64,000 nt of DNA from assembly GCA_040400605.1 (NCBI GenBank), contig JBBAPZ010000006.1, positions 2,908 to 66,907 of the forward strand, written 5' to 3'. This DNA is from Candidatus Sericytochromatia bacterium. GTDB taxonomy: Bacteria > Cyanobacteriota > Sericytochromatia > S15B-MN24 > JAQBPE01. The translations under genes were made by a program, and so were the position numbers. The notes under the pieces were generated by a model, which saw only the letters and a program-made list of their open reading frames with translations, had not been told where the DNA came from and did no database searches. Of this stretch, positions 1 to 64,000 are shown in pieces (positions within the stretch are counted from its first letter, which is position 1; each line of letters starts with the position of its first letter).

Positions 1-445
1 GGAGGGTCAAACGGGAAAACACGCGCAAGACATTGCCATCAACCGCCGCGAAGGGTAACCCGAACGCAATGCTTGCGATCGCCCCCGCCGCATAATCACC
101 CAGCCCCGGCAAGTGCCGCAACGCGTCATGCTCCGCTGGCAACTGTCCGCCGTGCCGTGTCATAACCAGCCGTGCCGCGGCATGCAAGTGTCGCGCGCGC
201 GAGTAATACCCCAGTCCCTGCCACATCTTGAGTACATCGGCTTGCGATGACTGCGCAAGCGTTGCAATCGTTGGAAAACGTTGCAAGAAGGCGTGAAAGT
301 AAGGAATGACGGTCGCCACCTGGGTTTGTTGCAGCATGATCTCAGAGACCCAGATGGCGTAAGGATCGCCGCAATCACGCCATGGCAAGTCGCGCTTGCG
401 CCGGCCGAACCAACCAAGCAAATCACGTTCAAAGGAAGCGTTCAT
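1..445 (-). CDS. mutY: A/G-specific adenine DNA glycosylase MutY, N-terminal part (5'-partial in window; gene continues beyond position 1)
   Basis: Reverse-strand frame from ATG at 445 is open to the window edge. Its translation MNASFERDLLGWFGRRKRDLPWRDCGDPYAIWVSEIMLQQTQVATVIPYF...WQGLGYYSRARHLHAAARLV...DGNVLRVFSRL matches the conserved HhH-GPD MutY N-terminus. The ORF track missed it because it has no in-window stop. The listed 160..432(-) ORF is a different frame of the same DNA. Confidence 0.8.
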   Translation of the reverse strand, partial: MNASFERDLLGWFGRRKRDLPWRDCGDPYAIWVSEIMLQQTQVATVIPYFHAFLQRFPTIATLAQSSQADVLKMWQGLGYYSRARHLHAAARLVMTRHGGQLPAEHDALRHLPGLGDYAAGAIASIAFGLPFAAVDGNVLRVFSRLTL

Positions 446-511
446 GCTTGAACCACATCAAAGAACCAAAAACCAGGCAGGTGCGATCACGATACCCTTC
501 AGCAAAGCGAT

Positions 512-2221
512 TCACTCCCACATAGGAATCGCCACGCCGCGCGCGCGCGCGGTCTCAATCGCTTCGTCATAGCCTGCATCCACATGGCGAATAACCCCCA
601 TGCCTGGATCGCTGGTCAATACCCGTTCCAGTCTGAGCGCGGCGGCGGGTGTGCCATCCGCCACGATGACCATTCCCGCATGCAACGAATAGCCGATGCC
701 GACACCGCCTCCGTGATGCACGGAGACCCACGACGCGCCACCCACTGCGTTAATGAGTGCATTGAGCATCACCCAGTCAGCGATCGCATCCGACCCATCG
801 CGCATGCCCTCCGTCTCACGATTGGGCGAAGCCACCGAGCCACAATCCAGGTGATCACGGCCAATGACAATCGGTGCCGACACCCGCCCATCGGCCACCA
901 TGTCATTGATGATGCGCCCCAGCCGCGCCCGGTCACCATAGCCCAGCCAACAGATGCGCGCAGGCAAACCCTGAAAATGCACCTGATCAGCTGCGAGGCG
1001 AATCCAGTGACACAATGCTTCATCGTCGGCAAATGCCTCTAAAATCACGGCATCGATCGCCGCAATGTCCGCGGGATCCCCCGACAAGGCCGCCCAACGA
1101 AAAGGCCCCTTGCCCTCACAAAACAACGGTCGAATGTAAGCAGGCACAAACCCCGGATAATCAAAAGCATCTTCAACCCCATGGTCCAATGCAACCTGCC
1201 GCAGATTGTTGCCATAGTCGAACACCACCGCGCCACGTTTTTGCATCTGCAGCATCGCTTGCACATGCCGAGCACACGCCTCACCAACCAACGCCTGAAA
1301 CAACTGCGGTTCGCGTGACGCCATCACCTGCGCATCCTTGATCCCCATGCCTGGCGGAATATAGCCCGTCATCAAGTCGTGCGCACTGGTCTGATCCGTC
1401 ACAATATCCGGAATCATCCCGCGATTCACCAACTCCGGCAAAATCTCGGCAGCATTTCCCACCAACGCAACCGACAAGGGCTCCCGACGGGCACGGGCCG
1501 CCATCACGCGTTCCCAAGCGTCATCCAGACTTGTCGCAACACATTGCACATACCCGGTCTCCAAACGACGGACAACCCGTGTGGGATCAACCTCAATCGC
1601 CAACACCACCCCACCGTTCATCGTGACCGCCAAAGGTTGGGCACCCCCCATCCCCCCCAAGCCTGCTGTCACAGTCAAGGTCCCGCGCAAATCACCACCA
1701 AAATGACGCTTCCCGACCGCCGCGAAGGTCTCGTAGGTTCCTTGTAGGATCCCCTGCGTCCCAATATAAATCCACGAGCCCGCCGTCATCTGTCCAAACA
1801 TGGTCAGCCCGCGAGCCTCAAGGTTCCGAAACTCATCCCAATTGGCCCAATGCGGCACCAGCAACGAATTCGCCAACAACACGCGCGGCGCATCGACATG
1901 GGTCTTGAAACACCCCACCGGCTTGCCCGACTGAACCAGCAAAGTCTCATCATTTTCAAGTTTTAACAGCGCTTTTACAATTTGTCGCAACGCATCCCAA
2001 TCACGCGCCGCTTTACCACTGCCGCCATACACAACCAGTGCGGTCGGGTGCTCTGCTACCTCCGGGTCCAGGTTGTTGAGCAGCATCCGCAAGGCCGCTT
2101 CCTGTACCCAACCCTTGCAATGCAACTGCTTGCCCCGTGGTGCACGCAACGGGTGCCCCGCTTCACCACGCAATAAACGCGGAACCCCAGTCTCTCCCGT
2201 ACACTCCATTGGAACCGTCAC
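512..2221 (-). CDS. hutU: urocanate hydratase
   Basis: 569-aa ORF with typical urocanase blocks ([10 protein letters not shown]..., [36 protein letters not shown]). Confidence 0.9.
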
Positions 2222-2263
2222 GTTGCGTTCCTCCTTATGAAGGCGCCGCCTCCGTGCCAGCCC

Positions 2264-3232
2264 TTAAGCCGAATGACGCGCCGTTCCCCGTACATGCTCC
2301 GCCAAAATGCGAACGAGTTCACCGTTCAACTGCGTACCGGACACTTCCTCCATCAAGCGCAGTGCCTTCATGGCCGGCATGCCTGCCCGATACGGGCGGT
2401 CACTGGTCATCGCATCAAAGGTGTCAGCCACGGCGACAATTTGTGCCAATAACGGTATTTCATCACCCTTCAACCCGGAGGGGTAACCACGACCATCGAT
2501 CCGCTCGTGATGATGATACACCACCTCCAACACAGGTGCGAACTCTGCAACCGGTTCCAGGATTTCACGCGCGATCACAGGATGCATCTTGATATGCTCA
2601 AATTCATCATCAGTCAGCACGCCACCCTTGTTTAAAACCTCACGCCGAATGGCAATCTTGCCCACATCATGCAATGCCGCACCATGCTCCAAAATTGCCA
2701 TTTGACGCTCGTCCAGGCCAAGCCCTCTTGCCACCACCAAACTGAACGCGGCAACCCGAATCGAATGGCCCGCCGTATAAGGATCGCGCACCTCTAGCAC
2801 CTGCGCCAGCGAATCCACCATGGCAACGACGTCCTGCCGCACCCGGTCAGCCGCTCGCTGCCGCGACAAACGGTCACCCAAGACTTTGCTGACCCGCTCA
2901 AACTCAACCCAGAACGCCTCATCTGACCAGCCGCGCTCAAGCACCCCATCAGGCTGGCACGACTCCCTCAAAGACTGGCGCACGAAGCCTTGCGACTCAA
3001 CCGCCTCACGCGAGGCAAGCACCGCAAGCGCCCCGCTCAATCGCCTGAGTACCCCCAATTCATCGGGCTGGATCACCAAATCCGTTACCACGACGCGACC
3101 AGAAAGCACAGGATCTAAAACAGCCAGCGCATCAAAATCACAAACAATTCCCTCAAAGCCCCGCTGGGAGGCCAACGCACGCACCCGACCGCCGAAATCC
3201 AAATCCCGTGTGACAATCACGATCAAGGCCAC
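2264..3232 (-). CDS. HD-GYP domain c-di-GMP phosphodiesterase with degenerate N-terminal receiver-like domain
   Basis: HD motif (AALHDVGK) and HHERIDGRGYP signature of the HD-GYP family. It lies immediately upstream of hutU on the same strand. Confidence 0.8.
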   Translation of the reverse strand: MALIVIVTRDLDFGGRVRALASQRGFEGIVCDFDALAVLDPVLSGRVVVTDLVIQPDELGVLRRLSGALAVLASREAVESQGFVRQSLRESCQPDGVLERGWSDEAFWVEFERVSKVLGDRLSRQRAADRVRQDVVAMVDSLAQVLEVRDPYTAGHSIRVAAFSLVVARGLGLDERQMAILEHGAALHDVGKIAIRREVLNKGGVLTDDEFEHIKMHPVIAREILEPVAEFAPVLEVVYHHHERIDGRGYPSGLKGDEIPLLAQIVAVADTFDAMTSDRPYRAGMPAMKALRLMEEVSGTQLNGELVRILAEHVRGTARHSA

Positions 3233-3493
3233 AGACCATTTTCTCCAAGAAAAATGAGGGACAATCTTATTTTAACCTAAAAATAACGTTTTGACAATTT
3301 GATCTGGGGTCAGGTGAAGGATCCGGACCGGTTTTGCGGCCCCTGTTTTTGAAGGCCATTAAAGGGACACGAGTTGGCCAAAGTGGCGATCGTATATCCC
3401 TGCACAGCGGAAAGTGGCGTGGCGCCAAGAAAGTGGGCGACGGCACATGTCCTCGGTGTTATACTGGGCGGGTATGGTTGACGTTGCGAGGCA

Positions 3494-4396
3494 TTGAGGG
3501 TGACACATCCTATTGAAATGCACAATTTTTGGCAAGCTTGGCAAGGCTTGCTGGAGCGCCAGAACGAGACGATCAGGGTGGATCTCATCGGCCCTGTGTG
3601 TGAAGCACGTGCGTTCATCCGGGATTTGTTCCTGAGTGGGTGTCGGCACGTTGAGCGTTTCAACATTTATGGTTTTGCGGAAGCGTCACGCGCGCGGGGT
3701 GAGGTTCGTCTCGTATTGTTGTTTGCTGACAGTGATTGGTCAGATGTGATGTTAGCGGCGATTTCTGCGCATCCGAAGCAACGGGTATTGGTCATTGTGC
3801 CTGATTTGCCCCGGGATCGGCGGGGTGCCCGGATACGGGAGGCGGCGGCGGCGTTCGGGTTGAGCCGTGATCGCATCGTTGCGCCCTACGATCCTGCGCG
3901 CATGGGGCCGGAACTGGCGGAGGCTTTGGTGCGGTGTGTACCGGATGCGTTGTTCCCGCTGGGTCGTCAGTTTCCGTTTTTGCGTTCCAGTTGTGCCGGT
4001 TACGCAATCGGAGCGGCCGCCAAAACCAACGCGTTGGTCGGAGTCATTCCCATTCCCGGGGCGGATTGGCCCGTGATGACTGGCAATCAGGTCAAGCTGG
4101 TTTTGGATCTCGCCCTGATTTACGATCAACCGATGAACAAGGCCCGTCTGAAAGAAGTCCTGTCGGTGTTGGGTGGCGGATTGGCTCTGCGGGCCACGGC
4201 GCGGCAATTGGCGAAATTCGTGCCGGGTCCGGGTTGGCTGCTGGCTGGCGCCATGGGGTATGCGGGAACGCAAGCGCTGGGCCGGGCTGCCATCGCGTAT
4301 TTCGAGCGCATCGGGGATGGGGTGGCAACCGCTGTGGTTGAAGAATCCTATGGCAGTGGGGTTGTGATCGACACGGCAGCCGAAGAGGTGAGGTGA
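3494..4396 (+). CDS. DUF697 (YcjF-like C-terminal domain) protein, no recognisable GTPase P-loop
   Basis: C-terminal IPIPGADWPVMTGNQVKLVLDLALIYDQ resembles the DUF697 signature. Its stop overlaps the tsaD start by 4 bp. Confidence 0.45.
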   Translation: MRVTHPIEMHNFWQAWQGLLERQNETIRVDLIGPVCEARAFIRDLFLSGCRHVERFNIYGFAEASRARGEVRLVLLFADSDWSDVMLAAISAHPKQRVLVIVPDLPRDRRGARIREAAAAFGLSRDRIVAPYDPARMGPELAEALVRCVPDALFPLGRQFPFLRSSCAGYAIGAAAKTNALVGVIPIPGADWPVMTGNQVKLVLDLALIYDQPMNKARLKEVLSVLGGGLALRATARQLAKFVPGPGWLLAGAMGYAGTQALGRAAIAYFERIGDGVATAVVEESYGSGVVIDTAAEEVR

Positions 4397-5445
4397 GCGT
4401 CTTGGCCGATACGTGGATCCTTGGCATTGAATCGAGTTGTGACGAAACCGCGGTGGCGTTGTTGCGCAACGGTACTGAGGTCGTGTGTTCATTGGTCGCA
4501 TCGCAGGCCGCGGTGCACCGTCGATTTGGGGGGGTCGTTCCGGAGGTCGCTTCACGGCAGCATATTGAGAGCATCCATCCGTTGATCGCACAAGCATTGG
4601 TAGCGGGGGGCATTCAGCCCCGGGAGCTGGGTGCGATCGCAGCAACCTATGCGCCGGGTTTGGTGGGCGCGCTTCTCGTCGGGTTGGTCAGCGCAAAAGC
4701 AGCCGCGTGGGCACTTGATCTCCCGTTTATCGGGGTACACCATCTCGCGGCACATATCTGGGCCAACGTCATGGCCAATCCAGCGCTCACGTGTCCGTTC
4801 CTGTGTTTGCTTGTATCTGGCGGCCACACGGCGCTCGTTCGAGTCAAAGGCCCGCTGGACTATGACTTGCTGGGTGAAACCCTGGATGATGCCGCAGGTG
4901 AAGCATACGACAAAGTCGCGCGTTTGCTTGGATTGCCTTACCCTGGCGGACCCGAAATCGACCGTTTGGCTGTGCTGGGTAACCCCAAGGCATTCAAGTT
5001 TCCGAGGGCCATGCGTTATGACGGATCGCTCGACTTCAGTTTTAGCGGTCTGAAGACCGCTGTTCGTTTAATGGTTGAAAAGCATCAACAAGCACACATG
5101 CCCGTCCCGGTCGCCGACATCGCAGCCAGTTTTCAAGCTGCTGTGGTGGACGTATTGGTTGCCAAGTCAATCCAGGCTGCGGAACAAACCGGCATCACAC
5201 ATCTCACCATCGCAGGCGGTGTCGCGGCCAATTCCGCTCTGCGTTCACAAATGGCAGCCGCTTGTAACGAACGGCATTTGGCCTTGACCATCCCGCCTTT
5301 GTCGCTCTGTGGAGACAATGCAGCAATGATTGCAGGCCTGGGACACGCGATGTGGCGCCAAGGCGTGCGATCGCCCCTCTCACTCGGCGCGCGTTCCCGT
5401 CTGGCCCTGCCTTCATTGGCATCAGGCGACACCGACAAGCGTTGA
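4393..5445 (+). CDS. tsaD: tRNA N6-adenosine threonylcarbamoyltransferase TsaD
   Basis: GIESSCDETAVAL N-terminus, HHLAAH and GGVAAN motifs of the Kae1/TsaD family. GTG start overlaps the upstream ORF. Confidence 0.9.
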   Translation: MSVLADTWILGIESSCDETAVALLRNGTEVVCSLVASQAAVHRRFGGVVPEVASRQHIESIHPLIAQALVAGGIQPRELGAIAATYAPGLVGALLVGLVSAKAAAWALDLPFIGVHHLAAHIWANVMANPALTCPFLCLLVSGGHTALVRVKGPLDYDLLGETLDDAAGEAYDKVARLLGLPYPGGPEIDRLAVLGNPKAFKFPRAMRYDGSLDFSFSGLKTAVRLMVEKHQQAHMPVPVADIAASFQAAVVDVLVAKSIQAAEQTGITHLTIAGGVAANSALRSQMAAACNERHLALTIPPLSLCGDNAAMIAGLGHAMWRQGVRSPLSLGARSRLALPSLASGDTDKR

Positions 5446-5459
5446 TTGGTGATCAAGTT
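5439..5459 (+). repeat. short dispersed motif GCGTTGATTGGTGATCAAGTT (copy 1), overlapping the tsaD stop codon
   Basis: An 18-nt exact repeat of copy 2 at 22408-22428. It contains the inverted repeat TTGAT-N5-ATCAA and the palindrome TGATCA. Confidence 0.5.
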
Positions 5460-5570
5460 ATAGCCGTTGCTGAATGACACCACATCAGTGCCTGGTACCT
5501 TCAACTCACCACACGCGTTTTGGACCGAAACCAATGCGTTACCAGGATGACAGGTACGCGACCAACGCGT

Positions 5571-5987
5571 TCAAAGCCAACATAACCTCAAACAGACCCA
5601 CACCACCACACTGTTGAAGGCCACCTGATAACCACGATAAGCGCGAGAACCGTAAAGTTCCAATGGACCATCGTCACCGCTTTCTACGGCTTTTTGCAGA
5701 CGTTGCGCCGTAAACACCGATTCAAGCGATCCAAACAACAGTAAAATCGCCCAAGCCAACGCACCGTGATAGTGAACCTGTTTTAAAGGAATCGTTAGCG
5801 CAAACAGATACAACTGCATCAAACCAGCCAAAACCCAAATTTCGCGCAAACGCCCCACGCCCTCATCCATCTGACGGATGAGACGCGCCAACGCTTGGAT
5901 ACGGCCAGTCTCGCCAAACGACCACGCCAATATATTGAACGCTGCCAGGCTCGCGAACAAAAAGTTGATCACACTGAACCAAAACAT
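5571..5987 (-). CDS. hypothetical integral membrane protein
   Basis: 138 aa with four predicted hydrophobic segments and no recognisable motif. Confidence 0.4.
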   Translation of the reverse strand: MFWFSVINFLFASLAAFNILAWSFGETGRIQALARLIRQMDEGVGRLREIWVLAGLMQLYLFALTIPLKQVHYHGALAWAILLLFGSLESVFTAQRLQKAVESGDDGPLELYGSRAYRGYQVAFNSVVVWVCLRLCWL

Positions 5988-6041
5988 GATGCCACCTTAA
6001 AAAACGGACACCTCAATCCAAACATGGCGTGAGTATGCGTG

Positions 6042-6740
6042 TCAAAGTTGGCGAGTCAAGCGACGCTTGGGGACAAAGGCCAGCCAGGCTGCGCCGAAAA
6101 ACGCCAAGAGTGCGACAAGCGCGATAGCGACAGCGAAGACAATGGGGGGAACCAGACCGAGGGTCAATTCTTGGGACATGAGCTGGGCGTCTGTTACAAC
6201 CAGACCTGTTGACAGATGCAGCAAGGTTGCCAAGTCCCCGGTGGCATTGACGGATGTCCGCACCGCCAGAAACCCGAGAACGAACGCGCGAAAATAGCCG
6301 GTTGTAAACCAGCCGACCGCGGTGAGGGCGAGGCCCCACGATACGCCAACCATGAGGCCGAAAACATTACGGACGAACAGCAATGAGAACAGCATAAAAA
6401 AGCCTGCCAACCCGGCGATAATCCAGCCATCGTGTTGGCGCTTGGCGGAGGCGAACAGCAAGGCGCCACCCCAGACACAACTGCCGACGTAACCCGCCAT
6501 CAAGATGATGGCGCGGATGCCGCCTTGGGTGAGCGCCAGGCCACTGGCATCGGGACTGATGGTAAACTGAACGAGCCGACCGCCGGTCAGCAAGGCTGCC
6601 AAACCGTGACAGGCTTCGTGCAAGAAGGTGACGAAGAGTTGGTCCACCCACAGGTTGTGGCCACTCCAGGTCAGCAAGACACTCAGTGCGATGGCGAGCA
6701 CCAACGGATGTCCAATCGGCAAGGTAAGCAGTCGACGCAA
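6042..6740 (-). CDS. M50B-like membrane zinc metallopeptidase (putative)
   Basis: Polytopic membrane protein with an HEACHG (HExxH) motif in the first TM region, as in Peptidase_M50B-like proteins. Confidence 0.45.
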   Translation of the reverse strand: MRRLLTLPIGHPLVLAIALSVLLTWSGHNLWVDQLFVTFLHEACHGLAALLTGGRLVQFTISPDASGLALTQGGIRAIILMAGYVGSCVWGGALLFASAKRQHDGWIIAGLAGFFMLFSLLFVRNVFGLMVGVSWGLALTAVGWFTTGYFRAFVLGFLAVRTSVNATGDLATLLHLSTGLVVTDAQLMSQELTLGLVPPIVFAVAIALVALLAFFGAAWLAFVPKRRLTRQL

Positions 6741-6764
6741 GCAAGCCTCTTCTCAAAACCGTTG

Positions 6765-7559
6765 TTACAACCAGATGGGTTGCCCACGTTCCACAAAACC
6801 AATAAAACCCAGCGCCGCCGCGTCGACATCCGGCGCATGGTTGTAGTGCATCAAGCGTGTGATGCGTTTGAGTTCAGGCGTCATATCCCGCGCAAGCTGC
6901 GCAAGCGACGTATGCACCATGTGCGGAGCGTCAAACAATTGACAGTCTTGAAAAATGGCACGCAGGGGTTTACCGGTCGGGCCAAGCGCGGGCGGCAGGT
7001 ATTGGGTGTCTGACGAGTAGTAGATGTCTTCACCCAAAAAGAAACTGTAGCTGGGCTTGCCGAGCACGTGCAGGGTTGGTATGGGTGTCAAAACGGGGAG
7101 GCCTTCGAGTTCGAGATGTCCATCGTCAAGCAAGCGGTGGACGTCAAAATACGCATCAAGGACCACGCGATCGCCCTGCCCCGCAGGCGCGTTAACGCGC
7201 TCCAGACCACCGCGCAAGCCATGATCCCAGAGTTCCTCAAACAAGGTGTCTGGAAAAATGAGCTTTGGACGCTGCCGATACACGTAACGGTTCAACTGGG
7301 CCCATAACTCGAGCCCCCCCACGTGGTCGTCGTGAACATGGGTGATGAAGGCTGCCTGAACGGCTGACAGTTGGTCGGCCATCTTTAAGGAAGCGGCGGT
7401 TAAAGGACCGCAGTCGATCAACAGATTGTGCTTGCGATCAGTGCTTTCAAGCAAACAGTTGTTGTTCCCAAGTTCGGGACTCAATCCTCCGCCCACACCC
7501 ATAAACGTCAAAGAAAAAGTGGCTTGCATGGTCTCTGGCCATCCCTCATCAAGGTGCAT
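6765..7559 (-). CDS. MBL-fold metallo-hydrolase
   Basis: THVHDDHVGG (HxHxDH) metallo-beta-lactamase motif. Confidence 0.7.
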   Translation of the reverse strand: MHLDEGWPETMQATFSLTFMGVGGGLSPELGNNNCLLESTDRKHNLLIDCGPLTAASLKMADQLSAVQAAFITHVHDDHVGGLELWAQLNRYVYRQRPKLIFPDTLFEELWDHGLRGGLERVNAPAGQGDRVVLDAYFDVHRLLDDGHLELEGLPVLTPIPTLHVLGKPSYSFFLGEDIYYSSDTQYLPPALGPTGKPLRAIFQDCQLFDAPHMVHTSLAQLARDMTPELKRITRLMHYNHAPDVDAAALGFIGFVERGQPIWL

Positions 7560-7811
7560 GACCTCCCTATTCTACCATCGCCTCGCATGGCGTCCGTGAT
7601 CCATTTGGCATATGGGCACCAATCAACCCGTGACGCCCCATGATCGAACGCCGCACTGCTCCCCAACGGCCTGACACAAACGTCGCGTGCAAGATCTCGC
7701 AACTTCATTAACTGAACCACGCGTCAGAACCCTTGGCATCCGCATGCGATGCAGGTTTGTGTCTACGCACAGGAGGCTGGACGGTTACTCACCGGCAACA
7801 GTCGTTACCAA

Positions 7812-8273
7812 TCAACGCTTTTCGGTGTAGCCGCCCGCACGCAAACGTTTGGCCTCGTCTTTGGCCAATACGTCGCATCGCTCATTGTATTCATGACCTG
7901 CATGTCCTTTAACCCATTCCCAATGCATATCATGAACGCTCGCCGCTAAAACAAGCCGTTCCCAGAGTTCCCGGTTTTTGACCGGGTCCCCGGACGCTGT
8001 TCGCCACGCTCGCTTCTGCCAACCGTTGACCCACTGGGTCATGCCTTGTATCACATACTGGCTGTCACTGATCAGTGTCACCCGACAAGGACGCTTCAAC
8101 GCTTCGAGCCCAACGATCGCCGCCTGCAATTCGGCACGGTTGTTTGTTGACGCCGGCTCACCACCCGTGACGACCCGTTCTTGGCCTCGACACACCAAAA
8201 TGGCCGCCCACCCCCCGGGCCCCGGATTATCCAGGGAACAGCCATCGGTATAAATCACAACCTCGGTCAACAT
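7812..8273 (-). CDS. rnhA: ribonuclease HI
   Basis: IYTDGCS...NNRAELQA...DSQYV...WVKGHAGHEYNERCDVLA matches the RNase H catalytic DEDD core. Confidence 0.9.
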   Translation of the reverse strand: MLTEVVIYTDGCSLDNPGPGGWAAILVCRGQERVVTGGEPASTNNRAELQAAIVGLEALKRPCRVTLISDSQYVIQGMTQWVNGWQKRAWRTASGDPVKNRELWERLVLAASVHDMHWEWVKGHAGHEYNERCDVLAKDEAKRLRAGGYTEKR

Positions 8274-8413
8274 CCCACCTGATCCCTCCGCAATCGATTA
8301 TTGTGACCTCACGCGGCTCATTCGGCAAGCACCATCGCAAGCGTGGGGGCACGCAGCAAGCGCACCTGTCACGTCCCCCCCCCTGACAACCGGGAACGGT
8401 CAGGTGTCAGGTT

Positions 8414-8422
8414 TGCTATAAT
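8414..8422 (+). promoter_or_regulatory. extended -10 promoter element TGcTATAAT upstream of the DUF4177 gene
   Basis: TGCTATAAT at 8414-8422, about 40 nt upstream of AGGAGG (8451-8456) and a TTG start at 8463. Confidence 0.35.
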
Positions 8423-8462
8423 TGACCGCCATAGCCACTGGTTAGTAACGAGGAGGTTTGCA

Positions 8463-8768
8463 TTGCTTGACGCTTCAGAACCCATGTCTCCCATTCGGTT
8501 GGATGAGGATGACGAAGACGACATACAGGCGGGGGCGCGACCCGTCATTGTTGCTGCGGACAAGGGTGAACGTATCAATCCGGCTGTCGAATACGACGTG
8601 TTGACGCTTGGCGATCTGGATGCCGCTGCGCTCAAAACACGGTTGAACGAGTTGGGGCAGGAAGGCTGGCTGCTGGTTGGCACGAGTCCACATTTCGTGT
8701 TCCGCCGGAACAAGGCTCCCGAAAAGACCAGCCCCAAAAAACGGGTGGGGTTTGGCATCGACGCGTAA
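8463..8768 (+). CDS. DUF4177-like small protein
   Basis: YDVLTLGDLDAAALKTRLNELGQEGWLLVGTSPHFVFRR resembles DUF4177. The start is revised to the TTG 6 nt after the AGGAGG Shine-Dalgarno. The track start at 8343 has no SD, although its 5' end is non-overlapping intergenic. Confidence 0.5.
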   Translation: MLDASEPMSPIRLDEDDEDDIQAGARPVIVAADKGERINPAVEYDVLTLGDLDAAALKTRLNELGQEGWLLVGTSPHFVFRRNKAPEKTSPKKRVGFGIDA

Positions 8769-8884
8769 CGTCCAATCCGATTCAAGCCTTTGCGGTGCAA
8801 GTCACCGCGAAGGCAACGTGTGAGCCAGTCGGTTGAAGGAACCTGTGAGCGATCACTTTGCCAAATCATTGAAGGGCAGACGGT

Positions 8885-9925
8885 TTAGAAGGCGGCAGCC
8901 AGATATCCGACAACCTCAGCGCGATTGTTGGTGACGCGCGGGGCAACATGCTTCGCAAAGGCTTCCGAGTGGATCGGCGCCTCACCCACTTTTTCCAGCG
9001 CACGGTTCAGTGCCGGTGCGATGGCACGGTTTTGCCCGTCATTGACCTTGATGGCCCATCCGATGCCGCGGCCTCTCACCCCCCCCAAATGAACGGCTTC
9101 CCCTCCGATTTTCGCAAAAAAACGCTGGCCGTCTGTTTGCATGAGATCGGTATCAAGACGCCCCTCACCGGCGATCAAGTACGGGTGGTCAGCCATTAAC
9201 TGGCTGACATCGCTTAAAGCCATACCAAGCGCCCCCGGTATCGTTTCAGGAGCAGCCAAGCGTGCGGCGAAAGTTGCGAGGCCTTCCAGTGGCAAATGCC
9301 ACACCGGTACGCCGCATCCATCAATTGCAAAACTTAACTGTTCAGACGCCACATCAGCGAGTTGAAGCAACAAATCGCGGATCATCCGCTGCAACGGGTG
9401 CTCCGAGTCCCGGTAGGTATCCAAACACCACCCCATATGTGCGCAAACCGCCAACATGCCAGCATGTTTGCCTGAGCAGTTGCAGCGCAGTACACCAGGC
9501 GCTTCGCCCCGCCGAATCAAATCCTTGGCGACTTGTGAGTGATAAGGCGTGTGAACACCGCATTGCAAACGGTGCGCTTCGAGCCCACAGCGCGCCAACA
9601 ATTCATTCACTGCCGCCACATGCACATCTTCGCCGGAATGGGATGAAAGCGTGATCGCAAGTGCCGCGCCATCCAAGCCCCAACGCCTGGCGGCGCCCGT
9701 CAGCCACAAGGGCAGTGCCTGAAGCGGCTTGAGCGCGGAACGGGCAAAGACCATCGCGCTTGGATTGCCGCGGCAAAACAGGTGCTGGCCGGCCGTGTTC
9801 TTGATCAGCAAGTGGCCGACATGGACTGACTCGATCAGATCACCGCGACTTTGACAAGCCAGTGGTTCGGCCGCCAACAAGCCGCTTGATGCCAGCTTTT
9901 GTTCGGTTACGTCGTGTCCATCCAT
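8885..9925 (-). CDS. asparaginase-II family (PF06089-like) protein
   Basis: 346 aa with the NCSGKHAGML block typical of the Rhizobium-type L-asparaginase II family. Confidence 0.65.
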   Translation of the reverse strand: MDGHDVTEQKLASSGLLAAEPLACQSRGDLIESVHVGHLLIKNTAGQHLFCRGNPSAMVFARSALKPLQALPLWLTGAARRWGLDGAALAITLSSHSGEDVHVAAVNELLARCGLEAHRLQCGVHTPYHSQVAKDLIRRGEAPGVLRCNCSGKHAGMLAVCAHMGWCLDTYRDSEHPLQRMIRDLLLQLADVASEQLSFAIDGCGVPVWHLPLEGLATFAARLAAPETIPGALGMALSDVSQLMADHPYLIAGEGRLDTDLMQTDGQRFFAKIGGEAVHLGGVRGRGIGWAIKVNDGQNRAIAPALNRALEKVGEAPIHSEAFAKHVAPRVTNNRAEVVGYLAAAF

Positions 9926-9937
9926 GCCTTTAACTCC

Positions 9938-11179
9938 TCAATCAGCCACGGCTTGACTCGCATTGACCAGGCCGTGACCGAAAAAAATATCCGGCCCGGG
10001 CCCATCATTGCCCACAACCAGATCACGCGCGGTTAGCATCAGGCGCTCCCGCACCATCGCGGCGCTCCAGTCCGGATACCGCGACTGAATCAAGGCGGCC
10101 ACGCCTGAGACAAAGGGCGCCGCCATACTCGTTCCGGACAAATAGCCGTAAGGGGATTCCGTGCCGAAACGCGTCGGCAAAGTCGAGAAGACATCCACAC
10201 CAGGGGCGGCCAAGGTCACGCCTGAATTGTAGTTGGAAAACGGCGCTCGTGTGAAATCCGGAGCAACCGCAGCCACACTGACGACACCCGGGTAACTGGC
10301 TGGATACTCCGGGAAATTACCCGCCATCGCTTCGTTGCCTGCAGCGGCGACCACCAGTACGCCACTCGCTTGCGCCTGTCGTATCGCTTGCGCCTCCACT
10401 TCACTGCGATCAGCAGCACCCAGACTCATATTGAGAATCCGCACCTTTTGCCGGATTGCATACAAGACCGCCTGGGCCGTATCAAACGAGGTACCCGAAC
10501 CATCGGCACCAATCACCCGGATCGGAATGATTTGCGCATCCGGCGCCACCCCGGCGGACCCGATACCGTTATTGCGCACACCCGCAATGATGCCGGCCAC
10601 GTGTGTGCCATGACCGTGGTCATCAAACGCGCGCTGCCCTTTTTCGACCAGATTCAAGCCAAGATTACCCAAGACCCGATTGGCCAAATCTGGATGGCCC
10701 TCATCCACGCCTGTATCGATCACAGCGACCGTTACACCCTCCCCCGTTGAACGTTCCCACGCCGCCTCGGCACCGATGGCAGCCAGCGACCAAGCGCTCA
10801 ACTGCCCACTCACCGGCGATTCAAAACGCAATGCCGGATCATTCGCAGTCCCCCTGATCGGTTGCGTTTGGGCGGTTTTGCGACGGTAGTTCAATTCTGC
10901 CACCCTCACATCGGGTATCATCTTCAGCCGCTCGATCACCAGCGTCTCAGCGCCTGGCGATACCGACCACAACGCCAGATCTTCGCGCTCCTCCAACGTG
11001 TCAGCGCCCATCAAGCGCGCAAGCGCTTGCCGTGACGCAGCGCTAACCCCCGCTTGCCACGCAACGACAATCTGACCGGAATAAAACTGCGGCACGCGCG
11101 CAGCACCCATCAGTGACTGACACCCCGCGAGCAGAATTCCCGTCAACCACAGGCCCAACCTGATCATGCGCCGTCTCAT
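9938..11179 (-). CDS. secreted S8 subtilisin-like serine protease (lipoprotein-type signal peptide)
   Basis: Signal peptide ending in LLAGC. Catalytic triad blocks are VAVIDTGVD, HGTHVAG and GTSMAAP. Confidence 0.9.
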   Translation of the reverse strand: MRRRMIRLGLWLTGILLAGCQSLMGAARVPQFYSGQIVVAWQAGVSAASRQALARLMGADTLEEREDLALWSVSPGAETLVIERLKMIPDVRVAELNYRRKTAQTQPIRGTANDPALRFESPVSGQLSAWSLAAIGAEAAWERSTGEGVTVAVIDTGVDEGHPDLANRVLGNLGLNLVEKGQRAFDDHGHGTHVAGIIAGVRNNGIGSAGVAPDAQIIPIRVIGADGSGTSFDTAQAVLYAIRQKVRILNMSLGAADRSEVEAQAIRQAQASGVLVVAAAGNEAMAGNFPEYPASYPGVVSVAAVAPDFTRAPFSNYNSGVTLAAPGVDVFSTLPTRFGTESPYGYLSGTSMAAPFVSGVAALIQSRYPDWSAAMVRERLMLTARDLVVGNDGPGPDIFFGHGLVNASQAVAD

Positions 11180-12510
11180 ATCGTGAACCCGTTGCCGCGC
11201 ACCTCGGACTCGCGTTGCAAGGCGCGAAACGGCCGCGGCCCCCCGCCAGATTGCACGGATGGGGCATCAATCAGCCGAAGGCGCCACGTGTAACGCGTAT
11301 CACCCCCCCGTAACGCGGCCCCGTTGGGATCAGCCGGCGTAAAATTTGGATAGGTCAATTCATTCAAGGACGTCCGCCCCACCCACTTCAATCCTGGCTC
11401 GCCCTCCTCTTGCAGGGACACCTCAAAACTGGCACCTGGTGGTGCATCCGCCCGCCACCTGAACACCGGACGTGCCCCCACCCCTGAGGCGCCAGCAGGC
11501 GGATTCTCAATCACCGGAATACCCAAAAACGACAATGTGACAGGGTTACGATCCCCCGTAACCACCTCAACTCTCGAAAATCGCCGCTTGGAAGCATCCC
11601 TCGCTTCCCCCGCCACCGCGACCCGCAACTCCGGGGCATCCGGCACGGGAATGGCTTCTTGCGCACCGAACACACGTGCCACCATCACACTGCCCGCAAC
11701 ACCCACATCAAGCGAAACCGTGGTCTCCACATCCGTCAGGGTCTGATTGTTGGCATAACGACACATCAAACGCCGTATAGGCAAACCGGGCCGAGTCAGG
11801 TCAATCGCGCGCTGGCGCGTCGCCTGCGCCAATGTGTCACCCAATGACCAATGCTGGACCTCATAAAAAAATTTATCAAAGGTAAACGGCCCCTCTTCAC
11901 CCAAAGGCGAAGCGGTACTCGCATCCAACGCCCCATAACCCCACACCGTCGTCAAAACGCGCCCATACGATTGGCCCTGCCACTCTGCCAGGTACGTCCC
12001 ATTCCTGACCGGGAAAAGTCTCCCGCCAAGCACAACCGCCACCTGTCGTTGGCCCACGTCACCCAGGTACCCACCCGTTACCTGCAAAAATCGTGTCGCA
12101 TCCGACGCGGCAAGGCTTTGCACAGGCTCCAGGTAAAAAAGCAGATCCTCACCACCTTCCGGCTTCACGCCGCCCCTGGTTTCAGCCGTATAGCCAATGC
12201 GGCTGACCGACACCTCCGTACTGCCCAAGCCACCGTATAACTCAAACCGTCCCTGCGCATCCGTCCCAGTCCAGCCCAAGCCACTCAACACCGTGGCGTG
12301 CCCAATCGGCAAGCGGGTGCGAGCATCCAAAACCTGTCCGCGCAACGGGGTTCCCACACCGGGAAGGAAAGGCGGCATCAAACGCCCAACCAAAAATGCG
12401 TCACAACCGCTCGCACAAAAAGGTAGTGCTGCGATCGCAACGAACGGACCCCCAAAGTACCGGAGCCTGCCCAAAATCGTAGCAAGTCTCGTTATCAAAG
12501 AATGCCGCAC
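11176..12510 (-). CDS. secreted protein with CarboxypepD_reg-like (Cna-B type) domain
   Basis: The track ORF (to 12720) overlaps the HIT gene. The start is revised to the in-frame GTG at 12510, just after the HIT stop. The N-terminus MRHSLITRLATILGRLRYFGGPFVAIAALPFCASGC looks like a lipoprotein signal. GQVLDARTRLPIGHATVLSGLGWTGTDAQGRFEL is a classic CarboxypepD_reg block. Confidence 0.5.
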   Translation of the reverse strand: MRHSLITRLATILGRLRYFGGPFVAIAALPFCASGCDAFLVGRLMPPFLPGVGTPLRGQVLDARTRLPIGHATVLSGLGWTGTDAQGRFELYGGLGSTEVSVSRIGYTAETRGGVKPEGGEDLLFYLEPVQSLAASDATRFLQVTGGYLGDVGQRQVAVVLGGRLFPVRNGTYLAEWQGQSYGRVLTTVWGYGALDASTASPLGEEGPFTFDKFFYEVQHWSLGDTLAQATRQRAIDLTRPGLPIRRLMCRYANNQTLTDVETTVSLDVGVAGSVMVARVFGAQEAIPVPDAPELRVAVAGEARDASKRRFSRVEVVTGDRNPVTLSFLGIPVIENPPAGASGVGARPVFRWRADAPPGASFEVSLQEEGEPGLKWVGRTSLNELTYPNFTPADPNGAALRGGDTRYTWRLRLIDAPSVQSGGGPRPFRALQRESEVRGNGFTI

Positions 12511-12517
12511 CCCGTGC

Positions 12518-12871
12518 CTACCCCGGCGGCCAATGCAGCGCCCGCCCGCCCAAGACGTGCCAATGCAGGTGTCCAACGGTTTGCCCGCCGTCCACGCCTT
12601 GGTTGCATACCACCCGGTAACCACTATCAAAAAAAGCCAAACGACGCGCGACTTCGTTAACGACCAGCGCCATTTGGCCGGGCAACTCAGCTGTACGCTC
12701 ATCCAAACTCGCAAAACCATCCAGGTGCTGTTTGGGGATCACCAACACATGCGCTGGCGCTTGCGGGTGAATGTCCCGAAAAGCCAATACGGCTTCGGTC
12801 TCGTAAACCCGTTCACTCGGTATTTGACCCGCAACCAGACGGCAAAACAAACAATCTTGCATGGTTGCCAT
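12518..12871 (-). CDS. HIT family hydrolase
   Basis: CLFCRLVAGQIP...VLAFRDIHPQAPAHVLVIPKQH...GQTVGHLHWHVLGG carries the histidine triad HxHxH. Start taken at MATMQD. Confidence 0.8.
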   Translation of the reverse strand: MATMQDCLFCRLVAGQIPSERVYETEAVLAFRDIHPQAPAHVLVIPKQHLDGFASLDERTAELPGQMALVVNEVARRLAFFDSGYRVVCNQGVDGGQTVGHLHWHVLGGRALHWPPG

Positions 12872-13103
12872 AGTAAAAGATCCACACACCCGCGTCAAAC
12901 GCAAAACCGGTCACAAACCATCAGTTGCTCAGTTCCAAGTGTCCCATCGTCGCACCTGCTCAAGACTGGTAAACAAAAAGCTAGCGCACCGAATCGAAAA
13001 ACTCGGGTCTCCGTCGATTCCGTTGCAGCTTCACAAAGTGTTTTTGCAGTTTTGTCTGTAAATTTCAATGGGTGCGGTTTATACTGAACGTTCCGACGGT
13101 TGA

Positions 13104-13172
13104 TGGCCGGACGGGTCGACATCACATCGTCCGTGTGCGGGCGTGCTGGACGGGTGCGAACTGTGCCGTCCT
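13104..13172 (+). promoter_or_regulatory. structured 5' leader: two hairpins each nucleated by the direct repeat GGACGGGT
   Basis: Hairpin 1 pairs CGGACG (13108-13113) with CGTCCG (13128-13133). Hairpin 2 pairs GGACGG (13148-13153) with CCGTCC (13166-13171). Both lie just upstream of the SD-supported GTG start at 13194. Confidence 0.3.
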
Positions 13173-13193
13173 CAATGGGGGGAGACATCGCGC

Positions 13194-14291
13194 GTGACAG
13201 AAACCATCAACACGCACGTGTTCAACGAACTCGTGGCGCGTATGCGTTCGGGTGAATGGACGCCTCGCAACAACGTTTTGACGGCAGTTTTAGAGGCGCC
13301 ACGGCACGGTGACATCGTGCCTTTGCCCAAATTGGGAACGATTCAGCACAGGGAAGCGGAGGCAATTGGCGCGGGTGCGATCGCCCGAGGCGAAATCGGC
13401 GTGGTCATTCTGGCAGGCGGCATGGCCACACGCTTCGGCTACGCCCAGCCTAAAGCACTCTATCCCATTCATCACGAAAAAAGTTTTCTCAACCTGAAAC
13501 TGGATGCCATCCGCACGGTCGGCGCCAACATTCCCGTGTTCATCATGACCAGTTTTGCTACCGACGCAGCCATTAAAGAGCACCTAATCACCAACCGCCA
13601 CTTTGGCTTACCGGAACCCTTGGTCACCTGTTTTGAACAGGACCGACTGCCACGCGTCGACGCAAACGGCCAAACCTTCTATCGACAGGGCCAAGTCGAT
13701 TACTGCGCGAGCGGGCATGGCGATTTCCCCTTCGTCTTTCAACGAACCGGCTTGCTTGACCGCTTCCTGACCCAAGGCGGCCGGTACCTCCTCTTCTCCA
13801 ACGTGGATAACCTCGGTGCGACCATCAATCCACTCATCATCGGTCACCACATCCAAAACGGGCCAGAGATGACGGTCGAAGTCGCCGCAAAAAATCCAGG
13901 CGACCAAGGCGGCGCGCCCGCACGTGTCAACGGGAGACTTCAATTGGTTGAGGGTTTTGCTTTCCCCCCTGATTTCAACCAAAGCACCATCACGGTCTTC
14001 AATACAGCCAATTACGTTTTCAACGCGGCAGCGTTACGTCATGCCCGCTCGTTACCCTGGTACATCGTTGAAAAGACCGTTGATGGTCAGCGTGTCACGC
14101 AGTTTGAGCGGTTAGCAGGTGATCTCAGCGCCTTTATGAACAGCCAGTTCATCGAAGTCGAACGCAGCTCCCGGTTCTGGCCGGTTAAAAGCCCAGCCGA
14201 TGTACCCCTTGTGCAAGCAATCCTGAGCGAAAAATGGCAAGAAACCCTCGCGAACCTTGACGTTCGCACCCCTCCGCCCATCAACCCTTAA
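13194..14291 (+). CDS. UDP-sugar pyrophosphorylase, eukaryotic-type UDPGP family (UTP--glucose-1-phosphate uridylyltransferase-like)
   Basis: GVVILAGGMATRFGYAQPKALYPI and FIMTSFATD...NVDNLGA blocks of the UDPGP family. Start revised to GTG 13194, 9 nt after GGGGGAG. Confidence 0.75.
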   Translation: MTETINTHVFNELVARMRSGEWTPRNNVLTAVLEAPRHGDIVPLPKLGTIQHREAEAIGAGAIARGEIGVVILAGGMATRFGYAQPKALYPIHHEKSFLNLKLDAIRTVGANIPVFIMTSFATDAAIKEHLITNRHFGLPEPLVTCFEQDRLPRVDANGQTFYRQGQVDYCASGHGDFPFVFQRTGLLDRFLTQGGRYLLFSNVDNLGATINPLIIGHHIQNGPEMTVEVAAKNPGDQGGAPARVNGRLQLVEGFAFPPDFNQSTITVFNTANYVFNAAALRHARSLPWYIVEKTVDGQRVTQFERLAGDLSAFMNSQFIEVERSSRFWPVKSPADVPLVQAILSEKWQETLANLDVRTPPPINP

Positions 14292-14578
14292 GACCTTGTT
14301 GAAAAAGCCTTTGTTCTCACGTCACTTGCATCCGCCGTCCACAACGTGAACGTCCGGCATTGAAAGCATTTCGAGCGCATCGGCTGTTTTGGCAATCGAA
14401 CGTACCTTTCACAAGGGGATTCCCACCTTGGTCAAGACGATGTAACCGCGCTTCATCGCTAACTTTTCAACCATGTCGCGTGATTTTTGAATGGTTTGAA
14501 TGGTGTAGCAAGCACGCGTATCGTCTAGGGTAAAGGCTTCGCATTCGAGACCCTGTTCCGGGTTTGACGAAGGGAGGC

Positions 14579-14755
14579 GATGGTGTGGAAAGCAAGTCTT
14601 TGCCTGGCGGCAATTGGTGCAATCATCGGCGCTTGCACGGACTCAGACCTTAGTTCCGGTGAGTCCCTGTTGCCGTATATGCAAGTGGGTGGCGCCTGGG
14701 AACAGGACCATACGCCGTTAGCCTCAATCGCGCCGTCGCCTTCCGGCAAACGGTG
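14579..14755 (+). CDS. candidate small lipoprotein (58 aa), below ORF-track cutoff
   Basis: ATG follows GGGAGG. The product MVWKASLCLAAIGAIIGACTDSD... has a signal peptide with lipobox IGAC. It is convergent with the LysM gene. Confidence 0.25.
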
Positions 14756-14760
14756 AGTCA

Positions 14761-16152
14761 TCAAAAAGCGGGTACGCGAAGGGACTGTCCTGGCCAGATC
14801 CAATGTGGGTCCATGATGCTGTCGCGGTTGGCGTCGTACCAAGCACGCCAGTCCTGCCCAACGCCCCCCGATTTGATCGCAATCACCCACAAACTGTCGC
14901 CTGAACGCACCACGTAACGCGTTCGTGCTGGCTCCAACTGTTGTGGAATCAGCAACACTTGACCCGGATAGATCCAATTTGGATGGCTGATGCGCTGACG
15001 GTTGACGCGGTAGATTTCTTGCCAACGCGAGGCTGAGCCAAGGTAACGCCGGGCCAACAAACCGAGCGAATCCCCAAGGCGCACCCGATAACGCGTGAAA
15101 CCTTCACTCGCCGGAGGAGCCGTGACAGGTTGGTCTGCACGTCGCGATCGAACGGTCGGAAGCTGCAACAACGTGCCGGGGCGCAAGAGCAACGGGTCAG
15201 GCACCACGGAACGATTCAATGCGTGAATGACCGCCCACGCCGAAGCAGAACCCAAATGGCGCTCAGCAATCCCTTTCAAGGTATCCCCCGGCTGACTACG
15301 ATAGAAGCTTGGCTTGACCCGCCACCTCTTGCCAGGCATCAGCAATCGTTGACCGACCCGAATCACGTTCGGATCGCGTATTGTCTCCCGATTCAGGTTG
15401 TAAATTTCGGGCCACCGTTGATAACGCCCCAAGTGCCGCAAGGCGATCAGCGACAAACTCTCGCCACGTTGAACCACATGCGCGCTCTCTGGCGCACGGT
15501 CGTGCCGTCGAACCAATGCCTGGACCGGTTTACTCCGCCAATCGGCACCCACTGGTTCCCTTAAGCCAGAAAAAGCCGGCACGCTGGCAGGCAGGCTTTG
15601 TGGCGTAGCCAACGGTTCCTCCGCGGCTTCAGGCGTCAAAGGGGGAACCGTTGAAGGGGCGCTGGACGCCTCATCCCGCCCAAGCGTCGGCACAACGATA
15701 GCTGGCTCATTCGGGCTCGCAGCAAACGCCGGAACGGGCGACACAGGCTCAAACGAGGGTACCAAATCTTCACTGGGAGGCTGTAAACGCGCCCCCCCCG
15801 GCTTGAAACCAGCCGGCCGAAACATCAACGCGACGCTAACCGTGCCAATCGCCAGTGCTCCGAGCGTCCACCACAACCAACGCCTTGGCGCTTCAACGCC
15901 GCGCCGGCCTGAACGCGACGACACCCGCTTCTCAGGATTGGGCGAACGAACCTTTTCAGCAACACCTGGGTCCACCTGTTGCAACAACTCTAACAGTTCG
16001 CCCCCGAGCGCTTCGCTTGGAAGACCCTCAGGCTTCGCAGACCACTGGCTGAGAATCGCAATCTCATCTGCGATATCGCCATTCGTTTGTTTTTCAGACA
16101 TTAAAGGGTCTCTGTCCCACCACGCTCTGGCACCAACCCACAACACACTCAA
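14761..16152 (-). CDS. membrane-anchored protein with four LysM peptidoglycan-binding repeats
   Basis: N-terminal cytoplasmic segment, one TM (WLWWTLGALAIGTVSVALMF), Pro-rich linker, then four LysM-like repeats (for example YVVRSGDSLWVIAIKSGG). The real start may be M18 at 16101. Confidence 0.7.
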   Translation of the reverse strand: MSVLWVGARAWWDRDPLMSEKQTNGDIADEIAILSQWSAKPEGLPSEALGGELLELLQQVDPGVAEKVRSPNPEKRVSSRSGRRGVEAPRRWLWWTLGALAIGTVSVALMFRPAGFKPGGARLQPPSEDLVPSFEPVSPVPAFAASPNEPAIVVPTLGRDEASSAPSTVPPLTPEAAEEPLATPQSLPASVPAFSGLREPVGADWRSKPVQALVRRHDRAPESAHVVQRGESLSLIALRHLGRYQRWPEIYNLNRETIRDPNVIRVGQRLLMPGKRWRVKPSFYRSQPGDTLKGIAERHLGSASAWAVIHALNRSVVPDPLLLRPGTLLQLPTVRSRRADQPVTAPPASEGFTRYRVRLGDSLGLLARRYLGSASRWQEIYRVNRQRISHPNWIYPGQVLLIPQQLEPARTRYVVRSGDSLWVIAIKSGGVGQDWRAWYDANRDSIMDPHWIWPGQSLRVPAF

Positions 16153-16177
16153 TCAAGCTTAGGACATAATACCACGC

Positions 16178-16206
16178 AAAAAAAACCCGGCCAAGCGACC
16201 GGGTTT
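16178..16206 (-). terminator. intrinsic terminator
   Basis: The minus strand reads CCCGGTCGCTTGGCCGGG followed by TTTTTTTT. It lies immediately after the small Cys-rich gene and before the LysM gene. Confidence 0.6.
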
Positions 16207-16228
16207 CAAAGTTTCAAGCCCAAATGGT

Positions 16229-16408
16229 TCAATGGGCGCGGAGATCCTGTCTGAACGCGTGCGGTTGCACCAATTTCACACCGCGCAATTGGGTGACGAT
16301 TGTCAAACAACTTGGGCAATAGTCACCACGCCCACTCGGCATCGCCACTGTAAAGGCGTCACATGTCGGACAACTGCAACTTGTCGTTGCACGTAAGCTA
16401 CCGTTCAT
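16229..16408 (-). CDS. small Cys-rich zinc-ribbon-like protein (59 aa), not in ORF track
   Basis: ATG at 16408 is preceded by GGGGAGGA with a 7-nt spacer. The product MNGSLRATTSCSCPTCDAFTVAMPSGRGDYCPSCLTIVTQLRGVKLVQPHAFRQDLRAH has CxCxxC...CxxC spacing. A strong terminator follows directly. Confidence 0.5.
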   Translation of the reverse strand: MNGSLRATTSCSCPTCDAFTVAMPSGRGDYCPSCLTIVTQLRGVKLVQPHAFRQDLRAH

Positions 16409-16663
16409 CAGTCAATCCTCCCCATCGAGAATGAATGCACGTGAAACGCTTGTGAAGGCTCTTGACGTATTCAACACCGAAAACGCCCGATACGCACCCA
16501 ACAAGGATGTTCATCACCAACAAAGCATAACATTATCTTAATCTTCGCGCAAGCATGACGCATCGATCAGAATAAACAATTTGCGCGGTGCCAAGCGTCG
16601 ACTACAATGAAGCAAACGGTGCGCAAAACGGACGATCGCTCACGTCCGGCTGGTTTGGTTTGC

Positions 16664-18379
16664 TTATTCAGTGATCAGGGATAACCGCCGGCGTCCTTGC
16701 ACCAGTACGTCAAGAGAGCGTGTATTCACGATATCGGCTGGTGTCAAGCCGGCTTTGCGTGCCATCAAAACGCCATAACGGGTATCCAGCAAGCCCTTTA
16801 CGCGATGGGCGTCGGGATTGATGGCGATTCTGACGCCCAGTTCCTTGGCGCGTTTCAGATGTCGCCAGTCCAAATCAAGGCGATGGGGATTGGCATTGAG
16901 TTCGATGATTTTGCCGTGGGTCGCGGCTGCGCGCAAAACGGCTTCGATGTCGCACGCATAGCCTGCGCGGCTCAGCAGCAGTCGGCCCGTGGGGTGTCCC
17001 AAAATTGTGAGGTGCGGGTTGCTCAACGCTCGGATCAAGCGTTGGGTCGTACGATCGGCATCATCGCCAAAACGGGCGTGAATGGAGCCAATAACGAAGT
17101 CGAAACCAGCGAGGGTCTCGTCATCGTAATCCAGTGCGCCATCACCAAGAATGTCAGCCTCGATGCCAGCCAGAATTCGAAAAGGTGCCAAGGAGGCGTT
17201 GAGTCGGCTGATGGCTTGGCGCTGTTCGATGATTCGTTCCCGGCTCAAGCCTTGGGCGTAGGCTGCGGCCTCACTGTGGTCGGAGATGCCGACATATTGG
17301 TAACCCAATGCTTGGGCTGCTTGAACCATTTCTTCCAGCGAGGCATCGCCATCACTGTCGCGCGTGTGGACATGGAATACGCCTTTTATGTCCTCATCAC
17401 GCACCAACTGTGGCGGAGGTGCCTCCTGTAACTCACGCAGAACGGATACATCTTCACGTTGCTCAGGCGGAACCCAATGCAGGCCCAGTATGTTGAAAAA
17501 ATCAGCTTCTGACGGGGTGTCAACGGTGTTGACACCGTCGCTTAAGCCATTGGATGTCCAAGCCAGGCCACGTTGTGCGGCACGTGTCAAAAGGGCCTCA
17601 CGCACCACGTCATTGCCGGTTTCCCAACACACGACCGCGCCGAAGTGACGTTCGGATACCAGTCGCAGCGTGTGGGGCAATCCATCGAACCAAGTAACGC
17701 GCCCACCGTGGGGTTCCGCTGCATATGAGCATGACGGCAATGTCGGGAGACTGGGCTCTTGTCCGTCCGGGTAGGCGGCAACCCAACTGAGGCTTGCAAG
17801 GACTTCCATGCACCGTGCCAGTTCCCCAGTGGGGCAGACTCCGATGATACCCGGCCAACTGGCGATATCTGCCGTTTGATTTTGGGCACGTTCCCAGATG
17901 TCGGCGAGCAGCTTTTGATGCGCGTGTTGTTTCAGAAAGGCGATCGCAAGCTGTATCTTGGCTTGGGTTTTGGCACCGAATCCGGGCAACTGGGCCAAAC
18001 GGTTCTCCATGCACGCATATTCCAGTTCCCCCAAACTTTGAACCCCAAGACCGTGCCGAATCGCCCTGACTTTGTTTGGCCCGAGACCAGGTACACGAAG
18101 GAGCGCGCGCAATCCCTCCGGGGTCTGTTGGTCGAGCAGGTCGTATCCTGACAGTTTGCCTTTTGCCAGGTATTCTCGCAATTCAGCCAGTATGCCGCTG
18201 CCGACGCCTGCCACTTTGAATGGTTGACCGAGTCTGGCAAAGTCAAACCACTCGATGTCACTCTGGCGAAGCTGACGAGCCGCCGCTTGATATGCCTTGA
18301 CGCGAAAAGGGTTCTCGCCGTGCAAAGCCATCAAGATGGCATAATCGTCCAGCAGGTCGACGAATTCACCCCGATCCAT
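16664..18379 (-). CDS. family X DNA polymerase with C-terminal PHP domain (PolX)
   Basis: N-terminal HhH and pol-beta-like domains, and a C-terminal PHP metal-binding block (VFHVHTRDSDGD...). Confidence 0.9.
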   Translation of the reverse strand: MDRGEFVDLLDDYAILMALHGENPFRVKAYQAAARQLRQSDIEWFDFARLGQPFKVAGVGSGILAELREYLAKGKLSGYDLLDQQTPEGLRALLRVPGLGPNKVRAIRHGLGVQSLGELEYACMENRLAQLPGFGAKTQAKIQLAIAFLKQHAHQKLLADIWERAQNQTADIASWPGIIGVCPTGELARCMEVLASLSWVAAYPDGQEPSLPTLPSCSYAAEPHGGRVTWFDGLPHTLRLVSERHFGAVVCWETGNDVVREALLTRAAQRGLAWTSNGLSDGVNTVDTPSEADFFNILGLHWVPPEQREDVSVLRELQEAPPPQLVRDEDIKGVFHVHTRDSDGDASLEEMVQAAQALGYQYVGISDHSEAAAYAQGLSRERIIEQRQAISRLNASLAPFRILAGIEADILGDGALDYDDETLAGFDFVIGSIHARFGDDADRTTQRLIRALSNPHLTILGHPTGRLLLSRAGYACDIEAVLRAAATHGKIIELNANPHRLDLDWRHLKRAKELGVRIAINPDAHRVKGLLDTRYGVLMARKAGLTPADIVNTRSLDVLVQGRRRLSLITE

Positions 18380-18484
18380 CGCAACTCCTTTGATTGATTG
18401 ATCGCCACACCAGGCATCATGCCGGAAGAAAACACCCTAAAGCAAGGGGCTCTCGTGTAACCACCAATTGACGTTCTGCCCTTT

Positions 18485-19933
18485 TTAACGCGGTCCCCTC
18501 AAAGGACCGGTTCCACCGCGCGCTGCACCGGTCTCGCCCGCGCGTTGCGGTGTGTTTGAGGGCAGGGGTTTGGAAGGGGTGCGCGCCGGCGGATTCGCGC
18601 TTTGCACGTTGTTGTTGCGGGCAATTGGCCGCTGCTCAGATGTGCCCGTTTCTGCGCGAAGCACCGATTGTGGTGGAACTGGGGGCACGACTGGTTCCGG
18701 TTCAGGTGCCTCGGGGGGCGCCTCCAGCTGCGCGAGTGCTTCACGCTCCGCCCGCTCCCGGGCCTCGACCGCTTCTTTGCGAGCACGCAAAATCGCATCC
18801 GCAGATTCCTTGAAGTTGCGCATCTCGGCGCGCAGCAGCATCGCCATGCCCTGTTTGTCTTCCGCGGTTGACATGCAAGTGGCGTATTCAATCAACCCCG
18901 AGCGGTACAGGGTCAAGAGTGCCTGATTGGTGCTTTGCATGCCATCATAGCCGCCATTCTTGATTAACTCGTAGAGTTGATCCAATTGCCCTTTGATGAT
19001 CAAGTCGCGCACGGCTGGCGTGTTCACCATGATATCCAAAATTGGTAAACGCCCTTTGCCATCCGAACGCGGCACGAGGCGCTGTGCGATACAACAACGC
19101 AGGGTGTTGGCAATCGATTTGCGGATTGTCTCTTGCTCACTCGGTGGAAACGCATTCACCAAGCGGCTGATTGTCTGAACTGAATCATTGGTGTGCAAGG
19201 TCGATAACACCAAATGCCCCGTTTCAGCGCCTTTGATGGCAAGCTCTATGGTTTCGCGATCCCGCAACTCACCAATCAGAATCACGTTTGGCGCTTGACG
19301 CAACGCGGACTTGAGCGCCCGCGCAAACGAATTGGTGTCTTTGCCAACCTCGCGTTGACTGATGATACAATTTTTGTGCGGATGCACCAATTCGATCGGG
19401 TCTTCGATGCTGACCAGATGTCCGTGAATGGTTTCATTGATAAAGTTGATTACCGCTCCCAGTGTGGTGGACTTGCCTGATCCCGTCGGGCCTGTTACCA
19501 ACACAAGGCCCTGCTTCTCCAACGCAATTTTTTTCAAAACCGGCGGTAATCCAAGTTCATCCGCCGAACGAATATCATTCTGGATAATGCGCAAAACCGC
19601 ACCCACGGTCCCGAGATTCATAAAAATGTTGGCACGAAACCGCGCGAGGCCCGGTACATCGAACGCACAATCCACCTCTTTGTCGACCTTGAATTGTTCT
19701 ACCTGTGCACTGGGCAGCATGGCGAAAAGCATCTGCGGGATGATGCGCGGATCCAAAACATGACGCTCATAACCTGGAACAACCCTCACCTGGCCATCAA
19801 TCACCGCTTTAGGGGGCAAATACGCCTTGAGGTGAATGTCCGCGGCCTGGTGCGCATAAGCAGCCTGTAAAATACCGAGCAGCGGGTTATTCGATGCGGG
19901 GGGCACATTTGGCGCGGTTTGAATGACAGTCAT
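18485..19933 (-). CDS. pilT: type IV pilus retraction ATPase PilT-like, with about 110-aa Glu/Ala/Pro-rich C-terminal extension
   Basis: Walker A GPTGSGKST, Asp box, Walker B and His box (LVLSTLHT) of the PilT/PilU family. Start revised to MTVIQT (ATG 19933, with GGAAGG upstream). The upstream 45 codons of the track ORF look non-coding. Confidence 0.8.
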   Translation of the reverse strand: MTVIQTAPNVPPASNNPLLGILQAAYAHQAADIHLKAYLPPKAVIDGQVRVVPGYERHVLDPRIIPQMLFAMLPSAQVEQFKVDKEVDCAFDVPGLARFRANIFMNLGTVGAVLRIIQNDIRSADELGLPPVLKKIALEKQGLVLVTGPTGSGKSTTLGAVINFINETIHGHLVSIEDPIELVHPHKNCIISQREVGKDTNSFARALKSALRQAPNVILIGELRDRETIELAIKGAETGHLVLSTLHTNDSVQTISRLVNAFPPSEQETIRKSIANTLRCCIAQRLVPRSDGKGRLPILDIMVNTPAVRDLIIKGQLDQLYELIKNGGYDGMQSTNQALLTLYRSGLIEYATCMSTAEDKQGMAMLLRAEMRNFKESADAILRARKEAVEARERAEREALAQLEAPPEAPEPEPVVPPVPPQSVLRAETGTSEQRPIARNNNVQSANPPARTPSKPLPSNTPQRAGETGAARGGTGPLRGPR

Positions 19934-19958
19934 TACAATTGCCTTCCGGTCATCATCA

Positions 19959-20471
19959 CTACTGGCCCAAATCCTCTCGTACAGCCTCCGGAAGCGCCAA
20001 GCCCGCAAGTACGGTCGTGAGTTTCCTGACATCCAGATGATGCTCGTCATAACCGATGAGCGTTTCACTCACGTTCAAAATCGGCTCACGGTAGAAAGTT
20101 GCACCATGCGCCAAAAACTCGTGCATCAAACGCACACGAAACAACCCGCGCTTCATTGTGATCGGATTCGAGATCTCGTAATACGCTCCCCGGACCTCGG
20201 CCGCACAAGTCTGACATTTGTAAAAAACCTGAGGATACGTGACGGCATAATACGGGGTTTTCTCTTCGATGACCCGACTCAACGCCAACTGCTGGGCATC
20301 CGCATAAGCTGCACGCATCTCTTCCGCATTGTTGTAATCAAAGCCACCTTCTGAATCCATGGCCACTGACAACTGCTCCAAGAGCCTGTCTGACAACTGG
20401 GGCATCGCCTGAAGGTATGCACGTAAGGCTTCCACAATGAAACGCTCCTCATCTGGAACTCTCGCCTGCAA
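19959..20471 (-). CDS. hypothetical protein
   Basis: 170-aa ORF immediately upstream of pilT on the same strand. No recognisable motif beyond a CQTC pair. Confidence 0.45.
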   Translation of the reverse strand: MQARVPDEERFIVEALRAYLQAMPQLSDRLLEQLSVAMDSEGGFDYNNAEEMRAAYADAQQLALSRVIEEKTPYYAVTYPQVFYKCQTCAAEVRGAYYEISNPITMKRGLFRVRLMHEFLAHGATFYREPILNVSETLIGYDEHHLDVRKLTTVLAGLALPEAVREDLGQ

Positions 20472-20641
20472 TCTTGGTGACTTATACCCCGAAATGCGTC
20501 ATTCTAACCGTTAGAACCCCATTGAATTCATCCGTTTCGCGGAACACGCAATAACCATACGCACAGCTGACACGATCGCTTTCGCGCGCCAAGACAGGCC
20601 CTGTTTTACACAAACAGTTAACACACAATCAGCGGAACTGC

Positions 20642-20666
20642 CAAAAATCCTCAGGCGTGCCCTGAG
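20642..20666 (-). terminator. possible intrinsic terminator after the DUF5995 gene
   Basis: The minus strand reads CTCAGGGCACGCCTGAGG followed by ATTTTTGG, a 6-7 bp stem plus a U-tract. Confidence 0.35.
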
Positions 20667-20718
20667 TCAACCCCAAATCGGACGTTGACCCAGCCACGCT
20701 TGCCAGGTTCTGAAAACC

Positions 20719-21720
20719 TTAGTCCTTCAGGCGAGCCAAAAGCTTTTCTCTCACCTCAAACGCGCGGCGCATCTGGCTGCGAACTTCCGCTGGATTTCGG
20801 GATTTTTGCAACAACTGTCCTTGGGCCCACGCTTCTTGCCGAATCAACTGAAACGTCAGTTTGGCGGAGTTGCCTTCTCCAAGCAAACGGTCAAGGCCTC
20901 GTCCGAACGCAAACCCCTCGAGCAGCGGGTCACAGGAGTGTTGGTACCGTTCCTTCATGCTACGGGCGATTTCGGGATTGGCGAGATATAATGCGGCGCC
21001 CAGTTCAACGTACTCCTCTCGGAAACTCGACGGCGCCTTGATGGCCGCCAGCGTTTCCGCCAAGTCCAGCGACAGATGGGCATTGAAACCCATCCCCAAG
21101 GTACGCTGGGTGGGTTTGGCATTCTCCTTGGCGACTTGGTAATAAGACGCCCAAACGTCGCCGGGGTGCTTTCCAGTGACATGTGCGTGCAACGGCGCCA
21201 AAAATCGCCTGCCAAAATCAACCATCAATGCAGCGGTCATCTGAGGATGCTTGAGCTTGCCGCTCTCCAGGGCTTCCCACGCTTGCCTGCTGACTGCCAC
21301 ATAAGCCAGTGGAAACATACCAGCGGGGTCCTTCTGAGCAGACATACGTTGTGCGATCACATCCAGGTTACGATAAAGATCCAACGGCGTCTGAACCCGT
21401 TCCGGGTCACTCAACTCCGCCAACGATGCGCCCGCTGCACCGCCTGCCCTCGCGACGCCATCTCCCACTGCGTCGAGCGGCCTGCCAAGGCCATTCCCAC
21501 AGCCGGCGACCATCACACCGCACAACATAAACCCCGACATTGCTCGCTGCCCAGACGACACCCAACGCCCAACATGCCGCGACAAGCCTTTATGATGCAG
21601 CACCCGGTATCCGCACAAACCCAACAGACACCCCCCACTCACAACCAAACGAATCCGCACGCCAAATATTTCTTTCACCCTAGCTAGTGTATCTGGCCGG
21701 TGCGATTCCTTCATGCGCAA
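20719..21720 (-). CDS. DUF5995-like protein, probable lipoprotein
   Basis: GFNAHLSLDL and LAPLHAHV blocks resemble DUF5995. An internal MLCGVMVAGC signal suggests the true start is downstream of the track start. Confidence 0.45.
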   Translation of the reverse strand: MRMKESHRPDTLARVKEIFGVRIRLVVSGGCLLGLCGYRVLHHKGLSRHVGRWVSSGQRAMSGFMLCGVMVAGCGNGLGRPLDAVGDGVARAGGAAGASLAELSDPERVQTPLDLYRNLDVIAQRMSAQKDPAGMFPLAYVAVSRQAWEALESGKLKHPQMTAALMVDFGRRFLAPLHAHVTGKHPGDVWASYYQVAKENAKPTQRTLGMGFNAHLSLDLAETLAAIKAPSSFREEYVELGAALYLANPEIARSMKERYQHSCDPLLEGFAFGRGLDRLLGEGNSAKLTFQLIRQEAWAQGQLLQKSRNPAEVRSQMRRAFEVREKLLARLKD

Positions 21721-21879
21721 ACCGTGAAAATGTTAAACAAAATTTAATCCAGGATTAAACCCTACATTACCAATTGGCGCGTCAGTTGGGTGGTTCAGGT
21801 AGCGATAAGCGGAATGTGACGGCCAATTGAGTTGGTTCCAGCGGTCTGCTAGTTGAGAATACGAGGAGTGCAAGAGTTT

Positions 21880-22302
21880 ATGAGTTTGATCGATCGCCAT
21901 TCGACGCCCCAGAACATGGCCTGTTTGGCGCCGACGCGGTACGACCAGGGTTTGATGGTGTCGGCAGCCAACGATAAAGCATTGTCGCCTGAAACCTCAA
22001 TGGCGCTCAGCCAACGCTACGGTGCGGGAATCATCAGCCAGGATGCCTTTCAGAAAGTGATTGCCGTGGGACGCCAGAAGGGGTCTGCTTACGTGGACAA
22101 GTTGTACCGCCAAGGAGGCGTTGCTGCTTTTGAGAAATCGGGGGACTTCGCAGCGGTGGACAAGGCTGTTGAGGAAGGCAGGGTAAAAGCAAGCGAGCAG
22201 GCCGTCGGTGAGAGTGATTATGGGGGTCGGATCGTCGCGTTATTCAACGCCATCTTTGGAAAACCGACTGAAAAAACGGGATGTGAGCCCTTGGGTTACT
22301 AA
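21880..22302 (+). CDS. hypothetical protein
   Basis: ATG at 21880 lies 11 nt after GAGGAG. The 140-aa product has no recognisable motif. Confidence 0.4.
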   Translation: MSLIDRHSTPQNMACLAPTRYDQGLMVSAANDKALSPETSMALSQRYGAGIISQDAFQKVIAVGRQKGSAYVDKLYRQGGVAAFEKSGDFAAVDKAVEEGRVKASEQAVGESDYGGRIVALFNAIFGKPTEKTGCEPLGY

Positions 22303-22407
22303 CTGGTTGGGTCAGAACCAACCAAGAGAATCTGACAGCAGGTGTGGTCACTCTCCTGATAAAGCGGGTGACCTATTTCGATTAGATGTCCACCTTTATA
22401 AAGAAAC

Positions 22408-22428
22408 GCGTTGATTGGTGATCAAATT
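22408..22428 (+). repeat. short dispersed motif GCGTTGATTGGTGATCAAATT (copy 2)
   Basis: Identical 18-mer to copy 1. Sits between convergent genes. Confidence 0.5.
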
Positions 22429-22609
22429 TTGGTTGTTGTTCATAAAAAGCGAGTCAGCGCTTGATGTTTTAAGTTTTTCGCTTAAGCTTTGAACAAAAAC
22501 CGATGCGTCGCTGTATAACCTTTGCTGCCTGGTCAGTGCTTACAAGCAGGACCGAGGTCTGCGGTATCGTGACTTGCTCTGTCTCGTGCCTGGTTACGGT
22601 GGTTTGGTA

Positions 22610-23941
22610 TCAGGTTGTACCCAACGTGTGGTCGAGGGTGCGGAGCAGTTTGCCGGTGGTTGGGTGTCGAGGCAGGGCGCCTGGCTCGACGCACTCGATA
22701 AGCAAGGGTGCGACATACCCGTGGTCGATCAGACGTTTCAAATCCGGTTTCGCCGTTTCAATCGCGTGTCGAATCTGTGCAGTGCGGGCGTGACCGTGAT
22801 CCGGTGCTGGTTTTTCGGTCAGTTCAATCCGTAGGGTTAACTGATCAACCATATCCGCGCGACTTTTGACCAGTTGCAGATGGGCATGGCGATCGGGTAA
22901 TGCTTGTAATGCAGCGGTGATCTCAGCATGGCTAACCACGGCATAGCCAATGCGCAGGCTGTCTGAACCCCGACCCAATAACTCAAAGACCGGAGAACTT
23001 CGCCCACAAGGGCAATCCTCTGCTTGCCAGCGCCCCAAATCCCCAACGACGTAGCGAATGACGGGCTGCCAAAACCGTTCGAAATTCGTCACCACCAAGA
23101 GCCCGGTTTCACCAGGCGCACACGCCGCGAGCGTTTCAGGATTGATGATCTCAAGATGACAATGGCCAGTGAGCACGTGATGGTGGCCGCCTTCGGTGAA
23201 AGGACACTGGTATCCGATCAAGCCTGCGTCAACGGCTGCATAACCCGCGGAATGAATGGTGTCAGCATTCAACATCGCCTTGAGATGCGCTTTCTCGGCG
23301 GCGTAAAGATGCTCTCCCGCGTAGAAAACTTTTTGAACAGGGATTTTCTGTTTTGCCAGGGTGTCCGCGATGGTGAGCAACCACGTCGGAAAACCCAACA
23401 AGACGTTCAGGTTGAATTGTTTGATGTGCCACGCGACGAGTTCCGGATCACTGGTTTGGCTGAAAGGAAAAATCAGGCAGTCGAGTTCCTCTAGCAGGCG
23501 ATTGACGAAAAGGAACGACGCATAAAGGTTTCCGCTTGCAAACAGGTTTGCAACCCGGTCAAAGGGGGCTAGCCCCGCTGCAAGGTACACGCGTTTGAAA
23601 GCTGCGATGGCGGTCTGAAACTCCGTATGGCTGAAAAGCGAGAAATTGGGTTCTCCGGTCGTGCCGCCGGTGCGAAAGACATAACCGGATGCCATTGGTG
23701 CACATAAAGCGCGCTCTCCATAGGGCGGGGAGTGCGGCATCCACTCAGCCTTGTGCAACAGTGGAAGTGTTTCAAGTTCGCAAAGCCCGCCCGTGGGTTC
23801 GCGCAGAAAGCGCCCACGGTGCAAAGGGGCTTGACGGTAGACGTGCAGCAGCAGGGTTTTAAGCCGTTCATCCGCCAAACATTGGCGTTCGGCAAGCGAC
23901 AAGGAATCCAAGGGATCGATCATCACACCGGCCATCATCAA
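22610..23941 (-). CDS. adenylate-forming enzyme of the phenylacetate-CoA ligase / coenzyme F390 synthetase (PaaK-like ANL) family
   Basis: FRTGGTTGEPNF phosphate-binding loop and overall PaaK-like length (443 aa). Overlaps the upstream GNAT gene by 4 bp. Confidence 0.75.
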   Translation of the reverse strand: MMMAGVMIDPLDSLSLAERQCLADERLKTLLLHVYRQAPLHRGRFLREPTGGLCELETLPLLHKAEWMPHSPPYGERALCAPMASGYVFRTGGTTGEPNFSLFSHTEFQTAIAAFKRVYLAAGLAPFDRVANLFASGNLYASFLFVNRLLEELDCLIFPFSQTSDPELVAWHIKQFNLNVLLGFPTWLLTIADTLAKQKIPVQKVFYAGEHLYAAEKAHLKAMLNADTIHSAGYAAVDAGLIGYQCPFTEGGHHHVLTGHCHLEIINPETLAACAPGETGLLVVTNFERFWQPVIRYVVGDLGRWQAEDCPCGRSSPVFELLGRGSDSLRIGYAVVSHAEITAALQALPDRHAHLQLVKSRADMVDQLTLRIELTEKPAPDHGHARTAQIRHAIETAKPDLKRLIDHGYVAPLLIECVEPGALPRHPTTGKLLRTLDHTLGTT

Positions 23942-25128
23942 AAACGCTCTTCAGGTGGTGCGATTTCTTGCATTTGAACCACCAGATTGCGAAATTCCGT
24001 GTTGCGCAAGTACACATCCAGGAAATGGCGATCGCGAGGGGTCAGTTGCACATTGGAAAAATCCAGCGGCAGGGTTGAGCGGGCAAAAACCAAAAAATCT
24101 TCTCGACCCTGCCCCGCACTCGCCGGGTGAAACCCCATACTGGGAAAATAGGCACAAGGCAGGAACTGGGCAGAGAGCGCAGCGCGTTGATGGGTGGGTT
24201 CATAAGCGCTAATCAACAACTCCATATAATCGACACCCAAATTGCGGGCTGTTTCAAACACGACGTGAAAAACGTGTTCGAGATGCTGCACCTCGGAACG
24301 ATCAACTTTCAACCCCACCAACACACCATGACCATCCTTGCCTTCATAATTGATGAAGGCCTTGACCTCTCCACGATCGGACATCAACAAGTGCGTCGGC
24401 GGATGGAACGGAAAAAAGTCAAGCAACAGCGCACCCTCGGATTGACATCTCCGATAAGCCTCTTCAACGAGTTCGCCCCGTTCGATGCGCAAGCGCAACC
24501 GATCCGGGACCGCGACGATTTCAGCCGGCTCAAGATTGTAGGACCGTCGAATGATGTCGTAAAATCCTTGCACCTCAGGTATCAGTTGAGGCAGCCGTCT
24601 GCGACTCTCAAACGCATCAGGGTGAAAATAAGCCTTGAGGCCATGGGTCTCGTAACTGCTGGTGCGATGCACATTCGGGAAAATTCCCAGACTCACGAAC
24701 CCCAATTTCCGCAACAAGGTGTCAGGCCCCATCGTGCGGGTCCGGGTGGTTGCGTAAATGACATCGCAGGTGCGTGCGACCTCCATCAACTCGGCCAGCC
24801 CAGCCTTGATGCTCCGGTAAGCCAGATTTTCCCGGCGCCAGTCACGTTGGGTGACTGCGGCAAAAACCTTGCCGTGACGCTGCGTGGCATCAACCAAAAA
24901 AATTACCGACCCAACGAGCTGACCTGACTCGGTTTCATTCACCAACCACAAACAATCCGGGTTTTGAAGCGCGGCCTCCCGCTGGGAACGCAAGTTGACG
25001 ATCGGCAAGGTGTAATTGCCGTCATAGACACGATGATATAGCTGCCAAACCGCCTCTGCATCAGCGACGGTCGCGCGACGCAAGGTCACCCGGCGGTTGT
25101 TTGAACAATCCAGTGTCGTGTGATCCAT
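23938..25128 (-). CDS. GNAT-fold acyl/acetyltransferase-like protein (about 396 aa, possibly tandem GNAT halves)
   Basis: LWLVNETESGQLVGSVIFLVD...RKLGF is a GNAT-like core. Start revised to MDHTTLD at 25128. The first 112 codons of the track ORF look like intergenic read-through. Confidence 0.55.
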   Translation of the reverse strand: MDHTTLDCSNNRRVTLRRATVADAEAVWQLYHRVYDGNYTLPIVNLRSQREAALQNPDCLWLVNETESGQLVGSVIFLVDATQRHGKVFAAVTQRDWRRENLAYRSIKAGLAELMEVARTCDVIYATTRTRTMGPDTLLRKLGFVSLGIFPNVHRTSSYETHGLKAYFHPDAFESRRRLPQLIPEVQGFYDIIRRSYNLEPAEIVAVPDRLRLRIERGELVEEAYRRCQSEGALLLDFFPFHPPTHLLMSDRGEVKAFINYEGKDGHGVLVGLKVDRSEVQHLEHVFHVVFETARNLGVDYMELLISAYEPTHQRAALSAQFLPCAYFPSMGFHPASAGQGREDFLVFARSTLPLDFSNVQLTPRDRHFLDVYLRNTEFRNLVVQMQEIAPPEERF

Positions 25129-25285
25129 GGGATGGAGTATAACAGGCCCGTTCGTCTCGTGCCGGGTTGAGCCGACAAATGTCACGCGTTCAAGCAAGGC
25201 ATGATATAGTAACCCGGATTGGTTGTAGACGCCCGCCCGGCGCCAAAACCGGGCACGACATAAGAACGACTCAAGGAGTGCTGTG

Positions 25286-26248
25286 ATGGATGCCTTGCTG
25301 CAACGAGAGATGTATCGCCAAATGTTGCTTATCCGGCAGTTCGAAGAGAAATGTGCCGAATTGTATGCGGGTGCCAAAATTGGCGGGTTTTTGCATTTGT
25401 ACATCGGCCAGGAGGCAGTTGCAGTCGGAGCGGTCAACGCGTTTGGCCCCGGGGATGACATCATTACCCATTATCGTGACCACGGCCATGCTTTGGCGCG
25501 CGGGTTGGAGTCCGGCCCCGTCATGGCTGAGTTGTGTGGCCGTGAGACAGGTGTGTGCAAGGGACGAGGTGGTTCGATGCACATTGCGGATGTATCCCGA
25601 CGGATGTGGGGAGGTTATGCGATTGTCGGCGGCCATCTGCCTTTGGCCGTGGGGTTGGCGCACGGTCACCAGTATCGCAAAACCGGCGGTGTCGTGGCTT
25701 GTTTCTTTGGCGATGCCTCAACAGACATTGGCGAGTTTCACGAGGCGATGAATTTTGCCGCGCTTTGGAAGTTGCCGTGTGTATTTATATGTGAAAACAA
25801 TCTGTATGGGATGGGGGTGCCCATTACCATGAATTCAGCGGTTCAGCAGATTGTTGAGAAGGCCCGGGCCTATGGCATGCCGTCTGAGCGAGTGGATGGC
25901 ATGGACGTTGAGGCAGTGCATGCGGCGACGCTCAAGGCGATCGCCCATTGCCGCGCGGGGGATGGGCCTTATTTCCTGGAGACGATGACGTACCGTTTTC
26001 GGGGCCACTCAATGGCTGACCCGGAGTTATATCGAGATAAGGCGGAGGTTGAGGAGTGGAAACGAAAGGATCCGATCAACGCCTACCGCGCGTTGCTGCT
26101 GACGAAGAACGTTTTGTCAGAAGCTGACGCAGCCGAGATCGAAAGCAGCGTAACGGCCGAAGTTGAGGCGTGCGCGCGCTTTGCGCTTGAGAGCCCGTTT
26201 CCTGCAGAATCCAGTTTATACGATCACGTTTACGCCACACCTGTGTGA
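25286..26248 (+). CDS. pdhA: pyruvate dehydrogenase E1 component alpha subunit
   Basis: ThDP-binding block GDASTDIGEFHEAMNFAALWKLPCVFICENNLYGMG. AAGGAG lies 7 nt upstream of ATG 25286. Confidence 0.9.
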   Translation: MDALLQREMYRQMLLIRQFEEKCAELYAGAKIGGFLHLYIGQEAVAVGAVNAFGPGDDIITHYRDHGHALARGLESGPVMAELCGRETGVCKGRGGSMHIADVSRRMWGGYAIVGGHLPLAVGLAHGHQYRKTGGVVACFFGDASTDIGEFHEAMNFAALWKLPCVFICENNLYGMGVPITMNSAVQQIVEKARAYGMPSERVDGMDVEAVHAATLKAIAHCRAGDGPYFLETMTYRFRGHSMADPELYRDKAEVEEWKRKDPINAYRALLLTKNVLSEADAAEIESSVTAEVEACARFALESPFPAESSLYDHVYATPV

Positions 26249-26304
26249 TTTGCAGCCAGGACCATTCGGCCCGATTGGTCGACATACGAGAGGATTGAGG
26301 CACC

Positions 26305-27273
26305 ATGCCAATCATCACCTATCGCGAAGCGTTAAGACAGGCGATTCAAGAAGAAATGCGCCAAGATCCCGGGGTTTGGATTTTGGGTCAGAACATCGCG
26401 GCCTACGGGGGGACCTACGCGGTAACCAAGGGGCTGTTTGAGGAATTCGGAGCGGAACGGGTGCGCGATACGCCGATTGCAGAAGCGGGTATCATCGGCA
26501 TGGCGATAGGCTCGGCGATGAACGGAACGCGTCCGATTGCGGAGATTATGAGCATCAACTTCACGTTGGTGGCAATTGATCAGATCATCAACCATGCGGC
26601 GAAACTGCATTACATGTTTGGGGGCCAGTGGTCGGTGCCGATGGTGATTCGCACGGCCAGCGGCTATGGTCAGTTATCGGCAACCCACTCTCAGACATTT
26701 GAAAACTTTTATGCATACATTCCAGGTCTCAAGGTTGTGATGCCGGCGACGCCCTATGATGCGAAGGGCATGCTCAAAGCGGCTATCCGTGACAACGATC
26801 CGGTCATGTTCATTGAGCATTCCAACTTATACGGCATCAAAGGTGAGGTGCCCGAAGGCGATTATGTGGTGCCTTTGGGCCGTTCGGATGTCAAGCGCGC
26901 GGGGACTGATGTCACCGTTGTTGCGTATTCCAGCATGTTGAAGCCGACTTTGCAGGTAGCAGAGGAGCTTCAAGGGCAAGGGGTGTCAGTTGAGGTGGTG
27001 GACCTGCGCTCGTTGCGTCCATTGGATCTGGCGCCAATTGTCGCTTCGGTGAAGAAAACCAACCGTCTGGTTGTCGTTGAGGAAGGCTGGCGGTCCTACG
27101 GTGTGGGTGCCGAGGTTTTGGCGAGTGTGCAAGAGCAGGCTTTTGACTGGTTGGATGCGCCGATACAGCGGGTGGCGGGTAAGGAGGTTCCGATGCCCTA
27201 TGCGAAGAATCTCGAAAAGCTTTGTGTGCCGTCAGAGGCTGATATTGAGGCCGCAATTCGCGCAGTGCTTTAG
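26305..27273 (+). CDS. pdhB: pyruvate dehydrogenase E1 component beta subunit
   Basis: Transketolase-like pyrimidine-binding and C-terminal domains (TPIAEAGIIGMAIGSAM...). Confidence 0.9.
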   Translation: MPIITYREALRQAIQEEMRQDPGVWILGQNIAAYGGTYAVTKGLFEEFGAERVRDTPIAEAGIIGMAIGSAMNGTRPIAEIMSINFTLVAIDQIINHAAKLHYMFGGQWSVPMVIRTASGYGQLSATHSQTFENFYAYIPGLKVVMPATPYDAKGMLKAAIRDNDPVMFIEHSNLYGIKGEVPEGDYVVPLGRSDVKRAGTDVTVVAYSSMLKPTLQVAEELQGQGVSVEVVDLRSLRPLDLAPIVASVKKTNRLVVVEEGWRSYGVGAEVLASVQEQAFDWLDAPIQRVAGKEVPMPYAKNLEKLCVPSEADIEAAIRAVL

Positions 27274-27317
27274 CGCCAGACACATATCAGGCGCGACAGA
27301 AAACTTGGAGGGATGAG

Positions 27318-28547
27318 ATGGCAACCGAAGTTTCGATGCCCAAGATGGGCTATGATATGGAGTCCGGCAAGATCCTCAGGTGGTTGAAGCAGGAGGGTGA
27401 CCCTGTTGCCAAGGGTGATGCGATCGCTGAGATTGAAACCGATAAGGTTGCGATTGAAATCGAAGCGTTTGCGAGTGGGATACTCGCACGCATTCTGGTT
27501 CCTGCGGGGGCTGATGCGCCGGTGGGCTCGCCGATCGGATGGATTGCACAACCCGGGGAAGCGCTGCCTGATGCGGGGGCATTGCCTGTCGCAGCCACGC
27601 CAAGTGTGGTTGAGACGTCGGAAGTCAAAGTGATCCTGGCTGGCGAATCCGCAAGCGCTTCCGCAGCGACAGCAGACGGTGAGCGCATCAAGGCGTCACC
27701 GCTGGCGCGGCGGATTGCTCAGGATCGCAGCATTGATCTGGGGTCGATCAGTGGTACCGGTCCAGGTGGTCGGATCGTCAAACGGGACGTAGAGGCGTTT
27801 GCAGCACCAGTTGTTGCGCTTGAGGCGAGTTCTCCGGTTCCCGCATCGGTGAGTGCGATTGCCGGCGGGGTTGTGAAGCCCTTCAGCGCCATGCGGAAAG
27901 CCATCGCGAGGCGGATGGTGGAGTCCAAGTCACCAGTTCCGCATTTTTATGTGACCATGGCCGTTTTGATGGATGAAGCGTTAGCATTGCGACAGCGTAT
28001 TAATGAAAAGCTTGCCAAAGAGGATCGGATTTCAGTCAATGATCTGATCATCAAGGCTTGTGCGGCGGCGCTTCGCAAACACCCTGGTTTGCAGGCGGTG
28101 TATACGCCCGAAGGCTTGCAACACCCGGATACCGTTTCAATCAGTGTTGCGGTTGCGCTCGAGGATGGATTGATTGCGCCTGACATTCACGATGCGGATA
28201 TCAAATCTGTGGGGGCGATCGGGAAAGAGGTGCGTGACAAAGCTGCGCGAGCGCGTTCAGGCGGTTTGTCGCCGGAGGAATACGGACGGGGTACCTTTAC
28301 GGTTAGCAACCTGGGCATGTATGGGGTGGAGTCGTTCACTGCCATCATCACCTTGCCTCAGAGTGCAGCGATCGCCGTGGGCGCCGTTGCCGCCGAGGCG
28401 GTCGTGAAAGATGGTCAGCTTGCAATCGGGCAGGTCATGCGCTTTACCGTGTCAGCGGATCACCGCATCACGGATGGCGCTGGCAGTGCGCAATTTGCAG
28501 CCGAAGTGAAGCGGCTGCTTGAGAATCCCTATCAACTGCTCCTGTAG
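27318..28547 (+). CDS. pdhC: dihydrolipoamide acetyltransferase (E2)
   Basis: N-terminal lipoyl domain (IETDKVAIEIEA), E3-binding domain, and catalytic DHRITDGA motif. Confidence 0.9.
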   Translation: MATEVSMPKMGYDMESGKILRWLKQEGDPVAKGDAIAEIETDKVAIEIEAFASGILARILVPAGADAPVGSPIGWIAQPGEALPDAGALPVAATPSVVETSEVKVILAGESASASAATADGERIKASPLARRIAQDRSIDLGSISGTGPGGRIVKRDVEAFAAPVVALEASSPVPASVSAIAGGVVKPFSAMRKAIARRMVESKSPVPHFYVTMAVLMDEALALRQRINEKLAKEDRISVNDLIIKACAAALRKHPGLQAVYTPEGLQHPDTVSISVAVALEDGLIAPDIHDADIKSVGAIGKEVRDKAARARSGGLSPEEYGRGTFTVSNLGMYGVESFTAIITLPQSAAIAVGAVAAEAVVKDGQLAIGQVMRFTVSADHRITDGAGSAQFAAEVKRLLENPYQLLL

Positions 28548-28629
28548 CCTCGGGCACGTGGTAACGATGACATCACGAGTGGTTGGCAACATTGTTTGCC
28601 GCTTGAAATCCGTTGTGTTTTAGCAGGCT

Positions 28630-28655
28630 ACCCGGATGGCGCGGCGCGCATCCGG
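28630..28655 (+). terminator. GC-rich hairpin between E2 and lpdA (possible partial terminator or attenuator)
   Basis: CCCGGATG-gcgcggcgcg-CATCCGGG is a perfect 8-bp stem. It is followed by TCTTCT, so the U-tract is weak. Confidence 0.3.
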
Positions 28656-28798
28656 GTCTTCTACAGGCTTGTATTGATTGGTAATCGGATTGTTGGCTTT
28701 CGCTGAACATCCGCGTTCGCGTCAGCTGTTTTTTTGCACTTGTTGCGCAAGTTTTGATGAGAAACCTTTGCGTCATTGTATAGAAAGGCGATAGACAC

Positions 28799-30175
28799 AT
28801 GACACGCGTCATTATACTTGGCGGAGGGCCTGGTGGTTATGTCGCAGCCATTCGGGCGGCGCAACTGGGTTTGGATGTCACCCTCATCGAGCGGGAGTGG
28901 CTCGGTGGGGTGTGTCTCAACTGGGGCTGCATTCCAACCAAGGCCTTGTTGCGGAACGCCGAGGTGTTGTCGTTGTTTCGTCATGCCAGGGATTGGGGCG
29001 TGCAGATCGAGGGGCTGCAGGCTGATTTTGGCCTGGCATTTGACCGCTCCCGGCAAGTGGCTGACAAACTCGTCAAAGGCATTCATTATCTGATGAAGAA
29101 GAATAAAATCAAGGTGGTAATGGGTACCGCGACGTTACGCTCTGCGAGTGAAGTAGCTGTCGGGGAGACGGTTTATCGTGCCGATCACATCATTCTCGCC
29201 GTGGGGGCTCGCCCACGCTTGCTGCCCGGTATGGTCGCCGATGGCGTGAAGGTTGTAACGAGCCGCGAAGCGTTGCTGGATAACCGTACCGCGCCTGCCT
29301 CCATCGTGATTTTGGGTGGTGGGGCGATCGGCTGTGAATTCGCCTATGTTTATCGCAGTTACGGGGCACAGGTCACCTTGGTTGAGATGCGAGACCATTT
29401 GTTACCCAATGAAGATGCCGAGAGCTCTGGCGTGCTGGAAAAAGCGTATGCCAAAGACGGTATCGCCCTTGAACTCGGTGCGGCCTATCAATCGCATGAA
29501 GTGACGGCAACCGGTGTCAAAGTAAATGTCAAACGGGCGAACGGTGAGCTTGTAACCGTCAACGCCGAGCGCATGTTGGTAGCGCTTGGCATCAGTGCCA
29601 ATACGGAGCACCTCGGTCTTGAAGCATTGGGTGTTCAGACGGCGCGTGGTTTCATCCAGGTGGATGATCACATGCGCACGAATGTGCCGGGCATCTGGGC
29701 AATCGGCGATTGCAACGGCAAGCTCGGTTTGGCGCACGTCGCATCGGCCCAGGGGGTCGTGGCCGTTGAAACGATCGCAGGCCATCATCCGCCCGCATTA
29801 CGTTATGAGGATATGCCGCGTTGTACGTATTGTCATCCGCAGGTCGCAAGTTTGGGACTGACTGAGGCGCAGGCGCGTGAAGCCGGTTTCGATGTCCGTG
29901 TGGGGCGTTTCCCATTGTCAGCAAATGGAAAGGCGTTGGCCTTGGGCGATACGAATGGGCAAGTCAAAGTGGTGGTTGATGGGCGCTATGGTGAGTTGTT
30001 GGGCGTGCACATGGTGGGCCCTGATGTGACGGAACTCTTGCCTGAGTTTGGTCTCGCGCGTCAGGCTGAAGCAACGGTGCACGAATTTGAATACAGTGTC
30101 CATGCGCATCCAACCTTGTCGGAGGCTTTGCATGAAGCGGTATTGGATGCAATGGGGCAGGCCATTCATATTTAA
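28799..30175 (+). CDS. lpdA: dihydrolipoyl dehydrogenase (E3)
   Basis: GGGPGGYVAAIRAAQLG FAD site, redox disulfide GGVCLNWGCIPTK, and C-terminal HAHPTLSE interface motif. Confidence 0.9.
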   Translation: MTRVIILGGGPGGYVAAIRAAQLGLDVTLIEREWLGGVCLNWGCIPTKALLRNAEVLSLFRHARDWGVQIEGLQADFGLAFDRSRQVADKLVKGIHYLMKKNKIKVVMGTATLRSASEVAVGETVYRADHIILAVGARPRLLPGMVADGVKVVTSREALLDNRTAPASIVILGGGAIGCEFAYVYRSYGAQVTLVEMRDHLLPNEDAESSGVLEKAYAKDGIALELGAAYQSHEVTATGVKVNVKRANGELVTVNAERMLVALGISANTEHLGLEALGVQTARGFIQVDDHMRTNVPGIWAIGDCNGKLGLAHVASAQGVVAVETIAGHHPPALRYEDMPRCTYCHPQVASLGLTEAQAREAGFDVRVGRFPLSANGKALALGDTNGQVKVVVDGRYGELLGVHMVGPDVTELLPEFGLARQAEATVHEFEYSVHAHPTLSEALHEAVLDAMGQAIHI

Positions 30176-30301
30176 GTTCCCGCATTTCAATTGAGGGCGT
30201 GTGCGTCTTGACGTGACGCCCTCTGCTGATCGCGCGTCCCCAGCGTGATTGGCTGAACCGAGGCGTTTTTGTGCTGATGGCGTCGTGGTCCGGACGGGTT
30301 T

Positions 30302-31300
30302 TCAGCGTGAGATGTCCATCAAGACACGCTGAGCGAGATCAGCGCCGCTCAGATAGGCCGCTTCAACCTTTTGGTCGATGCACCAGTCACCTGCCACGCC
30401 GAGATGTCTCAGCGGGTCATACGCGCTTGGGACACCCAATGGTTTGGTGGCTCGGGCATAGCGCCAGCGATGGGCGATCGCCTCCGTGACGGCTGGCAAC
30501 CTGTTTGCTAACTGTGATTCCCATTCCGCCAGAAGCTGAGCAATGATCCAGTGGGGTTCGGCCTCCAGATGGTCTTCGGACCAACGGGCATTGGCGTGGA
30601 GGACCCAGCAGGGATCGGATTTGCGGCCGGGCTTGGATGCGTTGTTGGCAATCCAGCCAAGGGGCGACCGCCCGATGATATGCGCGGCGTCGTAAGGGAC
30701 CTCCGGCGTGCGCTCAAAGGCCACCATAACCGCCCAGCAAGGCATCATCACGACCTGTGAAAGACTTGTGGAAAATTCGAACTGATGCGGTGCTAAAAGC
30801 GCAAGTGCCTGCGGTGCCGGCGTGCAAATCAACACGTCCGTAAAAGGACCCGCATCGTCGTGAGCACCCAACAACCACCACAGACCGGAACGCTCAACCA
30901 ATCCGGTCACCGTCCAGCCGGTGTGAAGAACCAAACCGGCTCCAAGCTGATGAGCCAAATGGTTCATACCCGGCACGGCCACCCAATGCGTACGGGTACG
31001 GTGCGTGACTTGGCCATCGTGTTCAATGCGAACGATGCGCCCCTGCCACGGCAAGACCCATCCCGCCTCATGCCACGCCGTAATCGCCTGTTGGAAGCGT
31101 TGATCGACAGCCGTCATGTACTGGGCGCCATGATCAAACTGATGGTCAAGCGGACTACGCCGGGTCGCCAGCCGGCCACCCGTTTTAAAACCCTTGTCGA
31201 AGAGTACCACCCCGATGCCAGCATCCTGCAAATGACGCGCACAAGTCAACCCTGCAACACCCGCGCCAAGGACAGCAACACATCGTGAAGGCCCGGTCAT
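30302..31300 (-). CDS. FAD/NAD(P)-dependent oxidoreductase (renalase/amine-oxidase-like)
   Basis: N-terminal VAVLGAGVAGLTCA...DKGFKTGGRLATRR dinucleotide-binding motif. Confidence 0.7.
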   Translation of the reverse strand: MTGPSRCVAVLGAGVAGLTCARHLQDAGIGVVLFDKGFKTGGRLATRRSPLDHQFDHGAQYMTAVDQRFQQAITAWHEAGWVLPWQGRIVRIEHDGQVTHRTRTHWVAVPGMNHLAHQLGAGLVLHTGWTVTGLVERSGLWWLLGAHDDAGPFTDVLICTPAPQALALLAPHQFEFSTSLSQVVMMPCWAVMVAFERTPEVPYDAAHIIGRSPLGWIANNASKPGRKSDPCWVLHANARWSEDHLEAEPHWIIAQLLAEWESQLANRLPAVTEAIAHRWRYARATKPLGVPSAYDPLRHLGVAGDWCIDQKVEAAYLSGADLAQRVLMDISR

Positions 31301-31401
31301 GAGCAGCCAACTTTCAACTCTGAAACATACCGTTACAAGGCCCGGCCAACGCCCATTGGCCTTGATTGATTTTGACTCACGGGGGTTGTCAGGCTCTCCC
31401 C

Positions 31402-32205
31402 TTATAGCTCATCCAAGCTGTCGCCACCTTTTTTCTCGACCGGTTTGGGCAATTCAGGCGCTGCCTGAACGGGAGCAGCCACCGGCAAGTCAGGCGCTTT
31501 TTGGGGTGCAGCGATGCTCTTCTCGATTACGGGTGCCGAACCATTGGGAACTGAGCGGCTCGAAGACGCCTTGGATGGTTGTATCGGCACTTCAGTTTTC
31601 TGTTCCTTCTGGTAAATATCATCCAATCCGTGAGCGTCGGTTTGACCGCCGTCTGAACGACCAACGGCCGTGTATGTACCTTGCGTACTGGCGAGGAACG
31701 GCAGGATATGATCGCGCCCTTTCACTTTGGCCACATCAAATGGCGAAATCTTGGCTGAGGATTTGGTCAAGGGGTCCGCACCACGCCTCAGTAAAAATCG
31801 AACCACCTCCGGCCGATTTTCGTGAATGGCCCAATGCAAAGCCGTATAACCACTGTAGTCTTCCAAACGAAGATCGGCTTCGTGATCAAGCAAATAGCGC
31901 ACCATCTGCATATTGCCGAGTTGCGACGCACGAATGAGCGGCGTTCGACCAAAGCCATCCCGCGTGTTGATGTCAACGCCCCGATCAAGAAGATTTTGGG
32001 CGATCAACACCATGCCGTGTTCCGAAGCACCACTCAAGGTATGCCGCTCTGCGACGATGGAATAATCCCGCCCGAATAATTGCTCGATCCAACTCGGCGG
32101 ACGATCGTTCTCATCCTCCGCTGCGATCGCAACCGATCCGAATCCAGATCCGACGGCGACAGCCATTGACAAAACCATACCGTGCACAAAATGCTTGGGT
32201 CTCAT
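31402..32205 (-). CDS. secreted ankyrin-repeat protein
   Basis: Start revised to M14 (GAGG 10 nt upstream), giving the signal peptide MRPKHFVHGMVLSMAVAVGSGFGSVAIA. At least three ANK repeats follow (GRTPLIRASQLGNMQMVRYLLDHEADL, GYTALHWAIHENRPEVVRFLLRRGADP), then a Pro/Ala-rich tail. Confidence 0.7.
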   Translation of the reverse strand: MRPKHFVHGMVLSMAVAVGSGFGSVAIAAEDENDRPPSWIEQLFGRDYSIVAERHTLSGASEHGMVLIAQNLLDRGVDINTRDGFGRTPLIRASQLGNMQMVRYLLDHEADLRLEDYSGYTALHWAIHENRPEVVRFLLRRGADPLTKSSAKISPFDVAKVKGRDHILPFLASTQGTYTAVGRSDGGQTDAHGLDDIYQKEQKTEVPIQPSKASSSRSVPNGSAPVIEKSIAAPQKAPDLPVAAPVQAAPELPKPVEKKGGDSLDEL

Positions 32206-32438
32206 TGGAAGGAGCCTCACGCGCCAAAAAAAGCCTTTAACCAAGCAGACAAGGAAGCCAGGCTGCCCGCTCTAGTTATACCCGGCTTGCGACTTCTATC
32301 ACAAATCGGCCCAATTGTGACGATGGTCATCCCGACGAACAGTCAGCCACTTTGCGGCAGAATCCCGAAAACGGGACGCAGATGCCCATCGTCTCGAGCC
32401 GCAACATTCAAATAACTGAACTGAACGTGTTGGGCGAC

Positions 32439-33365
32439 TTAAGCGTCGCTTCCGTCCGAAACGGTGACCCCATGCCAAGGCATGGCCCGGTTATCGCTGG
32501 CTGCGAAGCCTTCTTGACTGATACCGATGATGCCAATGTCAATTTCTGCCGGAAACCGCGCCACGCCCGCATCCAGTGCGTGTTGAAGCGGCACTCCGCG
32601 CGCGATCTCATCATAAACGCTCTTTGCCAGAAACTCACGGACGATCGCTTCACCGATACCGGTAACGGCAATGGCACCGTGCGTGCCGGCGTAAAAACCA
32701 CACCCGACGATTGGCGTATCGCCGACCCGGCCGTAAAGCATCGGCGAACTGCCGCCTGTGGAACTGGCCACCGCAAAATGGCCATGTTGATCACGCGTCA
32801 CCACGCCAATCGTACTGCTCCCGTGCTGCTTGATCACCTCTGACCAATGCGCCGCGAAGTTCCAGTGCCCCAAAAAGTCAAACTGACGCCACTCATCGGG
32901 AAAATCATAGGCTTGATCAGCTTGCAATGCCGCAAGCACTTCCCGGTGGATGCGCCGCGCCCGTTCGCTCACGACGTGGTGGACATCGTGTCCAAGCACG
33001 CGGGCAAACGCCTCTGCGCCCTCGCCAACCATCAGCCAGTGTGGTGTGTCAGCAACCGCCTTGGCAATCTTAACCGGATTCTTGACGCGCTGCAGGGCGG
33101 CGACTGCACCCAGTTTGCCCCGACTGTCCATCACCGCTGCGTCCATCTCGACCGTCTTGCCGTCCATACGCAGGCTGGAACCGGAACCCGCATTGAAGCG
33201 ACCATCATCTTCCAGACAGACTGCTGCGGCAATGGCTGCATCCAACGCGTCACCACCTGCGCGAAGCAAGTCAAGCCCGACTTCAGCAGCTGCGATGCAG
33301 CCGTCGAGATGCGCTCGGGTATTACCAACCCCGCCGTGCAGAACCAGGCTGATCGGAGATTTCAC
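32439..33365 (-). CDS. isoaspartyl peptidase / L-asparaginase (Ntn-hydrolase, plant-type asparaginase family)
   Basis: HGGVGNT...STIGVVTRD...HGAIAVTGIGE blocks of the Asparaginase_2 family. Confidence 0.85.
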   Translation of the reverse strand: MKSPISLVLHGGVGNTRAHLDGCIAAAEVGLDLLRAGGDALDAAIAAAVCLEDDGRFNAGSGSSLRMDGKTVEMDAAVMDSRGKLGAVAALQRVKNPVKIAKAVADTPHWLMVGEGAEAFARVLGHDVHHVVSERARRIHREVLAALQADQAYDFPDEWRQFDFLGHWNFAAHWSEVIKQHGSSTIGVVTRDQHGHFAVASSTGGSSPMLYGRVGDTPIVGCGFYAGTHGAIAVTGIGEAIVREFLAKSVYDEIARGVPLQHALDAGVARFPAEIDIGIIGISQEGFAASDNRAMPWHGVTVSDGSDA

Positions 33366-33507
33366 AACGCCTACCCTTCATTTGGACTTTTACAACGGGC
33401 CAGTATAGCATGGTTTACTTAACGTGGTAACGGTCACAATGACGGGTGCGCCTTGCGATAGACGGCACCGTCACTTGCTCGCTTGTGGGCTGATGATTGC
33501 ACGTTGA

Positions 33508-33530
33508 TGGCAGGCCCGCGGGATCGAACC
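33508..33530 (-). other. tRNA 3'-end-like fragment (T-loop + acceptor 3' strand + CCA), not a complete tRNA
   Basis: The minus strand reads GGTTCGATCCCGCGGGCCTGCCA. It has a canonical T-loop and a CCA end but no complementary acceptor 5' strand or D/anticodon arms upstream. It sits in the aroA promoter region. Confidence 0.3.
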
Positions 33531-33586
33531 AGCGAGCGGCGGCGTTGCATCGGGATTGCCGATGTCGGGATTGAGGAGGCCTCATT

Positions 33587-34894
33587 TTGGATCGCGTGAC
33601 GCTTTTACCTGGTGGTTGCCTGCGCGGTCGAATCCAGGCGGCGCCGGACAAGTCAATCTCACACCGTGTGGCGATCGCCGCTGCCCTCGCCGAAGGCCAA
33701 AGCGAGATTCAGCGTTATTTGAAAGCCGAGGATACGCTTTGCACCCTTCACTGTTTGGCAGCATTGGGTGTTCCATGGCGCTGGATGGATGATGAGGTGC
33801 TACAAATTGATGGTGTCGGACTCACTGGACTGCGGGAGCCGGCTGATGTCCTCAATGCCGGTAATTCGGGGACGACGGCACGGATTTTGTCTGGTGTTCT
33901 GGCTGCGCAACCGTTCGTGTCGATTCTCACCGGCGATGCATCATTGCGCCAGCGGCCGATGCAGCGGGTCGTCGAACCGCTCGGAATGATGGGCGCGCGT
34001 TTCATCGGGCGCTCATCCGCGTCGCGCCTGCCACTCGCCATTTCAGGCGCAGCCCCAACCGCGCTGACTTATCGATCCCCACGCGCCAGTGCACAGGTAA
34101 AAAGTGCCTTGCTGTTTGCCGGTCTCTTTGCAGATGGTGAGACCCGCTTCGAAGAACCGTTGCGATCGCGCGACCACACCGAACGTCTCTTTGCAATGAT
34201 GGGGGTTCCGATAGTTCGGGAAGCCAATGCCGTCATGGTTCGAGGGCTGCGGCCATTAACCCCCATTCGGATGACGGTGCCGGGAGACTGGTCCTCTGCT
34301 GCATTCTGGCTGGTTGCAGCGTCAGTTGCACCCGATTCGGACGTGCTCATCGAAGGGGTTGGGATTAATCCGACCCGCACAGGTTTGCTTGATGTACTGG
34401 ATGCGATGGGGGCCAAAATCGACAGGCTAAATACGCGCGTGGAGGGGGCAGAGCCAGTGTGTGACTTGCGTGTGCGCAGTGCCAGACTGTCTTCTGTGGA
34501 AGTATCAGGTGATCTGATTCCGCGGCTGATCGACGAAATACCTGTTTTGGCGCTTGCATGCGTGCTGGCTCAGGGACGAAGCATCATCCGGGATGCATCC
34601 GAATTGCGTGTAAAAGAGTCTGATCGCCTGCAGATGACGGCATCACAGTTGAGTCGCCTCGGTGCAAAAATTATCGAGTGCCAGGATGGGCTGATCATCG
34701 ATGGCGTTCCAAATCTTGGTGGCGGGTGTGTTTCATCGGCAGGCGACCACCGAATCGCCATGACGTTGGCGATCGCCGCCCTCCGTGCTACCGACGCTGT
34801 TGATCTTAACGGCATTGACTGCATTCGAACCAGTTATCCCAATTTTTGGGAAGACTTCGCCAGTCTTAAACACATCAACCAGCCAACACCTTGA
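33587..34894 (+). CDS. aroA: 3-phosphoshikimate 1-carboxyvinyltransferase (EPSP synthase)
   Basis: DKSISHR, NAGNSGTTARIL and ...GDHRIAMT blocks of EPSPS. Confidence 0.9.
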   Translation: MDRVTLLPGGCLRGRIQAAPDKSISHRVAIAAALAEGQSEIQRYLKAEDTLCTLHCLAALGVPWRWMDDEVLQIDGVGLTGLREPADVLNAGNSGTTARILSGVLAAQPFVSILTGDASLRQRPMQRVVEPLGMMGARFIGRSSASRLPLAISGAAPTALTYRSPRASAQVKSALLFAGLFADGETRFEEPLRSRDHTERLFAMMGVPIVREANAVMVRGLRPLTPIRMTVPGDWSSAAFWLVAASVAPDSDVLIEGVGINPTRTGLLDVLDAMGAKIDRLNTRVEGAEPVCDLRVRSARLSSVEVSGDLIPRLIDEIPVLALACVLAQGRSIIRDASELRVKESDRLQMTASQLSRLGAKIIECQDGLIIDGVPNLGGGCVSSAGDHRIAMTLAIAALRATDAVDLNGIDCIRTSYPNFWEDFASLKHINQPTP

Positions 34895-34980
34895 ATGATG
34901 ACACACACGATACGACCAAAATACTTGATGACAATGCAAGAACCTTCAAAATCGTGCGCAAATAATCAACTTTGGCTAAA

Positions 34981-35002
34981 AACTTGATCACCAAAACAAC
35001 GC
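34981..35002 (-). repeat. variant copy GCGTTGTTTTGGTGATCAAGTT of the dispersed motif
   Basis: Minus-strand orientation, between the convergent aroA and C11 peptidase genes. Confidence 0.4.
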
Positions 35003-35167
35003 TTTTCTGAATCACGGGCGCGCTCAAGCGTCGGAACAGGCGATCGCAGCCTATCCACGGCGCTTGACCAAAGGCAGGATCGTGACGTTCTGTCTGACGC
35101 GTGATGTCGGCATTTTACGAACCGCGCGATAGTCACACCAAGATGGTGCTCAAGGCGCACGCTCGCA

Positions 35168-36472
35168 TCAGTTTGCATTCAAGGCCGTGAGCAGTTCATC
35201 CCACTGTGTTTCTTTCGCGAAGGCCGTGTCGCGATAGATGGGATCCACCTTGGCCGCCAAGGGCAGATAAATCGACAACCCGCGTGTCACACCCCCTTGT
35301 TCATTGGCTGAGCGAGACAGAATGATTGCGCCGCCTTTGTTGAAAAGCGCCTGATTGACCCGTTGACAGGCTGCACGAACCCGCGCGTCACTGACGCGAA
35401 GCTGCAATTGACGGATCACTTCGTTGAGGTCACGGTGGTCAAAATCACTTTTATCCGGCCCCGAGACGTGGAAGGCGCGAACCGCCTCAAGACTCCGCCG
35501 AATGACTGATCGCTGCTCTGGAATGATCCGAAGCAAACTGTCAGCCAATTCATTGACTGCTTGCGTGAGCGGTGCAACCCGAGCCATATCAATGGCTGAA
35601 ACAGTAAACAAGGCCTTTTGTGAACCGAGACGCAACGCACGAAGCACCAAACCCCGCGACAATTCTTGTGCATCCGGGGTCCGCTCGCGCGTCACCGTCG
35701 CCAACGATGCCGGATAATTCATCCCCAGTGCATACGACGAGTCTTCACTTCCCACCATCACGGCTGCCGTGTCGCGCAACTCATGCGCAACTTCCAGAGA
35801 CGACATCAAACACGCATCAAAGGTCAAAAGGTCCAGCTTGCGTCCACCAGAACCATCAAGCAAGGCTGAGCGCAATTGCGGCAACCGCATGATGCCGCCG
35901 CCCCGATCATCCTGGGCGATACCGTAATAGCCACCCCCATGATTGTTGATATCAAACCACCGAAACGCTGAAGGATACTTTCCAAAAGCCCATTTCATCG
36001 ACTGAGACAAGGTCTTTGGGCGACTCGTGTCAAGCTCCTGACTTGCAGCCGGTGCATAAGGACTGCTCACACGCTCCTCCGCTGTGTCCCGACGCATGTA
36101 GTACCTGCGCGTGTTCCGTGGACCGATATCATCCGTGAATGCCAAGACATTGACTGCCCGTGTTGACCCGACATGCTCCAAAATATTGAGGTGCATCGGC
36201 AAAGTCAAACCCAAATTGTTATCCAATGCCTTGTAAGTCAGGAACGTCACCCGTTTTGACTGTGGCGACAACGGCAATTGCCTCACACGTGTCCCATTTT
36301 CATCGACGAGCACGGTGTCTTTGCTGATTTGGGCCTCAATTTCGGGATAATCATCGACAACCGCGCGACTCGCCCACTGTCCACCACTTGACTGCAGGAC
36401 ACCGATCGGCGCCTGACACGACCATAACAGCGTTCCCGTCAACACGGACAACCAGGGTTTCAAACGATTCAA
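35168..36472 (-). CDS. clostripain-related (peptidase C11 family) cysteine peptidase, secreted
   Basis: Signal peptide, His block (DINNHGGGYYG) and LTFDACLMSS catalytic Cys block typical of C11. Confidence 0.6.
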   Translation of the reverse strand: MNRLKPWLSVLTGTLLWSCQAPIGVLQSSGGQWASRAVVDDYPEIEAQISKDTVLVDENGTRVRQLPLSPQSKRVTFLTYKALDNNLGLTLPMHLNILEHVGSTRAVNVLAFTDDIGPRNTRRYYMRRDTAEERVSSPYAPAASQELDTSRPKTLSQSMKWAFGKYPSAFRWFDINNHGGGYYGIAQDDRGGGIMRLPQLRSALLDGSGGRKLDLLTFDACLMSSLEVAHELRDTAAVMVGSEDSSYALGMNYPASLATVTRERTPDAQELSRGLVLRALRLGSQKALFTVSAIDMARVAPLTQAVNELADSLLRIIPEQRSVIRRSLEAVRAFHVSGPDKSDFDHRDLNEVIRQLQLRVSDARVRAACQRVNQALFNKGGAIILSRSANEQGGVTRGLSIYLPLAAKVDPIYRDTAFAKETQWDELLTALNAN

Positions 36473-36570
36473 CGGAACCTCCCGCTTCGGATTGTCACGC
36501 TACACGGAAATTAAGTTTATGAATACATTAAGCCTTTCTTATAATCGTAAAAAAAACAGGAGATGTCAAC

Positions 36571-36598
36571 AAAAAAATAACGGGCCACAGGGCCCGTT
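36571..36598 (-). terminator. intrinsic terminator downstream of clpS
   Basis: The minus strand reads AACGGGCC-ctgt-GGCCCGTT, an 8-bp stem followed by ATTTTTTTT. Confidence 0.6.
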
Positions 36599-36621
36599 GT
36601 CGATAAGGTACGTTATCAATC

Positions 36622-36903
36622 TCAGAGGTCTTCTTCGATCGAACTGGTGAGACCAAAGCTTTGCAGGCGTTCACAGTACATCTCGGCGTGTTCGAGCGGA
36701 CACGCCAGCACGATGGCAACGCCTTGTTCATGAGCTTCTAACGTGACCGCATGCGCTTGCGACTGGCTGATGCCTGGAATGGCCTTGTGAAGGGAGCCGA
36801 TGACGTACTGAAAATCGTGATAATTATCATTGTGCAACAGCACCTTGTACGGGTGATGGGATCTGGTTCCTGATTGCGGGCGTTCAAGTGTCTGGGCGTT
36901 CAA
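36622..36903 (-). CDS. clpS: ATP-dependent Clp protease adaptor ClpS
   Basis: YKVLLHNDNYHDFQYVIGSLHKAIPGISQSQAHAVTLEAHEQGVAIV is the ClpS core. Confidence 0.85.
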   Translation of the reverse strand: MNAQTLERPQSGTRSHHPYKVLLHNDNYHDFQYVIGSLHKAIPGISQSQAHAVTLEAHEQGVAIVLACPLEHAEMYCERLQSFGLTSSIEEDL

Positions 36904-37002
36904 GGTATACTCCTTTGCGTGATCGGGCTGCCTGACTCGTCACTCGGGCCGTTGGCGCGATCGCACTGGCGTTGGAACCGGACGGGTGCCGGGTAAGGAG
37001 TC

Positions 37003-37524
37003 GTGGTGAGAACATCCCGTATATACCCAATCTTTGGTTGCCTGTATCGTATCTCGACCACAACTGCTGTGCTGACGATTGGCTCCTGTGGCATTTTGGG
37101 GATGAATCCGAACGTGCAAACGTGGTGGCAACCTGATGCCGAGCACTACTATGTGGAAGGGGCCCTGAGCCAAGGCGATGCTGCACGCCCCACTGTTGGC
37201 TATGTGCAAGGCGAAGGCGACAACCCGGACCCCGGGAGTTTTGTGCGCATTGGTCAGCCGGGCGCCGGCATCAGCAGTGCCGGTATTCACGTTCCGTCAG
37301 GGTTGGTTATGGTATCGCAGAATAAACGCTTTGGCATCACGTTTCATTCAAACCGTCGGTTTGCGATTATTCGCCTGTTTGCTTGGGATGATTTCCGTGC
37401 CAATCGTGTACGCGATCTCGATGAACCCATCGCCGGAATCTGGGAAATCAAGAAAGAGGATCAACGTGGGTGGCATTTCAATGCGCCAGCGTGGAACCAA
37501 TTCAACTTTGCTTTTCACAAGTGA
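37003..37524 (+). CDS. hypothetical protein
   Basis: 173-aa ORF, the only one in this 650-bp gap. No motif recognised and the start is uncertain. Confidence 0.3.
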   Translation: MVRTSRIYPIFGCLYRISTTTAVLTIGSCGILGMNPNVQTWWQPDAEHYYVEGALSQGDAARPTVGYVQGEGDNPDPGSFVRIGQPGAGISSAGIHVPSGLVMVSQNKRFGITFHSNRRFAIIRLFAWDDFRANRVRDLDEPIAGIWEIKKEDQRGWHFNAPAWNQFNFAFHK

Positions 37525-37557
37525 CAACTACACTCAGATGACACATCGACAATAAAG

Positions 37558-37580
37558 AGGGCTACCAAAACTGGTAGCCC
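37558..37580 (-). terminator. hairpin GGGCTACC-aaaact-GGTAGCCC between the hypothetical gene and rplS, probable rplS terminator
   Basis: Perfect 8-bp stem. On the minus strand it is followed by TCTTTATTG, 75 nt after the rplS stop. Confidence 0.45.
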
Positions 37581-37654
37581 AAAGTCCCTTTAAGATGACA
37601 CAACCATCAGCGACCGTCGCCACGCGATACCTCAACGGCGACATCACATCAGAT

Positions 37655-38032
37655 TCACTTCGCTGGACGCGCGCTCGTCTTCTCCTTGATACGGGTAGCC
37701 TTGCCCTGCAAACCACGCAGATAATACAGCTTCGCACGGCGCACGTCACCCTGACGGAGAACATCAATCCGATCAACACGCGGAGAGTGCAACGGGAAAG
37801 TCCGCTCAACAGCCACACCTTGGAAGGTCCGACGAACCGTCACACTGCGCGATATCCCTGCACCCTGCAATTTGATGACGGTTCCTTCATAAGCCTGAAT
37901 GCGCTCCTTGCCACCTTCACGAATCTTGGCAAATACCTTGACAGTATCACCCGGTGCAATGCGCGGGACCTCAGCCTTCAGGTGCGGCTTTTCAACAGCA
38001 GCGAGAATTTCACGAGGGTTAACCTTGGACAT
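37655..38032 (-). CDS. rplS: 50S ribosomal protein L19
   Basis: Full-length match to the L19 pattern ([20 protein letters not shown]...RRAKLYYLR). Confidence 0.95.
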
Positions 38033-38169
38033 ATTCAGCGAACTCCTAATGACGCATCAAGCGCCTCACGATCGCCCGCACCGCTCGGCGGACAGGCACA
38101 CTCTGATTCCTGTACGGATATTAACACGCTTGGCACCTTGGGGTCCAGCCACCTTGGCGTTCCCAAGTG

Positions 38170-38748
38170 TCACGCGAGTCGTGCCAAAACCAGTTTGGAT
38201 ACACATCGCAAAGTGTCAATTACCCCGACACCATCTTTTGCAACGGCTTGAAACGAAGGACATTTTCGAGGGTTCAGCGTGGTTTCCAATTCATTTAGCG
38301 TGCTGATGTCGCTAAGGTCCCTTTTGTTGAATTGCATCACAAGGGGCAGTTCATTGATGTTGAACCCATAATCGGCGACATTGGCCGTCAAATCATGCAA
38401 CGATAAAACGTTTTCCGCCATTTTCGATCGTTGCGAGTCTGCAACAAACACGACGCCATCCACGCCACTCAAGATCAGCTTGCGACTGGCCAGATATTCC
38501 TGTTGCCCAGGGACGGTGTAAAGGGCGAAACGAGTTTTGAAGCCGGCGACATGACCGAGGTTAATCGATAAAAAGTCAAAGTAAAGGGTTCGCTCGGTGG
38601 GCGTGGCCAAAGAGACCATGTCACCGCGCACGTGGGGTGGCAACTGTTTGAAAATAAACTCCAGATTGGTTGTTTTGCCCCCCAGGCCCGTTCCGTAGTA
38701 CACCAGTTTGCAACTGACTTCACGGCTGGCGTAGTTGATGATCGCCAC
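38170..38748 (-). CDS. mglA: Ras-like small GTPase MglA
   Basis: CKLVYYGTGLGGKTTNL P-loop, TVPGQ switch II, and NKRD specificity motif. The whole sequence is MglA-like. Confidence 0.85.
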   Translation of the reverse strand: MAIINYASREVSCKLVYYGTGLGGKTTNLEFIFKQLPPHVRGDMVSLATPTERTLYFDFLSINLGHVAGFKTRFALYTVPGQQEYLASRKLILSGVDGVVFVADSQRSKMAENVLSLHDLTANVADYGFNINELPLVMQFNKRDLSDISTLNELETTLNPRKCPSFQAVAKDGVGVIDTLRCVSKLVLARLA

Positions 38749-38768
38749 GATGAACTCCTTTCGCCCCC

Positions 38769-39245
38769 CTAAAAGAGGTTATCGATTCCTTGATTGGTTG
38801 GGTTGAATGGGGGCTTGGTCTCGGTGTATAGCGCCTCCATCTGCATATTGAATTTGGGAAGGGCTTGCATCGTTTTAAATTTGACCAGGCCGACAGTGAC
38901 ATTGGAACCGAAAACGAGCGCCAGGGAGTCAGTTGTGTCAAGCGCCACAACAAAAATGGATTCGTTATGGCCCTGTTGGTAAAGTGACCGAAAGTGCTTT
39001 TCACCGAGCAACCGAGCCAAGGCGCGGCTGCTCGCAAAAGAACCGCTGATCAACGCGGCGAGCGAGACGGTATCCAGAGTCCCGGTTTGCCCCTGAGCCG
39101 TGATCAATTGACCACTTTTCTCAATGAGAATTACAGCCCGCGCGCCCGTGTCACGCTGTAAATGCGCACAGATGGCATTCAGGCTGTTGATGCCCGCTTC
39201 GGTGAGGATCAACGTACCGCCAGGTTTGACCATGGAATTGTTCAA
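38769..39245 (-). CDS. mglB: Roadblock/LC7 domain protein, MglB-like GAP
   Basis: 158-aa Roadblock-fold pattern immediately upstream of mglA, separated by 20 bp. Confidence 0.75.
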   Translation of the reverse strand: MNNSMVKPGGTLILTEAGINSLNAICAHLQRDTGARAVILIEKSGQLITAQGQTGTLDTVSLAALISGSFASSRALARLLGEKHFRSLYQQGHNESIFVVALDTTDSLALVFGSNVTVGLVKFKTMQALPKFNMQMEALYTETKPPFNPTNQGIDNLF

Positions 39246-39263
39246 CCTCCTAATGTTTGCGAA

Positions 39264-40148
39264 TCAGGGCGTCGGTACGGTTTGATTCAAGTCACGCCAC
39301 AAATCGTGTTGCATGGGTACAGTGGCATACAAGGTGTCTTCCAAAATACGCTCCAGGAATTTTTCACCATAAACCTTGATGACAAAACCGCGCACCTCCT
39401 GCCATAAGGGTTGATAAGCGCCCATCAGGCGACTCGTTTGCCAGTTGTCAGGCAAATCGTCGATGACGTGACCCTGCCGCAGCCTTAAGGCAAGATGACG
39501 CGCCCTCGCAGTGTCATTGAACAAACGTTCCAGGGCGTCAACCATTTTTACGCCACTGATGGCCGCGAATTGACTCGCCACAGTTGTAATGACATCCGTG
39601 AACAAGCGCCTCAGAAACTCTTCGTTGGCGCAGTCAACCACGATGCTGCCCGCCTCATGCAAGGTTGTGACCTCCTCAAGGACCACAACCTCGCCGCGAC
39701 CTAACTTTAACACCAGTTCACCAAACACGATTCCGTCGCCCAGCGCCTCTTTCCACGCATCACTCAAAGTACCGCCATCGCGCTGGGGGGTTATCCTCGA
39801 GCGGGTTGAAAAGTAATCAGGCAAGCGAGCCAACAAATCATTCTGCTTCATCAACAAGGCGCTCCCCAAATCGGCTACCTGCTTTAAACCGATAGACTCG
39901 CCTCTTGGCATTGACTCGTGACTTTCGTTAAATTCAAAGATTCCCGTGGTCCACAGAGACAATTGGGCACAGGCCTCCCTGTTGCGAAGGTTGGCATGTG
40001 CCGCTCCGACAATGGTTCCGGCCTGCAACGTGACCGTGCCGCGCTTTCCTTGCCGCTTAAGGGTCAACTCCCCTGACGCGCTCGCCAATGTCAGGATCTG
40101 TAGCAAATCCAACAAGCGAAAGTCCTGCAAGCTACCTTCTTTGATCAT
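39264..40148 (-). CDS. PATAN (DUF4388) domain protein
   Basis: N-terminus GSLQDFRLLDLLQILTLASASGELTL matches the DUF4388/PATAN signature. Lies 18 bp upstream of mglB. Confidence 0.65.
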   Translation of the reverse strand: MIKEGSLQDFRLLDLLQILTLASASGELTLKRQGKRGTVTLQAGTIVGAAHANLRNREACAQLSLWTTGIFEFNESHESMPRGESIGLKQVADLGSALLMKQNDLLARLPDYFSTRSRITPQRDGGTLSDAWKEALGDGIVFGELVLKLGRGEVVVLEEVTTLHEAGSIVVDCANEEFLRRLFTDVITTVASQFAAISGVKMVDALERLFNDTARARHLALRLRQGHVIDDLPDNWQTSRLMGAYQPLWQEVRGFVIKVYGEKFLERILEDTLYATVPMQHDLWRDLNQTVPTP

Positions 40149-40182
40149 GGTTCAATCGATTCCTCGGCACATGTAAGGGGTC

Positions 40183-41157
40183 TCACTGCGCAATCAGCAC
40201 ATATTCCGTGATGCCTTCGTCGGTTCCTTCCTGTCGAAATGGACAAGATACCAGTCGACGCACCGGACGAAATCGTTCCACCAACGCTTTGAAGGCCTTG
40301 ATGCGAATGGGTTCGGCGCTGTTATAGCCAATAGCCCAGACGGGGAGATGCGTGACGCGTGCAAAAAATCGGTTGAGGGCGTGTTCATATTGCATTGGAC
40401 CCAGTGACTCACCCAGTGCAGGTGCGCCATTCGCTGTTTCGTGCGATGGAGGTAAGGCAGGCGTGTGGTGTCCACGGACCCAACTTTCGTGCATCCAGAT
40501 GTGAGCGATACGGTCCTGAGATCCCAGGTGCGTCGGTGGATAACACAGTAACACGTCTGCATCGACACCGGGAGCCTGCTCGTTGGCGTCACCGAAGATT
40601 GCGTGGTTATCCTGACCATTGTCACATACCCAACTGTTTAACCTTTGCACGTAATGCGCAAACAGTTGTTGGGGACGGTGTTGTTGCGGCGCAGCATTTG
40701 GGGATTGATTCAGCCAATGTTTAAGCACCAGGCCAACCGCACCGATGCCGATTGCCTGACTGATTGGATGGCTGGGGGTTTGTATCAAATGATGATGCCA
40801 TAGTCCAAGCCATACGATTGCCTCCGGCAGGAGGCCGCATTCCGACCACCCTCGGAATCGGTTCACGATGACAGGATCCTTGACAATGACTTGCCACGCC
40901 TGCCATTCATCGTGCGTCACGCGGTGGTGACCGTTGGCGATGTAGGCTTGTGCCATCGCATGATGGGAAAGTATCTGGTCACCGCTCACCACCCGCTTTC
41001 CTTCACGCTTGAAGTGCAATCCAAGCTTTGCGTCGCCCGCAAAGGGCTCATAGGCGCTCTCGAACGCTACGCCTGACAGCGCGCGTGAGAACAAACTCGG
41101 CATGATGCGCTTCTGACGTGCAAGGGGGACACGCGTCGTTGTTTGATCTTGGGTCAT
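40183..41157 (-). CDS. hypothetical protein with weak, degenerate resemblance to D12-class (Dam-like) adenine methyltransferase motifs
   Basis: YEPFAGDAKL sits at the position of Dam motif I (EPFxGxG). CYPPT sits roughly 170 aa later, where DPPY would be. Both are degenerate. Confidence 0.35.
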   Translation of the reverse strand: MTQDQTTTRVPLARQKRIMPSLFSRALSGVAFESAYEPFAGDAKLGLHFKREGKRVVSGDQILSHHAMAQAYIANGHHRVTHDEWQAWQVIVKDPVIVNRFRGWSECGLLPEAIVWLGLWHHHLIQTPSHPISQAIGIGAVGLVLKHWLNQSPNAAPQQHRPQQLFAHYVQRLNSWVCDNGQDNHAIFGDANEQAPGVDADVLLCYPPTHLGSQDRIAHIWMHESWVRGHHTPALPPSHETANGAPALGESLGPMQYEHALNRFFARVTHLPVWAIGYNSAEPIRIKAFKALVERFRPVRRLVSCPFRQEGTDEGITEYVLIAQ

Positions 41158-41187
41158 CGCTAGAAACCTTCATACGATCCGTACACG

Positions 41188-41808
41188 TCAAAAGTCCAGC
41201 GAACGGGGCCACGAAATGGCAGTTCCTCGGTCACCGGCATCAATTTCCACAACCCATACGTAACGGCCTCGCGGTACTTTCCCTGAAAAGATCGCACTCG
41301 AGTCACGGGTATGTTCACCCATCCACTTGAATTGATTGGCTCCGGTGATCCGAATGCGATACTGTTTGGCCTGCGCGTGGGTTGACCAGTGAAACGGCAC
41401 CACAGTTTGCTCATCGACCACCAAGGCGACACCGTTTTCTGGGTACAGTAACTGGTTGAACGCCAAATCGAATGCGGGGATATCGACACCCGAACCGACG
41501 CCGTCCGTAATCACAGGCGATCGCCACTGGGCGATCTCGTTTGGGACCTGTCGTGGTCCCGGTGCTTGACTCTGAAAGTACACCTGAACCGGCTGCTGTT
41601 GAACGTTGCGAAAAAAATAACGTCCATTGCCGTCGGTCGTCGTTTTTGCCGATACATTGCCGACCAGTGTCACCCGACGATTCACGGCTGGCTCCCCATT
41701 GTACAACAAGGTGCCACTCACCACGCCTGGCACGTTGACCGATTGGCAACCCGACAAGGCCTGAAAGACCATCACGCCAAGTGAGAACCACGCCAGGTGG
41801 GGCAGCAT
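41188..41808 (-). CDS. lipoprotein with CarboxypepD_reg-like domain
   Basis: Signal peptide ending in ALSGCQS. GTLLYNGEPAVNRRVTLVGNVSAKTTTDGNGRYFF is a CarboxypepD_reg block. Confidence 0.5.
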   Translation of the reverse strand: MLPHLAWFSLGVMVFQALSGCQSVNVPGVVSGTLLYNGEPAVNRRVTLVGNVSAKTTTDGNGRYFFRNVQQQPVQVYFQSQAPGPRQVPNEIAQWRSPVITDGVGSGVDIPAFDLAFNQLLYPENGVALVVDEQTVVPFHWSTHAQAKQYRIRITGANQFKWMGEHTRDSSAIFSGKVPRGRYVWVVEIDAGDRGTAISWPRSLDF

Positions 41809-41811
41809 CGG

Positions 41812-43359
41812 TTAAAAATCAACCTTTGAACGAACGACAAAGGTTTCAGAGGTGATGGGGTCTGACGGTTTTGGAATAAAAATACTCTCAATAAGCTTGG
41901 CCTGCACGTTGTATTCCGCAATCAGATTTGGAACCCAGGGATTATCAAGCGGAACCTGAACCGAAAAACCGGCGTTGCGGCCCAATGCCTGACCACCGGG
42001 ACCTTCTGTCACGCGACCATCTGACCGCCGGGGCGCCAAGACCGTGTAGTGATCCGTGAATGCCATCAACGTTCGGGGTATGCCCCAAGGTCCCACCAGG
42101 GCACGACCGGGCAACTTGACGATCGCACCATAGCTGATGACCCCCACGCTTTGATTGGGATCACTGTTGTACATGACCGTTGCGCTTGCCCCGAAATCTT
42201 TTGAGCCGCCACGCACACCCCCACCGAACGACGTCAACGCCAGATTGGTCAAATTGGCTTGCAACGTGCCACCCCAGGGGGCTTCTTGACCAAAATCCAG
42301 CACGACGGCCGCGTTATCCGTGGTTTTGACACGCGGATCGCTGCTGTTGAACGCTTGCGTGATGGCCTTGTGGTCGGTTTCATAGCCGCCTGTGAGTTTG
42401 ACGGGGCCAATTTTGCCCTCCATTTGCCAGATCACGATGTTTGAGTTGACACCACCCCGCACAGTCAACGCTCCCAACGTCGTTTCCCCAGTCAAACCGA
42501 CATCGCTGCCAACTCGCAGTGCCGATGCTGCGGGCTTTAGGCCGCCCACACCCACTATAAAACTGTCGTAAAAATTCAGACCCGTTTCCGGCCCGAAATC
42601 AACCAGCCAAAGCGGGAATCGACCGACATTGATGACCGTTGAACCAATTGTTGACGTCACCCTGGCTTCGCGAAAGGTCACGTTGGTATCCGCTGGCGTT
42701 TTGCCCAGCGCCCCAGCCAGGACAGAAGGAATGTCACCGGATCCCGAGGCTTTAATGGCACTGCCAATGCTGGCATTGAATGCTGTGTTATCGCTGATGA
42801 CCCCGCGAACGGTCAGGTTCATCAAGGAGCCAATATAGGGCGCCGTCCTATCTTTGCCAACATCAAGCAATTCGTCGGCCACCAGCGAACGGATGTCACC
42901 TTTGATTTGAGCGGAGCGCTCCAAAGTGGTCTTGAGGGTCTGGTTGCTCTTTTCGACCTCAGCCATCCGGGATGCGAGGCTGTCAAGCTCTTTTTTAAAC
43001 TCACCCTTCAAGCGCTCAATCAACACCTTGTCAGATGCACTCGCCCCGCGCACCGCAACCGGCGTGCCAGCTCCCTCGCGTCCCTCCTTGACCCCATCCA
43101 GACGCCGAAGCAGGTTATACAAAGAGGCTGCGAGCTCATAGCGACTGACAGCCTTGGCGCCGCGGAATGTGTTATCCGGGAAACCGCTCATCACCCCATA
43201 CCGCTCGATCAGACCCTCAACCGCTTGATAGGCCCAATGCTCAGGCGCCAAATCGTGCATCTCGGCTGCCGCCGGTGCAGCCCAGGCAGGACGAATCTGG
43301 CCACACAAGCACAAGGCTGCGACAAAGGTGATACCAAAATGGTTGACAGGACGTGACAT
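41812..43359 (-). CDS. SLH-domain outer-membrane porin-like protein (SLH + coiled coil + beta-barrel)
   Basis: Signal peptide, SLH motif (HWAYQAVEGLIERYGVMSGFPDNTFRGAKAVSRYELA), coiled-coil segment, and C-terminal alternating beta-strand region ending in F. Confidence 0.75.
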   Translation of the reverse strand: MSRPVNHFGITFVAALCLCGQIRPAWAAPAAAEMHDLAPEHWAYQAVEGLIERYGVMSGFPDNTFRGAKAVSRYELAASLYNLLRRLDGVKEGREGAGTPVAVRGASASDKVLIERLKGEFKKELDSLASRMAEVEKSNQTLKTTLERSAQIKGDIRSLVADELLDVGKDRTAPYIGSLMNLTVRGVISDNTAFNASIGSAIKASGSGDIPSVLAGALGKTPADTNVTFREARVTSTIGSTVINVGRFPLWLVDFGPETGLNFYDSFIVGVGGLKPAASALRVGSDVGLTGETTLGALTVRGGVNSNIVIWQMEGKIGPVKLTGGYETDHKAITQAFNSSDPRVKTTDNAAVVLDFGQEAPWGGTLQANLTNLALTSFGGGVRGGSKDFGASATVMYNSDPNQSVGVISYGAIVKLPGRALVGPWGIPRTLMAFTDHYTVLAPRRSDGRVTEGPGGQALGRNAGFSVQVPLDNPWVPNLIAEYNVQAKLIESIFIPKPSDPITSETFVVRSKVDF

Positions 43360-43451
43360 CAGACTCCTCGGGTCATAGGGACAACTTCACGGTGCTTCAC
43401 AAGACGAGACCACACCGGCGGGCATACCCCCGCCAAAACCGTCTTGGTTGC

Positions 43452-44360
43452 TTACCTCCTGCGACGAAAACGCGATAATTCAAAACGACCCTCCAGCCTC
43501 GCCGAACGACGCTCCCTGGCGGAGCCCTTCGTTTCACCCGTTTTAGCACGGGCATCCTTGGCGGACACATCACCCTCCGCCGGATCATCCCGCAACGAGC
43601 GGAGTTTCGCAAAAATGAAGCGAATGATGCGCCCACGCAGGCCCTCTGTTATACCAACGAAGTTCACCGCAACGAAACCCGGCGTCAGCCCCTTGCGTAA
43701 AAGCACCATGCCTTTCAGGTCAAGCCTATCCCCAGGAACATTCACCCGAAAATGGTACACACGTGGGCGCAACGGCTTGGGCAGTGCAAGCAGCATCCCG
43801 CCACCCGACAAATTCACCGTTTGCCCCACGACACTCGGCTTGCGTGCGAGGCTGTCATCATAGACCTCAACACCCACCTTGACCATCAATCGAAAATATT
43901 GCCGCTTCTCGTCCGACACCTGACTGGCCGATTCGGTCGCAACCGATGCCGGCAGGGCGTCAACCGCCGCGTTCGAAACGGATTCAGTGTCAGTCGTCGG
44001 TTGACCCTGCACAGCCTCACTCACGCTGGACTGGCCTTCCGCAACGACTGCCTGCACAGCAGCCGTCACGGGCACGGACCTCGCCTCGGGCGCCACTTCA
44101 ATTGCTGGCTGCCTGTACGGTACTGCCACACGCAATTCGGTGAAAGTGGCGTGCGCGCCCAAGTCAAAGTCCGCTGTCACGTCAGCACTGACTGGCACAG
44201 AGGCCCTCACGCCAACGAAGCTGCTTGCTGGCAGCTTCAGGGGGATGGTCAGTTCGAAGTGAGCCTCAGCGACGGCTGTAACCGTCGCTGAGATTCGGAG
44301 ACCATCAAAGGCGATTTCCAATTCTTGTCCTGGGAAGATCGTATCGCCCAAAACACGCAC
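43452..44360 (-). CDS. PilZ domain protein (c-di-GMP receptor-like) with unknown N-terminal domain and Arg/Lys-rich tail
   Basis: RQYFRL (RxxxR) and NLSGGG (D/NxSxxG) PilZ motifs in the C-terminal half. Confidence 0.7.
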   Translation of the reverse strand: MRVLGDTIFPGQELEIAFDGLRISATVTAVAEAHFELTIPLKLPASSFVGVRASVPVSADVTADFDLGAHATFTELRVAVPYRQPAIEVAPEARSVPVTAAVQAVVAEGQSSVSEAVQGQPTTDTESVSNAAVDALPASVATESASQVSDEKRQYFRLMVKVGVEVYDDSLARKPSVVGQTVNLSGGGMLLALPKPLRPRVYHFRVNVPGDRLDLKGMVLLRKGLTPGFVAVNFVGITEGLRGRIIRFIFAKLRSLRDDPAEGDVSAKDARAKTGETKGSARERRSARLEGRFELSRFRRRR

Positions 44361-44372
44361 CTCAAGTCGTGG

Positions 44373-45383
44373 TCAGGTGACCTTTGTTGGCAAGATCAAC
44401 CATTGGTTGGGGTAAACCAGATTTTTGCTGCCCAGTGACGCCCGGTTCAATGCGGCCAACTCTCTCCACCGCGATGCTTTACCCAGATGTTTCGCTGCTA
44501 TCGCATACAGATTGTCGCCCGCCACAACACGGTACATCCTGTCTACCCGCTTGGCTTTCAAATTATGCGTGGTCCCGACCGAAACCTGCACAGAGTCGGA
44601 CGTGATCGCCAAAGCAGCCGGGGCATCTGGCAAAACCAAGGTTTGGCCAACCTTCAAAAGCAACCCGTTCTTCAATCGGTCGGTGTTAGCTTCGGCGAGC
44701 TCACGCCACCGCGAGCCCTTACCAAGCTGTCTGCGCGCTATCCCGTAAAGCGTATCGCCGGCTGCCACCCGGTAGAATCGCACGCTCAGCGCATTACCAT
44801 TCGTCACGCGCAGTGGCCTGGACACCGGCTCGCGCACCCCGCTTGCAGCAGGTGACACGTTGGCGACACGCTGTACCGACGCCTCGACGGCCGCAGGCGA
44901 CACCTTAGCGACACGTTGCACCGGCACTTCGGTGGCCTTCGCCTTTGAGAAACGAACGGACGGGGTACGCGTGGTGTCAACCTCGGGCACTACCGGCTGA
45001 TCCATCAAAACCGCCATCGACCGAGTGAAGGGGAAGGTCCGCGTGCCCGGAACAACGACAATCGGCGGAAATGCCTGCTCAGAGGCGGATGCCAGCATCA
45101 CGCCGGGCTTGGTGACAGTCTGGGCGTGCGCGACAAACGGGGACAGCGTGGTAGGCAAGGTAATAAACCCGATCGCAGCCGCACGGGTGACACCTGCAAA
45201 CTGCTGGCGGTGAGTTGCGGCAGAACCATTCGCCAAGCCAGTAGGAAACAGTTCACCGAGCAACTTGAGCTCACCCCTTGTCACTCTGACCCTCCCACTT
45301 TCCGCAACACGGTGCAAAAGCGCCAGTTCCGTGTTGATGTCATCTGTTGTCTGACCAGCAATCATACGTCCTGAAGCGCCCAT
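44373..45383 (-). CDS. secreted protein with two LysM domains
   Basis: YRVAAGDTLYGIARRQLGKGSRWRELAEAN and YRVVAGDNLYAIAAKHLGKASRWRELAALN are LysM repeats. Internal tandem PVQRVAKVSPAAVEASVQRVANVSPAA. Confidence 0.7.
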   Translation of the reverse strand: MGASGRMIAGQTTDDINTELALLHRVAESGRVRVTRGELKLLGELFPTGLANGSAATHRQQFAGVTRAAAIGFITLPTTLSPFVAHAQTVTKPGVMLASASEQAFPPIVVVPGTRTFPFTRSMAVLMDQPVVPEVDTTRTPSVRFSKAKATEVPVQRVAKVSPAAVEASVQRVANVSPAASGVREPVSRPLRVTNGNALSVRFYRVAAGDTLYGIARRQLGKGSRWRELAEANTDRLKNGLLLKVGQTLVLPDAPAALAITSDSVQVSVGTTHNLKAKRVDRMYRVVAGDNLYAIAAKHLGKASRWRELAALNRASLGSKNLVYPNQWLILPTKVT

Positions 45384-45763
45384 GTCGTCAATTTACTCCT
45401 TCGCCGCTCGTTACCGAAGTCCACCTGATTGTCTGGGCTGCGCGGGACGCCACACGCGCAATCCCGAACCGACCAGGCCCCTATGGGGACACACTGCTAC
45501 GGCAACCGCCGTGAGAACAATTAAAACGGGCCGCTTACCGATATGCTGTTACGCGCGTCACCAATCTCAACACGAGCGCGCCATTAACCGCCGCGGTCTC
45601 TCCCAGGTTGGCCGTTTGACATCAATCCGAGCCTTGGCGTCGGCTGATCCGTGGACGTAACAGGCAATCCATGCGAAGATGCCTGAGGTCAATTCAGCCG
45701 GTGTCGGGTGTGCCCGGGACGGATCCGATGCCCGGTTTCAACCTGCCTAATGGGCCAACATTG

Positions 45764-45838
45764 TGACGGAGGCGGCCTTGAAAACGATGGCAGCCTGGGC
45801 CCTTTAAACAGTCGTGGCGCTCACCCTTTGGGTATTGG
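45764..45838 (+). repeat. decayed tandem duplicate of the nuoA 5' end (about 80% identical to 45865-45943, period 101 bp)
   Basis: Alignment of TGACGGAGGCGGCCTTGAAAACGATGGCAGCCTGGGCCCTTTAA... with TGACAGAGGCGGTATTAAAAACGATGGCAGGCCTGGCCCTGTTG... The upstream copy carries a 6-codon mini-ORF MAAWAL-stop. Confidence 0.5.
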
Positions 45839-45863
45839 TCAATCTGGAGAGTTGAAAAACATC

Positions 45864-46355
45864 ATGACAGAGGCGGTATTAAAAACGATGGCAGGCCTGG
45901 CCCTGTTGACCGTTGTGGCGCTCGGCACCGTCTGGGTGTTGACGTTTGGCGTATTGCCTGCACTCCCCGGATTGCTGGGCGCGATCGCATCTTCCTCCTC
46001 GGAAACGTTTTTTGCGCTGTTTATCACCTTGCTGCTTGCAATCGTCCTGCCCTTCGCGATGATGGGATTGTCAGCGGTTCTTGGCCCCTACGCGCCCAAT
46101 GAACGCAAGCTGGAACCGTACGAGTCAGGAATTCGGCACCCGGTGGGCGGGGCGCGAGAACGGTTTTCGATCAAATTTTACCTCGTTGCGATTCTATTCA
46201 TTGTGTTCGATGTGGAAGCGGTGTTCCTGTTCCCGTGGGCAGTGAATTTTAGAGAACTTGGTGTTTACGGACTGGTTGAAATGTTTGTGTTTATTGGGGT
46301 TTTATTTGCAGGTTTCGTGTACGTGGTTAAGAAAGGGGCGTTGAAATGGGATTAA
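45864..46355 (+). CDS. nuoA: NADH-quinone oxidoreductase subunit A
   Basis: Three TM helices and a C-terminal KLEPYESG...[22 protein letters not shown] NuoA signature. Start taken at ATG 45864; the upstream part of the track ORF is the duplicated leader. Confidence 0.8.
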
Positions 46356-46837
46356 TGAAGGACGTCATTCTGACCAGCAGAGATGCCGTGTTGAGTTGGG
46401 GTCGCGAGAATTCATTGTGGCCGATTCCGTTTGGAACTGCCTGTTGCGCCATCGAGTTTATGAGCACCGTTTCTTCAGCGTACGATATCAGCCGCTTCGG
46501 CGCTGAAGTCGTGCGGTTTTCGCCGCGCCAGGCAGATTTGATGATTGTGGCGGGCACAGTGAATTATAAGCAGGCGCCGATCCTGAAACGCGTCTACGAA
46601 CAGATGCCAGACCCCAAGTGGGTCATTTCGATGGGCGTGTGTGCTAGCTCAGGTGGTTTTTACGACAATTATGCAGTCGTACAGGGAATTGATGAAATCA
46701 TCCCGGTCGATGTGTACATCGGCGGTTGTCCTCCGAGGCCTGAAGCGGTTTTGGATGCAATTATGAAGTTGCAGGGCAAGTTGCGCTTGCCTTCAGCGAG
46801 CGATGTTGCCAAGTTGTCTGAGCAACGGTTGGCATAG
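46346..46837 (+). CDS. nuoB: NADH-quinone oxidoreductase subunit B
   Basis: [15 protein letters not shown]...GVCASSGG...GGCPPRPE N2 cluster motifs. Confidence 0.95.
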
Positions 46838-46848
46838 GGCGAGGGGGC

Positions 46849-47409
46849 TTGGGGATGGGTGTGTCAGCGAATGCGGTGTTGGCGAATGTCCAACGACTTT
46901 ATCCGAATTTTTTTACTTTAAGTCCGACCCAGGAAGCAGTTCTGGTTGTGCCTCTGGCCAATCTCCTGGAGACGCTGACGAAACTGAGGCAGGATCCGGA
47001 TCTGAATTTCAATTTCTTGATGGACTTGACCATCATCGACTACCTGACCCATCCGGTGCCGCGCAAAACACGTTTCGAAGTCGTATATCAGCTGTTTGCC
47101 TTGGAGTCGGCAGCGCGACTGCGGGTGAAGGCAGCCGTCCAGCAAGCTGAATCGATCCAGAGCGTTACTGGGCTTTGGGCCGCGGCAGATTGGGCCGAGC
47201 GCGAGGCTTGGGAGATGTACGGGCTCAAATTTGACGGCCACACCAATTTGCGTCGGTTGCTAACGCACAAGGATTTCGTGGGTTATCCGTTGCGCAAGGA
47301 CTATCCGGCCAAGAAGCGCCAGCCCTTGAATGACTCGGACACGCTACTGGAGGAGATGGAGCAACGCCTGGTGTTTAAGGGGCTTAAAACGGTGGAGGTC
47401 GAGGGATGA
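46849..47409 (+). CDS. nuoC: NADH-quinone oxidoreductase subunit C
   Basis: 30-kDa subunit pattern (ERE...YGLKFDGHTNLRRLL). Confidence 0.85.
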   Translation: MGMGVSANAVLANVQRLYPNFFTLSPTQEAVLVVPLANLLETLTKLRQDPDLNFNFLMDLTIIDYLTHPVPRKTRFEVVYQLFALESAARLRVKAAVQQAESIQSVTGLWAAADWAEREAWEMYGLKFDGHTNLRRLLTHKDFVGYPLRKDYPAKKRQPLNDSDTLLEEMEQRLVFKGLKTVEVEG

Positions 47410-48650
47410 TGCGGGTACCTGGGATCGAAGACAAATCGCCTGTGCTCGCGGAAGCGGTTGTGCCGGAGTTTTACCAAGACCTGCACACTGATTTGATGTT
47501 TTTAAACGTCGGCCCTTCCCATCCTGCCAGCCACGGGACGCTGCGTACCTTTGTCGCCTTGGATGGTGAAACGATTGCTGCGGCGGTGACTGAGATAGGC
47601 TATCTGCACCGGGGTTTTGAAAAAACCTGTGAACTGAGAACATACAATCAATGCATCCCTTACACAGACCGTCTTAACTATTGCTCGGCGATTCTCAACA
47701 ACATCGGATTCGCCAAGGCGGCTGAACGTCTGATGGGCGTTGAGATCACCGATCGTTGCAAGTTTGTGCGCGTGATTGTTGGTGAAATGATGCGGGTTGT
47801 TGATCACCTCATCTGTATTGGAACCAACTTGGTAGACATAGGCGCCTTGTCCAATTTTTGGTTCTTGTACAACAAGCGTGAGCAGGTGTACACGATCCTG
47901 GAGCGCCTGACTGGTGCACGTTTAACCAACAGTTTTACGCGAATCGGTGGATTGGCACGCGATCTTTATGACGGCTTCGAGGCGGATACCCTGGCAGTAC
48001 TTGCGGACATCGAGAAGGCAGCGGTGAATGTTCAGTCGTTAGTCGCCAAGAACCGAATCTTTGTTGACCGCACGCAGGGTATTTGTATATTGACGCCCGA
48101 ACGCGCCATATCCTATGGCTTTACCGGCCCCAACCTGAGGGCGACCGGAGTCCCGTTGGATTTGCGCAAAACACAGCCCTATTATCATTATGATGCTTTC
48201 GATTTTGACATCGCGGTGGGTTCAAAAGGCGATACGTACGATCGCATTATGGTTCGTTTCATTGAGATTGAGCAGTCGATACGGATCATCCGTCAGGCCA
48301 TAAAGATGTTGCCAGGGGGCCCGATCAATGTCGATGACAAGCGCGTGACACTGCCCGGCAAGGCGGACACTTATCAAAATATCGAGGGGTTGATCAATCA
48401 CTTCAAATTGATTTTCGAAGGAGTCAAGGCCCCTGTTGGCGAAGTTTACGATGCAACTGAAGCGGCCAATGGCGAGCTTGGATTTTATATTGTTTCGGAT
48501 GGCTCCGGTTATCCGTATAAGGTCAAGTGTCGACCGCCTTGTTTTTATGCTTTCAATGCGTTTCATGAAATGGTCGAAGGGCATATGATTGCTGATCTCG
48601 TAGCGACGCTCGGCTCGATCAATATCATCGCAGGCGAGTTGGAACGTTAG
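47406..48650 (+). CDS. nuoD: NADH-quinone oxidoreductase subunit D
   Basis: 49-kDa subunit blocks (MFLNVGPSHPASHG, RIGGLA). Confidence 0.95.
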   Translation: MMRVPGIEDKSPVLAEAVVPEFYQDLHTDLMFLNVGPSHPASHGTLRTFVALDGETIAAAVTEIGYLHRGFEKTCELRTYNQCIPYTDRLNYCSAILNNIGFAKAAERLMGVEITDRCKFVRVIVGEMMRVVDHLICIGTNLVDIGALSNFWFLYNKREQVYTILERLTGARLTNSFTRIGGLARDLYDGFEADTLAVLADIEKAAVNVQSLVAKNRIFVDRTQGICILTPERAISYGFTGPNLRATGVPLDLRKTQPYYHYDAFDFDIAVGSKGDTYDRIMVRFIEIEQSIRIIRQAIKMLPGGPINVDDKRVTLPGKADTYQNIEGLINHFKLIFEGVKAPVGEVYDATEAANGELGFYIVSDGSGYPYKVKCRPPCFYAFNAFHEMVEGHMIADLVATLGSINIIAGELER

Positions 48651-48658
48651 GTAAGGGG

Positions 48659-49153
48659 TTGAGAACGAATAAAATGACGCTACAGTTTTCTAACGAAACC
48701 AAGGCTACGTTCGACTGGTTGGTCAGTCGTTACCCCGAAAAGAAAGCGGCTTTATTGCCGACGTTGTGGCTAGCACAAAAGGAGTTTGGCGGCTGGTTGT
48801 CGCCGGAAGCGCTCAGCTATTGCGCCCGCCTGCTCGATTTACCGCCGTCCAAGGCGTACAGCGTGGCATCTTTTTACACGATGTACAATTTGCAGCCGGT
48901 TGGTCGGTACAAGCTGGAAGTTTGTCGGACCTTGTCCTGCGCGATGGCGGGGGCCTTCGACATCATTGAACACCTGGAACAAAAATTGGGCATTCCGTGT
49001 GGTGAGACCACACCGGATGGAAAATTCACGTTGGCAACCCAAGAGTGTTTGGCTTCTTGCGGTACAGGACCCGTTATGCAGATAAACGGGGAATACTATG
49101 AGGAAAACCTGTCGGCTGCACGGGTTGATGAAATTCTGGCAAGGTTGCCCTGA
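48659..49153 (+). CDS. nuoE: NADH-quinone oxidoreductase subunit E
   Basis: Thioredoxin-like 2Fe-2S cysteines CRTLSC...CLASCG. Confidence 0.9.
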   Translation: MRTNKMTLQFSNETKATFDWLVSRYPEKKAALLPTLWLAQKEFGGWLSPEALSYCARLLDLPPSKAYSVASFYTMYNLQPVGRYKLEVCRTLSCAMAGAFDIIEHLEQKLGIPCGETTPDGKFTLATQECLASCGTGPVMQINGEYYEENLSAARVDEILARLP

Positions 49154-49166
49154 GGTACAGGAATGG

Positions 49167-50519
49167 ATGATGATCATGTCCAATGAATTGATTTTGTCGC
49201 GAAATTGGTCCAGGGCGTATTCCTGGACAATGGCTTCCGCACTGGAAGCCGGCACCTATAAAACCGCGGCGGACGCCCTTCGTTCCGGGCGTCCGCCAGG
49301 TGAATTGCTGGACGAAGTCAAACGGTCCGGACTGCGCGGTCGAGGGGGCGCAGGCTTTCCAACCGGGATGAAGTGGGGGTTTTTGCCGAAGGACAATCCC
49401 AAACCGCGTTATCTGGTCATCAATGCAGATGAGTCAGAGCCGGGAACCTTTAAGGATCGCGCCATCCTGGAAAAAGACCCGCACATGTTGCTGGAGGGCT
49501 GCATTCTCGCGAGCTATGCCATTGGTGCCCACGCGTGTTACATCTACGTCCGTGGTGAATTTTGGCATCAGCAGCGGATTCTCATGCAGGCGATCGCAGA
49601 CGCTTACCGCCAGGGCTTTCTGGGTGATCGCTGTTTTGGCACGGACTTCAAGCTCGACATAACGGTACACTCGGGTGCTGGTGCCTACATCTGTGGTGAA
49701 GAAACGGCCTTGCTGACAAGTTTGGAAGGTGAGCGCGGGTATCCACGTCTCAAGCCGCCTTTTCCTGCGACCCATGGTTTATTTCAGTGCCCAACCGTGG
49801 TGAACAACGTCGAGACGATCGCGAATGTGCCGTATATCATCGGGCGCGGGGCCAACGCGTTTGCTGCGTTTGGCAAATATGAGGTAAACGCTGAAGGGCG
49901 GCCTGTGATCGATTCGCGCGGCACACGCTTGATGTGCGCCTCGGGCCATGTAAACCGGCCGGGCGTGTCGGAAATACCGCTCGGAATTCGTTTGATTGAT
50001 TACATTAACGATTACTGCGACGGTGTAAAGGATGGCAAGAAGCTAAAAGCCGTGATTCCGGGAGGTAGTAGTTGTCCGATTCTCACGGCGCAAGAGGCGG
50101 AACAGGTCGAAATGACGTACGAATCGATGGCTCGCTTCGGAACGATGTTCGGTTCAGGTGGTTTGGTCGTCTTGGACGAGGACACGAACATGGTCTGGGC
50201 GTTGCACAATCTCTTGCGTTTTTATTCGCACGAGTCGTGCGGGCAGTGCACCCCGTGCCGTGAGGGCACAGATTGGCTTTACAAGATTTTAGGGCGTATG
50301 CTCGTAGGCAAGGGAACCGAGTCGGATCTCGCAGAGATACTTGACATTGCCGACAATATGGAAGGCAAGACGATCTGTGCGTTGGCTGCCGCGGCGACGA
50401 TGCCGACACGGAGTTACATTCAGAAGTTCAGGGAAGAGTTTGTCGCACATTTCACCAAAGGTGGCGTGCCGACCGACTCACGTGGTCGTTACCGTGTACC
50501 TGCTACGGTTCGGCAGTAG
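49167..50519 (+). CDS. nuoF: NADH-quinone oxidoreductase subunit F
   Basis: GRGGAGFPTG NADH/FMN site and ESCGQCTPCREG 4Fe-4S site. Start moved to ATG 49167 to avoid the 56-bp overlap with nuoE. Confidence 0.9.
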   Translation: MMIMSNELILSRNWSRAYSWTMASALEAGTYKTAADALRSGRPPGELLDEVKRSGLRGRGGAGFPTGMKWGFLPKDNPKPRYLVINADESEPGTFKDRAILEKDPHMLLEGCILASYAIGAHACYIYVRGEFWHQQRILMQAIADAYRQGFLGDRCFGTDFKLDITVHSGAGAYICGEETALLTSLEGERGYPRLKPPFPATHGLFQCPTVVNNVETIANVPYIIGRGANAFAAFGKYEVNAEGRPVIDSRGTRLMCASGHVNRPGVSEIPLGIRLIDYINDYCDGVKDGKKLKAVIPGGSSCPILTAQEAEQVEMTYESMARFGTMFGSGGLVVLDEDTNMVWALHNLLRFYSHESCGQCTPCREGTDWLYKILGRMLVGKGTESDLAEILDIADNMEGKTICALAAAATMPTRSYIQKFREEFVAHFTKGGVPTDSRGRYRVPATVRQ

Positions 50520-50531
50520 GAGGGGGAGTCT

Positions 50532-52109
50532 GTGGCAACTTTCACATTGGATGGAAAGACGGTCTCCGCGCCGGATGGAATGAATCTGATTGAGGCGGCG
50601 GCTGCAAACGGTGTCGACATCCCACACTATTGTTATCACCCTGGACTGTCTGTCGCGGGCAACTGCAGAATGTGTCTTTGCGAAGTTGAGGGCGCCCGTG
50701 GGCCGCAGATTGCCTGTTCACAGGTGGTGCGAGATGGCCTCGTCGTAAAGACAGACACGGCCTTGGTTGAAAAGATGCGTAAAGGTGTTCAGGAATTTTT
50801 ATTACTGAATCATCCGATCGACTGTCCGATCTGTGACCAGGCAGGCGAGTGCCGCTTGCAGGACTACTATATGAGTTATGGTCAATATGATAACCGTTCC
50901 GATGTGACGAAGGTGCAAAAGCAGAAGGCTTTGGATATTGGGCCATTGGTTGTATTGGATCAGGAACGTTGCATCTTGTGCACGCGTTGTGTTCGTTTCA
51001 CCAGTGAAGTGTCTCAGTCTCATGAGTTGATTGTAAGCGGTCGTGGGGATACATCCGTGATCGAGACATTTCCGGGGATGCAACTGGACAATCCGTACTC
51101 TGGCAACGTTGTGGACATATGTCCAGTCGGCGCACTGACCAGCAAGGATTTTCGCTTCAAAATGCGCGTATGGTTCATGAAAAGCGTAAAAAGTGTTTGT
51201 ACTGGCTGTGCGCGTGGTTGCAACATCTTTTTGGATGAGAAAGATGCAGTTGTTTACCGGTACCGGCCGCGCACCAATTTGGCAGTCAATCGGTACTGGA
51301 TTTGCGATGATGGACGACTGAGTTATCGACGCATCAACGATAATCGGCTGACGTCGGCGCGTTTGCGCGGTGCAGCCGTCAGCTTCAGAGACGTTTATGA
51401 CCACCTTGTTGGTTTGCTTCGTGCCGAGCGCGCGCACGGAAGTGTTGTCTTGGTGGCATCACCGCACAGCTCGCTAGAAGATAATTTCTTGCTGCGTCGT
51501 TTGGATCGTCGACACGGTCGTTCGATGTTGCGGGCGTGGGATGCGTCAGCACCGGCGACTGCCGACAACCTCTTGCGCTGTGCGGATCCGACCCCCAACC
51601 GCGCAGGATTATCGCTTTTAGATGTCGAGCCCTCCAGAGCGTCGCTTTTGGCCGCACTGGCCGGGCCTGTGCAAGTGGCAGTCTTGATGCAGAACAATCT
51701 TGCCCAAGACCCGGAGATTGCGGAACGTCTGCGGCAGCTCCCAGTCGTTGTATACCTGGGTTCTCACGACGATGAGACCGCTGCCTTGGCCCAGGTGGTG
51801 ATACCGGTCGCGACGCACGCGGAGAAATTCGGTTCGTTCGTGAATGTGGATGGTCGTGTGCAGCGTTTCTATCAGGCATTTGAGGCGCCCGGCGACGCCA
51901 TCTCTGAAAGCACGCTTCTGGCTTCACTGCTTCATGATCTTTATCAAGAGTCACGGGTGGACGATGTCGAAGAGGTTTGGGCTTTGATGCGCCAGGAAGT
52001 ACCTGAGTTAGCAACGCTGTCCTGGTATGGGTTGGGTGATGAAGGTGTATTGCTTGAGTCGACGCGTGTTGCGTCTTCCGCGATGCCGAATGTGGCCTCG
52101 GGTGTATAG
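50532..52109 (+). CDS. nuoG: NADH-quinone oxidoreductase subunit G (short form, 525 aa)
   Basis: N-terminal 2Fe-2S (CYHPGLSVAGNCRMCLCEV), HPIDCPICDQAGEC and CILCTRCVRF clusters. The C-terminal molybdopterin-like region is truncated relative to 700-900 aa homologues. Confidence 0.85.
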   Translation: MATFTLDGKTVSAPDGMNLIEAAAANGVDIPHYCYHPGLSVAGNCRMCLCEVEGARGPQIACSQVVRDGLVVKTDTALVEKMRKGVQEFLLLNHPIDCPICDQAGECRLQDYYMSYGQYDNRSDVTKVQKQKALDIGPLVVLDQERCILCTRCVRFTSEVSQSHELIVSGRGDTSVIETFPGMQLDNPYSGNVVDICPVGALTSKDFRFKMRVWFMKSVKSVCTGCARGCNIFLDEKDAVVYRYRPRTNLAVNRYWICDDGRLSYRRINDNRLTSARLRGAAVSFRDVYDHLVGLLRAERAHGSVVLVASPHSSLEDNFLLRRLDRRHGRSMLRAWDASAPATADNLLRCADPTPNRAGLSLLDVEPSRASLLAALAGPVQVAVLMQNNLAQDPEIAERLRQLPVVVYLGSHDDETAALAQVVIPVATHAEKFGSFVNVDGRVQRFYQAFEAPGDAISESTLLASLLHDLYQESRVDDVEEVWALMRQEVPELATLSWYGLGDEGVLLESTRVASSAMPNVASGV

Positions 52110-52121
52110 GGGAAATTAAAG

Positions 52122-53411
52122 ATGCATCATTGGCTGGTTCCTGTCATCGTCGTCGCCCGTTCGGCTTTGTTGGTTGGCATCATACTTGGTCTGGTACCTT
52201 TTTTGGTCTGGCTTGAGCGCAAGGGCAGCGCTTACATTCAGGATCGCCCGGGACCTGAGCGTGCGTCGATTTTCGGTCTGCGTCTGGCCGGCTTGTTGCA
52301 CCTTGTTGCCGATGCGGTCAAGATGTTGAACAAGGAAGACATCATCCCAAGCGGGGTCAACCGTTTTTATTACCTGGCGGCGCCGATTATCGTCGTCGCT
52401 GTGGCGTTTACGACGGTGGCGATTCTGCCACTGTTTGACACCATTGATTTTAATCGGGTGGGCGTCAAAGGTTGGCCTGTTATTGCAGGACAGTCTCTTG
52501 ACATAGACCCTGGCATACTCTGGTTTTTCGCGATCGCCTCGCTCACCGTGTACGGCATCATTTTCGCTGGCTGGGCAAGTAACAGCAAATATTCACTGTT
52601 AGGGGCCATGCGTGCGTCAGCGGCAGTGTTGAGTTACGAAATTCCGCTGGGATTGAGCGTGATCGGTGCCTTGATGGTCTATGGTACCGTCAGTTTGCCA
52701 GAGATTGTTCGTTGGCAAGGCGAACACGTGTGGGGAATTCTGGTTCAGCCACTAGGGGCTCTTATCTTTGTTGTCTGCGCGTTTGCGGAAACCAACCGTG
52801 TTCCGTTTGACTTAGCAGAATCGGAATCGGAGTTGGTTGCCGGTTACCATACTGAGTATTCGGCCATGAAGTTTGGTATGTTTTTTCTGGCGGAGTACGG
52901 TGCCATGATTGTGTCCTCCGGCTTGGTCATCACCCTGTTTTTTGGCGGTTGGCAGGTACCTTTCCTAAGTACCCAAGCGCTGGTGACGCATGCCCAGGTC
53001 ATCACCCAGTGGTCGTTGGGGGTGGCCTTTGCGGGCTCACTTGTGGCGGTTTCGGTGTTACTGGTTAACTTCACCCAACGCTTCGGCATATGGCGTGACC
53101 TGAGGGACTATGAACCGCTTGTACTGGCAGCGCTTGTATTGGGTGGTGGGCTGACTGCCTTGGGTGGTTTGTTCGTGCTGATGGCGGTGCCCTTGCCGGT
53201 TTGGTACGGACCGATTTTTGCAGCAGTCGCCCAGTTTGGTATGTTTATGCTCAAGCTGTTGCTGGTGTGCTGGGTGTTCGTTTGGGTTCGCTGGACTTTG
53301 CCTCGGTTCCGGTATGATCAGGTGATGAATTTGGGTTGGCGCTCACTGTTACCCCTCGCGCTGGTCAACATCTTGTTGACCGGCATCGTGATCACGGTGT
53401 TTAACGTATGA
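52122..53411 (+). CDS. nuoH: NADH-quinone oxidoreductase subunit H
   Basis: RVPFDLAESESELVAGYHTEYS loop and quinone-site region. 429 aa, with insertions. Confidence 0.9.
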   Translation: MHHWLVPVIVVARSALLVGIILGLVPFLVWLERKGSAYIQDRPGPERASIFGLRLAGLLHLVADAVKMLNKEDIIPSGVNRFYYLAAPIIVVAVAFTTVAILPLFDTIDFNRVGVKGWPVIAGQSLDIDPGILWFFAIASLTVYGIIFAGWASNSKYSLLGAMRASAAVLSYEIPLGLSVIGALMVYGTVSLPEIVRWQGEHVWGILVQPLGALIFVVCAFAETNRVPFDLAESESELVAGYHTEYSAMKFGMFFLAEYGAMIVSSGLVITLFFGGWQVPFLSTQALVTHAQVITQWSLGVAFAGSLVAVSVLLVNFTQRFGIWRDLRDYEPLVLAALVLGGGLTALGGLFVLMAVPLPVWYGPIFAAVAQFGMFMLKLLLVCWVFVWVRWTLPRFRYDQVMNLGWRSLLPLALVNILLTGIVITVFNV

Positions 53412-53983
53412 GTAACGAAATACACAAAGCTGAATCGTCCCAGTTGCGGCCTTTTTTCCCTGATAGTGTCACGCCAGGACAGAAAACTGTTGAACGTGAC
53501 GTGAACACGATGGGTGAGTCTGTCTACCTGGTTGAGATTGCCAAGGGTCTCGGTTATACGATGGGCAAGGTAGTTCAGAATCTGATCGGTATCAAGCCAG
53601 GTATGACTGTGCGCTACCCGGAGGTGGCGCGTGAGATACCCCAGGGATACCGTGGCAAGCATCGGTTGACCACGCGGGAGGATGGCTCATCAAAGTGTGT
53701 CGCGTGCATGATGTGTGCGACCGCCTGTCCAGCCGAGTGCATACACATCATTCCTGCCGAGAGTGAAGACCCGGATATCGAACGGTACCCGCAACGTTTT
53801 GACATTGATTTACTTGAGTGTGTTTTTTGCGGTTTGTGCGTGGAAGCCTGTCCTGTGGATGCGATCCGTATGGACAGCGGTGTGTATTCGCTGACCGCAT
53901 TTGATCGCGAAAGCTTCGTTGTGACCAAGGAAGAGTTGCTTCAGGTCAAACCCAATCCTGCACCCACGGGTCAGGTTGTTTGA
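53408..53983 (+). CDS. nuoI: NADH-quinone oxidoreductase subunit I
   Basis: Two CxxCxxCxxxCP ferredoxin motifs (CVACMMCATACP, CVFCGLCVEACP). Confidence 0.9.
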   Translation: MSNEIHKAESSQLRPFFPDSVTPGQKTVERDVNTMGESVYLVEIAKGLGYTMGKVVQNLIGIKPGMTVRYPEVAREIPQGYRGKHRLTTREDGSSKCVACMMCATACPAECIHIIPAESEDPDIERYPQRFDIDLLECVFCGLCVEACPVDAIRMDSGVYSLTAFDRESFVVTKEELLQVKPNPAPTGQVV

Positions 53984-54022
53984 CCCCATCCCGAAATTGC
54001 AATAAGAAAAGTTGGGACTCAG

Positions 54023-54529
54023 ATGCCTTCGTTCGTTTTTTATTTGCTCGCACTGTTATGTATGTCGTCCGCCATTTACATGGTGTTCCAGCGGCAACCG
54101 CTGAGTGCGGCATTTGCATTGGTCTTGTGCTTCCTGGGTTTGGCTGGTCTCTATGCCATGTTGATGGCACCATTGCTCGCCATTCTTCAGGTGTTAGTCT
54201 ATGCAGGCGCGATCATGGCGCTCATTGTGTTCGTCGTGATGCTGTTGAACGTGCAGGATACGGATCTTCCAACTGAGCCCAAATTAAAGCGCTCCGTCGC
54301 GCTGGCGCTGCTTGCGTCAGTTCCATTGGGTGCGTTGATGTATCGCGTCTTTCTTAAACTGCCAGGTGAGGCCAAGGACGCAGCAATCCTGCAGAATCAG
54401 TCCTTTGGTGGTATTGAGGCGGTTGGGAAGCATTTGTTCACGCAGTATACTTTTCCCTTCGAGGTGATTTCACTGATGCTGACGGTCGCGGTCGTTGGCG
54501 TCGTAGTGCTGGCAAAACGACGGATTTAG
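54023..54529 (+). CDS. nuoJ: NADH-quinone oxidoreductase subunit J
   Basis: 168-aa polytopic membrane protein in the conserved operon position. Confidence 0.8.
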   Translation: MPSFVFYLLALLCMSSAIYMVFQRQPLSAAFALVLCFLGLAGLYAMLMAPLLAILQVLVYAGAIMALIVFVVMLLNVQDTDLPTEPKLKRSVALALLASVPLGALMYRVFLKLPGEAKDAAILQNQSFGGIEAVGKHLFTQYTFPFEVISLMLTVAVVGVVVLAKRRI

Positions 54530-54572
54530 CGTTGGTGTGATTTGAGAGAAGAATGTTGCGGTGGATGAAGTG

Positions 54573-54893
54573 ATGATACCTACAACCCATTTTCTGTTTG
54601 TATCTGTGGTGCTGTTTTGTGTCGGTTTGGCTGGATTCGTTGCCCGCCGCAACCTCTTTATTATTTTTATGTCGATCGAACTCATGTTGAATGCAGCCAA
54701 TTTGAGTTTCGTCGCGCTATCGCGGCACCTCGGGAACCTTGATGGACAGGTGTTTGCTTTTCTCGTGATTGCTTTAGCTGCCGCGGAAGCTGCTGTGGGG
54801 CTGGCCATTGTCATACTGATTTTCAAAAATGCCAACGAGGCACAGCAACGGGATGCGTTGAGCATTGACCAGTATTCTTCGCTGGGACATTAA
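54573..54893 (+). CDS. nuoK: NADH-quinone oxidoreductase subunit K
   Basis: About 106 aa with three TMs (LAAAEAAVGLAI). Start at MIPTTHF. Confidence 0.85.
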   Translation: MIPTTHFLFVSVVLFCVGLAGFVARRNLFIIFMSIELMLNAANLSFVALSRHLGNLDGQVFAFLVIALAAAEAAVGLAIVILIFKNANEAQQRDALSIDQYSSLGH

Positions 54894-54916
54894 TTAGGAC
54901 TGAGGACGCCGTTTCA

Positions 54917-56884
54917 ATGAAAGAACATTTGCTTGTCAGCTTGATCCCGGCGCTGCCATTGGTGGGCGCGCTTTTGCTTGGGATCATGACCTTACTGAGG
55001 GCCAACCAGCCTCGGGGTGTTTCCAACGGGTTGGTTTCTTTTGTAGCCCTTTGTGGGCCGGTCTTAGCTTTTGCGGCGGCTCTCAAATTGTTTTTGGGGC
55101 TTGACGCTCACCCGTCCGGTTACATTCACGAACCGTTTACCTGGTTTGCGGTCGGCAATCTGGATGTACCGATGTCTTTCTATTTTGATCGCCTGAGTGG
55201 TGTGATGGCTTTGATCGTGACATTCATCGGTTCACTGATACACCTTTACTCGATCGGTTATATGGGCCACGAACGGGGCTTCAATCGGTTTTTTGTTTAC
55301 CTGAATCTGTTTCTGTCGGCGATGCTGGTTCTGGTCTTGGCCAAGAGTTTGCCCGTTCTGTTTTTGGGATGGGAGGGCGTCGGTGCCTGTTCATTCCTAC
55401 TGGTTGGCTATTATTTTGGCGATACGGAAAAAGCGCAAGCAGCGAACAAGGCTTTCATCGTCAACCGGGTGGGTGACTGGGGGTTTATCCTCGGGTTGTT
55501 GGTCTTGTTCGGGTTCATGGGAAGTCACGGCGTCTGGACACTTGATATGTTGACGCTCAAATCGCACGCCGCGCTGCTAACGCCTGCTGTCGCGACAACA
55601 GTTGCATTGCTTTTGTTTGTCGGTGCTAGTGCCAAGAGTGCGCAGATTCCTTTGCATGTGTGGTTGGCTGATGCGATGGCGGGTCCGACACCGGTGTCGG
55701 CCCTGATCCATGCGGCGACGATGGTGACCGCTGGCATCTACTTGCTGGTGAGATTGTCGTTTGTGATGGATGCTGCGCCGGCGGCCGGATACACCGTGGC
55801 AACAATTGGGGTTCTGACGGCGTTTGTCGCGGCAACGATTGCTGTGACACAGACGAATATTAAAAAGGTTTTGGCGTATTCAACGGTGTCGCAGTTAGGC
55901 TTCATGTTTGCCGCGGTGGGGGCTGGTGCTTATGCGGTCGGGATTTTTCATCTCATGACCCATGCATTTTTCAAGGCGCTTTTGTTCCTTGGCGCTGGCG
56001 CCGTCATTCATGCGATGCACCACGAAGAGGACATGAGCCGATTTGGAGGATTGCGTTCCCGCTTGCCTTTCACGGCGGCTGTTATGTTGGTCGGATGCCT
56101 GGCGATCGCCGGGATCCCGCCTTTGTCTGGTTTTTTCTCAAAAGATGCGATTTTGTACGTCCAGTGGGAGCGGGGTTGGCACGTTCATTATGTGGCACTG
56201 CTGTTGACATCGGGCTTGACCGCTTTCTATATGTTTCGGATGTATTTCTTGACCTTTGCTGGCGAAGCGCGTGATGAGGAGTTGGATCGTCACGCACACG
56301 AAGGACCGGCCGTCATGAATTTGCCGTTGCTGGTGCTGGCGGTGGGTAGCGTGGTGGCGGGTTTGGTTGGCCTGCCCGCTGCGATGGGTGGTTCCAGTCT
56401 TGCGGCGTGGTTGGAGCCGGTGTGTGGTGCGCCGGTTGATCACCTCGCTGGGTTGACTGGCGACGCGCTGAAGCAGGCGACTTTCATTGCGCACTCGCAC
56501 GAATATCTGTTTATGGCCTTTGCGATCATTGCATCCGGCGCGGCGATCATCGCAGCATACTATCGTTATGTGTTGATGGGCAAAACCCCCTTCGATGTGC
56601 CCAGAAATCTCATCTTGGCTGTCTTTGCGCGCAAGTGGGGTTTTGACGACCTTTATCAGTTGCTGTTTGTACGGGGTTCCATCCAGTTGATTGGTTGGGG
56701 TCTGGATCGCGTCTGTGACCGCTTTTTCATTGATGGCGTGGTGAATGGCCTGCCATCATTGTATACAAGGATGGCAGGTGCTGCGCGTGTATTACAGACA
56801 GGTGCGGCGCGGCTATATGCCTATGTGATGGTACTGGGTGCGACGCTGTTGTTTTATTTCTTGCTTGCGCGCTTTGGCGTGTAA
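54917..56884 (+). CDS. nuoL: NADH-quinone oxidoreductase subunit L
   Basis: 655-aa antiporter-like subunit with long C-terminal helix region. Confidence 0.9.
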   Translation: MKEHLLVSLIPALPLVGALLLGIMTLLRANQPRGVSNGLVSFVALCGPVLAFAAALKLFLGLDAHPSGYIHEPFTWFAVGNLDVPMSFYFDRLSGVMALIVTFIGSLIHLYSIGYMGHERGFNRFFVYLNLFLSAMLVLVLAKSLPVLFLGWEGVGACSFLLVGYYFGDTEKAQAANKAFIVNRVGDWGFILGLLVLFGFMGSHGVWTLDMLTLKSHAALLTPAVATTVALLLFVGASAKSAQIPLHVWLADAMAGPTPVSALIHAATMVTAGIYLLVRLSFVMDAAPAAGYTVATIGVLTAFVAATIAVTQTNIKKVLAYSTVSQLGFMFAAVGAGAYAVGIFHLMTHAFFKALLFLGAGAVIHAMHHEEDMSRFGGLRSRLPFTAAVMLVGCLAIAGIPPLSGFFSKDAILYVQWERGWHVHYVALLLTSGLTAFYMFRMYFLTFAGEARDEELDRHAHEGPAVMNLPLLVLAVGSVVAGLVGLPAAMGGSSLAAWLEPVCGAPVDHLAGLTGDALKQATFIAHSHEYLFMAFAIIASGAAIIAAYYRYVLMGKTPFDVPRNLILAVFARKWGFDDLYQLLFVRGSIQLIGWGLDRVCDRFFIDGVVNGLPSLYTRMAGAARVLQTGAARLYAYVMVLGATLLFYFLLARFGV

Positions 56885-56911
56885 TTGACTTCGGACATAG
56901 AGGAGTTAGTT

Positions 56912-58486
56912 GTGTCAAATATCCCCTATTTGCTGTCGTGTTTGATTTTCCTTCCTCTGTTGGCCGGAGCCTTGATTGTTTGGTTACGTGAGGATGTAGC
57001 CGATGGATGGGAAAGGCCGGCAGCGTTAACTGTCGCCACGATTAACGCTGCACTATCCTTGTTGTTGTTTGTTGGCGGGCGTCAGACATCCGCCGGGATG
57101 GAAGTCCTTGCGTTTGAGGAAAAGTTGGGTTGGTTGCCGCAACTGGGCATTTCGTATCATTTGCGGGTAGATGGTCTGTCGGTGTTCCTGGTTAGCTTGG
57201 TTGCGTGGTTGACACCGGTTGCAATCATGGCAAGTTGGCGCCTGATACGGGAACGACAAGGTTTGTATTACGGCCTTATTTTGCTTTTTTCTGGCGGGAT
57301 GTTGGGGGCGTTGTGCAGCCTTGATTTGTTCCTCTTTTATGTATTTTGGGAGATTATGCTCGTCCCGGCTTTTTTCCTGATTGGGCTGTATGGTGGCACC
57401 CGACGACGCGAGGCGACGATCAAGTTTGTCATTTACACGATGGTCGGTTCCTTGCTGATGTTGGTCGGGATCGTGTCGGTTGCTCATCAGCATTTTCTAT
57501 TACACGGTCAATGGTCGTTTGATTTGACGAAGTTGTATGGCTTGCAGTATGGCGCCGACGGTGGTGTATGGCTTTTCTTGAGTTTTGCGCTGGCATTTGT
57601 GATCAAAAGCGCCTTGTTTCCTTTCCACACGTGGCTACCCCTGACCTATGATGAAGCGCCCGCACCAGTCACGTTCATGTTGTCAGCGTTGATGGCGAAA
57701 CTGGGCATTTATGGTTTGCTCCGGATCGCGCTACCGCTTTTTCCAGTGGCCGCCAAAGCTGTTGCGCCAGCATTGGTTGGGTTGGCAGTGTGCGGCGTGG
57801 TGTATGCAGGTTTCATCGCCCTGGCGCAAACGAGTGCCAAGCGGGTATTGGCCTATGCCTCCATCAGCCATCTGGGGGTGATCCTGTTAGGTGTTTTTTC
57901 TTTGAATCCACAGGCCATCAGTGGCGCGACGTTCCACATGGTCGCTCACGCGCTGACGACGGGCGCGCTCTTTTTGCTGGTGGGCATAATTTATGAGCGG
58001 GTAGGAACCACCGAATTCGAAAGCTTGGGTGGTATTGCACACAAAGCGCCCTTTTTGGCGACGGTCATGCTGATTGTTGTGCTCGCGTCGGTGGGATTGC
58101 CTGGTTTGTGTGGCTTCGTCGGTGAATTCCTCGTGTTTGTCGGTGCGTTTGGCCTGGCGCCCACTGCGACCGCTTTTGCAGTCTCGTCCGTGGTATTGGG
58201 CGCTTCTTACACCTTATGGATGCAGCAACGGGTATTGTTTGGGCCTGCAAGGGCGGATTGTGCGGTCAAAGACCTGAGTGGCCGAGAAGCTATCATGGTG
58301 GTTCCAATCGTGTTGCTGGTATTTGGCTTGGGCGTTTTCCCACAGGCCATGTTGGATCGGATCAATCCTGCTACCGGGGCATACTTGTCCAGGATGGGTG
58401 TCAATGCGTGGCAAGCGCAGCCAACGCCTGCAGTGCGCACCTTGACGACGAAAACGTCAGGTACTCAGCCTCACGGTCACAAGTAA
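56912..58486 (+). CDS. nuoM: NADH-quinone oxidoreductase subunit M
   Basis: Antiporter-like subunit. Start revised to the GTG 6 nt after GAGGAG. Confidence 0.85.
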   Translation: MSNIPYLLSCLIFLPLLAGALIVWLREDVADGWERPAALTVATINAALSLLLFVGGRQTSAGMEVLAFEEKLGWLPQLGISYHLRVDGLSVFLVSLVAWLTPVAIMASWRLIRERQGLYYGLILLFSGGMLGALCSLDLFLFYVFWEIMLVPAFFLIGLYGGTRRREATIKFVIYTMVGSLLMLVGIVSVAHQHFLLHGQWSFDLTKLYGLQYGADGGVWLFLSFALAFVIKSALFPFHTWLPLTYDEAPAPVTFMLSALMAKLGIYGLLRIALPLFPVAAKAVAPALVGLAVCGVVYAGFIALAQTSAKRVLAYASISHLGVILLGVFSLNPQAISGATFHMVAHALTTGALFLLVGIIYERVGTTEFESLGGIAHKAPFLATVMLIVVLASVGLPGLCGFVGEFLVFVGAFGLAPTATAFAVSSVVLGASYTLWMQQRVLFGPARADCAVKDLSGREAIMVVPIVLLVFGLGVFPQAMLDRINPATGAYLSRMGVNAWQAQPTPAVRTLTTKTSGTQPHGHK

Positions 58487-58499
58487 GGGGTATTCAGTT

Positions 58500-60020
58500 A
58501 TGTCTGAAATTTTTTCGTATGCATTGTTACCGCTGATGCTGCTGACAGGTTTCGCGGTTATTGTGATGTTGTTGTCGGCCCTTGTGCAAGACAGTCGCAG
58601 AGTCGCTTACTTCAGCTTGGCCGGGCTCGGTCTGGTTGCTTTGGCGAGCTATGGCGCCTGGCTGCATGCGCCTGCGAGCGCACAGTTTTTTGGTGGCTCA
58701 GTCACCATCGATCGTTTTTCCTATTATGGCTACTGTCTGTTTTTGGCAGCAGGTATGGTAACCATCGTCAGTGCGTTGCAACAGTTGGAGGAAGAGAACA
58801 CCCTACGTGGTGAGTACTTCGCTTTGCTACTGTTTGCATTGAGTGGTGCCTTCGTGATGGTGAGCAGCCTGGACTTGATGACCTTGTTTTTGGGGCTTGA
58901 AACGATGTCTTTGGCAGTTTATGCCTTGGTGGGTTATCGGCGGGGCGATCGCCGGGGCAACGAGGCCATACTGAAATACTTCTTTTTGGGTGCGTTGGCA
59001 GCGGCCATTTTTTTATATGGCATTGCGCTCATCTATGGTGCTGTCGGTACCGTCAATCTGGCAGCGCTCGCGGCGCAGCTGGAGGGCACAGCGTTGAAAA
59101 ATTCGCCGGTTTTGATGCTCGGATCGCTCATGTTAGTGGTTGCATTGGGCTTCAAGATCGCCGCATTTCCGTTTCATATGTGGCTCCCTGATGTATACGA
59201 AGGAGCCCCGTCCACGGTAACTGGTTTCATGGCGACCGCAGTCAAGGTGGCGGCGTTTGCGGTTCTCATTCGCTTTTTGCTGGCGCTTGGTGCGCCTGGC
59301 GCCTTGCATGACATGTTGACGCAATGCTTGCTTGGGATGGCAGTCTTGACCATGTTTGTCGGCAATATTTTTGCGATGGCGCAATCCAGTGTGAAGCGGA
59401 TGTTGGCATTTTCGGGCATTGCTCACACCGGCTATCTGTTGGTCGGCCTGACCGCCCTTCCAGATGTCGATGCGGGGTCGTCGGTTCTGGTCTATCTTGC
59501 GGCCTATGTGTTGACCGGCATTGCTGCCTTTGCGTGTCTCAGTCACTTGAGTGGGCGGTTTGAGAAACGGCGGGCCTTCAGTGATTTTGCTGGTGTTGGT
59601 TTTGAACAGCCTTTGGCTGCAACCGTGTTGGCGTTGTGTCTTTTCAGTTTGATTGGCTTTCCGCCGACGGTCGGTTTTTTCGCGAAGTACTATTTATTCC
59701 TGGCGGCCGTCAAGGCTGGCTTGACGCCATTGGTTGTCGTGGCAGTGGTCAACAGTATTTTATCGATTTATTATTATTTGCGTCTGGTTATGGTGATGTT
59801 TATGGTGCGATCGCCTGAACCGCTTAAAACAGGGACATCTGCCTCGCCGATGGTGCGCTTGGTCTACGTCTGGGCGGCCTGCGCCATTTTTTGGGGTGGC
59901 GTCGGTGGCGTCAGCCTGTCGCCTCTGTTGCCGGGCGCGGCACCCCTGATGCAGAGCGCACGCCAAGCGATGGAAACCTTGGGGTTGCCTGCGCAAGCCG
60001 CATTGTCCCAAGCGCGTTGA
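58500..60020 (+). CDS. nuoN: NADH-quinone oxidoreductase subunit N
   Basis: Antiporter-like subunit in the terminal operon position. Confidence 0.85.
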   Translation: MSEIFSYALLPLMLLTGFAVIVMLLSALVQDSRRVAYFSLAGLGLVALASYGAWLHAPASAQFFGGSVTIDRFSYYGYCLFLAAGMVTIVSALQQLEEENTLRGEYFALLLFALSGAFVMVSSLDLMTLFLGLETMSLAVYALVGYRRGDRRGNEAILKYFFLGALAAAIFLYGIALIYGAVGTVNLAALAAQLEGTALKNSPVLMLGSLMLVVALGFKIAAFPFHMWLPDVYEGAPSTVTGFMATAVKVAAFAVLIRFLLALGAPGALHDMLTQCLLGMAVLTMFVGNIFAMAQSSVKRMLAFSGIAHTGYLLVGLTALPDVDAGSSVLVYLAAYVLTGIAAFACLSHLSGRFEKRRAFSDFAGVGFEQPLAATVLALCLFSLIGFPPTVGFFAKYYLFLAAVKAGLTPLVVVAVVNSILSIYYYLRLVMVMFMVRSPEPLKTGTSASPMVRLVYVWAACAIFWGGVGGVSLSPLLPGAAPLMQSARQAMETLGLPAQAALSQAR

Positions 60021-60092
60021 TATTGTTGCTGGTTGCCGCTGGTTTAGTTAAAAAAAGGTAAAATTATAAGCAAGTTTACCCTTTAAATCGGC

Positions 60093-60098
60093 TATAAT
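60093..60098 (+). promoter_or_regulatory. TATAAT -10-like hexamer inside a 110-bp AT-rich island after nuoN
   Basis: Region 60030-60140 is about 30% GC in a roughly 60% GC context. TATAAT at 60093. GGTAAA...TTTACC inverted repeat at 60057-60081. Confidence 0.25.
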
Positions 60099-60148
60099 TT
60101 TAATTGTAACTTAACCTGATGGGCGAGTGTTGGATTGTATCCGATTGA

Positions 60149-60475
60149 ATGGTGAGGTGTGCTGTGCGTGCGATGTTGTCATTTACCTGTCGCGAACTGG
60201 ACTTGACTTACGATGAGATTTACCAAGAGTTAGCGATTTTTTTGGAACAGTCGCCGGAAGACGTATGTCGGAAGGTTCCGCCGGATGATGCTACTGTTCT
60301 GTTGAAATACCATCGACGCCAGGCACAGCGCCGTCGGGTTTTTACAGACTTGGCAGATCAGTTGGGTGTTGACGTGATGACAGTTTTTTCAGCGGTTTCA
60401 GCGGAGGGTGCCATGATTTTGCTTGAAGCGCTGTGTGCTAAGCGAATTGCTGAAGCGGTCGATTCGGCGCACTGA
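60149..60475 (+). CDS. hypothetical small protein
   Basis: 108-aa ORF followed directly by a strong terminator. Start uncertain; an alternative is ATG 60173. Confidence 0.4.
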   Translation: MVRCAVRAMLSFTCRELDLTYDEIYQELAIFLEQSPEDVCRKVPPDDATVLLKYHRRQAQRRRVFTDLADQLGVDVMTVFSAVSAEGAMILLEALCAKRIAEAVDSAH

Positions 60476-60494
60476 TTGCGTAACGGAAAAGTAG

Positions 60495-60525
60495 AGGCTG
60501 CTCCCGAAAGGGGGCAGTTTTTTTT
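60495..60525 (+). terminator. intrinsic terminator
   Basis: GGCTGCTCCC-gaaa-GGGGGCAG followed by TTTTTTTT. Confidence 0.7.
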
Positions 60526-60625
60526 GGTGTGCGTTTGGCTCGTCGATGAATTTGATGATTTTCTGGTGTTGATTCAATGATTGGTCAATTTGGATGATTT
60601 GTTAATTGTGGGGTAAGATTGTCAT

Positions 60626-62464
60626 ATGGCCGGAGGCATCGTACAGAGTCAAACCATTAGCAGTGCTCAGCGTCGTGGTGAGATTGCTGCCATTTTGTGG
60701 AAGCATGGTTTAGATGCCTTGCTCTATCAGTTGAGCTTGGTTGATTTTTTGCCGACGGGCTGGCGCGATCGCCTTTCACGTTATGCCGTCAGCACACGGG
60801 ATGTGACGTCTGACGGTGACGAGGTTGAACTGCGGTTGCCGTTGCCGCAGAAACTGCGCGAGGTGCTGGAGGAGCTGGGGCCAACGTTTGTCAAACTGGG
60901 CCAGGTGATGTCAACCCGTGCCGATGTCTTGCCGCCTGCTTACATTGTTGAATTGTCGAAATTGCAGGAGACGGTGACGCCACTCGACTGGGCGAGTATG
61001 GAGTCCGTGTTGCTGGAAGAGTGGGCTCATAAGCAACGTGAACGTAACCTTGGTGAGCTTGCCGTTATGTCCGCCCGGGATGTGTTTGTTGAGTTCAATG
61101 AAACGCCGATTGCTGCAGGAAGCATTGGCCAGGTGTATACGGCGGCAATTAGGGACACCGATGGCGAAGGTTTGCGGCGTGTGATAGTCAAGTTGCAGCG
61201 TCCGGGCATCGAGGGAATCGTTGAGGCTGACATAAGGCTGTTGCGTGATTTTGCGCGGATTCTGGCCAAGCGTTTTGAGTGGGCACGTTTTTACAATTTA
61301 ACGGAAATCATTGATGAGTTTTCGGGGGTGATACGGGCGGAGCTTGACTACACGCGAGAGGGGCAGAACACCGAGATTATTGGGCACAGTTTGCATAAGC
61401 ATTATGCCAGGCAGGTCAGTACGCCGCGTGTTTTTTGGGAGTATTCAGGTCATCGGATGCTGACCTTGGAATTTGTGGAAGGGATCAAGATTTCGAGCTT
61501 GTTTCCGGGGTCGGTGCAGGTTGCGCGGGAAGGTTCCGGTTTTATTGAACTAGGCGATGAGCAACGTAAGGCTTTGGCTGCGACGGTAACCAACATGTTT
61601 TTACAGCAGATCTTCGTTGATGGCTTTTTTCACGCTGATCCACACCCTGGAAATCTGATGGTTCGGCCGGCTTCAAGCGCCGGCATTCCCGAAATTGTTC
61701 TGATCGACTTTGGGATGGTGGGTCGCATTGATCCACGCTCGCGCGACTTGCTAATAGATTTTCTATTGGCAGTCGTCCAGTTCGATGCAGCGCGGGCGAC
61801 CGAACGCATCCTTGAATATGGGCAGCCCAGCCGCTTGATTGATCGGCACGCCTTGTCAGTCGAGTTGGATCACCTTTTACGGAGTTTTCTCGGGAAGCCC
61901 ATCCGAGAGGTAGAAGTGGGTCAGTTGTTGCAGCAGATTCTAAACCTGATGGTTCGCTATCGCGTACGCATGCCACCAAGCTTTTTGATGATGGCCAGGG
62001 TTTTTGTGACCATTGAGGGCATCAATCGGCAGTTGGATCAGGATTATATGCTGATCAAGGTTGCGGAACCGTTTATTATGCAAACCTTGACGGACCAGTT
62101 TTTTGCGCAGTTAAACCGGCAGGAATTGGCTCGTACCGCCCTGGATTGGCGAAACATTGCGGTCAGGACACCACGACAGATCGATGATATTCTGACTCAG
62201 GTCAATGCGGGGCGTCTGCGCTTTGAGTCTCAGTTACTCGGGCTTGAGGACACGCGCCGCACCATTGCCGTTTTTGGCGACAAAATCAGCTTCTCACTGC
62301 TGATTTCATCCATGATCATCGGAGCGGCCATTGTGATGCATGCCCCGTCGACGCATCGGTTGTTTGGCTACCCCGTTTTAAGCCTTGCCATTTTCATCGT
62401 GTCTGCCGTGATGGCACTGTGGTTGGTCGGCTGGATTTTGCGGTCAGGCTCACTAAAACAGTAA
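60626..62464 (+). CDS. ABC1/UbiB-family atypical protein kinase with C-terminal TM segments
   Basis: AAGSIGQVYTA...VVKLQRPG (kinase-like lobe), HADPHPGNL and IDFGMVG motifs of the ABC1/ADCK family. Two C-terminal TM helices. Confidence 0.85.
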   Translation: MAGGIVQSQTISSAQRRGEIAAILWKHGLDALLYQLSLVDFLPTGWRDRLSRYAVSTRDVTSDGDEVELRLPLPQKLREVLEELGPTFVKLGQVMSTRADVLPPAYIVELSKLQETVTPLDWASMESVLLEEWAHKQRERNLGELAVMSARDVFVEFNETPIAAGSIGQVYTAAIRDTDGEGLRRVIVKLQRPGIEGIVEADIRLLRDFARILAKRFEWARFYNLTEIIDEFSGVIRAELDYTREGQNTEIIGHSLHKHYARQVSTPRVFWEYSGHRMLTLEFVEGIKISSLFPGSVQVAREGSGFIELGDEQRKALAATVTNMFLQQIFVDGFFHADPHPGNLMVRPASSAGIPEIVLIDFGMVGRIDPRSRDLLIDFLLAVVQFDAARATERILEYGQPSRLIDRHALSVELDHLLRSFLGKPIREVEVGQLLQQILNLMVRYRVRMPPSFLMMARVFVTIEGINRQLDQDYMLIKVAEPFIMQTLTDQFFAQLNRQELARTALDWRNIAVRTPRQIDDILTQVNAGRLRFESQLLGLEDTRRTIAVFGDKISFSLLISSMIIGAAIVMHAPSTHRLFGYPVLSLAIFIVSAVMALWLVGWILRSGSLKQ

Positions 62465-62482
62465 GCGTCACGTTTTTGTGGC

Positions 62483-63232
62483 TTATTTTTTGGCTTTCTT
62501 CTTGTCTGAACCTTTGGCGCTCGCCTTGGCTTTATTGGTCTTTTTCGTGTTGTCTGCTTTTTGGCTGCCTTTGCCAAAAAGACGGCCCAAAAAGGCGAAA
62601 AGACCTTGGCTTTTTTTAGCTGCGCCGCTCTCCGGTGTGTAGTGTTGCTTGAGTGTGGCGTTGCGCGGATCCAATTTATGCGCGCTTGCAAAGCATCGCT
62701 GGGCCATCGTGTCGAGGCCCTGTTTGGAGTAGGAAACACCCAACATCACATGATAGTCGGCGACAGTGGAATCCAACTTGACGGCCTCCTTAAAGTAGTT
62801 GATCGCAACCCCGTATTTCTTGCGATTAATGTAGGCGAGGCCTTGATCAAATTGATTTTTTGCCTGCCCAGCACGGGCTTGGTTGGCTTGGAGTTCTTCA
62901 TTTTTTTTCGCATTGGCCTCGTGAATGGCGTTATCAATAACGGCACGCATATCACCGCTAGCCATTGTCAACTTCAACGCATTTTGCCCGCCAAATCCCA
63001 TACGACGAGCAAAATCATACTCCGCGCGCATCTCGTCATCCTTGAGGGTCTGATAGGCCGCTGAGACTTTGGCGAATTGGGCGCTAGCCTCACGGCGTTT
63101 TGCTTCGTCATCCGGATAGCGATCCGGATGCAGTTCGCTCGCCAGCGATTTGAAGGCCTTTTTGATATCATCGCCCGTGGCGTCCTCAGTGAGGCCGAGC
63201 AAGTCATAAAGGTCGTGTTCCCATAACTCCAA
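62483..63232 (-). CDS. DnaJ (J-domain) protein with TPR-like repeats and Lys-rich C-terminal tail
   Basis: DLYDLLGL...HPDR J-domain with HPD. TPR-like helices (YINRKKYGVAINYFKEAVKLD). Tail KKTNKAKASAKGSDKKKAKK. Confidence 0.75.
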   Translation of the reverse strand: MELWEHDLYDLLGLTEDATGDDIKKAFKSLASELHPDRYPDDEAKRREASAQFAKVSAAYQTLKDDEMRAEYDFARRMGFGGQNALKLTMASGDMRAVIDNAIHEANAKKNEELQANQARAGQAKNQFDQGLAYINRKKYGVAINYFKEAVKLDSTVADYHVMLGVSYSKQGLDTMAQRCFASAHKLDPRNATLKQHYTPESGAAKKSQGLFAFLGRLFGKGSQKADNTKKTNKAKASAKGSDKKKAKK

Positions 63233-63247
63233 AATTGTGCTCCTTGC

Positions 63248-63952
63248 CTAGCTCAGCCACTGCTTCGCGGTTTCAATTCGCGTATGGTAGTCAGTTGCAA
63301 ACAGATGTTCCGCGCGAGGAATTAGCCTGGGAGACAGTGCCGTTGCAGGTTTGAGGCAACCGATAACCGTCTGCGTGACCGGATGGTGGGCCCATTGCAA
63401 CATCGCTTCCGGCCGCATGCGTGCAGCTTGACTCCAATATCGCTCAGATGCTCGATAATAATCAAGGCCTTCAGACGCCTTAACGGCGACACAGCAATGC
63501 CCTGCGATTTCAAAAGCCATTGCCATGCACGCAACTTCACCGTTGTCGTTTTGATTGAGGCTTGTGATGTTGCGTATCCCCTCTTCCACGAACAGCAACG
63601 CACGCACACCCGTGGCTTGAGCCGTTCGGGTTCGCTTGGCGAGTTGGTAAAGCGAGGCTGCCCACAGCAGATCGAAGATCGTCTGGTGAAAAGAACCAAA
63701 GTCCGTTGTGTCATAGCGCAGAATTTGATCACCCGAATGCCCAAGGCCAAGTTTTCCTTGGGCATGAATCTCAAGACAACGCGCTGCCTTGAATGCGTCT
63801 CCGATTGAGAGAAGGTGGTGCACGATTCGCTCAATTTCTTGTCGCGAACGGCCAAGCGCAGCAACAATCCAGTCCGATACATCTCCTGATGGCTGCGTTG
63901 ATGCAGATGTCTGTTGTTCCGGAAACCAGAGCTCTACGGTTTCGTCCTTCAC
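63248..63952 (-). CDS. hypothetical protein
   Basis: 234-aa ORF, complete in the window, with no recognisable motif. Confidence 0.4.
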   Translation of the reverse strand: MKDETVELWFPEQQTSASTQPSGDVSDWIVAALGRSRQEIERIVHHLLSIGDAFKAARCLEIHAQGKLGLGHSGDQILRYDTTDFGSFHQTIFDLLWAASLYQLAKRTRTAQATGVRALLFVEEGIRNITSLNQNDNGEVACMAMAFEIAGHCCVAVKASEGLDYYRASERYWSQAARMRPEAMLQWAHHPVTQTVIGCLKPATALSPRLIPRAEHLFATDYHTRIETAKQWLS

Positions 63953-64000
63953 GTGACAGGCCTCAATTGAACATTGACATACAACACCATAAATCAGTTT

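Follow-up and report, generated by a model that had tools for sequence, protein, structure and literature searches.

Why should a Ras-like polarity GTPase and its activating protein be encoded in one run of genes with a PilZ-domain protein, LysM and SLH proteins of the envelope and a relative of the Dam methyltransferase? The question is raised by a locus at 38170-45383 of a 64,000-nt window (the whole stretch of DNA that was analysed) from an uncultured bacterium of the Sericytochromatia, the non-photosynthetic sister class of cyanobacteria. The first-pass annotation had described eight tightly spaced genes on one strand, and this description stands: eight ORFs lie on the minus strand at matching coordinates, separated by gaps of 3-92 bp (from the LysM gene to mglA: 12, 92, 3, 30, 34, 18-30 and 20 bp). 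Its MglA, Roadblock, PATAN, PilZ, LysM and SLH assignments all hold in profile checks. The features of the locus, in the direction of transcription, are:

44373..45383, minus strand: LysM protein, 336 aa, first gene of the cluster (ORF and Pfam LysM)
43452..44360, minus strand: PilZ-domain protein, 302 aa (Pfam PilZ)
43424..43429, minus strand: GGGTAT hexamer in the 92-bp PilZ-SLH gap, 65-70 nt 5' of the SLH start codon
41812..43359, minus strand: SLH-domain outer-membrane protein, 515 aa (Pfam SLH)
41188..41808, minus strand: predicted lipoprotein, CarboxypepD_reg-like, 206 aa, lipobox LSGC, 3 bp after the SLH gene
40183..41157, minus strand: DamL, degenerate Dam-like (D12-class) methyltransferase-fold protein, 324 aa (motifs and fold)
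39264..40148, minus strand: stand-alone PATAN/DUF4388 protein, 294 aa (Pfam PF14332)
38769..39245, minus strand: MglB, Roadblock/LC7 GTPase-activating protein, 154-158 aa depending on the start codon (39233 in other gene callers, 39245 here; Pfam Robl_LC7)
38170..38748, minus strand: MglA, Ras-like polarity GTPase, 192 aa (alignment and profile match to solved MglA)
37655-38032: rplS, downstream of the cluster
37559..37580, minus strand: intrinsic-terminator-like hairpin, GGGCTACCA...TGGTAGCCC followed by a T-rich tail, 3' of rplS and outside the cluster

The MglA/MglB/PATAN switch

Alignment of MglA identifies the P-loop GTGLGGKTT, the intrinsic arginine R53, TVPGQ with Q82, and NKRD. Pfam returns only a borderline Arf match for this protein, and a profile of MglA and its relatives matches the solved MglA structures of M. 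xanthus (6hjh, E 2e-89) and T. thermophilus (3t12, E 3e-84) over the full length. Identity to proteins named MglA by their sources is 60-71%, the closest named homologues coming from Sericytochromatia MAGs. MglB matches Pfam Robl_LC7 (43.2 bits), the solved M. xanthus MglB 6h5b_B (E 6.5e-24) and, under its 200-bit cut-off, the NCBIfam MglB model (56.9 bits, E 2.6e-15). The pair therefore resembles the M. xanthus and T. thermophilus switches (group 1 MglA, PMC4316618) in the full-length similarity of MglA, in keeping the P-loop, R53, TVPGQ and Q82, in an MglB that matches solved MglB and in the position of mglB directly 5' of mglA. It differs in its host, a Sericytochromatia bacterium, and in lying within a larger conserved cluster that includes a pseudo-methyltransferase, PATAN, PilZ and envelope proteins. 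Genes for RomR/RomX, Frz, SgmX or Agl/Glt did not appear at the locus.

The gene directly 5' of mglB-mglA encodes a protein matching PF14332 (DUF4388; 50.6 bits, Pfam cut-off 25), with the N-terminal motif MIxEGSLQDFxLxDLLQIL in the orthologue alignment and a conserved C-terminal helical region that carries QFAxISGVKM; a PDB search with it returned no sequence relatives. An association of MglA/MglB with PATAN partners had been presented as known, and the literature agrees: PATAN genes neighbour mglA and mglB (PMC4316618, citing Makarova et al. 2006), as they do here. PATAN domains of PatA-type response regulators bind PilB1 and PilC in Synechocystis (bioRxiv 10.1101/2021.06.11.447907), but the protein studied here is not such a regulator, because it has no receiver domain and possesses the conserved C-terminal helical region. 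The partner genes damL and kinase-TPR, considered below, are described in neither PMC4316618 nor bioRxiv 10.1101/2021.06.11.447907.

The PilZ and LysM proteins

The PilZ protein scores 33.3 bits against Pfam PilZ (cut-off 22.5) and comprises a conserved N-terminal domain of ~85 aa, a low-complexity linker, the PilZ domain at 151-251 and a basic C-terminal tail. All six of its orthologues match PF07238. Their overall identity is 29-33% (84% for the closest relative), and R153, R157, N183, S185 and G188 are invariant in the six. At the level of its motifs, RQYFR (RxxxR) and NLSGGG (NxSxxG), both intact and invariant across orthologues, the protein would qualify as the c-di-GMP-type receptor that had been proposed. 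The parallel drawn with PlpA of Myxococcus is loose. PixA, a PilZ-receiver protein, binds c-di-GMP, and unipolar MglA depends on it (PMC8316039); the PilZ protein here is likewise associated with an MglA system, but by gene position; it has no receiver domain, its N-terminal domain is unrelated, and in Myxococcus neither the PlpA nor the PixA gene has been described as belonging to the mglBA locus.

The LysM protein ends in two peptidoglycan-binding LysM domains (69.4 bits over two stretches, Pfam) and has a short N-terminal helix-like motif, DDIxxELxLL, conserved in the orthologue alignment; it also carries a conserved FPF(T/S)RPM motif and, at residues 68-87, a weakly hydrophobic, proline-containing segment. 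Its best hydropathy window reaches only 1.26, and the sequence does not demonstrate export.

The SLH protein and the lipoprotein

The SLH protein (Pfam SLH, 28.9 bits) consists of a signal peptide (...RPAWA/AP), an SLH domain, a coiled-coil stalk and ~350 C-terminal aa that presumably form a beta-barrel, ending in a Phe, F515, that is invariant among relatives. In a profile search, residues 14-149 match the solved SLH proteins 8bys/8bym and SlpA 7zgx at E about 1e-15, and NCBIfam por_somb matches the N-terminus only (77.5 bits, E 8e-22, under the 100-bit cut-off). In other diderms, SLH outer-membrane proteins with this architecture act as general tethers and channels of the envelope. With these proteins (8bys/8bym, Deinococcus SlpA 7zgx, cyanobacterial Som-type porins) the one described here shares the N-terminal SLH domain and stalk, alongside its signal peptide and C-terminal Phe, whereas por_somb stays below cut-off and the ~350-residue C-terminal region matches no barrel family in NCBIfam or in profile comparison with solved structures. 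None of them is known to be encoded, as a conserved arrangement, between a PilZ gene and an MglAB module. The lipoprotein gene always directly follows the SLH gene in relatives, and its product matches PF13620 (CarboxypepD_reg, Ig-fold) at 28.5 bits, under the 32.3-bit cut-off.

Conservation of gene order

Co-location of these genes extends well beyond one genome. The order LysM-PilZ-(2xGAF)-SLH protein-lipoprotein-DamL-PATAN-MglB-MglA is found in five further Sericytochromatia lineages, six with the window, and the whole cluster is present in L083 (MglA 94% identical), L085 (71%), L087/L088 (67%), L092 (69%, with GAF), L094 (65%, with GAF and a downstream kinase) and L104 (with GAF and a kinase-TPR protein). 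Most relatives have a 2xGAF gene between the LysM/PilZ and SLH/lipoprotein pairs and a Ser/Thr-kinase-TPR gene 3' of mglA, both of which the window has lost from the locus. Identity among whole-cluster lineages is only 22-43% for LysM and PilZ and 38-42% for DamL and PATAN, and an order kept across independent lineages at such LysM and PilZ divergence is more than chance. Among 78 MglA loci of other groups (Gemmatimonadota, Myxococcota, Nitrospirota, Obscuribacterales and others), searched over up to 10 kb of flank per side, none contained the PilZ, LysM, SLH, lipoprotein or DamL families.

A second Sericytochromatia clade (L079, L089/L091, L096/L097, L102/L103) has only DamL-PATAN-MglB-MglA, followed by the kinase-TPR gene, with 4-bp gene overlaps in L102. 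Since this clade keeps only these four genes, they constitute the invariant core, which the first-pass annotation had missed; the PilZ/LysM pair and the porin/lipoprotein pair were added in one clade. The linkage of the PilZ, LysM, SLH and lipoprotein genes to mglBA thus holds in the window's clade and not in the second, and the Dam-like gene, far from being a passenger, is kept with PATAN-MglB-MglA in both.

Neighbours or partners

It is possible, though on balance unlikely, that the cluster is three independent adjacent units which slow rearrangement of the region has kept as neighbours and not as partners: a LysM-PilZ(-GAF) c-di-GMP/peptidoglycan unit, a housekeeping SLH tether/porin with its lipoprotein, and the DamL-PATAN-MglB-MglA switch. 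The divergent nuo operon is also kept beside the cluster in all five loci whose sequence extends far enough upstream, so some of the synteny may reflect collinearity and nothing else. The second clade has the switch unit alone, SLH proteins of this kind (8bys/8bym, 7zgx) serve general envelope roles elsewhere, and insertions fall exactly at the unit borders, the GAF gene after PilZ and a DUF3137 gene that in L095 lies, on the other strand, between those of the lipoprotein and DamL. Furthermore, the largest internal gap always lies 5' of the porin gene and holds a recurrent GGGTAT motif: GGGTA[TC], with a background density of 0.2-0.4 per kb, sits 49-117 nt 5' of the SLH gene in six of seven lineages (210 nt in L087, with an uncertain start) and is missing there in the closest relative, L083. 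The hexamer could serve as an internal promoter or a regulatory element, and the SLH gene possibly has an independent promoter; this gap and motif, together with the gene that splits the L095 locus, make sub-units likely.

Against mere adjacency, the order survives the sequence divergence given above with either rplS or the kinase gene on its downstream side, so that the block does not owe its integrity to a constant flank at each end. The lipoprotein and DamL genes meet at 0 bp in L087 and overlap by 1 bp in L092, where DamL and PATAN overlap by 4 bp; such lipoprotein/DamL junctions are typical of co-translated operon genes. Internal promoters or terminators had been named as what could separate these genes into unrelated transcription units; the scan detected no intrinsic terminator inside the cluster, the single convincing terminator-like hairpin on the minus strand between 37400 and 46000 being the one after rplS, and GGGTAT recurs in the largest gap. 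In this region, however, neither promoter-like nor terminator-like elements are more numerous than in shuffled sequence, which makes these scans uninformative.

Motility or envelope growth as possible output

Motility machines are the targets of MglA and MglB in Myxococcus and Thermus. Improbable in our judgement, but consistent with part of the evidence, is a single functional unit that serves the growth or morphogenesis of the envelope instead of pilus-based motility, in which the MglAB switch would position wall-associated proteins for polar or zonal wall synthesis, outer-membrane tethering, cell shape or germination-like transitions. Three to four of the eight products belong to the wall or outer membrane (LysM, SLH, lipoprotein, possible barrel), no pilus assembly genes lie in or beside the cluster, and a preprint reports that M. 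xanthus MglB clusters survey peptidoglycan growth during spore germination (bioRxiv 10.1101/818641). Besides the known role of MglA/MglB, this reading has against it that the experimental links of PATAN domains obtained so far are to the pilus motor (10.1101/2021.06.11.447907), that the second clade has no envelope genes at the locus, and that the genome encodes a PilT-family ATPase (TIGR01420, 427 bits). The first-pass annotation had cited this ATPase and an HD-GYP protein, both encoded in the window, in support of a c-di-GMP-responsive module. The HD-GYP protein contains HHERIDGRGYP. Both genes lie 18-35 kb from the cluster and show that this genome is equipped for c-di-GMP turnover and type IVa pili, but nothing more.

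The Dam-like member of the core

DamL adopts a class I SAM-methyltransferase fold, with E. coli Dam as the best Foldseek match at low TM-scores (0.45/0.56), and Pfam D12 (PF02086) is the best sequence family for its orthologues. In the window's clade motif I, EPFAGDA, is at least partly kept, as is the acidic residue that follows beta2 (GD); the second clade no longer has motif I. Catalytic motif IV reads CYPPT instead of the expected (D/N/S)PP(Y/F/W), and in all near relatives it is YPPT, YVPP or YLPG and never the expected form, DPPY being present only in the distant family members P0158 and P0175. DamL further differs from E. coli Dam and other D12 N6-adenine methyltransferases in a helical insertion at roughly residues 82-175 and in its fixed place beside PATAN-MglB-MglA, where its gene always adjoins, and sometimes overlaps, the PATAN gene in both clades. 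Judged by these motifs, DamL is a degenerate, catalytically dead D12-class pseudo-enzyme, as its earlier label of degenerate Dam-like protein had it. That it is an ordinary active orphan DNA methyltransferase merely sitting in the operon is very hard to credit: the PF02086 matches, the residual motif I and beta2 residue and one orthologue annotated DNA adenine methylase by its source speak for activity, but motif IV, the second clade's loss of motif I, the invariable PATAN neighbour and a family of only 16 representatives at E<=1e-30 among 1.84 billion speak against it.

A proposed polarity switch in Sericytochromatia

Our best explanation, which we consider about equally likely to hold or to fail, is a lineage-specific, vertically conserved Sericytochromatia cluster around a Ras-like polarity switch, with proposed c-di-GMP/pilus wiring. 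The protein identities, motifs, fold and conserved order are observations, and on them the following scheme can be drawn. Four cytoplasmic proteins, the pseudo-Dam methyltransferase, PATAN, MglB (GAP) and MglA (GTPase), form the invariant core, preceded in the window's clade by the SLH-anchored outer-membrane protein with its lipoprotein and by the LysM and PilZ proteins. Transcription probably begins between the divergent nuoA and lysM genes and starts a second time 5' of the porin gene.

MglA-GTP would mark one pole or site and MglB would turn MglA off at the site opposite to it, while the PATAN protein, by analogy with PATAN domains in Synechocystis, may couple the switch to the type IVa pilus motor. 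The dead Dam-like protein could act as a structural or regulatory partner of PATAN/MglAB, and the PilZ protein may feed the c-di-GMP level into the system, possibly via the wall-bound LysM protein. We infer co-transcription of the cluster, physical interactions among these proteins, and motility as their output. With gene adjacency as its sole basis, a c-di-GMP-gated control of polarity or twitching, tied to the envelope, is plausible.

A gene cluster built around mglBA

In the reading best supported by its sequence, the window carries a conserved Sericytochromatia gene cluster built on a putative switch made up of a pseudo-Dam protein, a PATAN protein, MglB and MglA. Upstream of this core lie a PilZ/LysM pair and an SLH-protein/lipoprotein pair, both of which are clade-specific. 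The first-pass annotation had placed eight minus-strand open reading frames here, and an ORF listing of positions 36000-48000 returned identical coordinates:

44373-45383, minus strand, LysM protein
43452-44360, minus strand, PilZ protein
41812-43359, minus strand, SLH protein
41188-41808, minus strand, lipoprotein
40183-41157, minus strand, Dam-like protein (DamL)
39264-40148, minus strand, PATAN protein
38769-39245 (start at 39233 by other gene callers), minus strand, MglB
38170-38748, minus strand, MglA

From the LysM gene to mglA, the intergenic gaps are 12, 92, 3, 30, 34, 18-30 and 20 bp. About 320-480 bp of non-coding DNA separate the LysM gene from the divergent nuoA-N operon upstream, while rplS lies 137 bp downstream of mglA and is followed on the same strand by clpS. 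The GC content of the cluster (52-59%) is unremarkable against the remainder of the window. All five Pfam domain calls proposed earlier (two LysM domains, PilZ, SLH, DUF4388/PATAN and Roadblock/LC7) scored above the gathering thresholds. Between rplS and clpS, on the opposite strand, we also observed an ORF of 172-173 aa (37003-37524, plus strand) that is 52-92% identical in relatives and has no Pfam or NCBIfam match.

Conservation of gene order among relatives

Synteny was read from contigs anchored on MglA homologues, and the order in clade A, the loci with the long cluster including the window, was also confirmed by HMM scan. Every clade A locus long enough shows the order LysM-PilZ-(2xGAF)-SLH-lipoprotein-DamL-PATAN-MglB-MglA. 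The concern that these genes might never be co-located outside this genome is thus dispelled, and across a bacterial class the association is genuine.

Clade A loci compared with the window
L083 (closest relative): MglA 94% identical; order as in the window
L085: MglA 71% identical; order as in the window
L087/L088 (GCA_035285325.1): MglA 67% identical; order as in the window
L092 (RYN_339): MglA 69% identical; GAF gene added
L094 (GCA_046291135.1): MglA 65% identical; GAF gene added; kinase gene, not rplS, after mglA
L104 (GCA_036703175.1): GAF gene added; kinase-TPR gene after mglA

Across the diverged clade A loci, with the near-identical L083 excluded, RplS (in the loci that have its gene) is 79-84% identical to the window protein, MglB about 70% and the SLH protein about 50%; the lipoprotein, DamL and PATAN reach 38-44%, the LysM protein 32-43% and the PilZ protein 22-42%. 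Clade B (L079, L089/L091, L096/L097 and L102/L103) has DamL-PATAN-MglB-MglA alone, with 4-bp overlaps between core genes in L102, always followed by a Ser/Thr-kinase-TPR gene and preceded by unrelated genes (a helicase, an NHL-repeat protein and hypothetical proteins). The MglA contig matches listed, mostly Gemmatimonadota, Myxococcota and Obscuribacterales with one truncated Sericytochromatia locus, served as background: the PilZ, LysM, SLH, lipoprotein and DamL families were absent from the 78 other-phyla loci among them (flanks of at most 10 kb per side), most of which have mglB alone.

The main alternative, that the cluster genes are mere neighbours with no common function, strikes us as unlikely. 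In its favour, the unrelated nuo operon adjoins the cluster in each of the five clade A loci whose sequence extends far enough upstream, so part of the conservation is plain collinearity. The downstream flank, however, varies between rplS-clpS and a kinase gene, and the synteny of the window with L085 and L087 stops right after clpS; the block is therefore not merely a piece of a long frozen region.

Relatives also carry genes that the window's locus lacks:

Additional genes in related loci
2xGAF-domain protein gene, between the PilZ and SLH genes: L092:3982-5262, L094:3717-5030, L104:1448-2731
Ser/Thr-kinase-TPR gene: L089:10596-12542, L096:10588-12504, L102:13001-14896, L095:5118-7094, L104:8385-9701
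DUF3137 gene, opposite strand, between the lipoprotein and DamL genes: L095:689-1645

The 2xGAF gene is absent from the window's locus and from the whole 64 kb. Directly after mglA, every clade B locus and three of the clade A loci have the kinase-TPR gene; it has no orthologue in the whole window, where rplS takes its position. TPR proteins are MglA effectors in other bacteria, and by analogy the kinase-TPR protein may be an ancestral output component. The assembly containing L095 encodes an MglA protein identical to that of L094.

Outside the two clades, tblastn and HMMs showed no adjacent mglB at the MglA genes of five Obscuribacterales/Melainabacteria MAGs, relatives of the cyanobacteria (L003, L015, L016, L019 and L020), in contrast to most Myxococcota and Nitrospirota and many Gemmatimonadota loci, where mglB adjoins mglA. 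In L003 and L016 a kinase gene lies 4-8 kb downstream of mglA on the opposite strand.

The core proteins

MglA and MglB are the model system for the setting and switching of front-rear polarity in bacteria, and nearly all that is understood of their mechanism was worked out in Myxococcus, a smaller part in Thermus and Bdellovibrio. Full-length similarity and motifs identify the predicted GTPase of the cluster as a group 1 MglA. A profile of the window protein and 18 relatives matched M. xanthus MglA (6hjh/6h17/5ymx) at E ~2e-89 and T. thermophilus MglA (3t12) at E 3e-84, both over the full length (residues 1-191). Pfam gave a borderline Arf match only. The P-loop GTGLGGKTT, TERTL with R53, YTVPGQ with Q82, and NKRD are invariant in 19 of 19 sequences; R53 and Q82 we take to be the intrinsic arginine finger and the catalytic glutamine, going by the numbering relative to M. 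xanthus. The alignment falls into two sequence types. MglB, encoded 20 bp from mglA, matches Roadblock/LC7 (PF03259, 43.2 bits) and the solved M. xanthus MglB (6h5b_B, E 6.5e-24). The closest named MglA homologues, 64-69% identical, belong to ‘Candidatus Sericytochromatia’ MAGs, ‘Cyanobacteria bacterium RYN_339’ and ‘UBA8530’, Sericytochromatia being a class within the Cyanobacteriota/Melainabacteria group, and near-identical contigs were found in three metagenome assemblies.

DamL had been called a degenerate Dam-like protein, and that call was right. The window protein itself has no Pfam or NCBIfam match, PF02086 (D12 methyltransferase) included, but seven of 12 orthologues match PF02086 weakly (best E 2e-7). 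A confident AlphaFold model from ten family members (pLDDT 82.4, pTM 0.83) predicts a class I SAM-methyltransferase fold, whose best Foldseek match is E. coli Dam (E 6.6e-5, TM 0.45/0.56). The evidence for a Dam relationship is indirect but consistent. The window's clade retains motif I (EPFAG) as well as the acidic residue that follows beta2. Motif IV is degenerate: it reads CYPPT in that clade, against YVPP, YLPG or YVA in clade B; the catalytic (D/N/S)PP(Y/F/W) form occurs in no clade A or B DamL, and canonical DPPY is found in distant family members only. The altered motif IV thus speaks against catalytic activity, and DamL is best described as a putative pseudo-methyltransferase. Among 1.84 billion representative proteins, its family numbers no more than 16 at E<=1e-30, rising to 58 at E<=1e-10.

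The PATAN protein matches PF14332 over residues 4-85 (50.6 bits against a cut-off of 25), and an N-terminal motif is kept in 10 orthologues. Its C-terminal 190 aa have no Pfam relative and, by profile search, no PDB relative. Whereas a PatA-type response regulator has a C-terminal CheY-like receiver after PATAN, Pfam finds no receiver (Response_reg) domain in the window protein. PATAN genes have been reported near mglA and mglB (PMC4316618, citing Makarova et al. 2006), in M. xanthus PATAN proteins figure among the candidates weighed together with SopA (PMC11580455), and in Synechocystis PATAN domains have PilB1, the ATPase of pilus extension, and PilC, the platform protein, as binding partners (bioRxiv 10.1101/2021.06.11.447907).

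The clade-specific upstream genes

The PilZ protein matches PF07238 at 33.3 bits (cut-off 22.5), and six of six orthologues also match this family (best E 1.6e-11). Its RxxxR (R153-Q-Y-F-R157) and NxSxxG (N183-L-S185-G-G-G188) motifs are invariant across orthologues only about 30% identical, and such frozen ligand-contact residues in a fast-evolving protein argue for a functional c-di-GMP receptor. The orthologues also share an N-terminal domain, some 85 residues long and marked by an FDLG motif, for which we found no Pfam match, no PDB sequence relative by profile search and no similarity to the protein's own PilZ domain (hhalign, probability 0.1); a single-sequence structure model of the whole protein reached a pLDDT of 41.7. 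At the C-terminus (43452-43500), the window protein (RFRRRR) and its closest relative end ...RLEGRFELSRFRRRR, and all more distant orthologues end in a conserved ...RREKYFxPPKIRYW, a lineage-specific replacement of the tail. When the PilZ alignment was searched against metagenomes, one near-identical contig and three other short contigs were recovered: L099, which we inspected, has high GC and no further cluster gene, and L100 and L101 were checked by HMM only. PixA, a PilZ protein that also has a receiver, binds c-di-GMP and is required for unipolar MglA (PMC8316039); in architecture the window protein differs from it by lacking a receiver.

The LysM protein has two LysM domains (69.4 bits, Pfam) and an N-terminal motif conserved among orthologues. 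Its only hydrophobic segment, residues 68-87 (Kyte-Doolittle 1.26), is too weak to be called a membrane helix or signal peptide. The SLH protein carries an SLH domain (PF00395, 28.9 bits), and its profile matches 8bys/8bym and Deinococcus SlpA (7zgx) over residues 14-149 at E ~1e-15, so that its likeness to SlpA and other solved SLH outer-membrane proteins is confined to the SLH-plus-stalk region. The NCBIfam Som-type porin model matches the N-terminus only, below cut-off, and residues ~150-515 have no family or PDB sequence match. We infer a C-terminal beta-barrel from the SLH architecture, from a signal peptide recognised by eye and from the terminal Phe, which is invariant. The lipoprotein has an LSGC lipobox and a CarboxypepD_reg match of 28.5 bits, just under the 32.3-bit cut-off.

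Transcription and sub-modules

Since all genes point the same way and lie 3-92 bp apart, and a consensus scan detected no intrinsic terminator inside the cluster (counts equal to the shuffled expectation), co-transcription of all eight is plausible. A single operon is nonetheless unproven, because promoter-like and terminator-like sites in the cluster region showed no excess over shuffled sequence in consensus scans and a conserved motif precedes the SLH gene. The sole convincing terminator on the cluster strand, at 37580-37559, lies 3' of rplS.

The biggest internal gap always precedes the SLH gene (92 bp in the window, 65-296 bp in relatives), and in six of seven lineages the hexamer GGGTA[TC] occurs 49-210 nt upstream of the SLH start codon, against a background density of 0.2-0.4 per kb. 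It recurs at these positions:

43424-43429, minus strand, GGGTA[TC] hexamer 5' of the SLH gene in the window
Relatives: L085 5260, L087 5200, L092 5274, L094 5066, L104 2748

L083, the closest relative, lacks this hexamer, which is a candidate for an internal promoter or operator. A GC-rich hairpin in the same PilZ-SLH gap was rejected as an attenuator, as its folding equals that of shuffles (z 0.29) and it is not kept in the closest relative. Neither a tRNA gene nor, at gathering threshold, any Rfam family (c-di-GMP riboswitches included) was found in the whole 64-kb window.

Two junctions contain insertions: the one from PilZ to SLH has the GAF gene, and the one from lipoprotein to DamL has the DUF3137 gene (L095). 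Together with the nuo collinearity, the gap before the SLH gene and its hexamer, they point to three sub-modules: [LysM-PilZ(-GAF)], [SLH-lipoprotein] and [DamL-PATAN-MglB-MglA(-kinase)]. Counting against such a separation, the lipoprotein and DamL genes abut (0 bp) in L087 and overlap by 1 bp in L092, a type of junction known from co-translated operon genes.

c-di-GMP and pilus genes elsewhere in the window

Two distant genes had been drawn into the earlier argument:

2264-3232, minus strand, HD-GYP-type phosphodiesterase with intact HHERIDGRGYP
18485-20068, minus strand, PilT/PilU-family ATPase (TIGR01420, 427 bits, residues 65-406 of a 527-aa ORF)

The N-terminal ~120 aa of the HD-GYP protein have no receiver-domain match. 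The tail of PilT, noted earlier as unusual, is a C-terminal extension some 120 residues long that matches no family; the first start codon of the ORF is probably not the true one, which would lie downstream of it. As evidence of linkage to the cluster we reject both genes, since they lie 18-35 kb away with urocanase, PolX, UDP-glucose pyrophosphorylase and other unrelated genes between. By their predicted products they show an organism capable of c-di-GMP turnover and possessing type IVa pili; linkage is not implied. A second, larger LysM protein of 463 aa, with three to four LysM domains, is encoded at 14761-16152 on the minus strand, adjoining the PolX-type polymerase gene (16664-18379).

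Possible function and significance

The reading we consider most likely, at roughly even odds, is that the parts of the cluster act together to position or gate a machine that spans the envelope, probably type IVa pili, and do so in response to c-di-GMP. Envelope morphogenesis as the output in its place seems to us improbable. A bolder form of the cooperative proposal, which we hold to be doubtful, joins two elements: the catalytically dead DamL would be an unrecognised obligate component of the Sericytochromatia MglA/MglB/PATAN switch, and in clade A the switch would be coupled physically, by way of a PilZ protein binding c-di-GMP and a LysM protein bound to the wall, to an SLH tether in the outer membrane as a trans-envelope, second-messenger-gated polarity landmark. 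DamL could then serve as a scaffold, as a nucleotide-exchange or recruitment factor replacing RomR/RomX, or as a SAM-sensing pseudo-enzyme.

The main interest of the cluster lies in the pseudo-methyltransferase partner and the in-locus PilZ gene. The literature searched, with incomplete coverage, yielded no account of a fixed pseudo-Dam partner of PATAN/MglB/MglA, of physical linkage of a motif-intact PilZ gene to mglBA, or of LysM and SLH genes in one conserved block with mglBA, nor, among its top-ranked items, of an MglA linked to Sericytochromatia, Melainabacteria or Vampirovibrio.

In this uncultured lineage, sister to the cyanobacteria, a group 1 MglA/MglB pair stays joined to a free-standing PATAN protein and a putative pseudo-methyltransferase, and in one clade also to a PilZ protein with intact c-di-GMP-binding motifs and to proteins of the wall and outer membrane. 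Should the parts not act in concert, this is an ordinary conserved neighbourhood; if they do, it would provide a compact, genetically defined route from c-di-GMP to a polarity switch, along with a new family of accessory factors. In true cyanobacteria the polarity of phototaxis is controlled by PATAN domains, and the cluster therefore bears on how the control of pilus polarity evolved in the cyanobacterial lineage.
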